A stretch of DNA of 62,522 nt, filler included, from Thermodesulfobacteriota bacterium (GCA_036381125.1; 6 parts of 6 records of this genome joined end to end with filler, not necessarily neighbours in it), one strand, 5' to 3'. Positions 1-62,522 are shown, counted from the whole stretch's first letter. Made by a program: numbers and translations. The notes: generated by a model from the letters alone, not told the origin.

Positions 1-28
1 GCCATCAGCGGTCTTCAGTGCGGCGCGG

Positions 29-706
29 ATGGAGCGTCAGGTGCGGTTTGCGACCGCCGTCGCGCTGACGCGCACCGCCTACCGGGCGCAAGAGCAGGCG
101 AAGCTCGAGATGCAGCGGATCTTCGATCGGCCGACGCCGTTCACCCTCAACGCACTCCGCGTGACGCCGGCGCGCAAGGATCGCCTCGTCGCCGAGGTCG
201 GGTTCCGCGAGTTCGCGGGCAAGGGGACCCCGGCCACCAAGTACCTGCTGCCGCAAGCGACGGGTGGGGCCCGCCCGGTCAAGCGGTTCGAGAAGCGACT
301 GCAATTCGCGGGGCTCCTGCCGCGCGGTCAGGTCCTCGTCCCGGGCGGGGGCGCGCCCCTCGACGCGTTCGGCAACGTGCAGCGCCGCGTCTACTCGCAG
401 ATCCTCTCACAGCTCAAGGCCCAGGCCGACGAGCGCCAGCACGAAACGGCGCGAAGTCGTCGGCGGCACCTGCGTCGGCGCGGTCCGCGATTCGTGTGGA
501 TGAACCCCGGCAACCGTGGCTGGGGCGTCTGGCAGCGCATCGACTTCGCCGTCGGCTCGGCCGTCAAGCCGATCTTCCTCGCGGTCGACAAGGCGAGGTA
601 CGCGGCGCGCTTTCCCTTCCAGGCGATCGTCCTACGCGTGGCGCGCCAAGCCTATGCGCCAGAGTTCGCGCGGGCACTCCGTGACGCACTCAGGACCGCG
701 CGATGA
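29..706 (+). CDS. Phage virion morphogenesis protein (minor tail gpZ / HK97 gp10-like); may be 5'-truncated
   Basis: N-terminal 'QVRFATAVALTRTA...IFDRPTPFTLN' resembles a conserved lambdoid prophage family; lies upstream of the terminase genes. Confidence 0.6.
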   Translation: MERQVRFATAVALTRTAYRAQEQAKLEMQRIFDRPTPFTLNALRVTPARKDRLVAEVGFREFAGKGTPATKYLLPQATGGARPVKRFEKRLQFAGLLPRGQVLVPGGGAPLDAFGNVQRRVYSQILSQLKAQADERQHETARSRRRHLRRRGPRFVWMNPGNRGWGVWQRIDFAVGSAVKPIFLAVDKARYAARFPFQAIVLRVARQAYAPEFARALRDALRTAR

Positions 707-749
707 TGCCTCGCGACGCGATAGGCGGACCCCATACCCCCACCGTCGC

Positions 750-790
750 GGGTCCTTCCCGCGCCCCGTGGGCGCGGGTGATTCGGACCC
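750..790 (+). promoter_or_regulatory. Putative cos-like packaging site (cosQ-like GGGTCCT plus dyad symmetry)
   Basis: GGGTCCT at 750-756 matches lambda cosQ; nested inverted repeats GGGTCC/GGACCC and CCCGCGCCC/GGGCGCGGG; non-coding gap upstream of terS/terL. Confidence 0.5.
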
Positions 791-840
791 CGATGCTCGG
801 CTAGGGCGAGCCGGCCCGAAATGTGGTCAGGAGGTGCAGC

Positions 841-1062
841 ATGAGCGACACGATCTGGCTCGCCGGCCGCATGCTCACCGGCCAGCCCTGGGAGATCCTC
901 GGCGTCTACGCGACCGAGGCGGAGGCGGTCGCGCGGTGCCGTCGGTGGGAGGACTTCGTTGGGCCCCTCACGCTCGGCGTCGACTTGCCCGAGGAGACCG
1001 CCCCGTGGTCCGGCTGCTACTACCCACAGGCGCGCGCCGCCCTCGAGGGCCGCGAGCCATGA
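841..1062 (+). CDS. Small phage hypothetical protein
   Basis: Strong RBS AGGAGGT at 829-835; ATGA overlap with the next gene. Confidence 0.7.
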   Translation: MSDTIWLAGRMLTGQPWEILGVYATEAEAVARCRRWEDFVGPLTLGVDLPEETAPWSGCYYPQARAALEGREP

Positions 1063-1208
1063 CCGCCCTCTACGTCGCCCTTGCGGTCTTCCTCGGCTGC
1101 TTGGTCCGGTTCTGGTGGCGCGAGGACGCACGCCTCGTCGCCGGCCTCAATGCAGCGGCGGCCATCCTGGCCGCCGTGCGGGCGGTCGAGTCCGCCCTCG
1201 CGAGGTAA
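1059..1208 (+). CDS. Small two-helix membrane protein (49 aa)
   Basis: MTALYVALAVFLGCLVRFWW...AAAAILAAVRAV has two hydrophobic stretches; ATGA-coupled to the upstream gene. Confidence 0.6.
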   Translation: MTALYVALAVFLGCLVRFWWREDARLVAGLNAAAAILAAVRAVESALAR

Positions 1209-1213
1209 CGCCC

Positions 1214-1765
1214 CTGCCGCGCCAAGCCGCCCCGCTCCCGACCCCGCTGAGCCTCCGCGCGTTCGCGCGCACGCTCGGCGTCGCGCTCTCCGCGGTCCAG
1301 CGCGCCATCACCGACGGTCGGATTCCATCGGCCCGGAAGGTCGCCGGCCGGTGGACCATCCCCGACGCCGACCAGGCGCGGGCCGAGTGGGCGGCGCTCT
1401 CGCGGCCGTACGTGAGCGCCGTCTCGCGGAAGCGGCTCCCGGACGAGGCGGCGCCACCGCCAGGCAAGCGGACGAGCAAGGCGTCGCGCCTCACGTTGGC
1501 CGAGGCGACCCGGCGGGAGCGGGAGGCGCGGGCGAAGCTCGCGGAGCTCGAGTACCGGAAGCGCAGCGGCCTCCTCATCCCGACCGCCGAGGCCGAGGCG
1601 ACCTATAGCGCGCAGATCATCCGGGCGCGGACGAAGCTCCTCGCCATCCCGTCGCAGCTCAAGCGCCGCCGGCCCCACCTCACGCCCGAGGACCTGGCCG
1701 ACCTCGACGCGCTGATCCGCGAGGCGCTCACGGAGCTCGCGACCGCGGCGGAGGACGTCGCATGA
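1214..1765 (+). CDS. Terminase small subunit (Nu1-like); probable CTG start
   Basis: N-terminal wHTH 'LSLRAFARTLGVALSAVQRAI', coiled coil 'AKLAELEY..RSGLLIP...RTKLLAIP'; ATGA overlap with terL; GAGGT precedes CTG at 1214. Confidence 0.8.
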   Translation: MPRQAAPLPTPLSLRAFARTLGVALSAVQRAITDGRIPSARKVAGRWTIPDADQARAEWAALSRPYVSAVSRKRLPDEAAPPPGKRTSKASRLTLAEATRREREARAKLAELEYRKRSGLLIPTAEAEATYSAQIIRARTKLLAIPSQLKRRRPHLTPEDLADLDALIREALTELATAAEDVA

Positions 1766-3726
1766 GGCCTGCCACCTTCGGCGCCCGCCTCGCCCGCCAC
1801 TGGGCGCCGCCGCCGCGGCTCTCGCTCGCCGAGTGGGCCGATCGGCACTACGTGCTCCCCGAGGGCGACGCCGCCGCGGGCCGGTGGCGCTGCTACCCCT
1901 ACCAGCGCGGCATCCTCGACGCGATGAGCGACCCGACGATCGAACAGGTCTGGGTCATGAAGTCGGCGCGCGTCGGCTTCACCAAGATGTTCGTCGCGGC
2001 GACCTGCTACTACATCGACCACGATCCCTGCCCGATCCTGATCGTGCAGCCCGCGGTCGAGGATGCCGAGGGGCACAGCAAGGAGGACCTGGCACCCGTC
2101 CTCGAGGCGATCCCGTCGATCGCCGCCAAGATCCGCGAGCCGCGCGCCAAAGACTCGGGCAACACGATCTTGCACAAGGTCTTCCCGGGCGGCTCGCTCT
2201 CGCTCGTCGGCGCCAACAGCCCCCGCGGCTTCCGGCGCGTCTCGCGGCGCGTCGTGATCTTCGATGAGGTCGACGAGTATCCCGCGTCCTCCGGTGCCCA
2301 GGGCGACCCGATCATGCTCGGCATCCGGCGCACGCAGTCCTACTGGGACCGGAAGATCATCGGCGGCTCGACCCCGACCGTGAAGGGCCACTCGAAGATC
2401 GAGCAGCTCTTCCTCGCGGGCGACCAGCGGCGCCGCTATCTCCCGTGTCCCTCGTGCGGGCACATGGCGCCGCTGGTCTTCCGTGAAGCCGAGGGGCGCG
2501 GCCACTGGCTGCGCTGGCCGGAGGGGCGACCCCACGAGGCCCACTTCGTCTGCCGCGCGAAGGGCTGCGTGATCGAGCCCCGCCACTACCCCGCGATGGA
2601 CGCGGCCGGCGAGTGGCGCGCCGAGGCGCCCGAGCACTTCACGCCCACCCATCGCGTCGCGAGCTTCCACCTCTGGGCGGCCTACTCGTACCTGCCCAAC
2701 GCCACGTGGGGCCACCTCGCCGCGGAGTTCGTCGCGGCACAGGCGGCCGGCCGCGAGGCGCTCCAGACGTTCGTCAACACCGTCCTCGGCGAGACGTGGC
2801 ACGACCGCGGCGAAGCGCCCGAGTGGGAACGGCTCTACGAACGGCGCGGCCCCTACCGGTCGGGGACGATCCCTCCGGGCGGGCTCCTCCTCACGGCTGG
2901 GGTCGACGTCCAGAAGGATCGCCTCGTCGTCGACGTGACGGCCTGGGGGCGCGGCAAGCGCTCGTGGCTCGTCGATTACGTCGTGATCCCGGGCTCCGTC
3001 GCCGACCGCTCGCCGGCCGGGCCCTGGGTCCGGCTCGACGCGCTCCTCGCGCGGCCGTATCGCCACGCGTCGGGCGTCGAGCTGCCGATTGCGGTCCTCG
3101 CCATCGATGCCGGCGCCTTCACCGAGGAGGTCAAGGCGTGGGCGCGCGGGCATCCGGCGGTGCGCGTCCTGCCCGTCAAGGGGCAGGCCGGGCCCGGCCC
3201 CATCCTCGGCGCGCCGACGACGGTCGACGTGACGATCGGCGGGCGCAAGCTCAAGCGCGGCATGAAACTCTGGCCGGTGTACGGCCACACCGCGAAGGTG
3301 GAGCTGTATGGGTGGTTGCGGCTGCCGGGGCCGACGGACGAGAACCCTGAGCCGCCGCCCGGCTACTGTCACTTCCCCGTCGACCTCGAGGCGGCCTACT
3401 TCAAGCAGCTGACCGGCGAACAGCTCGTGCCGCGACGCAACAAGCGGGGCTACGTCGTGCAGGAGTGGAACGTGATCCCGGGTCGCGAGAATCACGCGCT
3501 CGACGCGCGCGTCTACTGTCGCGCCGCCGCCGCCGCGGCCGGGCTCGATCGGTTCACCGACGCGGACTGGCGCCGGCTCGAGGCGGCGGTCGGCATCACC
3601 CTGCCGCCGCCGGCCCCGCCGGCGAGTCCGCCGCCGCCCGTCACTCCGCCGCCACCTCCGCCCGCGCGCCGGAGCCTCGATGAGGTCTTCGCGCGGGCGC
3701 GCGAGCGCCTTCGGGGGCGACGATGA
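1762..3726 (+). CDS. Terminase large subunit, lambda gpA family
   Basis: 'MKSARVGFT' Walker A-like, 'VIFDEVD' Walker B, 'STPT', CPSCG zinc ribbon, 'AGVDVQ' nuclease, 'NHALDARVY'. Confidence 0.95.
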   Translation: MRPATFGARLARHWAPPPRLSLAEWADRHYVLPEGDAAAGRWRCYPYQRGILDAMSDPTIEQVWVMKSARVGFTKMFVAATCYYIDHDPCPILIVQPAVEDAEGHSKEDLAPVLEAIPSIAAKIREPRAKDSGNTILHKVFPGGSLSLVGANSPRGFRRVSRRVVIFDEVDEYPASSGAQGDPIMLGIRRTQSYWDRKIIGGSTPTVKGHSKIEQLFLAGDQRRRYLPCPSCGHMAPLVFREAEGRGHWLRWPEGRPHEAHFVCRAKGCVIEPRHYPAMDAAGEWRAEAPEHFTPTHRVASFHLWAAYSYLPNATWGHLAAEFVAAQAAGREALQTFVNTVLGETWHDRGEAPEWERLYERRGPYRSGTIPPGGLLLTAGVDVQKDRLVVDVTAWGRGKRSWLVDYVVIPGSVADRSPAGPWVRLDALLARPYRHASGVELPIAVLAIDAGAFTEEVKAWARGHPAVRVLPVKGQAGPGPILGAPTTVDVTIGGRKLKRGMKLWPVYGHTAKVELYGWLRLPGPTDENPEPPPGYCHFPVDLEAAYFKQLTGEQLVPRRNKRGYVVQEWNVIPGRENHALDARVYCRAAAAAAGLDRFTDADWRRLEAAVGITLPPPAPPASPPPPVTPPPPPPARRSLDEVFARARERLRGRR

Positions 3727-3983
3727 GGCGGTCGCCGAAGCCCCGGCCCCTCACGGCCAAGCAGGCTGAGATCGACCGACTGATCCGCGCGCACTACGCG
3801 ACCTTCGGCGAGGGCCCCTCGATCGCCCTCCTGCAGCGGCGCCTGAAGGTCGGGAAGACCGCGCTTCGCTCGCACCTGGCGGCGCTCGTCTCGAAGGGCC
3901 GGCTCGTCTCCGTCTACTCGCCGCTCACGCCCCGCCTGTCCGAGCACGAGCGCCAGTTTGGGGGCGGTCAGTTTCGACCGTAG
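3723..3983 (+). CDS. Stand-alone LexA-type winged-helix DNA-binding protein (HTH-1)
   Basis: 'LTAKQAEIDRLIRAHYATFGEGPSIALLQRRL...TALRSHLAALVSKG' follows the LexA N-domain pattern; no peptidase domain; ATGA overlap with terL. Confidence 0.75.
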   Translation: MRRSPKPRPLTAKQAEIDRLIRAHYATFGEGPSIALLQRRLKVGKTALRSHLAALVSKGRLVSVYSPLTPRLSEHERQFGGGQFRP

Positions 3984-4016
3984 TCGCGCCGCCTCGGCCG
4001 CGCGACACTCGCGGCC
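3969..4016 (+). promoter_or_regulatory. Putative phage late promoter, copy 1
   Basis: CAGTTTCGACCGTAGT-N19-GACACT-CGCGGCC just before the gpW ATG; repeated with identical spacing at 6101-6148. Confidence 0.65.
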
Positions 4017-4019
4017 ACG

Positions 4020-4226
4020 ATGGCGTGGACGCAAGCCGACATCGAGGCCCTCGAGGCGGCGATCGCGAGTGGAGTCCTGACGGTCCGGGCGCCGGACGGC
4101 CGGACCGTCACGTACCAATCCACCGAGGCGATGCTGCAGGCGCTCGCCATGATGAAGCGCGAGCTCGCCGAGGCGAGCGGCGCGACGCCGCGCTACCAGC
4201 GCGTCGCGACCTCCAAGGGCGTCTAG
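4020..4226 (+). CDS. Head-tail joining protein, gpW-like
   Basis: 'MAWTQADIEALEAAIASGVLTV...GRTVTYQS' is typical of gpW-like proteins; lies between terL and portal. Confidence 0.85.
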   Translation: MAWTQADIEALEAAIASGVLTVRAPDGRTVTYQSTEAMLQALAMMKRELAEASGATPRYQRVATSKGV

Positions 4227-4227
4227 C

Positions 4228-5850
4228 GTGTGGCACTGGGTCGACCGCCTCACGATCGGCCTCTTCCCGCGCGCCACGCTCCGGCGCCTCCAGGCGCGCG
4301 CCGCCGCCGAGTTCCTGCTCCGCCACTACGATGCCGCCGCCGGGACCCGCCGGACCTCCGGCTGGCCGCGCGTCCACGGCGACGCGAACGCCGTCATCGC
4401 CCCGGCGCTCGCGACGGTCCGCGCGCACACCCGCGACCTCGTCCGCAACAACCGCTGGGCGCAGAAGGCGTACCGGGCCATCGGCAACAAGGGGGTCGGC
4501 TGGGGCATCACGGCGAAGCCGGTGACGCCGCCTGGCCTCAGGCTGCCGGCCCCGACGCTCGCGGAGGCCGCGGCGCGCTGGACTGCCTGGGCCGAGACGA
4601 CGGCCTGCGACGCCGCGGGGCGCCATACGTTCTACGGCCTCCAGAAGCAGGCGCTGCGCACCATCGCGCAGGACGGCGAGGTCCTCGTCCGACGCCGCTT
4701 CCGCCGGCTCGAGGACGGGCTCCCGATCCCGCTCCAGCTCCAGGTCCTCGAAGCCGATCACCTCGACACGGCCCGCGACGGCGTGACGGCCGGCGGGAAC
4801 GTCGTCGTCCAGGGCGTCGAGTTCGACGCGATCGGCCGGCGCGTCGCCTACTGGCTCTACCCCGAGCACCCGGGCGCGTCGTTCCGCGTCGTGAGCCGCG
4901 TCGTCGGGACCTCGCGCCGCGTGCCCGCGACGGAGGTGCTCCACCTCTACCGCGCGGACCGGCCGGGGCAGGTCCGCGGCATCTCGTGGTTTGCGCCCTG
5001 TGTGCTGACGCTCAAGGACGAGGACGAGTACGAGGACGCGGTGCTGGTCCGCCAGCGGATCGCCGCGATGCTGACGGCCTTCCGCGTGAGCCTGGACGGC
5101 GTCGCGCAGCCGGGCTCGCTGGGGCCCGAGAAGACCGTGACACGCGGTGACGGCGCGAGCGAGAGCGCCGACCTCCTCGAGCCGGGCACCATTCTGAATC
5201 TCACGCCCGGCGAAGACATCAAGTTCGTGACGCCGCCCGCGACGACCGACCACCCGACCTACCTGACGACCGTCCTGCGCGGCATCGCGGCTGGCTGCGA
5301 CGTGAGCTACGAGGTCCTGACGGGCGACTACAGCCAGGTCAACTTCTCGTCGGCGCGCATGTCCCGGCTCGACCTCCAAGACGCGGTCCACGAATGGCGG
5401 TGGGATCTCCTGATCCCGCACCTCTGTGACCCCGTGTGGGGCTGGGCGATGGAGGCGCTCGAGCTCACGGGCGCCATCCGGGGCCGACCCATGGCCGCCT
5501 GGACGGCACCGCCGCTGCCGATGATCGAGCCCGACAAGGAGGGCCTCGCCTACAAGCGCCTCATCCGCTCGGGCCTCATCACGTGGGCCGAGGCGGTGCG
5601 CGAGCGCGGCTACGATCCCGAGACGCTCATCGAGGAGATCGCCGCCTGGAACCGCCGCTTCGACGCCGCGGGCATCGTCCTCGACAGCGATCCGCGCAAG
5701 ACCTCGGACGCCGGCCTCACGCAGGCCCGCCCGCCCGGGACCGTCGTGCCCGATCCCTCCAAGGTCGGCGATGGCGGCGGCCAGGAGGACGCCGACGACG
5801 AGGACGAGGAGGCCGGCCGCGGTCTCCCCAACGGACACGCTCGCGCATGA
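4228..5850 (+). CDS. Phage portal protein, lambda family
   Basis: 'RDLVRNN', 'DGEVLVRR', 'LQLQVLEADHL', 'GVEFDAIGRRVAYW', 'RPGQVRG', 'GDYSQVNFSSAR'. Confidence 0.95.
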   Translation: MWHWVDRLTIGLFPRATLRRLQARAAAEFLLRHYDAAAGTRRTSGWPRVHGDANAVIAPALATVRAHTRDLVRNNRWAQKAYRAIGNKGVGWGITAKPVTPPGLRLPAPTLAEAAARWTAWAETTACDAAGRHTFYGLQKQALRTIAQDGEVLVRRRFRRLEDGLPIPLQLQVLEADHLDTARDGVTAGGNVVVQGVEFDAIGRRVAYWLYPEHPGASFRVVSRVVGTSRRVPATEVLHLYRADRPGQVRGISWFAPCVLTLKDEDEYEDAVLVRQRIAAMLTAFRVSLDGVAQPGSLGPEKTVTRGDGASESADLLEPGTILNLTPGEDIKFVTPPATTDHPTYLTTVLRGIAAGCDVSYEVLTGDYSQVNFSSARMSRLDLQDAVHEWRWDLLIPHLCDPVWGWAMEALELTGAIRGRPMAAWTAPPLPMIEPDKEGLAYKRLIRSGLITWAEAVRERGYDPETLIEEIAAWNRRFDAAGIVLDSDPRKTSDAGLTQARPPGTVVPDPSKVGDGGGQEDADDEDEEAGRGLPNGHARA

Positions 5851-6059
5851 TCGAGAGCAACACCCTCACCAACCGCGCCGTCACGGCGCTCACCGATCGC
5901 CAGGCCGAGATCGCGCGACTCATCGAGACGCACGTCGCCCTCTGGGGCGAGGCGCCGCCGACCGGCCTCCTTGCCCGCCGCCTCGGCCTGCACCGCCACA
6001 CGGTGCGACGCCACCTCGCGAGCCTCGCCCGCAAGCGCCCGCCCAACCGCCCCGCCTGA
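5847..6059 (+). CDS. Second stand-alone LexA-type HTH protein (HTH-2, 70 aa)
   Basis: 'LTDRQAEIARLIETHVALWGEAPPTGLLARRLGLHRHTVRRHLASL' is paralogous to 3723-3983; ATGA overlap with the portal stop. Confidence 0.7.
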   Translation: MIESNTLTNRAVTALTDRQAEIARLIETHVALWGEAPPTGLLARRLGLHRHTVRRHLASLARKRPPNRPA

Positions 6060-6100
6060 CGCCGCGACACTTTCGGGCCGTCCCGATCTGTCAGGGGCTC

Positions 6101-6148
6101 CACTTTCGGCCGTAGTTTCCGAGCGCGCGCTGCCGCACGCTCGCGGCC
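6101..6148 (+). promoter_or_regulatory. Putative phage late promoter, copy 2
   Basis: CACTTTCGGCCGTAGT-N19-CACGCT-CGCGGCC immediately before GTG 6149; extra partial box at 6068-6081. Confidence 0.65.
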
Positions 6149-8251
6149 GTGAGGATGACGACGCACACCGTCGACCTGCCGCCGCTCAGCGTGCGCGCGA
6201 CGGTGCGGCCCGAGAGCATCAACGCGGAGGCTCGGACCGTCGAGGTCACGCTCGCGGCCGGGTCCCCTGTCGTCCGGTACGACTGGATGACCGGCCAGCG
6301 GTACGTCGAGACCCTCGCGATGGACCGCAAGGCCGTCCGCCTCGAGCGGCTCAACAACGGCGCCCCCCTCCTGAACGCCCACTCTGCCCTCGACGTGGCC
6401 GACGTGATCGGCGTGATCGAGCCCGGCTCCGCGCGGATCGAGTCGGGCGAGCTGCGCGCCCGCGTCCGCTTCTCGAAGCGTGACGACCGGACCGAGGGGA
6501 TCTGGCGCGACGTGCAGGACGGCATCCTCCGCAACCTCTCGGTCGGCTACCGCGTCCACAAGTACGAGGAAACGACCGGCAGCGACGGGACGCTCCCGAC
6601 GCGCCACGCCATCGACTGGGAGCCCTATGAGGGCTCGCTGGTCCCGATGGGCGCCGACGACCGCGCGAAGGTTCGGGCTGACCGGCGCGTCGAGATGAAT
6701 CCCTGCGAGATCGTCAGCCGGGCGCTGCCCGACGAGGAGGCCACGACGATGCCCACCGCCGAGAAGCTGGCCGAGGCGAAGGCCAAGGCCGAGACGGCCG
6801 CCACGCGCGCGGCCGAGGACGCCGAGCCGGCGACCAACGGGGCGGCGCCCGACGCCGAGGCCATCCGACGCGCCGAGGCCGCGGAGACCGCGCGAGCCGC
6901 TGCGCTCATGGATCTCCAGGCCAACGCGACCGTCGCAGCCGCCGGCTTCGACGCGACCTTCTTCCGGACACACCTCGAGAAGAAGACGCCGCTCGACGTG
7001 GTGCGCAAGCTGATCTTCGACAAGCTGACCGCCCAGAGCGACGCCACGGCCGGCGCGAGCCACGTCCGCATCGAGGGCGGCGAGGACGCGCGCGACAAGT
7101 GGCAGCGGGGCGTCCAGGCGTGGCTGATCCAGAAGGCCGCCGTCGGCGACGTGCTCGCGCAGGCGAAGGCCAAGCGGCCGGACCACCCGGCGTTCCGCGA
7201 CGCGCTGGCCGACCCGGGGGAGTTCCGCGGCCTCTCGCTCGTCGACCTCGCGCGCGACTGCCTCGAGGCGGCCGGCATCCGGACGCGCGGCCTCGACAAG
7301 ATGGCGCTGGTCGGCAAGGCCCTGACCCTCCGGAGCGCGGGCTACCAGACGACCAGCGACTTCGCCGTCGCCCTCGAGAACGTCCTGCATAAGACGCTGC
7401 TGGCCGCCTACACGGTCGCGCCCGACACGTGGCGGCGGTTCTGCGCGGTCGGCTCGGTGAGCGACTTCCGGCCGCACGCCCGTTACCGGACCGGCTTCCT
7501 CGGCCGGCTCGAGGTCGTGCGCGAGCACGGCGAGTTCCGCAACAAGGCGATCCCCGACGCCGTCAAGGAGTCGATCAGCGCCGACACGAAGGGCAACATC
7601 CTCGCGCTCTCGCGTCAGGCGATCATCAACGACGACATGGGGATCTTCTCGCGGATCGCGACGCAGGCGGGGCGCATGGTCGCGCTCTCGATCGAGCTCG
7701 ACGTGTACGACCTCCTCAAGCTCAACGCCGGCCTCGGGCCGACGATGAACGACGGCCAGACGCTCTTTCACGCGAGCCACGGGAACATCAACGCGACCGG
7801 CTCGGCGCTGAGCGTCGCGGGGCTCGATGCCGACCGCGTCGTCATGGCGACGCAGACGGACCCGTCGGGCAACGAGACGCTCGACCTGCGGCCCGCGATC
7901 CTGCTGGTCCCGATCGGCCTCGGCGGCGAGGCGCGCGTCATCAACGATGCGCAGTTCGACGTCGACACGGTTTCCGGCGGGCAGACCAACAAGTTCATGA
8001 AGCCCAACAAGGTCCGCGGCCTCTTCCGCGACATCGTCGACACGCCGCACCTCTCGGGCACCCGCCGCTACCTCTTCGCCGATCCGGCCCTCATGCCGGT
8101 CCTCGAGGTCGTGTTCCTCGAAGGGCAGCAGGAGCCGTTCCTCGAGACCCGCGACGGCTGGCGGATCGACGGCGTCGAGTGGAAGATCCGCCACGACTAC
8201 GGCGTCGGCGCCATCGAGGTGCGCGGCGCGGTGACCAACGCCGGCGCGTAA
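6149..8251 (+). CDS. Prohead protease / major capsid protein fusion
   Basis: N-terminal 'GAPLLNAH...DGILRNLSVGY...DWEPYEGSLVPMGAD' HK97-type protease; Ala-rich scaffold linker; C-terminal 'TTSDF...SDFR...LSRQAIINDD...LFHASHGN' capsid. Confidence 0.9.
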   Translation: MRMTTHTVDLPPLSVRATVRPESINAEARTVEVTLAAGSPVVRYDWMTGQRYVETLAMDRKAVRLERLNNGAPLLNAHSALDVADVIGVIEPGSARIESGELRARVRFSKRDDRTEGIWRDVQDGILRNLSVGYRVHKYEETTGSDGTLPTRHAIDWEPYEGSLVPMGADDRAKVRADRRVEMNPCEIVSRALPDEEATTMPTAEKLAEAKAKAETAATRAAEDAEPATNGAAPDAEAIRRAEAAETARAAALMDLQANATVAAAGFDATFFRTHLEKKTPLDVVRKLIFDKLTAQSDATAGASHVRIEGGEDARDKWQRGVQAWLIQKAAVGDVLAQAKAKRPDHPAFRDALADPGEFRGLSLVDLARDCLEAAGIRTRGLDKMALVGKALTLRSAGYQTTSDFAVALENVLHKTLLAAYTVAPDTWRRFCAVGSVSDFRPHARYRTGFLGRLEVVREHGEFRNKAIPDAVKESISADTKGNILALSRQAIINDDMGIFSRIATQAGRMVALSIELDVYDLLKLNAGLGPTMNDGQTLFHASHGNINATGSALSVAGLDADRVVMATQTDPSGNETLDLRPAILLVPIGLGGEARVINDAQFDVDTVSGGQTNKFMKPNKVRGLFRDIVDTPHLSGTRRYLFADPALMPVLEVVFLEGQQEPFLETRDGWRIDGVEWKIRHDYGVGAIEVRGAVTNAGA

Positions 8252-8281
8252 GCGGCGACCGCGGAGAAGGAGAGGACGACG

Positions 8282-8620
8282 ATGGCGAGCAACTACCGGG
8301 GCGAGGGCGACGTGCTGCCGCTCACCGCGCCGATCGGCGGCGTCACGAGCGGGAGCGCCTACCTGATCAGCGGGCTCCTCGTGGTCGCGATGGACACGGC
8401 GGGCCAGGGCCAGCCGTTCAGCGGGAAGACCACGGGACTCTTCGTCCTGCCGAAGGCGACCGGCGAGGCGTGGACCCAGTGCCAGAAGCTCTACTGGGAC
8501 GACACCAACAAGCGGCTCACGACGACCGCCAGCGGCAACACGCTCGTCGGCGTCGCGGCGAAGCCGGCCGGATCGACCGACACGGTCGGCGAGGTCCGCC
8601 TCGACGGCGTCACCCGGTAG
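8282..8620 (+). CDS. DUF2190-family capsid decoration/cement protein
   Basis: 'NYRGEGDVL..TAP.GGVTSG...GLFVLPKA...LYWD'; follows the capsid gene; RBS present. Confidence 0.85.
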   Translation: MASNYRGEGDVLPLTAPIGGVTSGSAYLISGLLVVAMDTAGQGQPFSGKTTGLFVLPKATGEAWTQCQKLYWDDTNKRLTTTASGNTLVGVAAKPAGSTDTVGEVRLDGVTR

Positions 8621-8638
8621 CGCGCGGAGGCGACGGGC

Positions 8639-8959
8639 GTGACGCACGCCGCCGCGCAGCGTGTAGGCGATCGGGCCTTCCTCGCCGTCATGGGCGAGCC
8701 GGTCGTCTACTGGGCGAGCTATGGCGAGCCGACGACCGTCACGGCCTACTTCGAGTCTCCATACAACCGCGTCGAGGTCGGCGAGGCGGGCGTGCAGAGC
8801 GCGGCCCCGGCCGTCTGGGTCCGGCTCGCCGACCTCCCGACCGATCCAGAGGCCGACCAGCGAGGCGCGCGGATCGAGCGCGCCGGCCTGGTCTACCGGA
8901 TCGCGGAGGTCGAGAAGGACGGCGTGGGTGGCGTCCGGCTCCGCCTCCATCGGGCGTAG
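8639..8959 (+). CDS. Head-tail adaptor / closure protein (FII-like)
   Basis: About 106 aa ending 'YRIAEVEKDGVGGVRLRL'; synteny. Confidence 0.75.
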   Translation: MTHAAAQRVGDRAFLAVMGEPVVYWASYGEPTTVTAYFESPYNRVEVGEAGVQSAAPAVWVRLADLPTDPEADQRGARIERAGLVYRIAEVEKDGVGGVRLRLHRA

Positions 8960-8962
8960 CCG

Positions 8963-9403
8963 ATGGCCCATCAGCGCGCCGCCATCCGGGCGGCCGTGAT
9001 GGCGGCCCTGAACGGCAAGACGACGGCCGAGGGCCGCGTGTACGAGCACGCGCTCGACCCGCTGCCGAGCGAGGCGCGACCGGCCCTCGTGGTGCGGACG
9101 GGCGACGAGACAGCGGAGCCGCTGGCGATGGGCCGCGACCTGCGGACCATCCCGCTCGCGATCGAAGCCCACGCGCGCGGCAAGACACCGGCCGCGCTCG
9201 AGGCCGCGCTCGACGCGCTGGCCGAGGAGGTCGAGACCGCGATGGACGCGCTCGGCCCCACGTTCGACGGGCTCGTCCTGGGCGTCCAGTACCAGGGCAC
9301 GTCGATCACGCGGAGCGCCGAGGGCGAGCAGGGCGCCGACGGGGTCGCGACGCTCGGCTACGAGGTGCAGTACGAGGCCCGGGCCTTCGGCGTCCCGGCG
9401 TAA
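8963..9403 (+). CDS. Tail terminator / completion protein (gpU-like)
   Basis: 'HQRAAIRAAV.AAL...RVY...P..PAL.V...LDALAEEVETAM'; synteny. Confidence 0.7.
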   Translation: MAHQRAAIRAAVMAALNGKTTAEGRVYEHALDPLPSEARPALVVRTGDETAEPLAMGRDLRTIPLAIEAHARGKTPAALEAALDALAEEVETAMDALGPTFDGLVLGVQYQGTSITRSAEGEQGADGVATLGYEVQYEARAFGVPA

Positions 9404-9415
9404 GGAGCCGACACG

Positions 9416-10132
9416 ATGGCGATTCGTGCGACTGGTCAGCGGATCCTCGTCGAGCAGTACGAGATCTCCCGATGGGTCCGGACCCAGCGGTTCACGGAGT
9501 CGATCGCCGAGCACGACGTGACGGGGATGAACCAGCTCGCGCGCGAGTTCGTGCCGGGTTTCCCGGATGCGGGCGGCGAGCTGAGCGGCCACCTGGACCA
9601 CGCCATCAACGCCAGCGGCTCGACCCTCAAGGGGATGCTCGGGACGCCGGATCGCATCTGGACGGTCGCGTACGATACCTTCGCGCCCGGGAAGGACGTG
9701 GACATGGCGCTCGCGGCCCTCACGGCGTTCCGGCCGTCATGGAGCGTCCAGGCGCCGGCCGGCCTCGCCGGGTCGCTCATCGTCAACGGCGCCATCGCGG
9801 GCGGGCGAAGCCTCCAGGACCTGCAGGCGCTCGGCGCCGGCAACGGCGCGTGGGTCGACTGGGGGGCGTCGTCGACGAACGGCGCCGTCCTGCATCTGCA
9901 CGTCCTCGCCATCACCGGCAGCCCGAGCGGCCTCGACTACGTCCTCGAAGACTCGGACGACGGCGTGAACGGCTCGCCCGTCACCGCCGGCGCCTTCGCG
10001 ACCGTCACGGCGCCCGGCGCGCAGCGGCTCATCGTGCCAGGCACGATCCGCCGCTACACGCGGATCGTCCGGAGTTTCACCGGCGGGTCCACGCCGACCG
10101 CGACGGCCGCCATCGCGATGGCGCGTCGATAG
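9416..10132 (+). CDS. Tail tube-like protein with C-terminal beta-rich extension
   Basis: N-terminal half resembles the next gene (E.hDxT...PG...G..D); position after the terminator. Confidence 0.55.
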   Translation: MAIRATGQRILVEQYEISRWVRTQRFTESIAEHDVTGMNQLAREFVPGFPDAGGELSGHLDHAINASGSTLKGMLGTPDRIWTVAYDTFAPGKDVDMALAALTAFRPSWSVQAPAGLAGSLIVNGAIAGGRSLQDLQALGAGNGAWVDWGASSTNGAVLHLHVLAITGSPSGLDYVLEDSDDGVNGSPVTAGAFATVTAPGAQRLIVPGTIRRYTRIVRSFTGGSTPTATAAIAMARR

Positions 10133-10141
10133 GGGGATCGG

Positions 10142-10573
10142 ATGGCGAAGTACTTTCCTGGACCGCTCCTCGCGGTCGTCCTCGACGACGACAGCGGCAC
10201 GCCCGTCGACGTCTCGCGGTACGTCCGCTCGGTCGACCTGCCCGAGGAGGTCGAGCAGCTCGACGCGACCGCCTTCCAGGCGACGGGCCTCGAGCGCCAG
10301 CCCGGCTTCTCGTCCGGACAGATCGTGCTCGGCGGCAACTGGGATCCCGTCCTCTTCCGCCTCCTCCACGGCATCAAGCGGAAGCAGGCAGCGGATCCCG
10401 GTTTCACCGTGACGTACGCGGTCGGGCCCGAGGGGACGACGCCCGGGAAGGTCAAGTACACGGGCGAGTGCATCCTGAGCCAGTTCGACCGCGGCGGCGA
10501 CGTCGGTGCCACGACCGACATCAGCGCGACCTTCCGGATCACCGGCGACAACACCGAGACGACCTGGTCGTAA
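10142..10573 (+). CDS. Phage tail tube (major tail) protein
   Basis: 'DVSRYVRSVDL...EQLDATAF...KYTGECIL...SATFRITG'; directly upstream of the tail chaperones. Confidence 0.75.
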   Translation: MAKYFPGPLLAVVLDDDSGTPVDVSRYVRSVDLPEEVEQLDATAFQATGLERQPGFSSGQIVLGGNWDPVLFRLLHGIKRKQAADPGFTVTYAVGPEGTTPGKVKYTGECILSQFDRGGDVGATTDISATFRITGDNTETTWS

Positions 10574-10583
10574 CGAGGAGGTC

Positions 10584-11012
10584 ATGCCCCTTCCGACTCG
10601 CGAACAGCTCTACGCGCTCGGCCCGCGCATCACGACCATCACGATCCCAGAGTGGACGGGCCCGGACGGTCAGCCCGTCGAGATGCGCGTCAAGGCGGCG
10701 CCGCCGGGCCTCAAGGTCCGGATGCGCGCCTTCGGCGTCATGTGCGCGCTCGGCAAGACCGAGAACCTCGAGGCGTTCGAGGATCTCTACGTCGACGTCG
10801 CGATCGCGTGCTGCGTCACGCACGACGGTTCGCCGTTCTTCATCGAGGAGAACCGCGCCTGGCTCCGTGCTGCGGATGGCGCGGCGCTCGAACGGATCTT
10901 CGACGCGGCCGGCGCCATCGCGATGACGGATGCGGCGGCGGTGGAGGCCGCCAAGCAGGATTTTTCCGGGACCCGGAGCTCGGCTACCTCTTCGCCCTCG
11001 CCGAGCGTCTAG
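10584..11012 (+). CDS. Tail assembly chaperone (gpG-like)
   Basis: RBS GAGGAGG; 'ITIPEW.G..V.MRVK'; lies between tail tube and tape measure genes. Confidence 0.8.
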   Translation: MPLPTREQLYALGPRITTITIPEWTGPDGQPVEMRVKAAPPGLKVRMRAFGVMCALGKTENLEAFEDLYVDVAIACCVTHDGSPFFIEENRAWLRAADGAALERIFDAAGAIAMTDAAAVEAAKQDFSGTRSSATSSPSPSV

Positions 11013-11143
11013 GGAAGACGGTCGGGGAGCTGACCGGGCGCCCCGGGCCTCTCGACGCCGAAGAGTTCCTCTACTGGATGGCCTTCGACGCCTGGCGCGA
11101 TGCCCGACGCGCTGAGGCCGAGGCGGAGCGGGAGCGGTGCTAG
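10958..11143 (+). CDS. gpT-like extension reached by programmed -1 frameshift (gpGT)
   Basis: G GAT TTT at 10958-10964; the -1 frame reads 'FRDPELGYLFALAERLGKTVGEL...EF.YWMAF' and stops adjacent to the tape measure start. Confidence 0.8.
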   Translation, partial: GFFRDPELGYLFALAERLGKTVGELTGRPGPLDAEEFLYWMAFDAWRDARRAEAEAERERC

Positions 11144-13885
11144 GTGGCGGACGAAGTCCTCAGAGCACGCTTCGAAGCCGATAACTCGGGCTTCATCCGC
11201 GCCGTCGCGCAGAACGAGCAGGCTGCGCGCCGCCTCGAAGCCGTGACGGGCGCGACGGCCCAGCAGGCCCGCAATCTTGAGAAGGCAACTGGCGGCGCGG
11301 CGACCCGCCTGCAGGCGGTGGCGCGTCAGGCCGCGAACGCCATTCCGTCGCTGACGGGCTTCGGTGGCAGCCTCTCCCAGATCGTCGGCATTGCGACGCG
11401 GTTCGGTCCGGCCGCGCTCCTCGCAGGCGGGCTCTTCGCCACCCTCCGGACCGGCGAGCCGGCGCTGCGGGAGACGGAGCGCGCCATGCGCTCGGTCGCC
11501 GTGAGCCTCTCTGGGATCGGGGTCAACTTCCGCGGTGTCGAGGAGCAGGTCGAGCAGACGATCGGACGGCTCGAGCGGCTGACCGGCGTCTCGGACGCGG
11601 AGCTCGCCCGCGCGTTCTCGCGCCTCGTGCAGATCACCGGCACGTACCGGACGAGTCTCGATGCGCTCGAAACGGTCGCTGATCTCGCCGCCGCGCGGCA
11701 GATGAGCCTCCGCGAGGCGGCCGAAGTCGTCGGCCGCGCGCTGAACGGTCAGGCCGGGAGCCTCCGACAGTATGCGATCACGGTCCGCGAGGGCGCGAGC
11801 CAGGCGGAAGTCCTGGCGGCCATCCAGAAGCAGGTCGGCGGGCAGGCGCGGGTGAATGTCGAGGCGGCCGACCGACTCACGATCGCGTGGGAAAACTTCG
11901 CAAAGTCCATCGCGTCGAAGGTCAAACCGGCGTGGGATGCGCTCCGCGAGGCGATGGCGGCCGTCCTCGAGTCCGTGACCGAAACGCAGACCGGCGTCGA
12001 GGAGGCGATGCAAGCCGCCGAGGCGGCGGTCGCGGCGCAGCTGGCCGGTCAGGCGGCCGGTATCCGTGATCCGGCTGGCGCCCAGCGGTTCGCCGAACAG
12101 TTGCGGCACGCGCGCGCCGCGGCCCGTGCGGAAGCCGCCGAGCTCTTCCGCGAGGGCCGGCGTGGCGTTGTGACTGGCGAGATCCAGGCCGCCGTCGCCG
12201 CCGACACACAGGGCGCCAGGCGCGCCGCACAGATCTTCGCCGACATGGAAGCGGCGATGGCGCGCGCGGCCCGGCAGGCGAGCTTCCTTGGGACCTCGGC
12301 CCGGGACGTGACGCAGCTCCGCCTGCAGGGCGAGATCGAGGCGGTCGAGTCGGCGCTCAAGCAGTTCGCCGAGCAGGGTGTCGCGCGCATGAACCCGCTC
12401 GTCGTCGAGGCGACGGAGCGGCTCAAGGACCTCCGGGCGGCGCTCGAAGCCGTCAAGCGCGAGGCGAAGGACATCCAGTCCATCGAGCCGCGGTTCGACC
12501 AGTTCGTGACCGAACGGACGTTCGAGACGCGCGCGCTCGTCGAGCGGCGCGCGGCCGGTCAGGCCATGATCGACGCCGTCTTCGCCGAGATGGCCGAGCA
12601 GCAGCTCGAGCTCGACGAGCAGGGCGCGCGCGCCTGGGCCGACCTGATGGACCGGAAGGCACAGGAGGCCGAACGCGCGGCCGAGCGGATCACGCGCGCG
12701 AACGAGCGCGCGGCGACGCAGACCCAGCGCGAGTGGGAGCGGACCGGCGACCGTGTCCTCGACGTCTTCGAGACGATCGCGCGTGGCGGCTCGCCGGGCG
12801 AGGCGCTGCGTGGCGCCGGCTTCTCGTTCGCGAGCGAGCTCCTGCGCGAGCAGGTCCGGGCCGTGCTCGCGCGTCGCGCAGGGGTCTCGGTCCCGACGGG
12901 CGGCGGCCTCAACCTCGGGAGCCTCCTCAACCTCGGCGGCCTCTTCGGCGGCGGCGGCGCGGTGCCGACGGCCCAGGCCGCGCTCCCGAACGCGGGGATC
13001 GAGTTGGGTGCCGGCCTCCAGGGCGCCGGCGGCGCGGCGGCGGGCGGCCTCGCGAGCCTCGGGCCGGCGCTGGCCGTGGCGGCGCCGCTCGTGATCGGCG
13101 GGGCCGCGATCGGGCTCTCGCGGTCTCGTCGCGCTCGGCGGCGCGCCCAGATCGAGGCGCTCCGGCAGGAGTTCGCCCCCTTCGCGCAGGCGGCGCGCGC
13201 GATCGCCGAGCAGGGACTCGTGACGCTGACGGGCGCCGCGGCCTCCGCCGTCGCGTTTATCGAGCACATCCGGAGCCTCGGCGACCGGGCCGGTGCCGAG
13301 AGCGCCAAGCAGTTCCTCGAGCGCTGGCGCCGCATTGCCGAGCCGCTCTCGCAGTCCGTGCAGGGCGGCCTCGCCGAGGGCATCCGGGCCTTCCTGAATC
13401 GTGAGGGCAACATGCTGCGGCGCCTCCGCGAGGGCGTGCGGAGCGCGATCGTCGACGCCTTCACGCAGGCGACGATCCAGGGCACGGTCGTGCGCGGCGC
13501 GTTCGGCGATCTCCTCGGCCGGCTCTCGGAGGGGCTCGCCCGCGGCCAGGACGTGACGGGTCTGATCCCGCAGATCGCCGCCATTCTCCCGGCCCTGGCG
13601 CAGCAGCTCGAGGCGGTCCTCGCGCCGCTCCGGACGGCGCTCGAGCGGGCGCTGCCGCGTGGCTCCTTCCAGACCGGGACGGCCTTCGTTCCCGAGACGG
13701 GGCCCTACATCCTCCACCGGGGCGAGGCTGTGATTCCGGCGGGTGCGCGGCCGGCCGGCGGGCCGGTCCATGTCCATGTCCACGTCGGCGAGACGGAGGT
13801 CGCGCAGGTGGTCTTCGACCGGCTCCTTGACCGCGTCGTGGAGGCGTTCCCGCTGCGGGCGCGCTTCCGGTACGGGATGGGGTAG
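11144..13885 (+). CDS. Tail tape measure protein (913 aa)
   Basis: Long Ala/Gly-rich helical protein after the chaperones; C-terminal 'FQTGT.FVP.TG...LHRGEAVIP'. Confidence 0.9.
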   Translation: MADEVLRARFEADNSGFIRAVAQNEQAARRLEAVTGATAQQARNLEKATGGAATRLQAVARQAANAIPSLTGFGGSLSQIVGIATRFGPAALLAGGLFATLRTGEPALRETERAMRSVAVSLSGIGVNFRGVEEQVEQTIGRLERLTGVSDAELARAFSRLVQITGTYRTSLDALETVADLAAARQMSLREAAEVVGRALNGQAGSLRQYAITVREGASQAEVLAAIQKQVGGQARVNVEAADRLTIAWENFAKSIASKVKPAWDALREAMAAVLESVTETQTGVEEAMQAAEAAVAAQLAGQAAGIRDPAGAQRFAEQLRHARAAARAEAAELFREGRRGVVTGEIQAAVAADTQGARRAAQIFADMEAAMARAARQASFLGTSARDVTQLRLQGEIEAVESALKQFAEQGVARMNPLVVEATERLKDLRAALEAVKREAKDIQSIEPRFDQFVTERTFETRALVERRAAGQAMIDAVFAEMAEQQLELDEQGARAWADLMDRKAQEAERAAERITRANERAATQTQREWERTGDRVLDVFETIARGGSPGEALRGAGFSFASELLREQVRAVLARRAGVSVPTGGGLNLGSLLNLGGLFGGGGAVPTAQAALPNAGIELGAGLQGAGGAAAGGLASLGPALAVAAPLVIGGAAIGLSRSRRARRRAQIEALRQEFAPFAQAARAIAEQGLVTLTGAAASAVAFIEHIRSLGDRAGAESAKQFLERWRRIAEPLSQSVQGGLAEGIRAFLNREGNMLRRLREGVRSAIVDAFTQATIQGTVVRGAFGDLLGRLSEGLARGQDVTGLIPQIAAILPALAQQLEAVLAPLRTALERALPRGSFQTGTAFVPETGPYILHRGEAVIPAGARPAGGPVHVHVHVGETEVAQVVFDRLLDRVVEAFPLRARFRYGMG

Positions 13886-13888
13886 GCG

Positions 13889-14124
13889 ATGCCCGACCTG
13901 ATCGATCGGACCACGAACACGGGCCTCAGCACGCTCGCCAGTGGCATCGACGCCTCGGCGGCGACCATGACGCTCGCGTCCGGAACCGGCTCGCGCTTCC
14001 CGTCCGGCGGCTTCAACGTCGTCATCTGGGACAACACGCCAACCGCCGGCTACGCGAACCCGATCGATGACCCGAATCGCGAGATCGTGCGGGTCACGAG
14101 CCGGACCGGCGACGTCTGCACGAT
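13889..14124 (+). CDS. Virion structural/tail protein, 3'-truncated by contig end
   Basis: 'TLASGIDASAATMTLASG.GSRFP...NREIVRVTSR.GD' is typical of tail-associated protein N-termini. Confidence 0.6.
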
Positions 14125-14224
14125 NNNNNNNNNNNNNNNNNNNNNNNNNNNNNNNNNNNNNNNNNNNNTTAATTAATTAANNNNNNNNNNNNNNNNNNNN
14201 NNNNNNNNNNNNNNNNNNNNNNNN
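14125..14224. other. Artificial contig linker
   Basis: 100 nt of N with TTAATTAATTAA (stops in six frames). Confidence 0.99.
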
Positions 14225-14226
14225 GG

Positions 14227-16950
14227 ATGCCCTTCTGGCACGGCGACCGCCCCGGCCGGCCGCGCGCCTTCGGCGAGGCGATCGGCGCGCTGGCCCGGGA
14301 GCTGGCCGGCGCGCCGCCGGCCGAGGCGACGCGGCGCCTCCGCGAGCGGCACGGCCTCGATTCCAGGGCCGCCGCCAACCTGCTCGCCTACCTGCGCGAG
14401 CAGCGCGAGGCCACCGGCGAGGTGCCGAGCGACCGGACGATCGTCGTCGAGCGGTTCGTCGACGAGATGGGCGACTGGCGCGTCTGCATCCTCTCCCCCT
14501 TCGGCGCCCGCGTCCACGCCCCCTGGGCCATGGCCGTCGGCGCGAGGCTCGGCGCCGGGCCGGAGCGCGACGTCGAGTCGATCTGGTCGGACGACGGCAT
14601 CGTCTTCCGCGTCCCCGAGGCGCCCGAGCCGCCCTCCGCGGAGCTGTTCCTGCCCGGCTCGTCCGAGGTCGAGGACCTCGTCGTGCGCGCGCTCGGCGGC
14701 ACGGCCCTCTTCGCGGCGCGCTTCCGGGAGGCGGCCGCGCGCGCCCTGCTCTTGCCGCGGCGGGCGCCGGGGCGTCGCTCGCCGCTCTGGATGCAGCGCA
14801 AGCGGGCGGCCGACCTCATGGCGGCCGCATCGCGGCACCCCGACTTCCCGATCGTTCTCGAGACCTACCGGGAGTGCCTGCGGGACGCCTTCGACCTGCC
14901 CGGCCTGGTCGACATCCTGAAGGGCATCGAGACGCGCCGCATCCGGGTCGTGACGGTCGACTCGCGCGTCCCCTCCCCGTTCGCCGCCTCGCTGCAGTTC
15001 GCGTTCATGGCGAGCTTCCTCTACGACGGCGACGCGCCGCTGGCCGAGCGGCGGGCGCAGGCGCTTCGCGTCGACCAGAGCCGCCTCAGGGAGCTGCTCG
15101 GCGAGGCGGAGCTGCGCGAGCTGCTCGACGCCGACGCCGTCGCCGCGCACGAGCGAAGCCTGCAGCGCCTCGACGGCGCCTACCCGGTGCGGCACGCCGA
15201 CGGCGTGCACGACCTGCTCCTCGCGCTGGGCGACCTCACCGCCGAGGAGGTGGCCGCGCGGGCCTCGGCGGGCGCGCCGGTGGCCGAGTGGCTCGCCGCC
15301 CTCGAGAGCGCCCGCCGCGTGGCGCTCGTGCGGATCGGCGCGGCGCGCCGCTACGTGGCGGTCGAGGACGTCGGCCGCTACCGCGACGCCGTCGGCGTGG
15401 TGCCGCCGAGAGGGCTTCCCGAGGCGCTCCTTACGCCGGTGGCCGACCCGCTCGGCGACCTCTTGGCGCGCTACGCACGGACGCACGGGCCCTTCACCGC
15501 CGACGCCGTCGCGTCCCGGCTCGGGCTCGGCACGGCCGCGGTGCGCGAGACGCTGGCGCGGCTCGAGCGGGAGGGGCGCGTCGTCGAGGGGGAGTTCCTG
15601 CCGCACGGCGCCGGCCGCGAGTGGGTCGACGTCGAGGTGCTGCGCGCGCTCCGCCGCAAGTCGCTCGCGCGGCTCAGGCGCGAGGTCGAGCCGGTCGAGC
15701 CGGAGGCCCTCGGCCGCTTCCTCCCCGACTGGCAGGGCCTCCTCGAGCCGCGCGAGGGCCCCGACGCCCTCCTCGCGGCGATCGAGCGGCTCGAGGGCGC
15801 GCCGATCCCCGCCTCGGTGCTCGAGACGGAGGTGCTGCCGGCGCGCGTGGCCGACTACCGGCCCGGCGACCTCGACCTCCTCTGCGCGTCGGGGGAGGTG
15901 GTCTGGGCCGGTGTCGAGCCGCTCGGCCCGCGCGACGGCCGCGTCGCGCTCTACCTCGCCGAGCACGAGCCGCTTCTCGCCCGCCCGCCCGCGCCGGTCG
16001 GCGGCGACCTCCACGCGCGCATCCGCGAGCGCCTCGAGCGGCGCGGCGCGCTCTTCTTCGCCGACCTCGCCCGCGAGGTGGGCGGCTTCCCGGCGCAGGT
16101 GCTCGAGGCGCTCTGGGACCTGGTCTGGTCGGGGGAGGTGACCAACGACACCCTGGTGCCGCTTCGCAGCTACCTCCGCGGTCGGCCGGCCCGCGGCCGC
16201 GGCCCTTCGCGCGCGGCCGCCCGCCTGCGCCGCGCCGGCCCGCCCGGCAGCGAGGGGCGGTGGTCGCTCCGCGCGGCCAGGTGGGGCCAGGCGCCGGCCG
16301 AGACCGACCGCCGCCACGCGCTCGCCCGCGCGCTCCTCGAGCGATACGGCGTCGTCACGCGGGAGGCGGTGGCGGCGGAGGGGATCGCAGGCGGCTTCTC
16401 GGCGGTCTACGAGGTCCTCAAGGCGATGGAGGAGGCCGGCCGCGTGCGGCGCGGCTACTTCGTGGCGGGCTGCGGCGCGGCGCAGTTCGCCCTGCCGGGC
16501 GCCGACGACCGCCTCCGCGCGCGGAGGCGGCCGGGCGAGACGCCCGAGACCGTGGTCCTCGCCGCCACCGATCCGGCCAACCCGTACGGAGCGGCGCTGC
16601 CGTGGCCCGAGACGCCGGGCGGCCGCCCCCAGCGCGCGGCCGGCGCCGTCGTCGTCCTGGTGGACGGCGCGCTGGTCGGCTACCTCGGTCGCACGGAGCA
16701 GAACCTCGTCACCGTCCTGCCGCCGGGCGAGCCCGAGCGGACCGCCGCCGCGCGGGGGCTCGCCGCGGCCCTGGCCGACCTCGTCGAGCGAGGCCGGCGC
16801 CGCGCCCTCCTCATCGCGCGGATCGACGGCGTCGAGGCGGCCCTGCACCCCTACGGCGCCTGGCTCGCCGAGGCCGGCTTCGTCAGCGGCGCCCACGGCT
16901 ACGTGCGCCGCCGTGCGGCCGCGGCCGACCTGTCGGTGGAGCCGGTCTGA
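14227..16950 (+). CDS. lhr: Lhr-family ATP-dependent helicase, C-terminal part (5'-truncated)
   Basis: 'PFWHGD.PGRP', 'VPSDRTIVVERF.DEMGDWR', 'PSPFAASL.F', 'VTNDT', 'LLERYGVVTRE', 'RRGYFV.G.G.AQFA', 'DPANPYG'. Confidence 0.92.
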   Translation: MPFWHGDRPGRPRAFGEAIGALARELAGAPPAEATRRLRERHGLDSRAAANLLAYLREQREATGEVPSDRTIVVERFVDEMGDWRVCILSPFGARVHAPWAMAVGARLGAGPERDVESIWSDDGIVFRVPEAPEPPSAELFLPGSSEVEDLVVRALGGTALFAARFREAAARALLLPRRAPGRRSPLWMQRKRAADLMAAASRHPDFPIVLETYRECLRDAFDLPGLVDILKGIETRRIRVVTVDSRVPSPFAASLQFAFMASFLYDGDAPLAERRAQALRVDQSRLRELLGEAELRELLDADAVAAHERSLQRLDGAYPVRHADGVHDLLLALGDLTAEEVAARASAGAPVAEWLAALESARRVALVRIGAARRYVAVEDVGRYRDAVGVVPPRGLPEALLTPVADPLGDLLARYARTHGPFTADAVASRLGLGTAAVRETLARLEREGRVVEGEFLPHGAGREWVDVEVLRALRRKSLARLRREVEPVEPEALGRFLPDWQGLLEPREGPDALLAAIERLEGAPIPASVLETEVLPARVADYRPGDLDLLCASGEVVWAGVEPLGPRDGRVALYLAEHEPLLARPPAPVGGDLHARIRERLERRGALFFADLAREVGGFPAQVLEALWDLVWSGEVTNDTLVPLRSYLRGRPARGRGPSRAAARLRRAGPPGSEGRWSLRAARWGQAPAETDRRHALARALLERYGVVTREAVAAEGIAGGFSAVYEVLKAMEEAGRVRRGYFVAGCGAAQFALPGADDRLRARRRPGETPETVVLAATDPANPYGAALPWPETPGGRPQRAAGAVVVLVDGALVGYLGRTEQNLVTVLPPGEPERTAAARGLAAALADLVERGRRRALLIARIDGVEAALHPYGAWLAEAGFVSGAHGYVRRRAAAADLSVEPV

Positions 16951-16984
16951 CTCCCGGCGCTCCGCGCTTCGCTACACTTTCCCC

Positions 16985-17824
16985 GTGCCCGAAGGGGACA
17001 CGATCTTCAGGACCGCCGAGGTCCTCCGCGCCGCCCTCGCCGGCAAGACCGTCGCGGCCGTGCGCTCCCCGCTGCCGCACCTCGCCGGCGCCGGCCTTGC
17101 CGGCCGCCGCGTGACCGCCGTCGAGCCGCGCGGCAAGCACCTGCTCGTCCGCTTCGACGACGGTCGCGTCCTCCACAGCCACATGCGCATGACCGGCTCG
17201 TGGCACGTCTACCGGCCGGGCGAGCCGTGGCGCAAGCCGGCCGCACGCGCTCGCGTCGTGCTCGAGACGGCCGGCGGCGCGGACGCCGAGCCGCTCGTCG
17301 CCGTCTGCTTCGACGCCCCCGTGGTGGAGCTGCTCTCGGCGGCCGGCGCCCGGCGGCACCGGGCGCTCGCGAGCCTCGGGGAGGACCTCCTCGCCGACGA
17401 CTTCGACCCCGAGGCCGCGCGGCGGGCGCTCCGGCACCTGGGCGAGCTGCCGGTCGGCGAAGCCGTCATGGTGCAGCAGGCGATTGCCGGCGTGGGGAAC
17501 ATCTACAAGTCCGAGACGCTCTTCCTCTGCCGCGTCGACCCCTTCGCGCCGGTCGGCAGCCTTTCCGACGAGGACCTCGACCGGATCATCGCGAAGGCGC
17601 GGTCGCTCCTCGTGGCCAACCGCCGCGGATACCCCCGCCGGACCGTGCCGCGCGGCAGGGGGCCCGGGCGCCTCTGGGTCTACGGGCGCAGCGGCGAGCC
17701 GTGCGCGATCTGCGGCACGGCCATCCGGATGCGCCGGCAGGGCGCCGCCGGCCGATCGACCTACTGGTGCCCTGCCTGCCAGCCGCCGGCGGTGCCAACC
17801 GGGGAGCGCCGCGCTACAACCTGA
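16985..17824 (+). CDS. nei: Fpg/Nei family DNA glycosylase (endonuclease VIII-like)
   Basis: N-terminal PEGD, 'RGKHLL', 'HMRMTGSW', H2TH 'AGVGNIYKSE', C4 zinc finger. Confidence 0.92.
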   Translation: MPEGDTIFRTAEVLRAALAGKTVAAVRSPLPHLAGAGLAGRRVTAVEPRGKHLLVRFDDGRVLHSHMRMTGSWHVYRPGEPWRKPAARARVVLETAGGADAEPLVAVCFDAPVVELLSAAGARRHRALASLGEDLLADDFDPEAARRALRHLGELPVGEAVMVQQAIAGVGNIYKSETLFLCRVDPFAPVGSLSDEDLDRIIAKARSLLVANRRGYPRRTVPRGRGPGRLWVYGRSGEPCAICGTAIRMRRQGAAGRSTYWCPACQPPAVPTGERRATT

Positions 17825-17827
17825 GCC

Positions 17828-18532
17828 GTGACGGACGGACGCAGGAAGGCCGTCGTGCTCCTGTCCGGCGGCCTCGACTCGACCACGACCCTCGCCATCG
17901 CCAGGGCCCGCGGCTTCGCGCCGTACGCCCTCACGTTTCGCTACGGCCAGCGGCACGCCGTCGAGATCGAGGCCGCGCGCCGCGTGGCCGAGCGGCTCGG
18001 TGCGGTCGAGCACGTCGTGATCGACATCGACCTGCGCCGCTTCGGCGGCTCGGCGCTGACCGCCGACATCGACATCCCCAGGGACCGCTCGCCGGAGGAC
18101 ATGGCCCACGGCATCCCGGTCACCTACGTGCCGGCGCGCAACACGATCTTCCTCTCGTTCGCCCTCGCCTGGGCGGAGGTGCTCGGCGCGGAGGACGTCT
18201 TCATCGGCGTGAATGCTCTCGATTACAGCGGGTATCCCGACTGCCGCCCCGAGTACGTCGAAGCGTTCCAGCGCATGGCGAACCTCGCCACGAAGGCGGG
18301 CGCCGAGGGGCGGCAGCGGCTCACGATCCACGCGCCGCTGATCCGCATGACCAAGGCCGAGATCGTGAAGACCGGCCTCGAGCTGGGCGTGGACTACGCA
18401 CTCACGACCTCGTGCTACGACCCGGCCCCCGACGGCGCGCCGTGCGGCCGGTGCGACGCCTGCCGGCTGCGGCTCAAGGGCTTCGCCGAGGCCGGCGTGG
18501 CCGATCCCCTGCGCTACCGGAGCGGGTCGTGA
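17828..18532 (+). CDS. queC: 7-cyano-7-deazaguanine synthase
   Basis: 'LSGGLDS', 'YGQRH', 'TYVPARN', 'DYSGYPDCR', 'CGRCDAC'. Confidence 0.97.
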
Positions 18533-19203
18533 CGTACGCGGTCAAGGAGATCTTCTACACCCTCCAGGGCGAGGGGGCGCAGACCGGACGGCCCGCGGTC
18601 TTCTGCCGCTTCGCCGGCTGCAACCTCTGGTCGGGGCGCGAGGCGGATCGCTCGACCGCCGCCTGCACCTTCTGCGACACCGACTTCGTCGGCACCGACG
18701 GACCGGGCGGGGGGAAGTTCGCCACGCCCGAGGCGCTCGCCGCGGCCGTGGCGGCCGCCTGGCCGGGCGGCGCCGATGCCGCGAGGGGTGCCGCGCGGCA
18801 CGCCGCCGGCGCTCGCCCGCGCCCCTTCGTCGTCTTGACCGGCGGCGAGCCGCTCCTCCAGCTCGACGCGCCGCTCGTCGACGCCCTTCACGCCGCCGGC
18901 TTCGAGGTGGCCGTGGAGACCAACGGCACGCAGCCCGCCCCGCCCGGGCTCGACTGGATCTGCGTGAGCCCCAAGTCGACCGCCGAGCTGGTCCTCGCGG
19001 CCGGCGACGAGCTGAAGCTCGTCTTCCCGCAGCGCGACGCGCCGCCCGAGCGCTTCGAGCGGCTCGCCTTCCGGCACTTCTTCCTGCAGCCCATGGACGG
19101 CCCGGACCGCGACCGGAACACCGCCGCCGCCGTGCGCTACTGCCTCGAGCACCCGCAGTGGCGCCTCTCGCTCCAGACCCACAAGCTGCTCGGGATCCCC
19201 TGA
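18529..19203 (+). CDS. queE: 7-carboxy-7-deazaguanine synthase (radical SAM, CX14CX2C type)
   Basis: '[10 protein letters not shown]', 'RFAGCNLW...CTFCDTDF', 'TGGEPLLQ', 'ETNGT', 'LSLQTHK'; GTGA overlap with queC. Confidence 0.95.
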
Positions 19204-19562
19204 TGGAGATCTTCCGCGAGTTCACCTTCGAGGCGGCCCATCGGCTGCCGAACGTCCCCGAGGGCCACAAGTGCGCCCGCCTGCACGGCCACTCCTTCCG
19301 GCTCACGGTGTACGTGCGCGGCGAGGTCGGCGCGCGGTCGGGCTGGGTCATGGACTTCGCCGACCTCAAGGCGGCCGTCGCGCCGGTGCTCGACCGCCTC
19401 GACCACAGCTACCTCAACGAGATCGAGGGGCTCGAGAACCCCACGAGCGAGGTGCTCGTTCGCTGGATCTGGGTTCGCCTGGCCCCCTCCCTGCCGGGCC
19501 TCTCCCGCCTCACCCTCCACGAGACCTGCACGTCGGGGTGTACCTACGCCGGAGAGGTGTAG
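19203..19562 (+). CDS. queD: 6-carboxytetrahydropterin synthase
   Basis: 'FEAAHRLP', 'C.RLHGHS', 'LDHSYLN', 'NPTSE', 'ET'. Confidence 0.96.
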
Positions 19563-19678
19563 GATCGGCGGCCGGTTGTATCCACCCGCTGTACTCAATC
19601 GATAGGCCATATTCCATTACGGCAATCGTCAGAGCCGATACTTTTCGCTTGCCTGCTCATCGAGCCCTCCTGTAGCGT

Positions 19679-20342
19679 GTAAGGGATCGCCGATACCGGG
19701 CATCCGCACTCGGGGAGGCACTGACCCTGTTCCTCTCGGCGGCCGACGCGTCCGCCTTCGTCCTGGACCGACGGGACAGACCCGGTCCGGTCGTCAACAA
19801 CACCATGGGCACGCAGTTCTGGTGCCCGATCGACTCGTCCTACCGGCACTACCAGTCCTACACCTCGTCCCGCTACTACCCCGACTATACGGTCGACCTC
19901 TTCCTCTTCCTGAGCGCCAGCGAGGGTCTCCCTGAGGAGTACTCGGTCAAGATGGACGTACGGGTTACCTCCACGGGGTTGGCCATCGGCCCGTGCACCG
20001 GGCCGAGCTGCTCGGGCAGCGGGGAGATCGTCGGTCGGTTCGCCGAGATCACGCGGACGCGGACTGAGGTCGTGAGCTTCCCCTTCGAGGCGGTCACCTA
20101 CGAGGAGTACGTCACGCGGGCTCAGGCTGCGGGCGCCCCGGTCCGGGCCAACTCGTCCGCCTCGTACGGGCACGTCCAGGTGGACCTGGGGGCGGCCGGC
20201 GGCTCGAGCACCGTGACGAACATGATGAGCCGCTACGCGTGCGGCATCGCGGGCGACTGCGGCATGCGCTCGGGGTGTTCGGGCACCCACACGCCGGTGA
20301 ACCTGTACGAGGCCGAGAAGGAGGTCCTGAGCCTGACGGTCC
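19679..20342 (+). pseudogene. 5' part of RHS/YD-repeat gene interrupted by IS21
   Basis: Frame is open from 19676 with a signal-peptide-like stretch and no canonical start before ATG 19805; rejoins the 22597 ORF in frame when the IS and one TSD are removed. Confidence 0.75.
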
Positions 20343-20412
20343 TGTCAACGGGCACCCAAATCTCCCCGCTCGTGGGCATCGAAAACTCCCCACCTCCTCG
20401 GGTCAGGTGGTG

Positions 20413-21189
20413 TTACGTGGTCGCCTCGGCCGGTCGGATCAGACCAGCCTTGAGCTTCTCCTTTAGTCGATACGAGTTGCCGCGGATGCTGATGGTGGTC
20501 GCGTGGTGGAGGACCCGGTCGAGGATCGCCGCGGCGATGACGCGATCCCCGAAGACCTCCGCCCAGTTGCCGAAACTCTGGTTGCTGGTCAGGATCATCG
20601 GCCCCCGCTCGTAGCGGCGGGTGATGAGCTGGAAGACGAGGTTCGCCCCCACCCGGTCGATCGGCAGGTAGCCGATCTCGTCGATGATCAAGAGGCGAGG
20701 GACGGTGTAGACCTTGAGCTTCTCCTCGAGGCGCCCTTCGCTGAGCGCGCGCGTCAGGGTCGCGATGAGCGTGGCGGCCGTGGTGAAGAGGACGCGGTAG
20801 CCCCGCTCGATCGCCTTCAGCCCCAAGCCGACGGCCAGATGCGTCTTGCCCACGCCCGGGGGCCCGAGCACGACGAGGTTGTCGCCGTGCTCGACGAAGT
20901 GGCAGCTGGCCAGCTGCTCGATCTGTTTCTTGTCGATCGAGGGTTGGTAGGTGAAGTCGAAGGCGTCGAGCCCTTTGACGAAGGGGAAGCGCGCCAGGTG
21001 TGTCCGCATAGTGACGTGCTTGGCGGTTTTGGAGGTCACCTCCTCGGTGAGCAGCCGGTCGAGGAAGTCGGCGTAGGGGAGCTCCTGGTCGGCGGCCTCC
21101 TGGAGCAGTGCCTCGAGCCGCTCGCGGCTCTTGATGAGGTGCAACCGCTGGAGCTGGCCCTGAAGACGTTCGAGCTGGGCGGGCGTCAT
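20413..21189 (-). CDS. istB: IS21 helper ATPase
   Basis: '[11 protein letters not shown]' Walker A, 'LLIIDEIGY' Walker B, 'ILDRVLHH', 'GNSYRL'. Confidence 0.96.
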
Positions 21190-22508
21190 CGGGTAGCCTC
21201 CTCGGCGACGACCGCGTCGTAGACGGCCAGATCCCGCACCTCGACGTCGGGCATGGGGGCCCCCAGGGCGGCCGGCGGGGGCGTGGAGTGCCGCTGGCGC
21301 GCGGTGCGGGCGACGGCGCCGGGGCTGTGCTCGGGGAGGATGCGCATCGGGTACTTGCCCGGCAGCTCGGGATGCATGGCGACGACCTGGCCGCGGTGGG
21401 TAATCTCGAGCTGGCCGTTGCGCCGGCGGACCTCGACCGGCTGACCGATGAGGGTGAAGGGGACCGAGTACCGGTTGGTGCCCAGTGAGACCAGGTAGTC
21501 GTCGGCGACGATACGGGCATGCGCGGCCTCGAGGCGGAAGCTGGGCTGACCGGCGGTGGGGTGCAGGTAGGGCTGCTCGCGCTGGAAGCGGTCGAGGGGG
21601 CGCTCGTGGGTGGTGCCGTGGACGCGGAGGTCGGCGATCTCGGCGAGCCACTGGGCCTGCTGCTCGCGCAGGTCGACCCAGTCGACGAAGGTGCGGCCGG
21701 GCAAGAAATTGCGCTTCCCGTACGTGACGCCGCTCTCGACCTTCCCCTTGGTCTGGGCGCGATAGGGGCGGCACAGGCGGGCCTCGAAGCCCCAGTAGGC
21801 GGCGAAGGCCTGGAAGGTGGCGTTCCAGATGACGCGCCCCTCAGGCCCCGGCTGGCAGACGGTGCGGGGGCGATCGTAGAGGTGCTCGCGGGTGTGGCCG
21901 CCGAAGTGCTCGAAGGCGTGCTCGTGGGCCTCGAGGAACGAGCCGAGGCGCTCATCGGGCCCCGGCTCGTAGAAGGCCCGGCGGCTGAAGCCCAGTGTCA
22001 GCACGAAGACGTGGACGACGATCCGTTGGTGGCGGAACGGGACCCGGGCCTGCCCCCAGTCGACCTGACTCTGCAGCCCCGGCGGCGTCTCGAAGCGCAC
22101 CGTGGCGCGCTCGGCGACCGTCTCGACGGCGCGCAGCGGCTGGACGAAGCGCTTCACGGTGTCGTAGCTGCCCCGATACCGGTGCTGCTGGCGGAGCTCC
22201 TGGAAGAGAATCTGGGCCGAGTAGCGCACCTGCGGGGCCCGTATCCGCAGCCAGTCGGCATGCTCGGCCAGGAGCGTGTCCTCGCGCGGGGGCCGGTGGT
22301 ACGGCTGCCACTGGGCCTGGTGCAAGGCCCGGCGCACGGTCTTGCGATCCAGGTCGAGCCGGCGCGCGATCTCGGTGATTGATCGGTGCTCGGTGTGATG
22401 CAGGCGGTGGATCTCCACCCAGCAGGCCTCCCGGATCATGCTCTCCTCCCCGAGCCCCTTCGGCTCGGGGACCATCATGCCGGTCTCGACGGTCGGGTCA
22501 CTCGCCAT
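21186..22508 (-). CDS. istA: IS21 DDE transposase (start uncertain)
   Basis: HTH '[17 protein letters not shown]', 'RFETPPG.Q.QVDWG', 'LYDR', 'AQTKGKVE', 'HGTT'. Confidence 0.95.
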
Positions 22509-22590
22509 CGCGCAGTCTCCTCAGGTGAGGCGCGGCTGGGGAGTTTTCGCTGCCCCCACCCGAGGAGATTTGCATGCCCAGTAACAGGTC

Positions 22591-25503
22591 CTGCGCGTGC
22601 CGGTCGAGATCTGCAGCAACCGCCTGGACGACGACGGCAACGGAGCCATCGACGAGGCCTGCGCCGATCAGGGAGACGAGCCGGTGCCCGGTCGATCCGG
22701 CGCGGGCCCGGGCGGTCCCGGCGGGCCACCGCCCGGGCCGCCGGATCCGCCCTGCGGGAACAGGAACAGCGAGGAGGTGAACTCCCGCTGCGCGCTGGCC
22801 AGCGGCGCCCTCACCGACACGCTCGACCTCCTGAGCCTGCCCGGCGGGCCGCTGCCGCTTCATTTCACCGCCAGCTACTCGTCCGTTGCGCCCACGGTCA
22901 TCGGCAACCCCGTCGCCGCACCGGGCCCCCTCGGCCGCGGCTGGACGCACAGCTACCTCGCGCGCGTCCTGGCCGTTTCCGGGGCCCTCACCCGTTCGGT
23001 GGTCACGTCGTCGGGGACCTACCGCACCTACCGGCAGCACGGCACCAACTCGACCTTCGTCGCCACCGGCCGGGGCGGGCTGCGCGATCGCCTCGTCCGG
23101 CAGCCGAGCGGCACGCTCCAGCGTCAGTTCCTCGACGGTACCCGCTGGGATTTCGCCCCGGGCACCGGCTACCTCACCCAGGTCCGCGACCGCAATGGCC
23201 ACACCCTCACGCTGACCCACGACAGCAGCGGCCGGCTCACCCGGGTCGACGATCCCTCCGGCCGCTGGATCACCTTCACCTACGACCCGACGACCGGCTA
23301 CCTCGTCCAGGCCGACGACTCGGCCGGCCGCACCGTCTCGTTCAGCTACACGGGGGACTTCCTCACCGGGATTGTCGATGCGGCCGGGGGGAGCTGGAGC
23401 TTCACGTACGACGCCGCCGGCCGGATGCTGACCAAGACCGACCCGCGGGGCCAGACCGTCACGTACGCGTACGATGCCCAGGGGCGCCTCGCCTCGGTCA
23501 CCGACGCGGCCTCGATCACCCGGCAGTTCGTCTACAACACCAGCACGTCGACCACGCAGGTGCTCGAGCCGGGCGGGGCGTCCTGGACGCAGCGCTGGCA
23601 CTCGCGACTCGATCGGCCACTCCAGGTCACCGACGCGACCGGCCGCGTGACCACGTACACCTACGACGGCGTCGGCAACCTCCTGACGATGACCCGCGCC
23701 GGCCAGACCTGGCGCTATACCTACGACGACCAGGGGCGCGTGCTGACCGAAACCGATCCCCTGTCGCAGACGACCACGTACACCTACGACCCGGTCTCGA
23801 ACCAGGTCGCAACGCGGCTCGCGCCCGACGGCGGCCTCACGGAGTACACCTACGACGCGGCGGGGAACCTGGCCACGGTGACCGACCCCACCGGCCGCAC
23901 CACGAGCTACGGATACGACAGCCTCGGCCGGCTCACCACCATCACCGACCCGGCCGGCCAGACGACCACGCTCACCTACGACGCGCAACACCAGCTCACC
24001 TCGACGACCGACCCCAGCGGCGTGACACTCACCTTCACCTACGATGCGGTCGGCCGTCTCGCGACGGTCACCGAGGCGGGCGGCGCGACGACCAGTTACG
24101 CCTACGACGACGCCGGGCGCGTGCTGACCGAGACGAGCCCGCTCGGCGACGTGACGAGCTACGCCTACGACGCGCACGGGCGGCTCGAGGCCACCACCAC
24201 GCCGCGCGGTCACGTGATCGAGCGCCGATACGACGCCGCCGGCCGCCTCACCGAGCGGCTCGGTCCGGGCGGACTGGCGGAGACCTACACCTACGACGCG
24301 AACGGGCGGCTCGCGACCGTGGCCGGCGGCGGGGTGACCTACACCTTCGCCTACGACCTGGCGGGGCGCGTGACCAGCGTGACCGACTCGCGCGGCTACG
24401 TCGTCAGCTACACGTACGACGCGGCCGGGCGGCGGCAGACGTTGACCTACCCCGGCGGCCAGGTCCTGACCTACGGCTACGACCCGGCCGGCAGGCTCAC
24501 CTCGCTCGCCGACGGCCCGCGCGTCCTCACGATCGGCTACGACGCCCGGGGCCGGCGGGCGAGCCTCACCTATCCGAACGGGGTACAGACGACGTACAGG
24601 TACGACTTCGCGAGCCGACTCACCGGCATCACCCACGCCACGAGCGGGGGCGTCACGCTCCAGAGCTTCACCTACGGGCTCAACGCGGCCGACTCCCGCA
24701 CGAGCCTGACCACCCTGGCCCAGGATCTCGCATTTGCCTATGACCTGGCCAACCGGCTCACCGCGGTCACCGCCACGCCGGCGAGCCCGCTGCCGTCGGA
24801 GGCCTTCACCTACGACGGCGTCGGCAACCGGCTGACCGGCCCCGACCCGGGCGACGCCTACACCTACAATGCCGGCCACCAGCTCCAGACCGGCCCGGGG
24901 GCGACCTACACGTACGACGCCAGCGGCAACCGGGTGACGAAGACGGATGCCACCGGTACGACGACGTACACGTGGGACGCCTTCGAGCGGCTGGTGGAGG
25001 CCGTCGTGACCACCGGCAGCGGCACGACCACGGTGAGCTTCGCCTACGATGCCCTCGGGCGGCGGATTGCGAAGACGGTGGTCGTGACTCCGACCAGTGG
25101 CCCCGTCGTGACGACCACAACCACCTACGTCTACGACGGTGAGGACATCATCTGGGAGGAGACGACGACCGACGCCGGCGGGGCGCCGGTGACAACGACG
25201 ATCCGTTACGTCCACGGCCCGGGCATCGACGAGCCGCTGCTGGTCGAGACCGGGGGCCAGGTGCTGGCCGTGCACGCCGACGGCCTCGGCAGCGTGACCG
25301 GGTTGTCGGACGCCTCACAGACGCTGGTGGAGGAGCGGCACTATACGGCCTTCGGCCAGATGCAGCGGACCGGGAGCTGGCCGGGCCTCGCGTATGCGTA
25401 CACGGGGCGGGAGCCGGAGCCTGAACTCGGGCTCCATGGCTACTGGGCCGGGTATCATGACCCCGAGCGGTGCGGTTCGTCGGTCGAGACCCGGTCGGCT
25501 TGA
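22591..25503 (+). pseudogene. RHS/YD-repeat protein, 3' part, with decayed core end and no toxin tip
   Basis: 'LGRGWTHSY', many 'YTYDxxGRL' repeats, 'YVHGPGIDEPL', 'HADGLGSV', 'YTGRE'; core end frameshifted near 25470. Confidence 0.88.
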
Positions 25504-25685
25504 CCCTCCACGAACCGGCCCGGACAGGGGCGCCGTCCGCCCTGGCCCTGCACGGCACGGGGCGAGCCGCGGAAGTCCTCACCCGCGTGTCACACGGCGC
25601 CGCGCCGCCTCGTCACGTCTCCGGAGAGGGTCCCCGACGGGCGAAGGAGGAGCAGGTGAACCGGCAGCGAGCGACGGATGGCGTG

Positions 25686-26564
25686 ATGGCGGAGGCGGCC
25701 GGGCAGGAGGCGGCGGCGAGCTTCGACCCGTTGCGTCCTCGGTTGACCCGCATCGCGTACCGGATGCTGGGATCGGTGGCGGACGCGGAGGACGTGGTCC
25801 AGGAGGCGTTCCTCCGCTGGCTCGATGCCGACAGGGATGCGGTGCGCGAGCCGGAAGCGTTCCTGCGCCGCGTGGTGACGCGGCTCTGCCTCGACCACCT
25901 GAAGTCCGCGCGGCACCGGCGCGAGACCTATGTCGGGCCCTGGCTGCCGGAGCCGGTCGTCGAGGCGGCGGAGGGTGAGATCGACGACGTCACGCTGCCG
26001 CTCCTGATGGCGCTCGAGCGCCTGTCGCCGCTGGAGCGCGCCGCGTTCCTCCTGCACGACGTCTTCGGCGTGAGCTACGACGAGATCGCCGCGACGATCG
26101 ATCGAGATCCGGCGGCGTGCCGGCAGCTTGCCAGCCGTGCCAGGACCCATGTCCGCGCCGCGCGTCCCCGCTTCCAGGTGCCCAGGGAGCGCGGCCTCGA
26201 GATCGCCGCGGCGTTCTTCGCGGCGTCACGCAAGGGGGACATGGATCGGTTGCGATCGCTCCTGGCAGCGGATGTCGTCGTGTATGCCGACGGCGGCGGC
26301 AAGACGTCGGCCGCAACGCGGCCGATCGTCGGAATCGACGGCGTCATGCAGCTCTTCGCGTCGCTCGCGCCCGTCTTCGCCGAGAGGATGTCGCGGCTCG
26401 TGCGCTACGGCTTCGTCAACGGCTTGCCGGGATTCGTCACGATCGAGCAGGACGAGACGCTTCAGACCACCGCGCTCGACATCGAGGACGGCAGGATCGT
26501 CGCCATGTACGTCGTGCGCAACCCGGACAAGCTCCGGCATCTCGGCGGCCATGCGATTCACTGA
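25686..26564 (+). CDS. ECF sigma-70 factor, ECF41/SigJ type with SnoaL-like C-terminus (start uncertain)
   Basis: 'AYRMLGSVADAEDVVQEA', 'YVGPWLPEP', 'DGGG', 'RNPDKL'. Confidence 0.92.
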   Translation: MAEAAGQEAAASFDPLRPRLTRIAYRMLGSVADAEDVVQEAFLRWLDADRDAVREPEAFLRRVVTRLCLDHLKSARHRRETYVGPWLPEPVVEAAEGEIDDVTLPLLMALERLSPLERAAFLLHDVFGVSYDEIAATIDRDPAACRQLASRARTHVRAARPRFQVPRERGLEIAAAFFAASRKGDMDRLRSLLAADVVVYADGGGKTSAATRPIVGIDGVMQLFASLAPVFAERMSRLVRYGFVNGLPGFVTIEQDETLQTTALDIEDGRIVAMYVVRNPDKLRHLGGHAIH

Positions 26565-26574
26565 TCGGAAGACC

Positions 26575-27222
26575 GTGTCGAACGCCCGCGTCGCCGTCGT
26601 CTACCACAGCGGCTACGGCCACACCGGACGGCTGGCCGAGGCCGTGAGAGCCGGCGTGGAGCAGGTCGAGGGCGTAGAGGGCCTGCTGCTCACGGTCGAG
26701 GAAGCGCAGAGGCGCTGGGACGATCTCGCGGCCGCCGACGCGATCGTCTTCGGCGCGCCGACGTACATGGCGAGCGTCTCGGCGCCGTTCAAGGCGTTCC
26801 AGGAGGCGACCTCCCACGCGGTCATGGCCAGGCGCTTCGCGTGGAAGGACAAGATCGCGGCCGGCTTCACGAACTCCGGCGCCCGTTCCGGCGACAAGCT
26901 GGCGACGCTGGTCCAGCTCGCGCTCTTCGCCGCTCAGCACGGGATGCACTGGGTCAACCTCGGGCTTCCGCCCGCGAACAACTCGACGGCGGGCTCGGAG
27001 GAGGATCTCAACCGGCTCGGCTTCTGGCTGGGGGCCGGCGCGCAGTCGAACGTCGACCAGGGTCCCGACCTGGCGCCTCCCGAGTCGGATCTCGCCACGG
27101 CGCGCTATCTCGGACGGCGCGTGGCCGAGGTGACGCTTCAGTTCGTCCGGGGTCGCGCCGCGGTCCAACTCGGTCCGGACCGGGTTCGCGGCCACCCGGC
27201 GGCCCGGCGAACCGTGACGTAG
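26575..27222 (+). CDS. Flavodoxin / WrbA-like NAD(P)H-dependent oxidoreductase
   Basis: 'YHSGYGHT', 'FGAPTYM', 'WKDKIAAGFTNSG..SGDK'. Confidence 0.9.
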   Translation: MSNARVAVVYHSGYGHTGRLAEAVRAGVEQVEGVEGLLLTVEEAQRRWDDLAAADAIVFGAPTYMASVSAPFKAFQEATSHAVMARRFAWKDKIAAGFTNSGARSGDKLATLVQLALFAAQHGMHWVNLGLPPANNSTAGSEEDLNRLGFWLGAGAQSNVDQGPDLAPPESDLATARYLGRRVAEVTLQFVRGRAAVQLGPDRVRGHPAARRTVT

Positions 27223-27250
27223 CGGCCCCCGGGCTCCCGCACCTGCGCCG

Positions 27251-28609
27251 TCAAGCGATTCCCCTACGGTCGTCGGCGGGTCGACTCGCGCCGCCCGGTT
27301 CGTCGACGCCGCACGCCTCGAAGGTGCACGCCTTCACCCTCGTGCGCCTCGCCGCGATCCACCGGTAGGCGCGCCGGCCGACCGCCGGCACGCCGGGCAC
27401 GCGGAAGACGAACCACACCGGCCACAGGAGCGGAACCCGCCGCGCGATCTCGGTGAAGGCGTCGAACCCCCGGCGCACCGAGCCGTCCGGCACGAGCAGG
27501 TGCATCTCCCGGCGACATTCGGCAAGGTCGAGGTCCTTCCGGGACGCGGCCAGCGCCGGCCACCGCGCCTCGAGGCCGCCGAGCGCGAGGCGGTCGCCCC
27601 AGTCGAGGGCGCGCACGAGCGTGGCGGTTCGGATGCAGAAGGGGCAGCGGTCGTCGTAGAGGACCTCGGCCCTCGCCGCGCCCCTCCCGCGCAGCCGCGC
27701 CGCGAGCGCCGCCCACGGCACGAAGACCGAGTAGAGCGCGACGAACTGGAAGAAGGGCGCCCGCTGCACGAGGTAGATGCCGGTGTGGAAGGCGGTGCCG
27801 ACGGGCACGTAGACCAGGGCCAGCGCGGGCATCACCAGCACGACCCAGAAGGTGGCCTCGAACAGCAGGGCGCCCACGGAGGCCAGAACCGCCACGACGT
27901 GCTGCTCGCCGAGCCACACGCCGAGGTCGCTCCCCCACCTGAGCCCGTCGCGAAGCATGTAGACCCGCAGGGTGTAGCCGTTCACCCAGGCGAGCCCGCC
28001 GCCGGCGAGCTTGGACCAGGCGGCCGAGAGGTAGATCAGCGCGAAGAGCCAGCGCACGGTGAGGAGCGGCCAGCGGGCGAAGGGGCTCTCGCCGGCGAGC
28101 GGATCGCCCTCGACGGCGCGGCGCTCGCGCCGGGCCCGGGCGAGCCGGCGCCGCAGGTCGTCGACGGACAGACGCGCGCCCGCGGGCGCGAGCGCGAGGA
28201 GACCGAGGGCGAGCACCATGAGCGCCTCGGGGTGGTGGATCTCGCCGAACGAGTACCGGTAGGCCTGGATCGCCACGTTGCCGAGCGTGAAGGCGGCCAG
28301 CGACGCGTTGGTGCGCCAGCCGACGAGCGCGAACGCGCCCGCGGCCACGGAGAGCCAGTAGACGGCGTGGAGGGCGTCGCCGCTCGGCCTGACCCGCCAG
28401 CCGAACGGCAGCGTCAGGAGCCGCAGCGCGGCGAGCGGCTCGTAGAGCGCGGCGGGGAGGCCGTCCAGCTCGGTGAAGAGGGCGTGGTGATCGAGCCGCA
28501 GCAGGAGCCAGAGCTGGAAGCCGACGGCGACGACGCGCACGACGGCGAGGTCGAGGAGCGCCGCCGGCCGGAACCAGTAGGCGCACCAGGCGCCCCACGC
28601 GCGGCTCAC
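27251..28609 (-). CDS. HTTM-like membrane protein fused to a DCC (DUF393) thiol-disulfide oxidoreductase domain
   Basis: Multi-TM region with 'IYLSAAWSKL...W.NG' and 'FHTGI'; C-terminal 'YDDRCPFC', 'GFDAF', 'YRWIAARR...C...C'. Confidence 0.75.
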   Translation of the reverse strand: MSRAWGAWCAYWFRPAALLDLAVVRVVAVGFQLWLLLRLDHHALFTELDGLPAALYEPLAALRLLTLPFGWRVRPSGDALHAVYWLSVAAGAFALVGWRTNASLAAFTLGNVAIQAYRYSFGEIHHPEALMVLALGLLALAPAGARLSVDDLRRRLARARRERRAVEGDPLAGESPFARWPLLTVRWLFALIYLSAAWSKLAGGGLAWVNGYTLRVYMLRDGLRWGSDLGVWLGEQHVVAVLASVGALLFEATFWVVLVMPALALVYVPVGTAFHTGIYLVQRAPFFQFVALYSVFVPWAALAARLRGRGAARAEVLYDDRCPFCIRTATLVRALDWGDRLALGGLEARWPALAASRKDLDLAECRREMHLLVPDGSVRRGFDAFTEIARRVPLLWPVWFVFRVPGVPAVGRRAYRWIAARRTRVKACTFEACGVDEPGGASRPADDRRGIA

Positions 28610-29058
28610 CGCGCGCCTTTCGGGAGATGCGCCTCCGCGACGACCGTCGGCCTGCCGGGCCGCACGCCGTCGCGCGTGACGACGAGCGGCCGGCTCTCGA
28701 GCCGGAGGCGCGCAAGGGGCGTCCCGTGGCGGGCCCGGTAGAGGTCGGCGTGGACGGCGAGCCCGTCGATGTTCCCGCGCCGCAGCCCCTCGACGACGCC
28801 GTAGTGGAACCGCCAGAAATTGAGGCCGAGGTCCTCGGGACGCACCGGCACCTCGCGGCCGTCCGGCAGCGTCCCGACCACGACCGGCCGGTCGACCACG
28901 GCACCCTCGTGGTGCGCGCGCGCGTACATCGGGTAGTCGAGGAACGGCCAGAGCCAGTTCGGGCCCCGCCCCGTCAGGGGCGCCAGGAGCGCGAACGAGG
29001 CAGCCGCCTGGAGGGCGAGGACGGCGCCGACGACGGTCGAGACGGCCGCGCGCGACAT
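28606..29058 (-). CDS. Membrane-anchored partner of the HTTM protein
   Basis: N-terminal TM, 'WPFLDYPMYA'; GTGA overlap with the HTTM gene. Confidence 0.65.
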   Translation of the reverse strand: MSRAAVSTVVGAVLALQAAASFALLAPLTGRGPNWLWPFLDYPMYARAHHEGAVVDRPVVVGTLPDGREVPVRPEDLGLNFWRFHYGVVEGLRRGNIDGLAVHADLYRARHGTPLARLRLESRPLVVTRDGVRPGRPTVVAEAHLPKGAR

Positions 29059-29132
29059 GCCTGGAGTCTAGGGCGCACCGCCGGCGGACGCGAGGCCGGA
29101 CCGGGCGCCGGCGCGGCCCCGCAGGGCGGGCG

Positions 29133-30128
29133 TCAGGGCGCGATGACCGCGAGCCTGGGGCCGACCCTGACCTCGAGGACCTGCTCGGAGGCGAGCGCGG
29201 CGGTGGCGTCCTCGCCGTCGATCTGGAAGTCGGTCGCGCCGGCGGGCTCGACCTCGACGCGGCTCGTCTGCCACGAGGGGAGCTTCGGCCACCACGGCGC
29301 CCGGGCCGGCGCGAAGCGCAGTCGCGTCAGCATGAGCCGGATGAAGTCGGCCGCGGTGGGCACGACGGTGACCTCGAAGCGCCCGTCGCCCAGCTCGGCC
29401 ATGGGGGCGAGGTACGAGCCGCCGCCGTAGTGGCGGATGTTGCTGATGATGAGGGTCTTGGCGCGCGGCGGCAGCCCGACCGGCTCGAGCGAGCCGTCCT
29501 CCCGCGCAACCCTGAGCCGCACGCCGTCGGGGAGCCGCTCGCCGAGGTATCGCAGGCCGAGGAGCGTCAGCGCGGCCTTGTTCGCGAGGGTCGACCGGAG
29601 GAGCCGTCCCGAGAGCCGGTGCCGCAGCCTGGCGAACGTACACGCCACGCGCGCGTCGAGACCGAACGAGAGGTACGAGGCGAAGAGGATGCGGCGGTTG
29701 ACCTCGAGGAGGTCCACCTCGACGCGCCGTCCCCAGAGCAGCGCCTCGCAGGCCTGATCGACGGCCGCTCGCCTGCGGGGCCCGAAGGGCCGGTAGAGCC
29801 CGAGCGTGCGGCTGAAGTCGTTGCCGGTGCCGAGCGGGATCACGCCGAGGGCGGCGCGCCCGCCGCCGGCGACCAGGCCGCGGATCACGTCGAGCACGGT
29901 GCCGTCCCCGCCGACGGCCACGACCACCGGGGCGCGGCGGCTCGCCTCGGCGGCCTGCTGGACCACCTCGCCGGGCCGGGTGAACTCGATCTGGAAGTCG
30001 AGGCCGAGCACCGCCCCTCGACGCTCGAGCGCCTCGAGCACGTGCCCCGCGACGGCGCGGCCGAGCCGGCCGCCCGCGCGCGGGTTGACGAGGAAGAGCA
30101 GCCGTCCGACCTCGCGGCCGGCCGGCAT
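29133..30128 (-). CDS. Diacylglycerol/lipid kinase family protein
   Basis: 'NPRAG', 'GGDGT', 'PLGTGNDF', 'YGGG', 'DGRFEV', 'QIDGE'. Confidence 0.92.
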   Translation of the reverse strand: MPAGREVGRLLFLVNPRAGGRLGRAVAGHVLEALERRGAVLGLDFQIEFTRPGEVVQQAAEASRRAPVVVAVGGDGTVLDVIRGLVAGGGRAALGVIPLGTGNDFSRTLGLYRPFGPRRRAAVDQACEALLWGRRVEVDLLEVNRRILFASYLSFGLDARVACTFARLRHRLSGRLLRSTLANKAALTLLGLRYLGERLPDGVRLRVAREDGSLEPVGLPPRAKTLIISNIRHYGGGSYLAPMAELGDGRFEVTVVPTAADFIRLMLTRLRFAPARAPWWPKLPSWQTSRVEVEPAGATDFQIDGEDATAALASEQVLEVRVGPRLAVIAP

Positions 30129-30129
30129 G

Positions 30130-31233
30130 TCAGTGGATCCGGAGGATCTGATAGAAGGTGTTGCGCTGCGCGGGGCGGAACCCCTCGGCCCGCACGACGT
30201 CGAGCAGCTCCTCGATGGGCATCAGGTAGAAGGTCCCGGCGGCGCTGACGACGTTCTCCTCCATCATCGTCCCGCCCATGTCGTTCACGCCGAAATGGAG
30301 CGAGCGGCCGGCCGTGGCCTTGCCCTGCGTCACGTACGAGGCCTGGAGGTTCGCCACGTTGTCGAGGAAGAGCCGCGCGATGGCGACGGTCCGCAGGTAA
30401 TGGTCCGCGGGCAGCCGGCGCAGCTTGCTGCCGCGCGCCTTCATGAGCGGCGTCCCCTCGCCCTGGAAGTTCCAGGCGATGAAGGCGGTGAACCCGCCGG
30501 TCTCGTCCTGGAGGGCGCGCACCTTGCCGAGGTGCGCCATGACCTCCTCGGGGGTCTCGACCGTGCCGTACATCATCGTGGCGGTCGAGCGCAGGCCGAT
30601 CCGGTGCGCCTGCCGGTGCACCTCGAGCCACGGCTCGCTCTTGAGCTTGAGCCGGCTGATCGAGTCGCGCACCCGGTCGACCAGGATCTCCCCGCCCCCG
30701 CCCGGGATCGAGTCGAGGCCGGCCGCCTTGAGGCGGACCAGCGTCTCGTGGAGGGAGAGCTTCGAGGCCTTCGCGATCCAGTCGATCTCCGGCGGGCTGA
30801 AGGCGTGCAGGTGGATGTCGAAGCGCGCCTTGATGGCCCTGAGCATCTCCTCGTAGAACTCGATGGTCAGGTCCGGGTGGATGCCGCCCTGCATGAGCAC
30901 CTCGGTCCCGCCGACCGCCTTGAGCTCGGCGATCTTCTGGAAGAGCTGCTCGTGCGTGAGGACGTACCCCTCGGCGTGCCCCTTCGGCCTGTAGAAGCTG
31001 CAGAAGGAGCAGTAGGCGTTGCAGACGTTCGTGTAGTTGACGTTGCGGTCGATGACGTAGGTGACGAGCCCCTCGGGATGGAGGCGGGCCCGCACGGCGT
31101 CGGCCGCCCGGCCGAGCGCCTCGAGGTCGGCCTCGTGCCAGAGGCGCACGGCGTCGGCCTCGGAGAGGCGCTCGCCGGCGAGCGTCCGCTCGAGGATGCT
31201 GGCGACCGGTGCAGGCGTCGTCTCGACGGTCAC
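30130..31233 (-). CDS. mqnC: Cyclic dehypoxanthinyl futalosine synthase
   Basis: 'DRNVNYTNVCNAYCSFC', 'LMQGG.HP', 'PGGGGEIL', 'STATMMYG', 'MMEENVVSAAG'. Confidence 0.9.
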   Translation of the reverse strand: MTVETTPAPVASILERTLAGERLSEADAVRLWHEADLEALGRAADAVRARLHPEGLVTYVIDRNVNYTNVCNAYCSFCSFYRPKGHAEGYVLTHEQLFQKIAELKAVGGTEVLMQGGIHPDLTIEFYEEMLRAIKARFDIHLHAFSPPEIDWIAKASKLSLHETLVRLKAAGLDSIPGGGGEILVDRVRDSISRLKLKSEPWLEVHRQAHRIGLRSTATMMYGTVETPEEVMAHLGKVRALQDETGGFTAFIAWNFQGEGTPLMKARGSKLRRLPADHYLRTVAIARLFLDNVANLQASYVTQGKATAGRSLHFGVNDMGGTMMEENVVSAAGTFYLMPIEELLDVVRAEGFRPAQRNTFYQILRIH

Positions 31234-31252
31234 GGCCCGGCCCTTTCGTTCG

Positions 31253-32176
31253 TTAGAGGACGAGGTCGAGCAGCGTCGTCGCGAAGAAGGTCACGCTGAT
31301 CGTCCCGTTCACGTTGAAGAAGGCGATGTCGAGCTTCGACAGGTCGTTCGGCGCGAGCAGGCTGTGCTCGTAGGCCAGGAGCGCCGCGACGGCCGCGACC
31401 CCGGCGAGGTACCAGGCGCCCAGCGGGAAGACGACCGGGAGGCTCGCCAGGAGGAGGACCATCGCCGCGTGGAAGGCGCGGGCGATGCGGAGCGCGCCCG
31501 GCACGCCGAAACGCACCGGGATGGACCTGAGCCCCGCGCGGCGGTCGAAGTCGAGGTCCTGCAGGGCGTACAGCGTGTCGAAGCCGGCGAGCCAGCAGAC
31601 GACCGCCAGGCAGAGCGGCGCCACGGCCCAGTCGGCCGTGCCGCGCACGGCGATCCAGGCGCCGAGCGGCGCGCCCGAGAGGCAGACGCCGAGGACCACG
31701 TGCGAGAGGCTCGTGAAGCGCTTGGTATAGGCGTAGAGTGTGAAGCAGCCGAGCGCCACCGGCGCGAGCGCGAGGCAGAGGGGGCCGAGCCGCGCCGCGG
31801 CAACGAGCATGAGGAGCGTCGCCACGGCCACGAGCGCCGCGACCTGGCCGCGCGTGACGAGCCCCGCCGGCAGGGCGCGCGACGCGGTGCGAGGGTTGTC
31901 GGCGTCGATCCGGTGGTCGATGAGCCGGTTGAGCCCCATGGCCGCCGTCCGGGCGCCGACCATGGCCGCGAGGATCCAGCCGAGGGTGCCCGCGTCCGGC
32001 AGCGCCGCCAGCCCGCCCGGCGCCTCGGGGTAGTTGACCGCGAGGAGCGCACCCACGCCTGCGAAGGGCAGGGCGAAGACCGTGTGGGAGAACTTGATCA
32101 TCTCCAGCAGCACGGCCGTGCGGCGGGCCAGCGCCCGGCCGAGGCCGGGCACGCGAGCGCGGGCGTCGGTCACCAC
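31253..32176 (-). CDS. UbiA-family prenyltransferase (futalosine pathway, MqnP-like)
   Basis: 'IKFSHTVFALPFA', 'NRLIDHRIDADNPRT', 'YTKR', 'DTLYALQD..FD'. Confidence 0.9.
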   Translation of the reverse strand: MVTDARARVPGLGRALARRTAVLLEMIKFSHTVFALPFAGVGALLAVNYPEAPGGLAALPDAGTLGWILAAMVGARTAAMGLNRLIDHRIDADNPRTASRALPAGLVTRGQVAALVAVATLLMLVAAARLGPLCLALAPVALGCFTLYAYTKRFTSLSHVVLGVCLSGAPLGAWIAVRGTADWAVAPLCLAVVCWLAGFDTLYALQDLDFDRRAGLRSIPVRFGVPGALRIARAFHAAMVLLLASLPVVFPLGAWYLAGVAAVAALLAYEHSLLAPNDLSKLDIAFFNVNGTISVTFFATTLLDLVL

Positions 32177-32217
32177 GGCCGCGCATGCTAGCAATTCTGC
32201 TGAGGAATTACCAGGCG

Positions 32218-32817
32218 CTAGGCGCCGCGCGAGGATCGACCGCGCGTCTCGCCGCGCGACCGGGCGACGATCGGCGGATAGCCGTCGCACGCGGACGAAC
32301 GATCCGCCGCGAAGCCGTCGACCGGCGGGTTCGCAGCGGGCCGCGTGTGCCCGTCGGTCCAGGCCTCCTCCTCCCGGCGGTCGCCGGCTCGCCGCTCGGA
32401 CCCGTGCCAGCACGCGTCCTGTTGCCGGCGCTCGTGGACGCGACGCTCGTGACCGCGGGCGACCAGGCGCTCGATCACGTCGAGGAGCTCGTCCACGTCG
32501 AACGGCTTCTCCAGGAACGCGCTGCCGCCGGCGGCCATCGCCTCGCGCCGCCGCGCGTTCGTGGCCGCCGTGAGGAACAGGACCGGGATCCGCGGATCCC
32601 GCCGGCGCAGGCGGCGGCACGCCTCGATCCCGTCCACCCCGGGCAGGTTCACGTCAAGAATCACCAGATCGGGCCTGGCGGACATGTGAGCCAGCGCCTG
32701 GTCGGCCGTCTCTGCGAGCACCGTCCGGTAGCCCGACATCGTGAGGATGGTGTCGAGGAGCTGGCAGATGTCGGCTTCGTCGTCCACGCAGAGAATCAAG
32801 GCGCCCGCGTTGGTCAT
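32218..32817 (-). CDS. CheY-like response regulator with Arg-rich C-terminal tail
   Basis: 'VDDE', 'DLVILDVNLPG.DG', 'FLTA', 'KPF'; tail 'ERRVHERR...WHGSERRAGDRR'. Confidence 0.85.
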   Translation of the reverse strand: MTNAGALILCVDDEADICQLLDTILTMSGYRTVLAETADQALAHMSARPDLVILDVNLPGVDGIEACRRLRRRDPRIPVLFLTAATNARRREAMAAGGSAFLEKPFDVDELLDVIERLVARGHERRVHERRQQDACWHGSERRAGDRREEEAWTDGHTRPAANPPVDGFAADRSSACDGYPPIVARSRGETRGRSSRGA

Positions 32818-32856
32818 GTCCGATCGACCCTTGATGAGAAGGATCGCCCGACTTCA

Positions 32857-32873
32857 AGCACGGCTCGTGCCGA
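32857..32873 (-). promoter_or_regulatory. Putative sigma54 (-24/-12) promoter
   Basis: Minus strand TCGGCACGAGCCGTGCT has GG-N10-GC about 40 nt upstream of the regulator ATG. Confidence 0.65.
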
Positions 32874-33344
32874 ACCGATAGCAAGGCAGGGCCGCACATG
32901 GACCGGCCGGTTCATCCGGTCGCCGGTCGCAGCGCCGGGACGCGGCCCTCGATCGCGCTCGAGCGCGCCCGCGGCAAGGCGCGATGCGTCGTGACCAGGC
33001 GCTCGATCGGCCGGCAAGCGCGGGAGGTCGAGAGGCTCCGGGCCCATGCGGCGGCGCCGAGTCGCGCACCGCCGAGAGGCCGGTCGACGAGGGGGCGCGC
33101 CGCGGGTACGGCGGCAGCCGCGAGGGAGCACGCACCGGGGCGCGCCGTCCGCCGGCGCGATCACCAGCGGAGGGGTCCCCGTGCGTCCCCTCGGGCGGGA
33201 ACGGGCAAGGTCCTCACGCGACTCGTCCGGTAGCGGAAAGCATGCCCAGGCCCCGAGAGGATTTCCTCGGGTGTTACACTCCGGGTCCCGGCGGCTCTCC
33301 GCCGGCCCCCATGCGGCGGCGCGCGCCGCCGGAGGAACGCTCTC

Positions 33345-34259
33345 ATGACCTGGCTCGTCGAACGCGACCGCGACCCGCTGCCCGCCGGGGTGCGGCTCGC
33401 CGATCTCGTCGCCCGGCCTCGCATCCTGCGCGTCCCGGGCGCCCACAACCCGCTTGCCGCCCTGCTCGCCCGAAAGGCGGGCTTCGAGGCGATCTACCTG
33501 TCCGGCGCGGCGCTCACCGCCAGCCTGGCCATGCCGGACCTCGGCGTGCTCACGCTCTCCGAGCTGGTGTTCTTCAGCCGGGCCATCGTCCGCGCGAGCG
33601 GGCTGCCGCTGATCGTGGACGGGGACACCGGCTTCGGCGAGGCGCTCAACGTGGCGCGTACGGTGGCCGAGCTGGAGGAGGCCGGCGCCGCGGCGGTCCA
33701 GCTCGAGGACCAGGTCCTGCCGAAGAAGTGCGGGCATCTGTCCGACAAGCGGCTCGCGCCGCCCGAGGAGGCGGCCCGCAAGATCGCGGCCGCGGTGCGC
33801 GCCGCCCGGCACCTGCGCATCGTGGCCCGCACGGACGCCGCCGCGTCGGAGGGCCTGGCCGCCGCGATCGATCGCGCCAAGCGCTACCTCGACGCCGGGG
33901 CGCACGTGATCTTCCCCGAGGCCCTCACGACCGCCGACGACTTCCGCCGGTTCGCCGACGCCGTGAAGGCGCCCCTCCTCGCCAACATGACGGAGTTCGG
34001 CAGGACGCCGCTCTTCACGGCGGAGGAGTTCGAGGCGTTCGGCTTCAGGCTCGTGATCTGGCCGGTGTCGTCCCTGCGGGCATCGGCCTTTGCCGTGGAG
34101 CGGCTCTACCAGGAGCTGGCCGCCACGGGGACGCAGAAGGGATACCTGGATCGTATGCAGGCGCGCAAGGACCTCTACGCCACGATCCGCTACCAGGACT
34201 ACGAGGCGCTGGACGACGCCATCGCGAAGAGCATCGTGCCCGACGGGAGCCACTCGTGA
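33345..34259 (+). CDS. prpB: Methylisocitrate lyase
   Basis: 'YLSGA', 'DGDTGFG', '[11 protein letters not shown]', 'ARTDA', 'LLANMTEFG'. Confidence 0.92.
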
Positions 34260-35761
34260 AGCGCCGCGTCGTACGGACCCACCCGTCGGCGGCGCGGCTG
34301 CCGCGGGAGGAGGAGCTGGCCTGGCGCTTCGCCGCCTTCGCGGCCAGCGTGCCGCCGGTCGACGCGGACGTCGCCGAGATGGTCGGCTGCCGCGTGATCG
34401 ACAACGCGGCCGTCGCCCTCGCGGCCATCAACCGCCACCCGGTCGCCTCGGCCCGCGCCATGGCGCTCGCGCACCCGCGGCCCGGCGGCGCCACCCTCTT
34501 CGGGCTGCCGCCGGCGGTCACGGTGCACGCCGAGTGGGCGGCCTGGGCCAACGGCACGGCCGTGCGAGAGCTGGACTTCCACGACACCTTCCTCGCCGCC
34601 GAGTACGCCCACCCGGCCGACTCGATCCCGCCGCTTCTCGCCGTGGCGCAGCAGAAGGGGATCGGGGGCGATCGGCTGGTGCGGGCCATCGCCGTGGCCT
34701 ACGAGGTCCACGTGAGCCTCGCGAAGGCGATCTCCCTGCACGAGTTCAAGAAGGACCACGTCGGCCACCTCTGCCCCGCGCAGGCCGCCGGGCTCGGCGC
34801 GCTCCTCGGGCTGCCGGTCGAGACGATCTACCACGCCGTCAACCAGGCGGTGCACCTGTCGTTCTCCACGCGGCAGTCGCGCAAGGGGCAGATCACCTCG
34901 TGGAAGGCCTACGCGCCCGCCTTCGCCGGCAAGACCGCCATCGAGGCGGTCGACCGCGCCATGCGCGGCGAGGGGGCGCCGAACCCCATCTGGGAGGGGG
35001 AGGACGGCGTCATCGCCTGGATGCTCGGCGGCCGCGACCGGGAGTACGAGGTGCCGGTGCCGGAACCGGGCGAGCGCCCGCGCGCCATCCTCGAGACGTA
35101 CACGAAGGCGCACTCGGCCGAGTACCAGGCCCAGGCGCTCATCGACCTGGCCTTCGACCTGCGCACGCGGATCGACCTCGCGCGCGTGCGGGAGATCGTC
35201 GTCTCGACGAGCCACCATACCCACTACGTCATCGGCTCGGGCGCGGGCGACCCGCAGAAGTACGATCCCGACGCGTCGCGCGAGACGCTCGACCACTCGA
35301 TCATGTACATCCTCGCCGTCGCGCTCGAGGACGGGCGCTGGCATCACGTGGACAGCTACACGCCGGAGCGCGCGCACCGCCCCTCCACCGTGGCCCTCTG
35401 GCGGAAGATCCGCACGGTCGAGGACCCGGCGTGGACCGCCCGCTACCACGACCCCGACCCGACCAGGAAGGCCTTCGGCGGGCGCGTCGAGGTCACGCTC
35501 GACGACGGCTCGGTGATCGCGGCCGAGAAGGCGGTGGCCGACGCGCACCCCAACGGCGCCGCGCCCTGGCGGACCGCCGACTACGTCGGCAAGTTCCGCG
35601 GGCTCACGCAGGGCCTCGTGCTCCCGGGCGAGGCGGAGCGCTTCCTCGAGCTGGCCTCGCGCCTGTCGTCGCTCTCTCCGGCCGAGGTGCGGCGCCTCAA
35701 CCCGCCCCTGCCGCCCGGCGCGGTGAAGCCGTCCGAGGCGGACGACGAGGGGATCTTCTGA
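34256..35761 (+). CDS. prpD: 2-methylcitrate dehydratase (MmgE/PrpD)
   Basis: '[17 protein letters not shown]', 'RQSRKG.I.SWK', 'TKAHSAEYQ', 'RETLDHS'; GTGA overlap with prpB. Confidence 0.9.
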
Positions 35762-35805
35762 CGGTCGCCCGGGGCGGGGGCGCGTTTCGGCCGTCGGTCC
35801 CGGCC

Positions 35806-36417
35806 TCACCGGCGCTCGATCCTCTCGAACGCGCTGTCGACGACGGTGTCGACGAAGGCGTCGTCGACCGGGCGGCCCGTGACGAGGATCCGGTAGTAGA
35901 TCGGGCCGTAGATCATGTCGATCAGCGCGTCGATGTCCTTCACGGGGCGTAGCTCGCCCCGGCGAACGCCCTCGGTGACCATGGCGCGCAGGCGCGCGCG
36001 CCGCGGGATCGCGTACCGCTCGGCGAACTCGCGGGCGAGCTGCGGGTCACCCTGCTTGGCCGCGATCAGGGCGATGACCGGGGCCCCCTCCGCCGTGGTC
36101 AGGTAGCGTGCCGTGTCGGCGAGCTGGCGCCTGAACTTCTCGCGGAGCGTCGGCGCGTCCCGATAGTCCGCGAGCGGGCGCATGCGGCCGACGACGCTCT
36201 CGAGCAGCACCGCGGCCTTGTTCGGCCACCAGCGGTAGACCGTGGCCTTGCTGACGCCGGCCGCGGCCGCGATCGCGTCCACCGAAACGGCACCGAACCC
36301 GCCTTCCCGGAAGAGCCGCTCGGCCGCCGACAGGATCGCCCGCCGCGCGGCCTCACTCCTCGGGCGGCCGCGCCGCGCCCGGGTGTCCAGTCCGCGTCCT
36401 GGTGTCGGTGTCGTCAT
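35806..36417 (-). CDS. TetR/AcrR family transcriptional regulator
   Basis: 'GRPRSE', 'IAAAAGVSKATVYRWWPNK', 'GPIYYRIL'. Confidence 0.93.
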   Translation of the reverse strand: MTTPTPGRGLDTRARRGRPRSEAARRAILSAAERLFREGGFGAVSVDAIAAAAGVSKATVYRWWPNKAAVLLESVVGRMRPLADYRDAPTLREKFRRQLADTARYLTTAEGAPVIALIAAKQGDPQLAREFAERYAIPRRARLRAMVTEGVRRGELRPVKDIDALIDMIYGPIYYRILVTGRPVDDAFVDTVVDSAFERIERR

Positions 36418-36426
36418 CGTGCCCCC

Positions 36427-36474
36427 TTGACGTGCCTGCCCGCCACTCTTACGATACTAGACGAGTCGTTTCGT
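36427..36474 (+). promoter_or_regulatory. Sigma70 promoter with overlapping TetR-type operator
   Basis: TTGACG(36427)-N17-TACGAT(36450); imperfect palindrome ACTAGACG-AGT-CGTTTCGT at 36456-36474. Confidence 0.7.
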
Positions 36475-36510
36475 TATTTCGCGAACCCCGTTTCCTCTGC
36501 ACGAGGCGCC

Positions 36511-37347
36511 ATGCGGCTCTGGTACCAGTCGCTCACCCGGCAAGATGCCTGGCCGGCGTACAACGCCACCCTCCGCCGCGTCCTGGCGGGCGTCGCGGAC
36601 CCGGGCACATCGATCGAGGTCCACGGCATCAGGAAGGTCGGGGGCATCGGGGACCAGTACCGATACCTCGAGTTCCTCGAGACCGCCGAGGTCCTGGAGA
36701 ACGTCCAGCGGGCCGATCGCGAAGGCTTCGACGCGTTCCTGATCGGCAACATCGGGGATCCGGGTCTCAGGGAAGCCCGCGAGCTGGCGAGGATCCCCGT
36801 GCTCGGCCTGTGCGAGACCTCGCTCCACATCGCCTGCATGATGGGGGCAAGCTTCGCGCTTGTCACGGCGAACGAGAAGTTCACGCCCCGGATCGTCGAG
36901 AACGTCCGACGCTACGGGCTCGAGAGCCGGCTGGCCGGCGTGCAGCGGATGACCGTCGAGCGCCTCGTCGACCTCGACGCCGGCTTCGTGGACCCGGCCG
37001 CACGCGAGCGGCTCACGAGCGAGTTCCGCAGCGCGGCGGCCCGCGCCGCGGCGGCCGGCGCGGAGGTGGTCATCCCGTGCGTCGGCGTCCTCATGGCGCT
37101 CCTTGCCGACGCCGGGATCCACACGGCGGGGCAGGGCGCGCCGGTGCTGAACGGCATCGTGGCGCTCGTCAAGACGGGCGAGGCGGTGGCGCGGATGCAC
37201 GGCCTCATGGGAGGCCGCTTCACGAGCCGGCGCGCCGCGTACGCCCAGCCGCCGAGCGAGCAGATCGACGAGCTGCGCCGCTTCTACGGCCAGGTGTATT
37301 CGCACATCCCATCGCCGTCCGGAACCCCGGAGGGGGGCCGCCCGTGA
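36511..37347 (+). CDS. Asp/Glu/hydantoin racemase family protein
   Basis: 'EGFDAFLIG...DPGLREARE...IPVLGLCE', 'GAEVVIPC', 'PVLNG'. Confidence 0.85.
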   Translation: MRLWYQSLTRQDAWPAYNATLRRVLAGVADPGTSIEVHGIRKVGGIGDQYRYLEFLETAEVLENVQRADREGFDAFLIGNIGDPGLREARELARIPVLGLCETSLHIACMMGASFALVTANEKFTPRIVENVRRYGLESRLAGVQRMTVERLVDLDAGFVDPAARERLTSEFRSAAARAAAAGAEVVIPCVGVLMALLADAGIHTAGQGAPVLNGIVALVKTGEAVARMHGLMGGRFTSRRAAYAQPPSEQIDELRRFYGQVYSHIPSPSGTPEGGRP

Positions 37348-38108
37348 CGCTCGCCGGGCGGACGGCCATCGTCACGGGAGCGGCCGGCGGCATCGGCAGC
37401 GCGATCGCGCGCGCGTTCGCCCGCGAAGGGGCCGACCTCTGCCTGGCCGACGTGAAGCCGGTGACGGAGGTGGCGGCGGAGGCGCGGGCGCAGGGCCGGC
37501 GGGTCGTCACCGTGCAGGCCGACGTGAGCCGGCGCGCACAGGTCCACGCCATGGTCGCGGAGGCGCTCGGCGCCTTCGGCCGGATCGACATCCTCGTCAA
37601 CGTCGCGGGCGTCACGTCCTTCGGCCCGGCCGAGCACCTTCCGGAGCACGAGTGGGACCGCGTGCTCGCCGCGAACCTCAAGAGCGCCTTCCTCTGCTGC
37701 CAGGCCGTCATCGGCACGATGCGCGCCCGGCGGTACGGCCGCATCGTGAACATCGGCTCGGTCCTCGGCAAGAACGGCGGCAACCCGAGGCCCTGGCTCG
37801 ACCGCAGCGAGCAGGCGCGAGCCGGCAACGTCGCCTATGGCGTCTCCAAGGCCGGCGTCCATGCCCTGACGCTCTACCTCGCCAAGGAGCTCGCCGCCGA
37901 CGGCATCACCGTGAACGCCGTCGCGCCGGGGCCCATCGCCTCGGCGATGACGTCGGACCTGCCCGACAGCCTCCGGGCGCTGATCCCGGTAGGGCGTCTG
38001 GGCCGTGCCGACGAGGTGGCCGAGGCGGTGACCTTCCTCGCCGCGGAGACCTCCGGATTCATCACCGGCGAGATCCTCGACGTCAACGGGGGGCTGTGGG
38101 GCGACTAG
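37344..38108 (+). CDS. SDR family oxidoreductase (FabG-like)
   Basis: 'TGAAGGIG', 'NVAG', 'YGVSK', 'VNAVAPG', 'DVNGG'. Confidence 0.93.
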   Translation: MTLAGRTAIVTGAAGGIGSAIARAFAREGADLCLADVKPVTEVAAEARAQGRRVVTVQADVSRRAQVHAMVAEALGAFGRIDILVNVAGVTSFGPAEHLPEHEWDRVLAANLKSAFLCCQAVIGTMRARRYGRIVNIGSVLGKNGGNPRPWLDRSEQARAGNVAYGVSKAGVHALTLYLAKELAADGITVNAVAPGPIASAMTSDLPDSLRALIPVGRLGRADEVAEAVTFLAAETSGFITGEILDVNGGLWGD

Positions 38109-38115
38109 ACACGGG

Positions 38116-38215
38116 NNNNNNNNNNNNNNNNNNNNNNNNNNNNNNNNNNNNNNNNNNNNTTAATTAATTAANNNNNNNNNNNNNNNNNNNNNNNNNNNNN
38201 NNNNNNNNNNNNNNN
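38116..38215. other. Artificial contig linker
   Basis: N run with TTAATTAATTAA. Confidence 0.99.
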
Positions 38216-38217
38216 CC

Positions 38218-39180
38218 TGGAAGGCCGTCTGCCGGGTGACGATGCTCGGGCTCGCCGCCGCGGCGGTCGCGGCGGCCCCGCTCGCCGCCGACGCCGCGGA
38301 GTCGTTCCCGAGCAAGCCGATCGTGATCTACGTCGGCTCGGCGGCGGGATCGCCCGTCGACCTGTACGCCAGGAAGATCGCCAAGCTGGCCGAGCCGTAC
38401 CTCAAGGTCCCGGTCCAGGTCCAGAACCGGGAGGGGGGCAGCTCCACGATCGCGATGTCGGCCATGCTCGCCCAGCCGGCCGACGGCTACACGCTCTACG
38501 GCGCGACCCGATCGATCACGACGGTGCTCGTCGAGCGCGACACGGGGTTCACGGTCGAGGACTTCGCCTACATCGTCCGCAGCCAGGTCGACCCGTTCGT
38601 CTTCGCCGTGCCGGGGTCGAGCCCGTTCAAGACGCTCGAGGAGTTCGTGGCGGCGGCGAAGCGGCAGCCGGGCAAGTTCAAGGTCGCCGGCTTCGGCAGC
38701 GGGACGCCGCACCACATCGCGATGCAGCGCTTCGCGCAGGTCGCCGGCTTCACGTACGGCTGGATCCCCTACGACGGCGGCAGCGCCGCCACCGCCGCGG
38801 CGATGGGGGGACACGTCGACGCCGTCATGACCAACCCGGGGCAGCTCCGGGGCAAGGGGAACCGAATCCGCGGGCTCGCCGTCACCAACCCGGAACGCAT
38901 CCCGAGCTTCCCCGACATCCCCACGATGCGCGAGCTCGGCTACCCGGTGACCGATCTCCACTGGCGCGGCCTGGTGACGAAGAAGGGGGTTCCGGCCGAC
39001 AGGCTCGAGATCCTCCACCAGGCCTTCAAGAAGGCGATGGAGACGAAGGAATGGGAAGACTTCACCGAGCAGCAGGGGCAGCTCAGCGGCTACCTCGATC
39101 CGAAGGCGTTCATGCAGGCGGCGATCGAGGACACGATCGACGCCAGGGCGATGCTGCAGCGGTTCGGGCTGATCAAGTAG
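38218..39180 (+). CDS. Tripartite tricarboxylate transporter substrate-binding protein (TctC/Bug); probably 5'-truncated
   Basis: Signal peptide, 'FPSKPI', 'AGS..D..AR', 'ADGYTL', 'PY.GG', 'PDIPT..ELG'. Confidence 0.9.
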   Translation, partial: WKAVCRVTMLGLAAAAVAAAPLAADAAESFPSKPIVIYVGSAAGSPVDLYARKIAKLAEPYLKVPVQVQNREGGSSTIAMSAMLAQPADGYTLYGATRSITTVLVERDTGFTVEDFAYIVRSQVDPFVFAVPGSSPFKTLEEFVAAAKRQPGKFKVAGFGSGTPHHIAMQRFAQVAGFTYGWIPYDGGSAATAAAMGGHVDAVMTNPGQLRGKGNRIRGLAVTNPERIPSFPDIPTMRELGYPVTDLHWRGLVTKKGVPADRLEILHQAFKKAMETKEWEDFTEQQGQLSGYLDPKAFMQAAIEDTIDARAMLQRFGLIK

Positions 39181-39182
39181 CC

Positions 39183-39665
39183 GTAGCGTCGGCGACGCCG
39201 CCCCGGCGGGACCTCATCACCGCCGGGGCGGCAGCCCTCTTCGCCGCCGTCTACCTCTACCTCGGGTGGGGGCTCGAGGCGGGGGCGGATCAGGGCGTTC
39301 CAGGGCCGGGCGCCTTCCCGCGCATGCTCGGCGTGGCGATGCTGCTCGCTGCCGCGTACCTCGGGTCGCGCAGCCTGCTGCTCGAGTGGCAGCGCGGGGC
39401 GCGGCCGGGGGCCGGCGCGGTCTGGCGGCCGGCGCGCAGCCGTCGCGTCCTGGTGCTCTACGGCCTGTTCGTGGTCTACGTGCTGGCGATGCCGATCGTC
39501 GGCTTCCCGGTCGCCACGTTCGCCTTCGCGGCGGCCGGCATGCGGGCCACCTTCGGCATGCCGATCTGGCGGAGCGCCTTCTACGGGGCGCTTCTCGCGC
39601 TGCTCGTTCAGGGGCTCTTCGGCGTCGGGCTCGGCGTGCCCTTGCCGGCCGGGCGGCTCTGGTAG
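39183..39665 (+). CDS. TctB small membrane subunit (start uncertain)
   Basis: 'GPGAFP', four TM segments, 'F...LGVPLP.G'; no canonical start codon near the expected position. Confidence 0.8.
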   Translation, partial: VASATPPRRDLITAGAAALFAAVYLYLGWGLEAGADQGVPGPGAFPRMLGVAMLLAAAYLGSRSLLLEWQRGARPGAGAVWRPARSRRVLVLYGLFVVYVLAMPIVGFPVATFAFAAAGMRATFGMPIWRSAFYGALLALLVQGLFGVGLGVPLPAGRLW

Positions 39666-39674
39666 GGACGGACC

Positions 39675-41201
39675 ATGTCGATCGTCGACGCGCTCGCCCA
39701 GGGGGCCCAGGTCGCGCTGGCGCCGATCAACCTGTTCTACTGTCTTCTCGGCGTCACGCTCGGCAACATCGTGGGGATCCTTCCGGGGATCGGACCCGCC
39801 ACCGGCATCGCCCTGCTCATCCCGGTCACGATGTCCATGCCGGCGGAGTCGGCCATCATCATGCTCGCCGGGATCTACTACGGATCCAAGTACGGCGGCG
39901 CCATCACCTCGATCCTGCTCCGGACGCCCGGCGAAAGCTCTTCCGTGATGACCTCCGTCGACGGCTACGAGCTTGCGCGGCGGGGCAGGGCGGGCCCGGC
40001 GCTCGGCATGGCGGCCTTCGCCTCGTTCATCGCGGGGACCGCGAGCGTCGTGCTCCTCATGCTCCTGGCGCCGCGTCTGGCGGAGGTCGCCCTGGCCTTC
40101 GGGCCGGCGGAGTTCTTCGCCCTCATGATGCTCGGCCTCGCGGCGACGGCGTCGCTGTCGGGCGGCAGCCTCGCCAGGGGGGTCCTCGCGACCCTCGTCG
40201 GGCTCGCCCTCTCGACGGTCGGCCTCGACATCATCACCGGGCAGCCGCGCTACCCGCTCGGCCGGTTCGAGCTGCTCGAGGGAATCGACTTCCTCGTCGT
40301 GGCGCTCGGCCTCTTCGGAATCCCCGAGGTCCTCGACACGATCCGGTGCGGCGCCATCGAGCCGGTGCGGACGAAGTACGGGCGCCTCGCCGGCCTCCTG
40401 CCCGCGCGCGACGACTGGCGGCGGAGCGCCCTGCCGCTCGGACGCTCGACGCTGCTCGGTTTCGCGGTCGGCGTCCTGCCGGGCGTCGGCTCCATCATTG
40501 CCTCGTTCCTCGCGTACGCGACCGAGCGGGCCCTCGCCCGCGAGCCGGGGCGCTTCGGCAACGGTGCGATCGAGGCGGTTGCCGCGGCGGAGTCGGCCGA
40601 CAACGCGGCGGTGAACGGCTCGCTCGTGCCGCTGCTCACCCTCGGCATCCCCGGTTCCGCGTCGACGGCCATCCTGACCGGTGCGCTCCTCATGTTCGGC
40701 CTCACGCCGGGGCCGCTCCTCTTCGAGACCAACCCCGACTTCGTGTGGGGCCTGATCGCGAGCCTCTACATCGGCAACGTGCTGCTCCTGCTCCTCAACA
40801 TCCCGCTGATCGGCCTCTTCGTGCAGATCACCCGGCTGCCGTTCGCCCTGATCGCCGTCCTCGTCTTCGTGCTGTCGGCCGTCGGCGCGTTCGCCGTGCA
40901 CAACAACATCTTCCACGTCTGGCTCCTGGTGATCTTCGGTGCGCTGGGCTACGCGATGCGCTGGGCCGGGCTTCCGCCGGCGCCCCTGATCCTCGCCCTC
41001 GTGCTCGGCAACGCGCTCGAGCAGAACTTCCGCCGCGCGCTCGCCATCACCGACGGCGACTACTCGGTCTTCGTCTCGCGGCCGCTGCCGGCCGCGCTCC
41101 TCCTCCTCGCGGTGCTCTTCGCGATCGGTCCGGCGATCCTGCAGCGGCATCGCGGGCGGGGCGAGGCGCCGGAGGCCGTGCCGGGCGAGGCCGGGGCATG
41201 A
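39675..41201 (+). CDS. TctA large permease subunit
   Basis: 'GILPGIG', 'YGGAITSIL..TPG', 'ESADNA', 'LTLGIPGS'. Confidence 0.95.
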   Translation: MSIVDALAQGAQVALAPINLFYCLLGVTLGNIVGILPGIGPATGIALLIPVTMSMPAESAIIMLAGIYYGSKYGGAITSILLRTPGESSSVMTSVDGYELARRGRAGPALGMAAFASFIAGTASVVLLMLLAPRLAEVALAFGPAEFFALMMLGLAATASLSGGSLARGVLATLVGLALSTVGLDIITGQPRYPLGRFELLEGIDFLVVALGLFGIPEVLDTIRCGAIEPVRTKYGRLAGLLPARDDWRRSALPLGRSTLLGFAVGVLPGVGSIIASFLAYATERALAREPGRFGNGAIEAVAAAESADNAAVNGSLVPLLTLGIPGSASTAILTGALLMFGLTPGPLLFETNPDFVWGLIASLYIGNVLLLLLNIPLIGLFVQITRLPFALIAVLVFVLSAVGAFAVHNNIFHVWLLVIFGALGYAMRWAGLPPAPLILALVLGNALEQNFRRALAITDGDYSVFVSRPLPAALLLLAVLFAIGPAILQRHRGRGEAPEAVPGEAGA

Positions 41202-43057
41202 CCGAGTCCCGCTGGCTCTCCGGCAACGAGGCGGTCGCGCGCGGGCTCCTCGACGCCGGCGCGCGGGTCGTCGCCGGGTACCCGGGAGGCCCGAGCGGCG
41301 AGGTGGTCGAGGAGGTCGCCCGGCTGGCCCTGGCCGGGGCGGCGGGCGAGGCGCCGCGCGTCGAGTGGTCGATGAACGAGCGCGTTGCCCTCGACGTCGC
41401 GGCCGGCGCCGCGATGGCGGGCGTGCGCGCGGCCGCGGTGATGAAGCACTTCGGCCTCAACGTTGCGGCCGACGTGCTCCACTCGGTCAACGTGATGGGC
41501 GTCCCGCGGCTCGTGCTGATCGTCGGCGACGACCCGCAGGGGCACAGCTCGCACAACGAGCAGGACAGCCGACGGTACGCCGCCTTCGCGCAGGTCCCCT
41601 GCCTCGAGCCGGCGACCCCCGAGGACGCCTACCGTGCAGTCGGGCTCGCGTTCCACCTGTCCGAGACGCTCGCGATCCCGGTCGTCGTGCGGCTGGTGAC
41701 CTCCGTGTCGTACGCCGAGGGGCCGGCGCGGCTGCCGGGACCGGGTGAGACCTCCCTCCCGCCGGCGGGACCGCTCTGGACCGAGCACGGGTTCCACGGC
41801 CGGCCGGTCGTCGGCAACCACGTTCGCCTGTACCGGAAGACGGCCGACGCCGTCCGGGCGCTCGCGGCGCTCGGCGTGGCCCGGCGCTACGGGCCGGCGA
41901 CCGGGGCGCTGGGAGTCGTCGCCTGCGGCGTCGGCCGGCCGATCGCGCTCGCCGCGCTGGCCGACGAGGGGTACCTGGACGCCGTTCCGGTCCTCGAGCC
42001 GGTCACGAGCTTCCCGCTGCCGGAGGAGGCCTGCCTCGCGTTCCTCCGCTCGGTCGGATCGGTCCTGGTCGTGGAGGAGACCGACCCGGTCGTCGAGGAC
42101 GCGCTGCGGGAGCTGGCCCATCGGCACGGCGTCGCGACCCCCGTGCGCGGCAAGCGGGACGGCGCCATGCCGGTTGCCGGCGAGCTGGACGGCGCGGCCG
42201 TCGCGGCGGCCCTCCGGACGCTCCTCGCCCCGGACGGCGCGCCCGCGCCGCAGCGCCCCCGGCCGCCGGAGGCGCTGGCCGGCGCCCTCGTCGACCGCAG
42301 GTCGGTCACCGCGCCCGGGCACGCCCATCGGCTCTTCTTCTTCGCGCTCAGACAGGCGATGGCGAAGGCGGAGGCCGAGGGGCGGCGCGTCGTCGTCATG
42401 GGGGACGTCGGCGAGGCGCAGAAGAACGCCGGCCCGGTGATGTTCCTGCACGGGGCGATGGGCTCCGGGATCGGCTCGGCGCACGGCGCCGCCCTCGCCG
42501 ACCCGGCCGCGATCCTCGTCGGCCTCTCGGGCGACGCCACGCTCTACTCCTTTGCCCTCCAGGGCGTCATGAACGTCCTCTACAACCACGGAAGCGCCGT
42601 CCTGCTCGTCGCGGACAACCGGAGCATGGAGTCGAGCGGCGTCGACGTGACCCCGACGAGCGGCGCGAACCTCACCGGCGCCGCGCCCGCGTGGGACCCG
42701 GCGCCGACCCTCGCCGCGCTCGGCGCCAGGGTGTGGGAGGTCTCGTCGACCGATCTCGCGGCCGCCGCGGACGCGCTCGAGGCAGCGCTCTTCGGGACCC
42801 CCTCGGGGCTTCGCGTCGTCGTGGCGCGCGGCGAGGCCCTTCCGGCGCGCCTCGCGCAGCTGCGCGGGGCGGAGCCGCTCGCGGTCGACGCGCGGCGGTG
42901 CAGCGGCTGCCGCCTCTGCGTCGACCGGTTCGGCTGCCCGGCGATCCTCTGGACGGGCGAGCGCGCCGCCATCGCGCCGGCGCTCTGCGTCGGCTGCGGC
43001 GACTGCCGGCCGGTCTGCCCGGACGACGCCTTCGTGACCGCCGGGGTGCGGGCGTGA
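41198..43057 (+). CDS. Indolepyruvate:ferredoxin oxidoreductase alpha-like ThDP protein (divergent)
   Basis: 'GNEAVARG', 'GYPG.PS.E', 'NERVA', 'MKH.GLNVAAD', 'SS.NEQDSR', ThDP motif 'GDAT...DN', C-terminal two-cluster ferredoxin. Confidence 0.85.
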   Translation: MTESRWLSGNEAVARGLLDAGARVVAGYPGGPSGEVVEEVARLALAGAAGEAPRVEWSMNERVALDVAAGAAMAGVRAAAVMKHFGLNVAADVLHSVNVMGVPRLVLIVGDDPQGHSSHNEQDSRRYAAFAQVPCLEPATPEDAYRAVGLAFHLSETLAIPVVVRLVTSVSYAEGPARLPGPGETSLPPAGPLWTEHGFHGRPVVGNHVRLYRKTADAVRALAALGVARRYGPATGALGVVACGVGRPIALAALADEGYLDAVPVLEPVTSFPLPEEACLAFLRSVGSVLVVEETDPVVEDALRELAHRHGVATPVRGKRDGAMPVAGELDGAAVAAALRTLLAPDGAPAPQRPRPPEALAGALVDRRSVTAPGHAHRLFFFALRQAMAKAEAEGRRVVVMGDVGEAQKNAGPVMFLHGAMGSGIGSAHGAALADPAAILVGLSGDATLYSFALQGVMNVLYNHGSAVLLVADNRSMESSGVDVTPTSGANLTGAAPAWDPAPTLAALGARVWEVSSTDLAAAADALEAALFGTPSGLRVVVARGEALPARLAQLRGAEPLAVDARRCSGCRLCVDRFGCPAILWTGERAAIAPALCVGCGDCRPVCPDDAFVTAGVRA

Positions 43058-43662
43058 CGCGGCCGGTGCGGCGGATCGTCTTCGCGTCGCTCGCCGGGCA
43101 GCCGGCCGCGGCGCTCGCGCGGGTGCTCGCCCGTGCGGCCGCCGAGGCCGGTCTCGCGCCGGCGCTCTGGGACCCGCACGCCGTCCGGCCTGGGGGGGTC
43201 GAGACCCACCTCGATCTCGACGCCCGCTTCGCGAGCCCGAGGGTGGCGCCCGGGAGGTGCGACCTGGTGGTCGGGCTCGAGGTCCTCGAGGGGCTCCGCC
43301 AGGCGGCTCGCTTCTACCGCCCGGGGATCCACCTCGGCCTGCTCGACGTCGTCGTCCCGCCGGTCGCCGTCGCCCACGGGGGCAAGCGGTACCCGGACGC
43401 CGACGCGCTCGCGCGCGAGCTGGCGGGGCAGGTCGCCGTCCACCGCCTCCCCGGGCCGGGCCGTGCCGGCGCGCCGGCCGAGCCGGTCCACCTCGCGTCG
43501 GTGCTCGGGCTCGTGGCCGGCCTCGCCGGGAGCCTCGACCACGAGGCGGTCCTCGGCGCCGCGCGCGCCGCCTTCCCCGACTGGCCGGAGGCCGACCTCG
43601 CCGCCGGCTACGCGGTCGGCCGGCGGGTCGCGGAGGGGGCTCGTACGGGGCCTACAAGGTAG
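43054..43662 (+). CDS. IorB / POR-gamma-like subunit (divergent)
   Basis: 'GGVETHL...SPRV..G.CDLVVGLE.LE.LR'; GTGA overlap with the alpha subunit. Confidence 0.7.
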   Translation: MTRPVRRIVFASLAGQPAAALARVLARAAAEAGLAPALWDPHAVRPGGVETHLDLDARFASPRVAPGRCDLVVGLEVLEGLRQAARFYRPGIHLGLLDVVVPPVAVAHGGKRYPDADALARELAGQVAVHRLPGPGRAGAPAEPVHLASVLGLVAGLAGSLDHEAVLGAARAAFPDWPEADLAAGYAVGRRVAEGARTGPTR

Positions 43663-43741
43663 GCTAGGCTGACTGTCGCGACCATCGTCTCGCCGGCGCC
43701 GCAGCCCGGCGCATCTGCCGCGGACGGGAAACGGAGGGTCG

Positions 43742-44467
43742 ATGACCAGGCCGCTGCTCGTGCTCGTTCCTGGCCTGCTGTGCGACCGGGACCTCTGGCG
43801 CGACCAGATCCCGGCGCTGTCCTCCCTGGCGGAGGTCCAGGTCGCCGACCTCCGGCCCTTCGACTCGATCGCGGACATGGCCCGGTCGATCCTCGACGCC
43901 GCGCCGGGGGCCTTCGCGCTGGCCGGCCTGTCGATGGGGGGCTACGTGGCCCTCGAGGTGATGCGGCGCGCGCCCGGGCGGGTGACGCGGCTCGCGCTCC
44001 TCAACACGACGAGCCGCGCCGACACCGAGGCGCAGACCGCACGGAGGCGGCATCTCATGGCGCTCGCGGCCGCCGGCCGTTTCGGCGAGGTGATCGACGC
44101 CCTCGAGGGCGTTTTCCTCGGCGACCGCGCCCGTCGGGACCGGACGCTCGTCTCGCGCGTGCGGGAGATGGCGAGGCGCGTCGGTCCCGCGGCCTTCCTC
44201 CGGCAGCAGCGGGCGGTCATCGGCCGGCGTGACAGCGCCGACACCCTCCGGACGATCGCCTGCCCGACCCTCGTCGTCGCCGCGGCCGACGACGTCCTCA
44301 TCCCCCCGGCCCTCCAGCAGGAGATGCACCGCCTCGTGCCCGGTTCGACGCTCCGGGTGATCGAGGACTGCGGGCATCTGTCGTCGATGGAGCGGCCCGA
44401 CGAGGTGACGCAGGCGCTCGCGTCCTGGCTCGGCGGGCAGGCGGGAGGCGGCGCAGGTCACGTCTGA
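43742..44467 (+). CDS. Alpha/beta fold hydrolase
   Basis: 'PGLLCD', 'GLSMGG' nucleophile elbow, 'CGHLS..ERP'. Confidence 0.92.
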   Translation: MTRPLLVLVPGLLCDRDLWRDQIPALSSLAEVQVADLRPFDSIADMARSILDAAPGAFALAGLSMGGYVALEVMRRAPGRVTRLALLNTTSRADTEAQTARRRHLMALAAAGRFGEVIDALEGVFLGDRARRDRTLVSRVREMARRVGPAAFLRQQRAVIGRRDSADTLRTIACPTLVVAAADDVLIPPALQQEMHRLVPGSTLRVIEDCGHLSSMERPDEVTQALASWLGGQAGGGAGHV

Positions 44468-44585
44468 CACTCCCGGCTCGTCGGCGCTATGACCGGGCTC
44501 GAGTCGTTGCCGGTGCGCCCGGGCGCCCCGGCCGCAACGCACCGCCCCTCGCCTCGCTCGACGCCGGCTCCTCGCGTCGCCCATC

Positions 44586-44794
44586 CATCGATCCCCGCGT
44601 GCGCGGGGAAGATGCGGCAATACCGCCCGCGCCAACCGCGGCAATGGGTCGATCCCCGCGCGCACGGGGAAGACTACGGGCTCAACCCGTCGGACGAGCA
44701 GCGCGGCGGTCGATCCCCGCGCGCACGGGGAAGACGTTTATCCGGTCGAGCATCCGCAGATTGCCGCAGGTCGATCCCCGCGCGCACGGGGAAG
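44586..44794 (-). CRISPR. CRISPR array, type I-E-like repeat, trailer end; truncated by contig end
   Basis: 28-nt repeat GGTCGATCCCCGCGCGCACGGGGAAGAC at 44647, 44708 and 44769 (cut), degenerate copy at 44586; 61-nt period; three unique 33-nt spacers. Confidence 0.95.
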
Positions 44795-44894
44795 NNNNNN
44801 NNNNNNNNNNNNNNNNNNNNNNNNNNNNNNNNNNNNNNTTAATTAATTAANNNNNNNNNNNNNNNNNNNNNNNNNNNNNNNNNNNNNNNNNNNN
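44795..44894. other. Artificial contig linker
   Basis: N run with TTAATTAATTAA. Confidence 0.99.
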
Positions 44895-44896
44895 CG

Positions 44897-45901
44897 CGCG
44901 ACGCGCTCTACCGTGCCCAGGGCCACGACGCGTACCGCGAGCGGGAGGACGGGCCGGCGCCGGCGCACCTCCGGTCGGCGGCCTACCGGAGCCTGGTCGC
45001 GGCCGAGCGGGCCGCCGAGCGGATCCTCGCCGCGCACCGGCCGGGGCCCTTTCGCGCGTACCCGTGGGGCGGCGTGGTGCGGGGCGCGTGCACCGTGGAG
45101 ATCGGCGACCTCGACGCCGACGGGGCCGACGAGATCGCCCTCGACGCGCCACCCGCGGCGATCCTCGTCACGCCGGCCGACGGCGGCGGCGTCGCCGAAC
45201 TCGACCTGCGCGAGCGCGCCTTCAACCTGCTCGACACCGGGCGGCCGGCCTTCGTCGACCACGTCCTCGGCCCCGACGCCGACCTCGCGCGCTTCGCCGC
45301 CGGCGCCTGCCGGGAGATGGGCCGCTTCTTCCGGGCGCCGTACGAGTGGACACTCCTCGAGGCCCCGCCGGTCGCCGAGGGGGAGATCCCGACCGAGCCG
45401 GAGCCCGACCCGCCCCGCATCCGGCTCGCCCGCCGCGCGCCGGTCACGGGCGACGACGGCGTCGCCGTGCCGGTCGTCGTGGCCAAGACGCTGCGGTACG
45501 AGGGGGACCGGGCCGCGCTGTCGGCGAGCTACCTGGTGCAGAACGACGGCGAGCGCCGGCTCGAGACCACCTTCGCCGTGGAGGCGAGCGTGAACCTCCT
45601 CGCGCCGCGCGCGGCCGACCGCTACATCCGCGTCGACGGCGAGGCGCTCCCCCCCGAGTCGCGCCACCTCGGGGCCGTCGGCGCCTCGCCGGCGGTCCGG
45701 AGAGTCGAGGTGGTGGACGAGTACCTGGGGCTCACCGTCGGGCTCGAGACGGACGAGCCGGGGGAGCTGTGGCGCTGCCCGATCGGCTCGCCGGAGCCGG
45801 GAGCAGGCGACTACCGCGGCACCGTGCTTCTGCTACGATGGCGCCTCGCGCTCGGGCCGGGTGAGCGGTTCCGGGTGAAGCTGTCCCTGTCGGCACGGTG
45901 A
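44897..45901 (+). CDS. GH57 4-alpha-glucanotransferase-like protein, C-terminal domains (5'-truncated)
   Basis: 'LYRAQGHDAY...HLRSAAYRSLVAAE', 'DLDADGADEI', 'GGGVAELD....FNLLDT', 'FVDH' resemble the DUF1925/DUF1926 regions. Confidence 0.7.
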   Translation, partial: RDALYRAQGHDAYREREDGPAPAHLRSAAYRSLVAAERAAERILAAHRPGPFRAYPWGGVVRGACTVEIGDLDADGADEIALDAPPAAILVTPADGGGVAELDLRERAFNLLDTGRPAFVDHVLGPDADLARFAAGACREMGRFFRAPYEWTLLEAPPVAEGEIPTEPEPDPPRIRLARRAPVTGDDGVAVPVVVAKTLRYEGDRAALSASYLVQNDGERRLETTFAVEASVNLLAPRAADRYIRVDGEALPPESRHLGAVGASPAVRRVEVVDEYLGLTVGLETDEPGELWRCPIGSPEPGAGDYRGTVLLLRWRLALGPGERFRVKLSLSAR

Positions 45902-45931
45902 TTCGACGGGATCGTCGTCAGGAGGCTGACC

Positions 45932-46159
45932 ATGGAGATCGAGGAGCGGATCAGCGTCGACCCTGCAATCTGCGGTGGGAAGCCGACGATTCGTGGGACC
46001 CGGATCATGGTCAGGAACATCCTGGGCATGATCGCCGGCGGATATTCGATCGAGCGAGTCCTCGAGGCATACCCGGAGCTGGCTCGGGAAGATGTGAGCG
46101 CGGTCTTGAGCTACGCGAGCCACGTCGTCGACGAGGAGAAGGTCATCCCGCGTGGGTAA
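45932..46159 (+). CDS. DUF433 family antitoxin
   Basis: 'RISVDPAICGGKPTIRGTRI.V...YPEL..EDV'; RBS AGGAGG. Confidence 0.93.
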   Translation: MEIEERISVDPAICGGKPTIRGTRIMVRNILGMIAGGYSIERVLEAYPELAREDVSAVLSYASHVVDEEKVIPRG

Positions 46160-46548
46160 CCCTCTCGCCGTCCTCTTGGACCAGAACGTCCCGCGCCAGG
46201 TCGCGCGATGGCTATCCGGCCTGAGGCCCTCGTGGATGGTCCGACACGTCGCCGACGTTGGGCTCGAGGGCAAGAGCGATCGCGAGATCTCGAGATCTTC
46301 GAGTGGGCGCAGGAACGGGAGACGATGTCGTTACCTTCGATGAAGACTTCGCCGACCAACGGTCGTTCCCGGTCGGACAGCACCACGGCATCATACGGCT
46401 TCGGGTCTGGCCGACGACCGTCGAGGAGATCCAGAGCGGCCTGGCCCGGTTGCTGGCCGACGTTCAAGATCAGGACCTGCGGAGAGCGCTCGTGATCATC
46501 GACCGCGTGCGCATACGTGTACGTTCGGGGAGACCGGGCGGACGATGA
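46152..46548 (+). pseudogene. DUF5615/PIN-like toxin with two frameshifts
   Basis: 'LLDQNVP...GL.GKSDREI', 'IFEWAQ' and 'VTFDEDF..GIIRLR' lie in three different frames; 8-bp duplication CGAGATCT at 46283-46298. Confidence 0.85.
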
Positions 46549-47926
46549 AGCGAGCCTACGCGACGGTTCTGGCGGGCATCCTCGGGATCGCCGGCTGCTC
46601 GACGCCGGCCGAGAAGGCCGATCAGGCGCTGATCCGCAACCGGCGCGACCCGGGGGTCGCCGCGGCCGGGGTGCGGGTGGCCGGGCCCGGCGTCGCGGCG
46701 ACATCCGACGCCGCCGCGACCGCGGCGGGCGGCAAGGTGGTGGACGGTCAGTGGGCGCCGGCCGCGCCGGTGCAGGTGGCGCAGGCCTCCGCGCCGGCCG
46801 GTACGCGGGGCGAGGCCGCTGCGCCGGCCGAGCCGCAGGACCGGGGCGCGGCGTCGCCGGCGCCGGCAGCCGCCCCGTCGCCCGGAGGTCCCGCGCGCGA
46901 GGGGATCGTCGTGTCGGTCCGGGGCGAGACGGTGTACGTGGACCTCGGCGCGGGCGACGGGATCGCGGTCGGCCAGCGCCTTCGCGTGGTGCGCGCCGGC
47001 GAGCCGCTGGTCCACCCGGTGACCGGCGAGACGCTCGGCGCGGTCGACGACGAGGTGGCCCTCCTCGAGGTCACCGCGGTGGCCGACAGGTTCTCGACGA
47101 CGAAGGTCGTCCGCCTGAACGAGGGGACGACGCTCGAGCCGCGCGATCGGGTCGTGGCCGCGGCGGCGCCCGCCTCGCCGGTACCGGCTGCCTCGGCGCC
47201 GCAGGCGGCGCCCGCGCCGAGCGCGCCCGGCTCCCCCGCGCCCGGGCCCGTCGCCTCGGCCGGCTACATGCTCGACACGAAGCGGTCGATCACGAGCCAG
47301 GAGCTCCCCTTCGAGATCCGGGACCTGGCCGTCGCCGACCTCGACGGCGACGGTCGCGTCGAGGTGGTCACGCTCGCCGAGCACCGGATGATCATCTACC
47401 GCTGGACGGGGCGGGCCCTGGAGCTGCTCTTCGAGGAGGAGGCGCGCAACCGGCGCAGCTACATCACCGTCGACGCGGCCGACCTCGACGGCGACGGGGC
47501 CGCCGAGCTGCTCGTCAACGACGCCTACGAGCCGACCCGCGTGCGCGCCTCGATCCTCAACCTCAAGGGGCGCGAGTTCGTGCGGCACGACCTGCCGCGC
47601 GACCGCTACTTCCGCATCGTCGGCGCCGAGATCGGCCAGCCGACCCTCGTCGGCCAGCGCCGCGGCGACGGGGAGACCCCCTTCGTCGGCGACGTCCACC
47701 GGTACGAGTGGCGCGGCGGCAAGGCCAGGCAGCGGGAGGCCGTCTGGCTGCCTGTTCACACGGCCATCTTCGACTTCCAGTACTACCGGACGCCGGAGGG
47801 CGGCGTCGAGCTGGCCGTCCTCGGCCCGTCAGGGAACCTCCGTCTCTACAAGGGACGGGAAGAGGTCTGGTCCAGCCAGCAGGAGTTTGATGGTACAAAA
47901 CTCCGTGTTCAGGAAGAGAATCCCAG
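46545..47926 (+). CDS. Lipoprotein with FlgT-C-like domain and FG-GAP/VCBS repeats (3'-truncated)
   Basis: Lipobox 'IAGC'; 'VYVDLG..DGI..G......HPVTGETLG'; 'ADLDGDG' repeats. Confidence 0.75.
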
Positions 47927-48026
47927 NNNNNNNNNNNNNNNNNNNNNNNNNNNNNNNNNNNNNNNNNNNNTTAATTAATTAANNNNNNNNNNNNNNNNNN
48001 NNNNNNNNNNNNNNNNNNNNNNNNNN
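47927..48026. other. Artificial contig linker
   Basis: N run with TTAATTAATTAA. Confidence 0.99.
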
Positions 48027-48932
48027 GTAGATCGAGTACGGCCCGACCGGCCCGAACTGCTTCTCGTACGCCTCGACCGACGCCTTGGCCGTCGGGACGT
48101 TCTTGATGTCCGGCGAGAAGGTGAGCCAGCTCCCCTCGGCCGCCTCCTTGCCGGCGATCTTCACGAACTCGGGGTCGATCGTGCCGTCGCCGCTCATGAA
48201 GCGCGCCTTGATCCCGAGGTCCTTCGCCTGCTTGGCGAGGAGCCCGGCCTCCGGGTAGATCCCGCCGAAGTAGACGACCTCGGGGTTCTGCGCCTTCACG
48301 GAGGTCAGGGCCGCCGTGAAGTCCTTGTCGCCCTGGGTGATGCCGCCGTAGAAGACCGGCTCGATCTTGTGGTTCTTCTCGAGCGCGTCGCGGAAGGCGT
48401 CGGCCAGGCCCTGGCCGTAGGTCGTCTTGTCGTGCAGGACGGCGACCCGCTTGATCCCCTTGTCGGAGACGAACTTCGCCGCCACGACGCCCTGCTGGTC
48501 GTCCCGCCCGCAGACGCGGAAGACGTTCCACATGCCGCGGTCGGTGAAGGTGGGGTTCGTCGAGGCCGGGGTGATCTGAACGAGGTTGCCTTCCAGGTAG
48601 ACGGTCGAGGCGGGGATGGAGCAGGACGAGTTGAAGTGCCCGACGACCCCGATGACCCCCTCGTTCACGAACTTGTTCGCGACCGCGACGGCCTGCTTCG
48701 GGTCGTGCTGGTCGTCGCCGACGACGATCTCCACCTTGTGTTCGGGGTTCGCCGCCGTCCACTCCTGGATGGCCAGCTTCACGCCGTTCTGGATGTCCTG
48801 GCCCATCTTCCCCTGGTCGCCGGTCATCGGGCCGGCGACGCCGATCTTGTACGTGGCGGCCGTGGCATCGGTCGCGAAGCCGGCGGCGGCTACGACCAGC
48901 GCTGCCGCCAGCGCGAACACCTGCTTCTTCAT
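48027..48932 (-). CDS. Branched-chain amino acid ABC transporter substrate-binding protein (LivK/LivJ-like), 3'-truncated
   Basis: Signal peptide, 'IGVAGPMTG', 'DD..DPKQAV.VANK', 'GHFNSS.SIPAS', 'FRVCGRDDQQG', 'HDKTTYGQGLA'. Confidence 0.93.
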
Positions 48933-49212
48933 CAGGAACCTCCTCTGAGGCCGGGCCGACAGCCCGCCCCGAGCCCTGGGGATCGCTTCAGCCCACCGGC
49001 GCGGCCGGCCACGCTGCCCGTACCGGCCCACGGGACCCGACTCGCGCGCCGGCCCGATCGTCCCGGGACGTCCGGCGCCTCGCCGGTCTGCCGTGAGATC
49101 CGTCTGACGGGACGCGCGCGCAGGCCATTCGGCCGCGCCCGCGCACGCCGACCCGCTCGAGCCGACCGTGCGTCGGCGCAGCGGGCCGCAGCCGCAAGAC
49201 ACTGTTTTGCCT

Positions 49213-49241
49213 CTTATAACTCCGGGTTACGCGGCTGTCAA
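49213..49241 (-). promoter_or_regulatory. Sigma70 promoter upstream of the livK-like gene
   Basis: TTGACA-N17-TATAAG on the minus strand. Confidence 0.75.
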
Positions 49242-49277
49242 ACCGGCCGGCCTGCCGCTACGATACCGCCTCGCGGG

Positions 49278-50006
49278 TCACGTCGGGCGCCTGGGGCCGA
49301 ACAGGGCCGTGCCGACCCGGACCAGCGTCGCCCCCTCCTCCACGGCCGCCTCGAAGTCGTCCGACATCCCCATGGACAGCTCCGACAGCGCCGAGCGCGG
49401 CAGCCCGGCCTCCACGAGCCGGTCCCGCAGCCGGCGCATCGCGGCAAACGGGGCGCGTGCCGCGTCGGGCGAAGAGGCGGGCGCCGGGATGGCCATCAGA
49501 CCGCGCACCGACAGGCCCGGCAGCGCGAGGAGCCGCTCGACCAGACGCGCGGCGTCGTCCGGCGCGACGCCGGCCTTGGTCGGCTCGCCGCTGATGTTCA
49601 CCTGCACGAGGACCGGCAGCGAGCGCCCCTCCGCATGGGCCCGCCGGGCCAGCGCCTCGCCGAGCGACTCCCGATCGACCGAGTGGACGAGGGCGAAGTG
49701 TCGCACGGCGTCGCGGGCCTTGTTCCGCTGGAGCGGGCCGACGAGGTGCCACTCGGCCCCCGCCGCCGCGCGACGGACCGCCGGGTCGGGATGCGCGGCC
49801 AACGCCGCCTGCTTGGCCACCGCCTCCTGCACGTAGTTCTCGCCGAAGCAGGTCTGCCCGGCCAGCAGCGCCTCGGCGAGCCGCTCGGCGGGCTGCAGCT
49901 TGGACACCGCCACGAGCCTGACCTCGGCCGGGTCTCGCCCCGCCCGGCGGGCGGCGGCGTCGATGCGCGCCCGGACGGCCGACAGCCGGTCGGCGAATTC
50001 GCTCAT
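49278..50006 (-). CDS. yggS: PLP homeostasis protein
   Basis: 'LVAVSK', 'FGENYVQE', 'WH.VG.LQRNK', '[11 protein letters not shown]', 'VRVGTALFG'. Confidence 0.95.
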
Positions 50007-50620
50007 CCCCGGCTCCCGAAGGCCCCCGGGCCGCCGAGGGCGACGAGCGCCTCGAGCACCTCGGCGAGCGGGAGGCCGATCACGTTCGTCACCGATCCCT
50101 CCACGGCAGTCACCATGAACGCGCCGGCGCCCTGGATGGCGTATGCACCGGCCTTGCCGAACGGCTCGCCCGTGGCGACGTAGCCGTCGATCTCGGCCCG
50201 CGAGAGCCGCTTCACCCGCACGCGGGTCGTCACGACCGACGCCACGCGCCGCCCCGCTGCCGCGCCCGCGGCCCCGGCGACGACGAAGCCGGTGTGCACC
50301 TCGTGCGTCCGGCCGGAGAGCCGCTCGAGCATCGCGGCCGCCTCGGCCGCGTCGGCCGGCTTGCCGAGCGACCGGCCGTCGATCGCCACGATTGTATCGG
50401 CCGCGATCACGAGCGCCGGCCCCGGCTCGAGCAGCCGGCAGGCGGCGTCGGCCTTGAGGCCGGCGAGCCTGCCGGCGGCCGCGTCGGGCGCCTCGCCCGG
50501 GAGCAGGCGCTCGTCCACGTCGGCCGGCGCCACCTCCGGCGCCAGACCGATGCGCCTCAGCAGGTCGAGGCGGCGCGGCGACGCGGAGGCGAGGACGATC
50601 CGCACGTCTTGACGGGTCAT
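50003..50620 (-). CDS. maf: Maf nucleotide pyrophosphatase
   Basis: 'LASASPRR', 'ADTIV', 'GKP', 'KAGAYAIQG', 'NVIGLP'. Confidence 0.95.
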
Positions 50621-50645
50621 CGGGGGTGTGGTAGCACGGCCGGCC
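50621..50645. promoter_or_regulatory. Putative bidirectional leaderless promoter
   Basis: Only 25 bp between divergent ATGs; near-palindrome GTGGTAGCAC gives TG-n-TAGCAC (+) and TG-n-TACCAC (-). Confidence 0.55.
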
Positions 50646-51038
50646 ATGAAGACGCTCAAGCTCCAGACCACGTCACGGGTCGAGATGGTCGACATGACCG
50701 AGCCGATCCGCCGGGTGGTGCGCGAGAGCGGGGTCATGTCGGGGCTCTGCTTCGTGTTCTGCCCACACACGACCGGCGCCGTCACGCTCAACGAGAACAC
50801 CGACCCCGACGTCCGCACCGACTTCGACCGGGCGCTCGCCGCGGCCGTCCCGCGACAGGGTCCCTACGTGCACTCGGAGGGGAACTCGGACGCGCACGTC
50901 AAGGCGAGCCTGATCGGGTCGAGCGTCACGATGCTCGTCGAGAACGGCAAGCTCGTCCTCGGTCAGTGGCAGGCCGTCTACTTCTGCGAGTTCGACGGCC
51001 CCCGCAGCCGAACCCTGGTCGTCAAGGTCCTCGGCTGA
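50646..51038 (+). CDS. yjbQ: YjbQ/UPF0047 family protein
   Basis: 'HTTGAVTLNEN.DPDV', 'H.EGNSDAH.K', 'LGQWQ..YF.EFDGPR'. Confidence 0.93.
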   Translation: MKTLKLQTTSRVEMVDMTEPIRRVVRESGVMSGLCFVFCPHTTGAVTLNENTDPDVRTDFDRALAAAVPRQGPYVHSEGNSDAHVKASLIGSSVTMLVENGKLVLGQWQAVYFCEFDGPRSRTLVVKVLG

Positions 51039-51061
51039 CCGTCGGGCGGCGGCCGGGCGCG

Positions 51062-53086
51062 CTAGCGCGGCGGCGTCACGCCGATCCGGTTCTTGCCGGC
51101 CGCCTTGGCCGCGTAGAGGGCCTTGTCCGCCCGGACGATCAGCTCGCGCAGCGACGAGGCGTCGTCCGGGAACTCGGCCACGCCGGCGCTGATCGTGAGC
51201 CGGATGCTCTCCCCCTCGACGATGTGCGTCAGCGCCTCGACCTCCCGCACGATCCGTTCCGCGATGGCGGTCGCCTCCGCTCGCCCCGTCTCGGGCAGGA
51301 TCACCGCGAACTCCTCCCCGCCGTAGCGCGCCACGATGTCCATCGTGCGCACCGCCCCTCGGATGCTCGCCGCCGTGAGCCGCAGCGCCTCGTCGCCCTC
51401 CACGTGCCCGTGCGTGTCGTTGAAGGCCTTGAAGCCGTCGATGTCGATCATGACGAGGCTCACGTGCGACTTCGTCCGCGTCGCGCGGTCGATCTCCTCG
51501 GTGAGGCGCTCCTCGAAGTAGTGCCGGTTGAGGAGCCCGGTGAGGCCGTCGGTGATCGAGATCTGCTTGAGCGCCTCGGAGCGCTCGTAGAAGGCCGAGC
51601 GCTCGATGGCGATGGCCGCCTGGGCGGCGACGGCCGAGAGCAGGGTGAGGTCGGTCTCGTCGAACGCCTCGCCGCCGATCTTGTCGGCCAGGTTGAGGAC
51701 GCCGATGGTCCGCCCCTTCACGAGCAGCGGCAGGCTCACGAACGAGCGGCTCTTGAAGCGGGGCCGGTTGCGCCGGCCGACGCGCGCGTCGGACTCGACG
51801 TCGCGCACGAGCATCGCCTCGCGGGTGGCGGCCACCATCCCGGCGATCCCCTCCCCCGGCCGGATCCGGAACTGCTCGACGATCCGCTCGTGCAGCCCCT
51901 TGGTCGCCTTGATGGCCAGGTCGCCGCGGGTCTCGTCGAGGAGCATGAGGGAGCCGAGGCTCGCGCCGACCATGGCCGAGGCGCTCTCGAGGATCATGCG
52001 GAAGAGCTCGGTCGAGTCGAGCGCGGACGACACCGCGCCGCCGACCTCGGCGAGGGCCGCGAGGTCGCGGTCGCGACGGGCCACCTCGAGCCGCAGGCGC
52101 CGCGTCTCGAGGGCGACGCCCGCCTGCCTGGCGAAGGCCGCGACGAGGTCCACGTCGGCGCGTCCGAGGTCGGCATTGACCAGGACCAGGAGCGAGCCGC
52201 TCCCGTCGGCCATCGGGAAGGCGTGGACGCTCTGCGCCTCCCCCGGGAAGCCCGACTTGAGGATCTCGTACACGTCGCGCGTCTCGATCGGCTGCGCGGG
52301 CCCCTCGGGCGCGGCAAGGGCCCGGCCGAGGGCGCCGGTGCCGCCGGGCCGAACGACGAGCCCGGTCAGGTCGAGGCCCGGCGAGCCGAAGGCGGCCACC
52401 GCACGGTAGGCGTCCGCCCCCGGCTCCCGCGTCAGGATGGCCGCGGCGGGCACGTCGAACAGCACGGCGATCGCCTGAAGCGCGAGCTGCTCGCCGTCGG
52501 CGGCCGCACCGGGTTCGACGAGGTCGGGGACGAGCGCGAAGAGCGTGGAGGCGCGGTCCACCTGACGGCGCGCCCGGTCGGCCTCGCCGAGGCCGCCCAG
52601 GACCGATCGGGCTACCCGGTCGAGCGTCTGCACCAGGGCGCGGAACGCGACGGGCGCGAGGACCGGCAGGCTCTGGAGGAGGGCGTCGAGCCCGTCCGCG
52701 TCGAGCCCGAGGTCGAGCGCGAGCCGCTGGCGGTGGCCCTCGTCGGGCGGCGCCGGGAAGGCGTGCCCCCCCACGAGGAAGACGCGCCCCTGCGGCGTGT
52801 CGACCGGCACGACGAAGGCCTGAAGCCCCGTCGACGCCAGGTACGTGATCGGCTCCCCGCGCACCCTGGCGGCGAGGAGGGCCCGCTCGCGCGACGGCTC
52901 CCCGCGCGCCTCGACCCGCTCGGCCGCCGGAGGCAGGACGCCCGAGGGGGCCGACCAGGCCGCGCCCGACCCGCCCAGCAGCACGATGCGCAGCCCCGAC
53001 AGGCGCGCAAGCCCGTCCTGGATCGGTTGCCAGACGTCGCGGTGCGCGAAGTCGGACTGGCGGGTGGCTGGGAGCGGCGTGGCCAT
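51062..53086 (-). CDS. Diguanylate cyclase (PocR-like/GAF/GAF/GGDEF)
   Basis: 'D.LTGL.NR', 'DIDGFK.FND..GH..GD', I-site 'RTMD', 'RYGGEEF'; GAF 'GEGIAG.V'. Confidence 0.93.
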   Translation of the reverse strand: MATPLPATRQSDFAHRDVWQPIQDGLARLSGLRIVLLGGSGAAWSAPSGVLPPAAERVEARGEPSRERALLAARVRGEPITYLASTGLQAFVVPVDTPQGRVFLVGGHAFPAPPDEGHRQRLALDLGLDADGLDALLQSLPVLAPVAFRALVQTLDRVARSVLGGLGEADRARRQVDRASTLFALVPDLVEPGAAADGEQLALQAIAVLFDVPAAAILTREPGADAYRAVAAFGSPGLDLTGLVVRPGGTGALGRALAAPEGPAQPIETRDVYEILKSGFPGEAQSVHAFPMADGSGSLLVLVNADLGRADVDLVAAFARQAGVALETRRLRLEVARRDRDLAALAEVGGAVSSALDSTELFRMILESASAMVGASLGSLMLLDETRGDLAIKATKGLHERIVEQFRIRPGEGIAGMVAATREAMLVRDVESDARVGRRNRPRFKSRSFVSLPLLVKGRTIGVLNLADKIGGEAFDETDLTLLSAVAAQAAIAIERSAFYERSEALKQISITDGLTGLLNRHYFEERLTEEIDRATRTKSHVSLVMIDIDGFKAFNDTHGHVEGDEALRLTAASIRGAVRTMDIVARYGGEEFAVILPETGRAEATAIAERIVREVEALTHIVEGESIRLTISAGVAEFPDDASSLRELIVRADKALYAAKAAGKNRIGVTPPR

Positions 53087-53096
53087 GGGACCGCTG

Positions 53097-54848
53097 TCAC
53101 GCGGCGGCGCCGCCGCCGGCCGCCTCCGCCAGGAGCGGCGCCCCCTCGGCGGCGTCCGTCCCCGTCCCGTCGCGGTCGAGCAGCTCCACGAACCGATCGA
53201 CCAGATCGGGGTCGAACTGGGTGCGCCGGTGGGCGCGCAGCTCCGCGACGGCCGCCTCCACCGAGAGGGCCGGGCCGTACGCGCGCTCGCGCGTCATGGA
53301 ATCGAACGCCTCGGCGATCGACACGATGCGGGTCTCGAGCGCGAGGTCCTCGCCGCAGCGGCCGTCGGGGTAGCCGGCCCCGTCGAAGCGCTCGTGATGG
53401 TCGCGGACCACGGCCCGCGCCTCCCCGAGGAACTCCACCGGCTCGAGCATCTGGTGCCCCAGCACCGGATGCTCCCGCATGACCGCCAGCTCGGTCGGGG
53501 TGAGCCGGTCGCGCTTGCCGCTGATCGCGGTGCTGATGAGGGCCTGGCCCACGTCGTGGAGCACGGCGGCCCGCCTGAGGACCGTCTGACGCGCCTCGTC
53601 GAGGCCGATGGCGCGCGCGAGCCTGAGCGAGAAGAAGGCGACGTTGTCCGAGTGGTCCACGCGGGCCGGGTCACGCGCCTCGATGCTCCGCACGAGCGCG
53701 TGCATGGAGGCGAGGTACCCCTGCTCGACCGCCGCGGCCTGCTGCGCCTGGTAGAGCGCCACGCCGGCCTGCGCGGCCAGGGTGACCAGCAGCTCGAGGT
53801 CGCCGCTCGAGAACGGGGCCTGCTTGCCGGTGCGGTTGAGGATGAGCGTGCCGAGGATCCGGTCGCGCACCGCCACCGGGACGCAGGCGATCCGCTCGCC
53901 GTTGCGGCCGGCCCGCTCCTGCGGGAGGACACGGGGATCACGCGACGCGTCGGGGACGACCAGGGGGCGGCCCGTCTCCGCCACCCAGCCCTGGATCCCC
54001 TCCCCGCGACGGATCTCCGCGATCGGGATCGCGCCGCCGCCGAGCACGAAGCGCGGCCGCAGCGACTCGGGCTGCCCCTCGTCGAGCAGCCGGAGGGCCG
54101 CGGCGTCGGCGCCGAGCAGCCGCGCCGCCTCCCGGACGACCAGCTCGGCGATGGTCCCGCCGTCGCGCCGTCCGGCGAGCGACGCCGAGAGCGCCGCCAC
54201 GGCGCGCATCTGGGCGAGCCGGGTGTCGAGGGTCGCCTTCTGCCGCTGGATCAGCTTGAGCGTCTCGCCGATGCGCGAGGCCGCCTCGCGCGCCGCCTCG
54301 AGTTCCCGGGCGAGTCGCGCGTTGGCGCGCTCGAGGTCGTTGGCCCGCCGGGTCTCGGCCTCGAGGCGGGCCGTCACGACCTCGTACGAGCCGGCGCGCG
54401 CGCGGGCCGCCTCGAGCCGGCGGCGCCGCGTCTCGCGCGCCCGCTCGAACGCCGCCACGACGTCGCGGGGCAGCCAGGGGGCGGCCAGCACGCCGGCGGC
54501 CCCGAGCGCGCGGGCGCGCGCCGCGAGCGCCGGATCCGGCGCGAGCGCCAGGAGGATCACCGGGAGGTCCGGGTGGCTCTCGCGCAGCCGGACCAGGTCG
54601 CTCGCCGTCTCGGCCGGCGGCCGGCCCGAGCCGTTCAGGAGGAGCACGTCGGGCGCCTCGCCCTGGGCGATCGCGACCTCCGCGTCCTCCAGGCTCGTCA
54701 CCCGACGGACGGCGAACTTCCTGTCGGTGAGCACGCTGAAGTACTCGTCGGTGAAGTGGTTGGCCCTGTCGATCAGGACCACCGACGACGAAGACACGAC
54801 GGCCTGCTTCTCCCCGAGGTATGCCCGCCGAGGGGCGAATGGCGTCAC
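53097..54848 (-). CDS. HD-GYP phosphodiesterase with pseudo-receiver, coiled coil and GAF (start uncertain)
   Basis: 'HS..V', 'LHDVG', 'HHERFDGAGYPDG', 'TQFDP'. Confidence 0.88.
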   Translation of the reverse strand: MTPFAPRRAYLGEKQAVVSSSSVVLIDRANHFTDEYFSVLTDRKFAVRRVTSLEDAEVAIAQGEAPDVLLLNGSGRPPAETASDLVRLRESHPDLPVILLALAPDPALAARARALGAAGVLAAPWLPRDVVAAFERARETRRRRLEAARARAGSYEVVTARLEAETRRANDLERANARLARELEAAREAASRIGETLKLIQRQKATLDTRLAQMRAVAALSASLAGRRDGGTIAELVVREAARLLGADAAALRLLDEGQPESLRPRFVLGGGAIPIAEIRRGEGIQGWVAETGRPLVVPDASRDPRVLPQERAGRNGERIACVPVAVRDRILGTLILNRTGKQAPFSSGDLELLVTLAAQAGVALYQAQQAAAVEQGYLASMHALVRSIEARDPARVDHSDNVAFFSLRLARAIGLDEARQTVLRRAAVLHDVGQALISTAISGKRDRLTPTELAVMREHPVLGHQMLEPVEFLGEARAVVRDHHERFDGAGYPDGRCGEDLALETRIVSIAEAFDSMTRERAYGPALSVEAAVAELRAHRRTQFDPDLVDRFVELLDRDGTGTDAAEGAPLLAEAAGGGAAA

Positions 54849-54954
54849 GCGTGACGGAGAACTGAGAGGAAGATCACCTCTCAGGAGCCCAAGCTACAGC
54901 TTCGGCTCCCGAAAATCAAGGACGGTGGTGCCGGCGACGCGGCGACCCCTCCGA

Positions 54955-55337
54955 AGCGAGGGCCGGATTCACTCCGGCCCGAGCGAGTGACGTGCCGGGG
55001 AGGTTGCGCCGCTCTCGCGGCGCGAGTCGCTGCGCCCGCTGGCGACTTGTCAGGAGGGGGACAGGTGTCGGAGACTCCGCCGGCCCTCCTGGAGCGGAGG
55101 GCGGATTCACTCCGCCCGGAGCGATTGAGAGAATGGGGAGGTTGCGCCGCTCTCGCGGCGCGAGTCGCTGTGCCCGCTGGCGACTTGTCAGGAGGGGGGC
55201 GGAGGGCCGGTGACGGAGACACCGGCGGCGCTTCTGGAGCGAGGGCCGGATTCACTCCGGCCCGAGCGAGTGACGTAACGGGGAGGTTGTCAGGAGGGGG
55301 GCGGAGGGCCGGCGAATGCCGGCCCGGAGTCCCCCTC
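54955..55337. repeat. Tandem array of about 140-bp multi-hairpin (REP/BIME-like) units
   Basis: Hairpin with TTCAC loop at 54960, 55099 and 55243; 64-nt block at 54997-55060 and 55135-55198 (one mismatch); shortened third copy at 55280-55300. Confidence 0.9.
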
Positions 55338-55343
55338 TTGACT

Positions 55344-56102
55344 CTATGCCACGAGCGCCGCGCGGCGGCGGATGCGGACGAAGCGGGTGATGAGCGAGCG
55401 GCCGGCGTCGGACAGGTCGCGGAAGGCGATCCCCATGCCCGGTCCGCAGTCGCGCTTGCGTCGCTCCGGGTGGGCGTTGACCCACGCGACCCGGCCGGTC
55501 GCGGTGACCGGTGCGCCCGCCTGGTCGACCGGCAGGGCGAAGGAGAGCGCGAGGTCGGTGCCGCAGTCGGCCGGCTCGGGCGTCTCGACGAAGAGGCCGC
55601 CGGCGCTGATGTTGACCGCCCGGCCCGCACGCCCCACGCGGTCCGAGGCCGGTCCGAACTCGACCGGCACGTCGACCGGGACGCGGACCCGCTGGAAGGC
55701 GCGCTCGTCGACGAGGCCCGTGATCTTCCGGACGAGGGGGCCTCGGCGAATCGGCTTGAGCACGTAGTCGTCGCATCCCGCCTCGACGCAGCGCGCCACC
55801 TCGTTCGGGTCCCCGCCCGAGGTGACCATGATGACCGGGACGTCCGCCAGGTCCGGCTCGCCGCGGATCGCGCGGCAGGTGGCCGCGCCGTCCATCTCCG
55901 GCATGTAGAGGTCGAGCAGCACCAGGTCGGGCCGCTCGCGCCGCGCGATCTCGAGCGCCTCCCGCCCGTTCTCGGCGGAGAGGATCTCGTACCCGGTGCC
56001 GCCGAGGACGACGTGCACGAGGTCGCGGAAGAGCTTCACGTCGTCCACCACCAGGATCCGTTTGCCCCCCTCGCGGGGCGTGCGCGTTGCCAGGTCGGTC
56101 AT
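55344..56102 (-). CDS. Response regulator receiver plus PilZ domain protein
   Basis: 'DLVLLDLYMPEMDG'; PilZ motifs 'RAFQR' (RxxxR) and 'NISAGG'; 'GMGIAF'. Confidence 0.9.
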   Translation of the reverse strand: MTDLATRTPREGGKRILVVDDVKLFRDLVHVVLGGTGYEILSAENGREALEIARRERPDLVLLDLYMPEMDGAATCRAIRGEPDLADVPVIMVTSGGDPNEVARCVEAGCDDYVLKPIRRGPLVRKITGLVDERAFQRVRVPVDVPVEFGPASDRVGRAGRAVNISAGGLFVETPEPADCGTDLALSFALPVDQAGAPVTATGRVAWVNAHPERRKRDCGPGMGIAFRDLSDAGRSLITRFVRIRRRAALVA

Positions 56103-56370
56103 GCGTGTCCTCCAGCGAGGATCCCGCCGGGCCAGGCGCCCGACACCACCGGTCCGTTCGTCACCGGCGCCTCGCTGCCTGCGTCGAGCCAGGGGTACTT
56201 GTCGAGCAGCCGCAGGAAGCGCTCCACGTAGTCGAGGTCGAACTGGGTGCCCGCACAACGCTTGAGCTCCTGGCGCGCCGCGTCGCGCGAGAGGGCGCGC
56301 CGGTAGGGCCGATCGGAGGTCATGGCGTCGTACGCGTCGGCGATGCAGACGATGCGGGCCGTGACGGAGA
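56099..56370 (-). CDS. HD-GYP domain protein, C-terminal fragment
   Basis: 'ARIVCIADAYDAMTSDRPYRRAL...AGTQFD'; cut by contig end. Confidence 0.88.
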
Positions 56371-56470
56371 NNNNNNNNNNNNNNNNNNNNNNNNNNNNNN
56401 NNNNNNNNNNNNNNTTAATTAATTAANNNNNNNNNNNNNNNNNNNNNNNNNNNNNNNNNNNNNNNNNNNN
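56371..56470. other. Artificial contig linker
   Basis: N run with TTAATTAATTAA. Confidence 0.99.
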
Positions 56471-57160
56471 GATCGGCACGACGGCCTGCACCCCGGCCAG
56501 CGCCCACGCCGCCCGCAGCGGCGGGAACAGCCGCAGGAGGGGCCAGTCGGCAAAGAGGACGACATCGCGGGGCCCGTGCTGCGTCAGGCGCCGGCGCAGC
56601 GCCCCTTTTTCCGGGCCAGCTGCTGATGGCCCGGCCGGCCGGTGTAGACGTAGCGCGGCCGCTTCCACCGGTAGCCCAGGGCGTGCAGGCGCCGCCGCAG
56701 CGTACGCGGCGTGACGGGGCAGCCCAGCTGCCAGCCCACGCACCTCGCCAGCAGCGGTACCGTCCAGGTCGTCGCGCACAGTCCCAGCTCCCGCGGGTCG
56801 CGCCCGAGGGTGAGGGCCACGAGCCGGGGGGTGAGCTGCCGCGCCGTCGGGGGCCGGCCCGGGCGCGGGCCATCGGCCAGCGCCGCCACGTCGCGGCGCT
56901 GGCGGTAGCGCGCCACCCAGCGGTGGACGCTCGCCCGATCCACGCGCACCCGCCGGGCGGCGTCACTGGGGGGGTGTCCCTCCGCCACCAGGAGCACCGC
57001 CTCGAGCCGACGGTAGACCCGCGCGAGCGGCGCCGTGGCCAGCGCCCGCGCCAGGCGGCGCCGATCCCGCGCCGTAAAGGCCGATCCGGCGTTTCCATGG
57101 CTCATGCCCCGAGTCTGATCCGGAGTGCTCCCTGTCGCAAGACTTTTGGCTACGTACTTA
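56471..57160 (-). mobile_element. IS630-family element, left part, truncated by contig end
   Basis: ORF from 57105 with HTH and wHTH ('WTVPLL', 'LGYRWKRPR'); -1 slippery A AAG GGG near 56602-56608; second frame 'VVLFAD'; probable end at TA 57159-57160. Confidence 0.85.
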
Positions 57161-57241
57161 GTGCCATGAGAGTCTGCTTTGCGTACCGGCCGGGAAGTCG
57201 TCAGCCCCCTGGCGCGTCGGTTCAACACCAATACGAGAGGT

Positions 57242-57670
57242 ATGACGTCTTTCCCACCGTGACAACGCCGGCAAAGGGTCAGGTTGTCATCCTGGCCGAG
57301 ATCCACGAGGAGATCGGCCTCAAGCCGGGCGGCGCGGTGCGGGCGACGTGGGCCGGAGGGTGGGTGGTGCTGGTCCAGCCCGGTCGGGATGATCCGATCG
57401 GCGCTGCTCACGGGATGCTCGAGGGTGGTCCTCGCTCACCGAGGCCCTCCTTGCGGAGTGCCGTTCTCCCGATCACGCGGAGGCGTTTCTCCTGTCGTTG
57501 GAGAGCCTGCCTATCGATGTCGTGTCCAACACCTTCGAGCACGTCCTCGACGCCGCCCAGATCAAGGCTCGGTTCCCGTCGCGACGGCCGTCCGGACGGG
57601 CACGTCGATCGTGACCAACGAACGCGAGTTCGAGGCCATCGAGCAGCTGGTCGACATCGTCTGGATATAG
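57242..57670 (+). pseudogene. Decayed AbrB/MazE antitoxin plus VapC (PIN) toxin remnants
   Basis: 'KGQVVI.AEI...IGLKPG' out of frame with its ATG; then 'LPIDVV...AAQIKARFP' and 'IVTNEREFEAIEQLVDIVWI' with internal deletions. Confidence 0.7.
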
Positions 57671-57719
57671 CCAACCATGGCTGCGGCGCGAGGAGGTCGA
57701 TCACCGGGGCGGGCAGGGC

Positions 57720-58030
57720 TCGAGCCTCGGTGCCCTCAGATTTCTCGAGAGGGTGGATCAATACGCCAGGGCACGGGATCGATCTCGCAGTGAGCTGGTT
57801 CGGGAGGCGTTCGCGCTCATCGTGCGCCGCGAGCCCAGGAGAGGACGCTCTTGGGCCTCTCATGGCTCGCGTGGCGGCCATCGGGCGGCAGTTCGGCCTG
57901 ACGTTCTACGACGCGTCTTTCCTGGCGCTGGCTGCCGAGCGGGGGTGCCTCTGCGTGACCGCCGATCGGCGTCTGGTGGAGCGGGCGGCCGGGTTTCCCT
58001 GCATCCGGCATCTCTCCGACGTGACGACCG
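57720..58030 (+). pseudogene. Decayed ribbon-helix-helix antitoxin plus VapC C-terminal remnant
   Basis: 'VDQYARARDRSRSELVREA' (CopG/RHH) then 'GLTFYDASFLALA....CVTADRRL' (PIN C-half) with the N-half missing. Confidence 0.7.
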
Positions 58031-58049
58031 GCTCTGAAGCCTCCCAGCC

Positions 58050-59174
58050 TCAGATGCCCCGCTCGCGCTCCGCGCCGTCCCCGCTCGCCGCCTCGCTCCC
58101 GGCGTGAATGCCGAGCGCGGCGAGCCCCGAGGCGACCCTGGCGAGGTGGGCCCCCATGTCGGCCCGCGCGTTCTGGAGCATGGTGATCGACCTCGCGAGG
58201 CGGCCGTCGAGCTCCTCCTGGAGGGCGCCGAGGTGCCGCTCGACCGAGGCGAGGAAGGCCTCGAGGCGCTCGAGGTCGACGTGGCGCTCGGCGCGAAGGG
58301 TCGTCTGGAAGACGAGCAGCAGGTAGGGAACGAAGAGGCTGTAGCTCACGAGCACGACGCTCGACTGGAAGGCGTCGGCGTGGATGCCGGCGCAGAGGTC
58401 GTAGACGGCGTCGGGGACGGCGGCCACCCCGAAGCTCGCCGTCACGCGCGGGTCGAGGTACTTGCGCACCTCGCGCGCCCGCGCGAGGACGGCGGCCTCG
58501 ATCTCGGCCCTGAGCCGCTCCCGCTCGGCCGGGTCCTCGGCGGCGGCGAACCGCTCGACGAGCGGCGTCGCGGCCCACTTGCTGTCGATCGGCAGGACGA
58601 GCCGGTTGGGGAGCCGGAGGCCGAACTCGACCGTCCGGTCCCCCACGCGGAAGTTGCGCACCTGCCACTCGGGCGGCAGGCGCGCGAAGACCGACTCGAG
58701 GATCTGCTCGCCGGCGGCCCCTTTCGTCTGCGAGCCGGCGATGACGGCCTCGAGCCTCCGGATCGACTCGGCCGTCCGCGCCTCGAGCTCCTGTCGGGCG
58801 CGGGCGTGGGTGCGCAGCGACGCCAGCTCCTCGGCGGCCCGGCCGAGGCCGTCGCGGATGGCCGCGGTCGCCTCGGCGAGCCCCCGCGCCATGGCGCGCT
58901 GCTCGGCGAGCCCGGCGCCGAGGCCGGCGATCCCCTGGTCGACCCGGCTCTGTCGCTGCTCGAGGGCGAGCACCCGCTCCGACAGCGCGCGAAGCTCCGC
59001 CTGCCCGGCGGCGACGGTCGTCTGGACGGCGGCGACCCCCTGGGCGAGGGAGCCGAGCGCTGCGGCGACGCCGTCGCCGGACGGTCGCTTCCGGAGCGCG
59101 AGGGCGACCGCGACGGCGGCGGCCGCGACGAGCGCGGCTGCGGCCAGGAGGGCGGCGGGCGGCGCCTCGGTCAC
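58050..59174 (-). CDS. rmuC: DNA recombination protein RmuC family
   Basis: N-terminal TM plus coiled coil, 'KGAAGEQIL', 'LP....LPIDSKW', 'KYLDP..T..F'. Confidence 0.85.
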   Translation of the reverse strand: MTEAPPAALLAAAALVAAAAVAVALALRKRPSGDGVAAALGSLAQGVAAVQTTVAAGQAELRALSERVLALEQRQSRVDQGIAGLGAGLAEQRAMARGLAEATAAIRDGLGRAAEELASLRTHARARQELEARTAESIRRLEAVIAGSQTKGAAGEQILESVFARLPPEWQVRNFRVGDRTVEFGLRLPNRLVLPIDSKWAATPLVERFAAAEDPAERERLRAEIEAAVLARAREVRKYLDPRVTASFGVAAVPDAVYDLCAGIHADAFQSSVVLVSYSLFVPYLLLVFQTTLRAERHVDLERLEAFLASVERHLGALQEELDGRLARSITMLQNARADMGAHLARVASGLAALGIHAGSEAASGDGAERERGI

Positions 59175-60316
59175 CTCCGCCGCCCCGCCGGCGCTCTCCC
59201 GTGGGCGTTCGGCTCGATGCCCGCCGCGCGCGCCAGCTCCCGGTGAATGCGGGCCACGCGCTCGACCTGCCCCTTCGCGGGAAAGCGCTCGTAGAAGCCG
59301 TCGGCCCGGAAGTCGCGCGCGAGGCCGCGGAAGGGGGCGAGCCGCGCCTCCCAGCGCCGCACGCGCCCCTCCTCGGGCGAGCCGTCCACGCGCGCGAGGT
59401 CGGCGCAGACCCTGAGCATCGCCTTCAGCGTGACCGGTCGGGTGACCATGTACGAGGCATGCCCCCACGCCTCGCCCCAGGCCCGCTCGGCGGCCTTGAG
59501 GAAGTCGCGCACGCGCTCGTAGAAGCGCTGCACGTCGCGGGCGCCGGTCCCCTCCCGCGCGATCGCCTTCCAGTCGGCGGCGACCCACCGGTGGATCTCG
59601 TTGAACAGCTCGGCCTGCAGGATCCACTTCTCCTGCCGGCTGCGGCCGCCGAGGCGGTTGATCTTGTAGCGGAGCGGGCTGTCGGCCTCGGCGTAGAGCT
59701 TCTGGACGACCCTGGCGGCGAACTTCTTGTCGGGGTCGGCCCAGGAGACGCGCTCGTAGAGGTCGACGAGGTGGCTCTTGTTGATGCGCGTCGGCGTCGA
59801 GTTGATGATGACGAACATCTCGGCGGCGAAGTCCTCGCTGCGGCCGTCGAAGATCACGCAGGGGACGTGGATCGTCCGCGCCTCGTCCTCGCGGGCGCGC
59901 CGGTAGAACTCGAGCGCGGCGAGCCGGTGCTGCCCGTCGATGACGAGGAACCGGCCGCGCGGCGGCTCGAGGTCCCCCACGCTCTCGAACCCGCGGACCG
60001 GGTCGAAGCGCAGGTGCTCGGGCGTGAAGAGGAGGATCGTGCCGGGGATGGGGGGCTGGCTCGAGGCGGTCTCGTAGAAGTTCCGGATGGCGGCGACCTT
60101 GGCCTTCGAGAGGCTCCGCTGGAACGCCTGGTCGGACCGCTCGATCTCGGCGATGAATCGGCCGATCTCGTCGTCGGCGGCGACCGGCTCCGGGGCGATC
60201 TGCTCGCCCTCGCCGTAGAACCGGCTGATGAAGCGCACCTTCGCGAGCAGGTCCTCGGCGGGATACGCCGCGAAGTAGAAGACGCCGTCCTTCTGTCGCA
60301 CCCGAGTCGCCAGCAT
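59171..60316 (-). CDS. DGQHR domain protein (DndB/ParB-like superfamily)
   Basis: 'FQRSLS..KV..I..F', 'PGTILL', 'VIDGQHRL', 'MFVIINS....INKS'. Confidence 0.9.
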   Translation of the reverse strand: MLATRVRQKDGVFYFAAYPAEDLLAKVRFISRFYGEGEQIAPEPVAADDEIGRFIAEIERSDQAFQRSLSKAKVAAIRNFYETASSQPPIPGTILLFTPEHLRFDPVRGFESVGDLEPPRGRFLVIDGQHRLAALEFYRRAREDEARTIHVPCVIFDGRSEDFAAEMFVIINSTPTRINKSHLVDLYERVSWADPDKKFAARVVQKLYAEADSPLRYKINRLGGRSRQEKWILQAELFNEIHRWVAADWKAIAREGTGARDVQRFYERVRDFLKAAERAWGEAWGHASYMVTRPVTLKAMLRVCADLARVDGSPEEGRVRRWEARLAPFRGLARDFRADGFYERFPAKGQVERVARIHRELARAAGIEPNAHGRAPAGRRR

Positions 60317-60471
60317 CCTCCCCCCCTGGTCGATCGCCCCGCGACGTGCCGCCTTCAGGTCGCACGACGCCCCTGACGCCGGCTGTCAGGGGACTGCCGG
60401 CCCATCCTAAGGGCTCTCACGGCCCGGTGGCAACCGCCTCGTCGTCGGGGAGGCGACGGCGCCGCGTGCGG

Positions 60472-62124
60472 TCAGGCCCACTCCGCGACGGCGTAGGTCT
60501 CGCGGCGCGGATCGGCGCCGGCGGTGCGCAGGCCGGTGCGGGGATCGACCCGGATCACCGAGGCGCCGCCGGTCGAGGCCGACCAGGGGTCGATGACCGA
60601 GACGGTGTGCCCGCGCTCCCTGAGGCCCGCGGCGGTCGCCTCGGGGAACCGCCCCTCGAGGACCACCTGGCCCATGCCGCCGGCAACGCCGCCGTACTCG
60701 CCGGCCGGGTCGGCGTCGTGGCGCCACCGCGGCCGCTCGATGGCCTCCTGCGGCGAGGCGCCGAGGCGCAGCAGGGCGTCGATGAGCTGCGCGAGCGTCT
60801 GCGGCTGCGCGTGCGCGCCGGGCGTGCCGACGAGCGCCTCGAGGCGCCCCTCGGCGTCGAGGACGAGGGCCGGGCAGAGGGTGTGGAAGGGGCGCTTGCC
60901 GGGGGCGAGGCAGTTCGGGTGGTCGGGCGCGAGCGCGAAGCCCGCACCCCGGTTGTGCCAGATGACGCCGGTCTCGGGGTCGGCCACCGCCGAGCCGAAG
61001 CTCTGGAAGAGGCTCTGCATGAGCGACACCCCCCGACCGCGCCGGTCGATGACGCAGAGGTAGGTCGTGTCGCCGCCGGTCGCGGCCGCGCCGAGCGCGC
61101 CGGGCGCGTAGCTCGCCGCCCGCTCGCGGCTCACGGCCGCGCGGCGGCGGCGCACGTAGCCCTCGTCGAGGAGCGAGGAGGCGGGGGCCGGCATCGCGGC
61201 CGGGTCGGCGAGGTAGCGGTCCCGATCGGCGAAGGCGACCTTCTTCGCCTCCACCCAGAGGTGCACCGCCTCGGCGCTCTCCCAGGGCCAGCGGTCGATG
61301 CCGAGCCCCTCGGCGATCCGCAAGAGGAGCAGCAGCGAAAGCCCGCTCGCGTTGGGCGCCATCCCGACCACGGTACGCCCCGCGTACGGCGCGGTGAGCG
61401 GCTCGACCCAGTCGCTGCGATGCGCGGCGAGGTCCTCCGCCGTCAGGAAGCCGCCGGTGCGCGCCGCGAAGGCGGCCAGCGCCCGCGCCACCCGACCGCG
61501 GTAGAAGGCGGCAGGCCCCTCGGCGATGATCGCGTCGAGCGTGGCGGCCAGCGCCGGCTGCACGAACCGCTCGCCGACGGCCGGCGGCCGGCCGTCGGGA
61601 CGGAGGATGGCGGCGAGCCCGGGGTCCTGCGGCGTCGCCGCGGCGATCGTCTCGGCGAGCCGCCGGTACATGGGGAAGCCGCGCGCGGCCAGCTCGCGCG
61701 CGGGCGCGAGCAGCTCGGCGAGCGGCCGCGAGCCGAACCGGTCGAGGACGTCGGCCCAGGCGGCCAGGGCGCCGGGGACCGTCAGCGTCGCGACGTGCGG
61801 GCCGTGCACGGGAACGCGCGTCCGGTGGCCCCGCTCGGCGAGCGCGCCGGGCGTGGCCGCCGCCGCCGCCCGGCCGCTCCCGTTGAGCGTGGCGACGCTG
61901 CGGCGCTCCGGGTCGTAGACGAGGATGAACGCGTCGCCGCCGAGGCCGCACATGTGCGGCCGCAGCACGGTGAGCGCCGCGGCGGCCGCCACGGCCGCGT
62001 CGACGGCCCCGCCCCCCGTGCGCAGCACGTCGAGGCCGATCTGGGCCGCCATCGGGTGGCCGGCCACGACGACCCCGGCCTCCCCCATGATGTCCGGGCG
62101 GAGCGGATGGGAAAACTTCGCCAC
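60472..62124 (-). CDS. Gamma-glutamyltransferase family Ntn-hydrolase
   Basis: 'GG.AVDAAVA', 'CGLGGDAF', 'DTTYL' nucleophile Thr, 'PGKRPFHTL', 'ADPRR'; RBS GGAGG before GTG 62124. Confidence 0.93.
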   Translation of the reverse strand: MAKFSHPLRPDIMGEAGVVVAGHPMAAQIGLDVLRTGGGAVDAAVAAAAALTVLRPHMCGLGGDAFILVYDPERRSVATLNGSGRAAAAATPGALAERGHRTRVPVHGPHVATLTVPGALAAWADVLDRFGSRPLAELLAPARELAARGFPMYRRLAETIAAATPQDPGLAAILRPDGRPPAVGERFVQPALAATLDAIIAEGPAAFYRGRVARALAAFAARTGGFLTAEDLAAHRSDWVEPLTAPYAGRTVVGMAPNASGLSLLLLLRIAEGLGIDRWPWESAEAVHLWVEAKKVAFADRDRYLADPAAMPAPASSLLDEGYVRRRRAAVSRERAASYAPGALGAAATGGDTTYLCVIDRRGRGVSLMQSLFQSFGSAVADPETGVIWHNRGAGFALAPDHPNCLAPGKRPFHTLCPALVLDAEGRLEALVGTPGAHAQPQTLAQLIDALLRLGASPQEAIERPRWRHDADPAGEYGGVAGGMGQVVLEGRFPEATAAGLRERGHTVSVIDPWSASTGGASVIRVDPRTGLRTAGADPRRETYAVAEWA

Positions 62125-62251
62125 CGGATACCTCCCGCGCGGGCCGCCGTCCGCGGGGCTCGATCGCATCGACCCCTTGCCAGGCGACCTGCGACCTAGT
62201 AGAGTCGGCGCCCAGTCATCATTCGGCCCGGCGGCCGGAAAGGAGCGCCCG

Positions 62252-62464
62252 TTGCTGTCCCAGATCGTCGTGCCGGTCGGCGCGGCCTACCTCACCGCGC
62301 TGGCCGTCGCCCTCCTCGTCGAGGTGACGCGGCCCCGCCCGCTGCGCGCGGTGCTCGCGGACGTCCCCCGCATCCTCCGCTACACGACGATGACCGTCGG
62401 CGTCCTCGTCGCGGCGCTCTGGTTCTACGCGTACCTGGGCCTCGTGCCGTCGAAGCCCTTCTAG
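62252..62464 (+). CDS. Small two-TM membrane protein
   Basis: RBS AAGGAG before TTG; upstream TTGCCA-N17-TAGAGT at 62177-62205; two hydrophobic segments. Confidence 0.65.
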   Translation: MLSQIVVPVGAAYLTALAVALLVEVTRPRPLRAVLADVPRILRYTTMTVGVLVAALWFYAYLGLVPSKPF

Positions 62465-62522
62465 CCCTTCACCGGTAGCGACAGCGCGGACGCGACGGCG
62501 CGAGCGACCTGGGCGAACGCCT

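Follow-up and report, generated by a model that had tools for sequence, protein, structure and literature searches.

Duplicated LexA-domain gene cassettes with a shared 3' tail in a phage head-gene module from a Thermodesulfobacteriota genome

In Mu and in P2/P4, blocks of head genes are served by internal late promoters whose -35 element is poor or absent and which depend on activators (C and Mor in Mu, Ogr and Delta in P2/P4); in Mu, one activator-dependent late promoter precedes the protease/scaffold gene. The Mu and P2 late activators come from other protein families, their genes lie elsewhere in the genome, and the transcription starts of these promoters have been mapped. A classical moron comes with a promoter and a terminator of its own. 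For SPP1, PMC6316719 describes ORFs 3-5 and 8-10 as breaking the usual head-gene order, and gp7, encoded directly after the portal gene, as a protein that binds DNA and is directed to the procapsid via the portal.

We analyzed a window (the whole stretch of DNA examined here) of 62,522 nt from Thermodesulfobacteriota bacterium GCA_036381125.1, with a GC content of 73% and consisting of 6 parts of 6 records joined with filler. The head-gene cluster in this window represents a prophage with a lambda-type head module (Table 1). Two of its junctions, terL/gpW and portal/protease-capsid, each hold a cassette with a small helix-turn-helix gene (HTH1 in cassette 1, HTH2 in cassette 2). The likeness of the putative restart elements to Mu and P2 late promoters would lie in the internal position before head genes. 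In contrast to Mu and P2, whose activators are encoded elsewhere, the putative regulator gene adjoins its putative target and is duplicated. Like morons of lambdoid and SPP1-like phages, the extra genes lie between conserved head genes and are missing in relatives, the HTH1/HTH2 family being absent from 79 of 80 related loci. Whereas classical morons have their own promoter and terminator, the window cassettes showed neither in our scan and are coupled by ATGA to the upstream late gene; the two window inserts are also paralogs with a common 3' adaptor. HTH2 resembles SPP1 gp7 and MuF proteins in post-portal gene position and in combining a constant targeting part with variable cargo, its docking being putative, but it has no MuF domain and its constant part is a peptide of ~12 residues. 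The cassettes are a variant of accessory or regulator cassettes.

Table 1. Features of the head-gene module in the window, and small genes at head junctions of related loci
Feature	Position or locus	Strand	Evidence
Small terminase subunit gene	959..1765	+	phrog_57, E 1.4e-23; weak HTH_17 match
terL, large terminase (lambda gpA type)	1762..3726	+	GpA_ATPase and GpA_nuclease domains; sequence
HTH1 gene, 86 aa	3723..3983	+	PF01726, 29.4 bits; model pLDDT 88.7; 1lea match, E 0.002
Degenerate upstream first-half motif copy (CAGTTTG...), within HTH1 coding end	3954..3968	+	sequence reading
Box 1: last 4 HTH1 codons and TAG, 19-nt variable spacer, GACACT-CGCGGCC	3969..4016	+	pattern search, alignment
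gpW-type head-tail adaptor gene	4020..4226	+	phrog_2545, E 8e-22, full length
Portal gene (lambda family)	4228..5850	+	PF05136, E 5e-107
HTH2 gene, 70 aa	5847..6059	+	PF01726, 32.2 bits; model; 3jso match; N-terminal motif
Former coding tail of cassette 2 (60 nt), homolog of the HTH1 tail	6056..6115	+	33/60 identical; codon-position GC; translation
Partial upstream first-half motif (CACTTTCGGGCCGT), 33 nt before box 2	6068..6081	+	sequence, CASTTTCG count
Box 2, same bipartite motif	6101..6148	+	sequence, 48-nt pattern search
Prohead protease-major capsid fusion gene	6149..8251	+	phrog_4523, E 3.6e-183, residues 2-700; Phage_capsid_4
HTH_17 small genes at head junctions	L007, L004, L024		
DnaA_C-type HTH small genes at head junctions	L009, L022		
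Zinc ribbon small gene at head junction	L001		
LexA-type domain at head junction	L002		

Our comparison set comprised 80 related head modules (loci), with a best portal identity to the window phage of 56%. Both junctions are normally tight in these relatives: 0-31 nt separate terL from gpW in 25 of 72 measured loci (gpW mostly starting 0-20 nt past terL), and the protease-capsid start lies -52 to +21 nt from the portal end in 25 of 41, in many cases at or before the portal stop. Many relatives have an ATGA start of gpW or of the protease-capsid gene at the upstream stop. In the window, gpW is displaced by cassette 1 and the protease-capsid gene by cassette 2. Where junctions are open in relatives, they are often occupied by unrelated small DNA-binding genes; the distance from the small-gene stop to the next start is 60-116 nt in L001, L004 and L024.

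An earlier note on this DNA had described two paralogous genes of 70-86 aa resembling the LexA N-domain, each ATGA-coupled to the end of a structural gene and without the C-terminal peptidase of LexA. Consistent with this description, both products exceed the Pfam gathering cut-off of 23.7 bits for LexA_DNA_bind and share 25 of 49 residues (51%, E 2e-14), and the ATG of HTH1 overlaps the terL TGA as that of HTH2 overlaps the portal TGA. HTH1 is a stand-alone winged helix protein of LexA-N-domain type with the family's C-terminal wing/tail, modelled as three helices and a short strand pair, and its sequence matches the LexA DNA-binding domain 1lea. The HTH2 model has three helices, no wing and disordered residues 1-11; its top PDB hit is 3jso, a LexA DNA-binding domain (TMq 0.67, 41% identity), with TMq 0.67-0.70 and rmsd 0.6-1.0 Å across 3jso, 1jhh and 1lea. 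Both proteins thus agree with the three-helix LexA-N-domain fold. Pfam profiles identified only LexA_DNA_bind and weak HTH families in the two short products, and no Peptidase_S24. Because HTH1 and HTH2 lack the S24 peptidase and dimerisation domain found in the LexA repressor, RecA-triggered self-cleavage is not expected; their likeness to LexA is one of sequence and modelled fold to its N-domain. The recognition helices of Escherichia coli LexA are unlike theirs, and HTH2 additionally lacks the wing. Assignment to the LexA repressor proper (TIGR00498) was rejected, with scores of 24.4 and 25.0 bits, from the N-domain only, against a cut-off of 110.95.

The same note had reported one bipartite motif following each small gene. 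A search with the 48-nt pattern, allowing up to 3 mismatches, matched the window only at boxes 1 and 2, two matches being reached in 0 of 100 shuffles, and found no box at any other window gene start, including terS and the tail genes. The repetition of the motif therefore stands, but box 1 overlaps the HTH1 3' end rather than following the gene: its first 15 nt are the final four codons and the TAG stop. In cassette 2 the equivalent TAG lies 54 nt beyond the HTH2 stop in the -1 frame, and the HTH2 stop is 89 nt from the protease-capsid start. Box 1 ends 3 nt before the gpW ATG, and box 2 abuts the protease-capsid GTG at 6149, which aligns with the ATG start of L001 (ATG 6155 is the other candidate start). 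The gene after box 2, previously called capsid, does encode a capsid domain, but as part of a 700 aa protease-capsid fusion rather than a plain capsid protein. CASTTTCG has three sites in the window, all inside the two cassettes (at least three arose in 17 of 100 shuffles). The second half of the box alone is an undistinctive, common GC-rich word, with 9 window matches at up to 1 mismatch against 5.6 expected.

Cassettes 1 and 2 align ungapped over 93 nt, from the LTPR codons to the box end. Identity is 86/147 (59%) in the HTH core, 33/60 (55%) in the 60-nt tail (P 0.00035 versus random 60-mers) and 19/33 (58%) in the 33 nt past the stop. By codon position, tail identity is 0.75, 0.50 and 0.40, so that differences fall mostly on third positions. 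The former coding tail in cassette 2 is open in the -1 frame of HTH2, ends at the equivalent TAG, and has coding-like GC by codon position solely in that frame. The similarity is no island: a single cassette tail was duplicated, and the box is where it is best preserved. These results confirm that the duplicated LexA-type cassette with a shared tail is real, and its paralogy, fold, ungapped tail homology and exact position are established.

The distance between the start-proximal half of the box and the following start codon is fixed at 7-10 nt in both cassettes. In the window and in L001 (2 of 52 loci), CACNCT precedes the protease-capsid start by 7 nt; by reading, it was also seen 6 nt before that start in L004, where three perfect 10-nt tandem repeats lie 40 nt before the hexamer. 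A relaxed A..CT at 6-7 nt is present in 4 of 52 loci (the window, L001, L002 and L003), against a background of 2.0% of start codons; all four are among the nine loci with a portal-to-protease-capsid gap of at least ~300 nt, and none is among the other 43. These hexamer patterns were loosened after the data had been seen, and L024 has an insert without the hexamer. Across the 17 nt before the protease-capsid start, the window and L001 are identical at 12 positions (background 0.5%); the second half of the motif recurs in part in L001 and at hexamer level in L002, L003 and L004. A hexamer before gpW occurs in the window alone (1 of 56 loci), which fits a copy brought in with the cassette. Alignment of the upstream regions of three relatives showed no first half, and the 9-nt core of this half, TTTCGRCCG, had no placement before gene starts in related loci. 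That the hexamer recurs solely in relatives with an insert gives partial support to a restart element, possibly a weak, near-leaderless promoter.

The TAGT of the first half precedes the hexamer by 17 nt, which fits sigma-70-type spacing. The hexamers are poor -10 elements, matching TATAAT at only 2-3 of 6 positions, and have no common -35 element. Our scan, which covered sigma-70 consensus promoters and hairpins with a U-tract only, identified no consensus promoter in window positions 1-12000 or in L001, L004, L007 and L024; the one terminator-like site in 1-12000 is on the minus strand at 6999-6986, with none at either cassette. Neither gpW nor the protease-capsid gene of the window has an upstream Shine-Dalgarno core, but this phage group often does without one (30 of 52 loci), so the missing core is no argument for leaderless mRNA. 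The earlier proposal of leaderless, activator-dependent late promoters is partly supported: it has the fixed start distance and the hexamer of insert-bearing relatives in its favor, against a poor -10 element and the lack of a consensus promoter. Its interpretation of the first half as an activator box is not supported: this half is coding in cassette 1, diverges in a codon-like manner and is unseen in the three aligned relatives.

We favor, with a probability of roughly 0.4, a model in which the cassettes are two copies of one accessory-gene cassette, each pairing a small DNA-binding gene with a 3' adaptor that would restart the displaced head gene, putatively through a weak internal promoter. 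Each copy comprises a stand-alone LexA-N-domain-type gene, occupying the stop/start overlap that the displaced gene uses in many relatives, and an adaptor of ~35-95 nt ending at the displaced gene's start codon. The kept first half would mainly represent the C-terminal HTH codons together with their stop; cassette 1 still reads them, and in cassette 2 they are out of frame after a 7-nt difference. The working part would be SACRCT plus CGCGGCC, which may restart gpW and protease-capsid expression, most likely as a weak internal promoter whose mRNA would have no leader or almost none, with the neighboring DNA-binding proteins as likely regulators. Several observations argue against this model. 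The HTH genes seem co-translated with upstream late genes, which makes an internal promoter unneeded for expression; there are two copies only, and patchy conservation at 58% identity is possible by chance. The promoter scans and the 2-3 of 6 match to the -10 element also count against it, as do the absence of the box from other window gene starts, the frequency of Shine-Dalgarno-less starts, the post hoc widening of the hexamer patterns, the L024 insert without a hexamer and a closest portal that is just 56% identical.

In an unlikely alternative account, moron-like accessory genes were duplicated and the box is functionless leftover homology of tail and short 3' flank, gpW and the protease-capsid gene being translated from the long late mRNA as their neighbors are. 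Near-equal identity across tail, post-stop and core, third-position differences, a coding first half in cassette 1, a commonplace second half, the absence of the box from the aligned upstream regions of three relatives and the lack of any placement of TTTCGRCCG before gene starts in the loci all fit this account, and for SPP1 moron genes are described as breaking the usual head-gene order (PMC6316719). A non-coding flank should, however, diverge faster and gain indels, yet the 93 nt are ungapped and stop exactly at the next start codon, and the start-proximal element reappears with 12/17 identity in L001 and at hexamer level in L002, L003 and L004. The full model of the earlier note, which reads both boxes as leaderless late promoters dependent on an activator and has a two-protein relay set portal versus capsid dosage, appears highly improbable. 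It shares the support for the restart model and adds the TAGT-hexamer spacing and the second, upstream CASTTTCG copies, but coding and descent account for the first half, a box 1 transcript would bear a 3-4 nt leader, and no box precedes terS or the tail genes. We also consider it very unlikely that the box halves pair as a stem-loop from small-gene stop to next start, which ribosomes open before restarting on the displaced gene. RNAalifold does predict pairing between CCGUAGU and ACRCU.CGCGG for both copies (all 14 pairs formed, 2 with compensatory changes), single-box folds have z-scores of -2.06 and -2.22, the TAG lies within the 5' arm and both displaced genes lack a Shine-Dalgarno core. 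The pairing is nonetheless no better than background: the box 1 duplex of -6.5 kcal/mol is equalled by 40% of shuffles, 47% of window 16-mer/13-mer pairs 19 nt apart reach -9 kcal/mol or better, and 107 of 500 column shuffles equal the structure. With the HTH2 stop 89 nt before the start, coupling in cassette 2 would depend on a -1 frameshift; reading 6020-6059 by eye revealed no slippery heptamer of the form X XXY YYZ, an Rfam search of RNA families gave no match, and the 60-116 nt stop-to-start distances in three relatives also argue against coupling.

The N-terminus of HTH2 raises different possibilities. Its peptide, which reads MIxxxxLxNRAV in HTH2, is common to four small portal-adjacent proteins of three different folds, all encoded by an ORF starting at the portal stop (4 of 593 ATGAT[CTA]-started ORFs), and occurs in 22 of 109 short family members. 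HTH2, and perhaps HTH1, could be a virion-associated DNA-binding protein whose disordered peptide docks to the portal or procapsid interior like SPP1 gp7, which is described as being brought to the procapsid by the portal (PMC6316719); HTH2 would then not be a transcription factor, and the box would be a mere junction to the next gene. The distribution and modelled disorder of the peptide fit this reading, as does the LexA-type domain of L002, which is in frame with the protease-capsid ORF without an intervening stop. We regard it as quite unlikely: HTH1 lacks the peptide, Pfam identified no MuF (Phage_Mu_F)/gp7 domain in HTH1 or HTH2, RNA polymerase or another partner is equally possible for the peptide, and the conserved start-proximal element is left unexplained. 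A broader and unlikely proposal is that a post-portal slot, as yet undescribed, recurs in the lambda-type head modules of bacteria from soil and sediment: a gene starting from the portal stop that would join a disordered peptide of ~12 residues (MI-x4-L-x-N/D/R-R/H-A-V) to an interchangeable nucleic-acid-binding domain, followed by a spacer with a start-proximal restart element for the protease-capsid gene. The cargo would be a LexA-type winged helix, HTH_17 or zinc ribbon, and the peptide a docking or activation tag for portal, procapsid or RNA polymerase; in the window, cargo domain and restart element would have been copied to a second junction, terL/gpW.

If the start-proximal element is a regulator-dependent internal promoter, it would show how capsid output is raised inside a single late operon, in phages of poorly studied high-GC bacteria. 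Should the peptide instead serve as a tag for docking to portal or procapsid, it would be a small portable targeting signal for loading DNA-binding proteins into heads. If neither holds, the cassettes are an ordinary duplicated accessory gene pair at known insertion hot spots. The promoter reading, if true, would also provide a first function for very common stand-alone phage LexA-domain proteins. HTH1 and HTH2 are alike in kind and size to phage proteins annotated as 'LexA DNA binding domain-containing'; our HMMER search of this stand-alone family returned 146 cluster representatives, and in the ESM Atlas small members of 68-89 aa make up many clusters, most of them viral.

The window carries a lambda-type block of head and tail genes on the plus strand, from position 1 to ~13.9 kb (table). 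A prophage that has been truncated or rearranged could account for this block, as could an assembly join. The ORFs scanned included no integrase, lysis or replication genes. The tape-measure gene is the last of the block and adjoins an Lhr-type helicase gene (13885-16950) that lacks helicase domains and begins with DEAD_assoc. At the other end, an ORF at 29-706, 5′ of terS, matches a PHROG named ‘minor tail protein’. Elsewhere in the window, a minus-strand gene of the Mu-type transposase/integrase-core kind adjoins a gene for a 968-aa RHS-repeat protein (21186-25503), and a DndB-like (DNA sulfur modification-associated) gene occupies 59171-60316 on the minus strand. As regards the host taxon, the named relatives of QueC, at 76-79% identity, are spread over different phyla.

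Features of the head-tail block and of small genes at head-module junctions in related loci
Locus	Feature	Coordinates	Strand	Junction	Remark
Window	Small terminase	959-1765	+		
Window	Large terminase, gpA type	1762-3726	+		
Window	HTH1, small gene	3723-3983	+		
Window	Box 1	3969-4016			
Window	gpW-type head-tail adaptor	4020-4226	+		
Window	Portal, lambda family	4228-5850	+		
Window	HTH2, second small gene	5847-6059	+		
Window	N-terminal peptide of HTH2 (LexA type)	5847-5888			
Window	Box 2	6101-6148			
Window	Protease-capsid fusion, 700 aa	6149-8251	+		phrog_4523
Window	Decoration protein, head-closure protein, tail terminator, tail tube proteins, tape-measure gene		+		3′ of protease-capsid
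L001	NrdR-like zinc ribbon	7461-7703		3′ of portal	Peptide carrier
L003	Ribbon-helix-helix			3′ of portal	Weak, below cut-off
L004	HTH_17	7434-7670		3′ of portal	Peptide carrier
L024	HTH_17	7501-7749		3′ of portal	Peptide carrier
L007	HTH_17			3′ of terL	
L009	DnaA domain-IV-type HTH (DnaA-C)	5409-5774		terL-gpW	
L022	DnaA domain-IV-type HTH (DnaA-C)	5414-5752		terL-gpW	
L010	DnaA domain-IV-type HTH	5420-5785		terL-gpW	Judged by near-identical N-terminus only
L040, L055, L064, L076	DUF4177-like, ~60-65 aa			terL-gpW gap	ATGA-coupled to terL; just under Pfam cut-off

Two small genes, HTH1 (86 aa) and HTH2 (70 aa), interrupt the head genes, and the ATG of each overlaps the TGA of the gene upstream (terL or portal) as ATGA. 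Both products score above the Pfam cut-off of 23.7 bits for the LexA DNA-binding domain (29.4 and 32.2 bits), they are identical to one another at 25/49 positions (E 2e-14), and the HTH1 sequence matches the solved LexA DNA-binding domain 1lea (E 0.002). AlphaFold models of HTH1 and HTH2 alike have three helices – accompanied in HTH1 by a short wing (pLDDT 88.7), and in HTH2 lacking the wing and having residues 1-11 disordered (pLDDT 78.2). LexA N-domains provide the best superposition for the HTH2 model (3jso, TMq 0.67, 41% identity). Profile searches found no S24 peptidase part in either protein. We did not accept HTH2 as a plain pseudogene, since natural short, wingless members of the family end just past helix 3.

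Each small gene is accompanied at its 3′ end by a copy of a 48-nt bipartite motif, the ‘box’, the two halves of which are separated by a 19-nt spacer. With up to three mismatches allowed, box 1 and box 2 are the only matches in the window, and none of 100 shuffles produced two. The first half is the informative part, its 13-mer having two exact matches, and all three CASTTTCG sites in the window lie inside the cassettes (17/100 shuffles also give three). Taken alone, the second half is ordinary for DNA of 73% GC, with nine matches at up to one mismatch versus 5.6 expected. The first half of box 1 encodes the last residues of HTH1, QFRP, followed by its TAG stop. Cassette 2 has the same letters 42 nt beyond the stop codon of HTH2, where they are in phase with the −1 frame; this frame stays open across the entire HTH2 gene and ends at the same TAG. 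The cassettes align without gaps over 93 nt, from the HTH1 LTPR codons to the last base of the box, and differ by 7 nt in length at the junction of core and tail. The tail is identical at 33/60 positions and the stretch beyond the stop at 19/33, which does not exceed the level in the HTH core (86/147), and the tail value is well above that of random 60-mers (P 0.00035). Read in the TAG-ending frame the tail has a coding pattern, with identities of 0.75, 0.50, and 0.40 by codon position, and this is the only frame of cassette 2 in which the GC content of the codon positions resembles that of coding DNA; the region 3′ of HTH2 is a former coding tail.

Given the gapless tail alignment, the coding-frame pattern, and the core/tail join, both cassettes are copies of a single duplicated unit made up of the HTH core, the C-terminal tail, the stop, and 33 further nt, with its 3′ end directly against the next gene’s start codon. 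The ‘box’ consists of the best-kept patches of this unit; by our own arithmetic, patches of 14/16 and 11/13 are not especially unlikely at 58% identity. The duplicated cassette of LexA-type gene plus motif described in the earlier note is borne out, with corrections.

Several smaller repeats occur around the cassettes. Five of the nine ACRCTCGCG sites in the window fall inside 2.3 kb (4005-6256), all on the plus strand, and three lie 10-15 nt 5′ of start codons (gpW, HTH2, protease-capsid); the count across the 62.5-kb window is as expected (9 versus 7.8). Imperfect direct repeats flank the cassettes (3706-3725 with 4003-4022; 5830-5846 with 6130-6146), each matching at 10/17 positions and each a copy of sequence directly 5′ of the start codon. 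The cassette 2 pair includes an exact 10-nt match, CACGCTCGCG. These flanking repeats, with a background P of ~0.02 that weakens when offsets are allowed, may have been left behind by insertion of the cassettes. We also considered the box palindrome as an integron attC-like site and saw no core-site-like ends by eye.

A profile of HTH1 and HTH2 retrieved 146 cluster representatives at E ≤0.001, only five of them at ≤1e-10. The representatives are mostly stand-alone proteins of 62-100 aa, with a few carrying two domains per chain, and the ESM Atlas holds many clusters, mostly viral and of 68-89 aa, named LexA DNA-binding-domain proteins. By the abundance of clusters in both sources, the stand-alone LexA-domain gene is a common type in phages. 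A literature search found nothing relevant on LexA-domain proteins in head modules, a tblastn search of 50,697 phage records with HTH1 and HTH2 gave no match, and a word-index search with the HTH proteins returned nothing besides the query. When two other family members were compared with phages, P0020 gave six weak matches, one in a podovirus beside a methyltransferase gene, and P0006 gave none.

No close phage relative was present in the data searched, where the best portal homologs are 52-56% identical, and a scan of genome contigs with the portal alone gave no match. A scan with a portal alignment identified 80 related head-module loci at 36-53% identity, most of which keep the order terL, gpW, portal, protease-capsid, decoration. 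The two junctions occupied by small genes in the window are usually tight in these relatives: terL-gpW spacing is 0-31 nt in 25/72 loci measured, and the protease-capsid start falls −52 to +21 nt from the portal end in 25/41. In many relatives gpW or the protease-capsid gene begins within an ATGA overlap, so the small genes of the window have taken over overlaps that in those relatives belong to the displaced genes.

The two-sequence profile of the LexA-domain family matched none of the 80 loci, and a 109-member profile matched one, L002 (4090-6360; E 7e-16), which has the top portal identity (53%). Its LexA-type winged-helix domain lies at the portal/protease-capsid junction and shares the frame of the protease-capsid ORF without an intervening stop, so that this is either a fusion protein or an arrangement with an internal start. 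Open junctions in other loci often house other small DNA-binding genes (table). The three loci with DnaA-type domains are Bacteroidota-type, and the small HTH_17 proteins encoded in L004 and L024 matched only HTH domains of unrelated genes in phages. The arrangement in the window is kin to accessory genes at head-module junctions and to phage late regulators.

The second half of the box begins with a hexamer just 5′ of the gpW and protease-capsid start codons. In the window and in L001 (2/52 loci with an alignable N-terminus), CACNCT lies 7 nt 5′ of the protease-capsid start, and L004, the protease of which is of another type, has CACACT 6 nt 5′ of a GTG start; the background frequency of CACNCT is ~0.0007-0.001 per base and strand. 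The relaxed pattern A..CT at 6-7 nt is found in 4/52 loci (the window, L001, L002, and L003), against a background of 2.0% of start codons. These carriers make up four of the nine loci with a portal-to-protease-capsid gap of ~300 nt or more, and none of the other 43. By our own hypergeometric arithmetic, with patterns widened post hoc, the association has P ~5e-4 (~3e-3 without the window); L024 has an insert and no hexamer. Over the 17 nt 5′ of the protease-capsid start the window and L001 agree at 12 positions, a level reached by 2/410 L001 start contexts. The hexamer precedes gpW in the window only (1/56 loci), which fits a copy brought along with the cassette. A 9-mer 5′ of gpW in L001, TTTCGACCG, is probably a chance match, its degenerate form occurring 42 times in 31/81 loci. 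In L004, the spacer that separates the HTH_17 gene from the protease gene contains three perfect 10-nt tandem repeats (7705-7734), 40 nt 5′ of the hexamer.

The start-proximal element, conserved and associated with inserted small DNA-binding genes, probably has a function. The earlier note had interpreted the boxes as activator-dependent, near-leaderless late promoters, with the two HTH proteins as a possible relay, and the recurrence of the start-proximal element with inserts agrees with part of that proposal. However, consensus promoter scans found nothing at these hexamer sites, the hexamers match the −10 consensus at A2 and T6 only (plus one further match in some), and the aligned upstream regions share no −35 element. 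Also against a promoter, most starts in this group (30/52 loci) have no Shine-Dalgarno core. Coding and common descent largely account for the first half of the box, the proposed ‘activator box’. A different possibility is that the box forms an RNA stem-loop that couples translation of the displaced gene to that of the small gene. The halves can indeed form 14 pairs, all present in both copies and two of them compensatory, but such pairing is not above background in this DNA, and coupling in cassette 2 would need a frameshift, for which no slippery site was seen. Rfam has no match to the box. A weak internal promoter is our preferred reading of the start-proximal element, held tentatively at a probability of roughly 0.4.

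The most novel lead is a peptide of about 12 residues, MI-x4-L-x-N/D/R/H-R/H-A/V, at the N-terminus of the ORF beginning at the portal stop in four places (table), where it heads proteins of three different folds. The window and all loci together have 593 ORFs that begin with ATGAT[CTA] and are ≥45 aa long; only four of these encode the peptide, all at the portal stop. Codons differ among the carriers, so conservation is at the protein level. We ruled out that the peptide is a copy of the protease-capsid N-terminus, as the motif-bearing proteins showed no meaningful match to a profile built from 52 such N-termini. A role as a docking or contact tag is possible: in SPP1, the gp7 protein, whose gene lies 3′ of the portal gene, is targeted to the procapsid by the portal (PMC6316719). 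A complex prediction for portal and HTH2 scored 0.00 in a run without controls and is evidence neither way. The peptide is disordered in the HTH2 model, absent from HTH1, and present in 22 of the 109 short members of the LexA-domain family.
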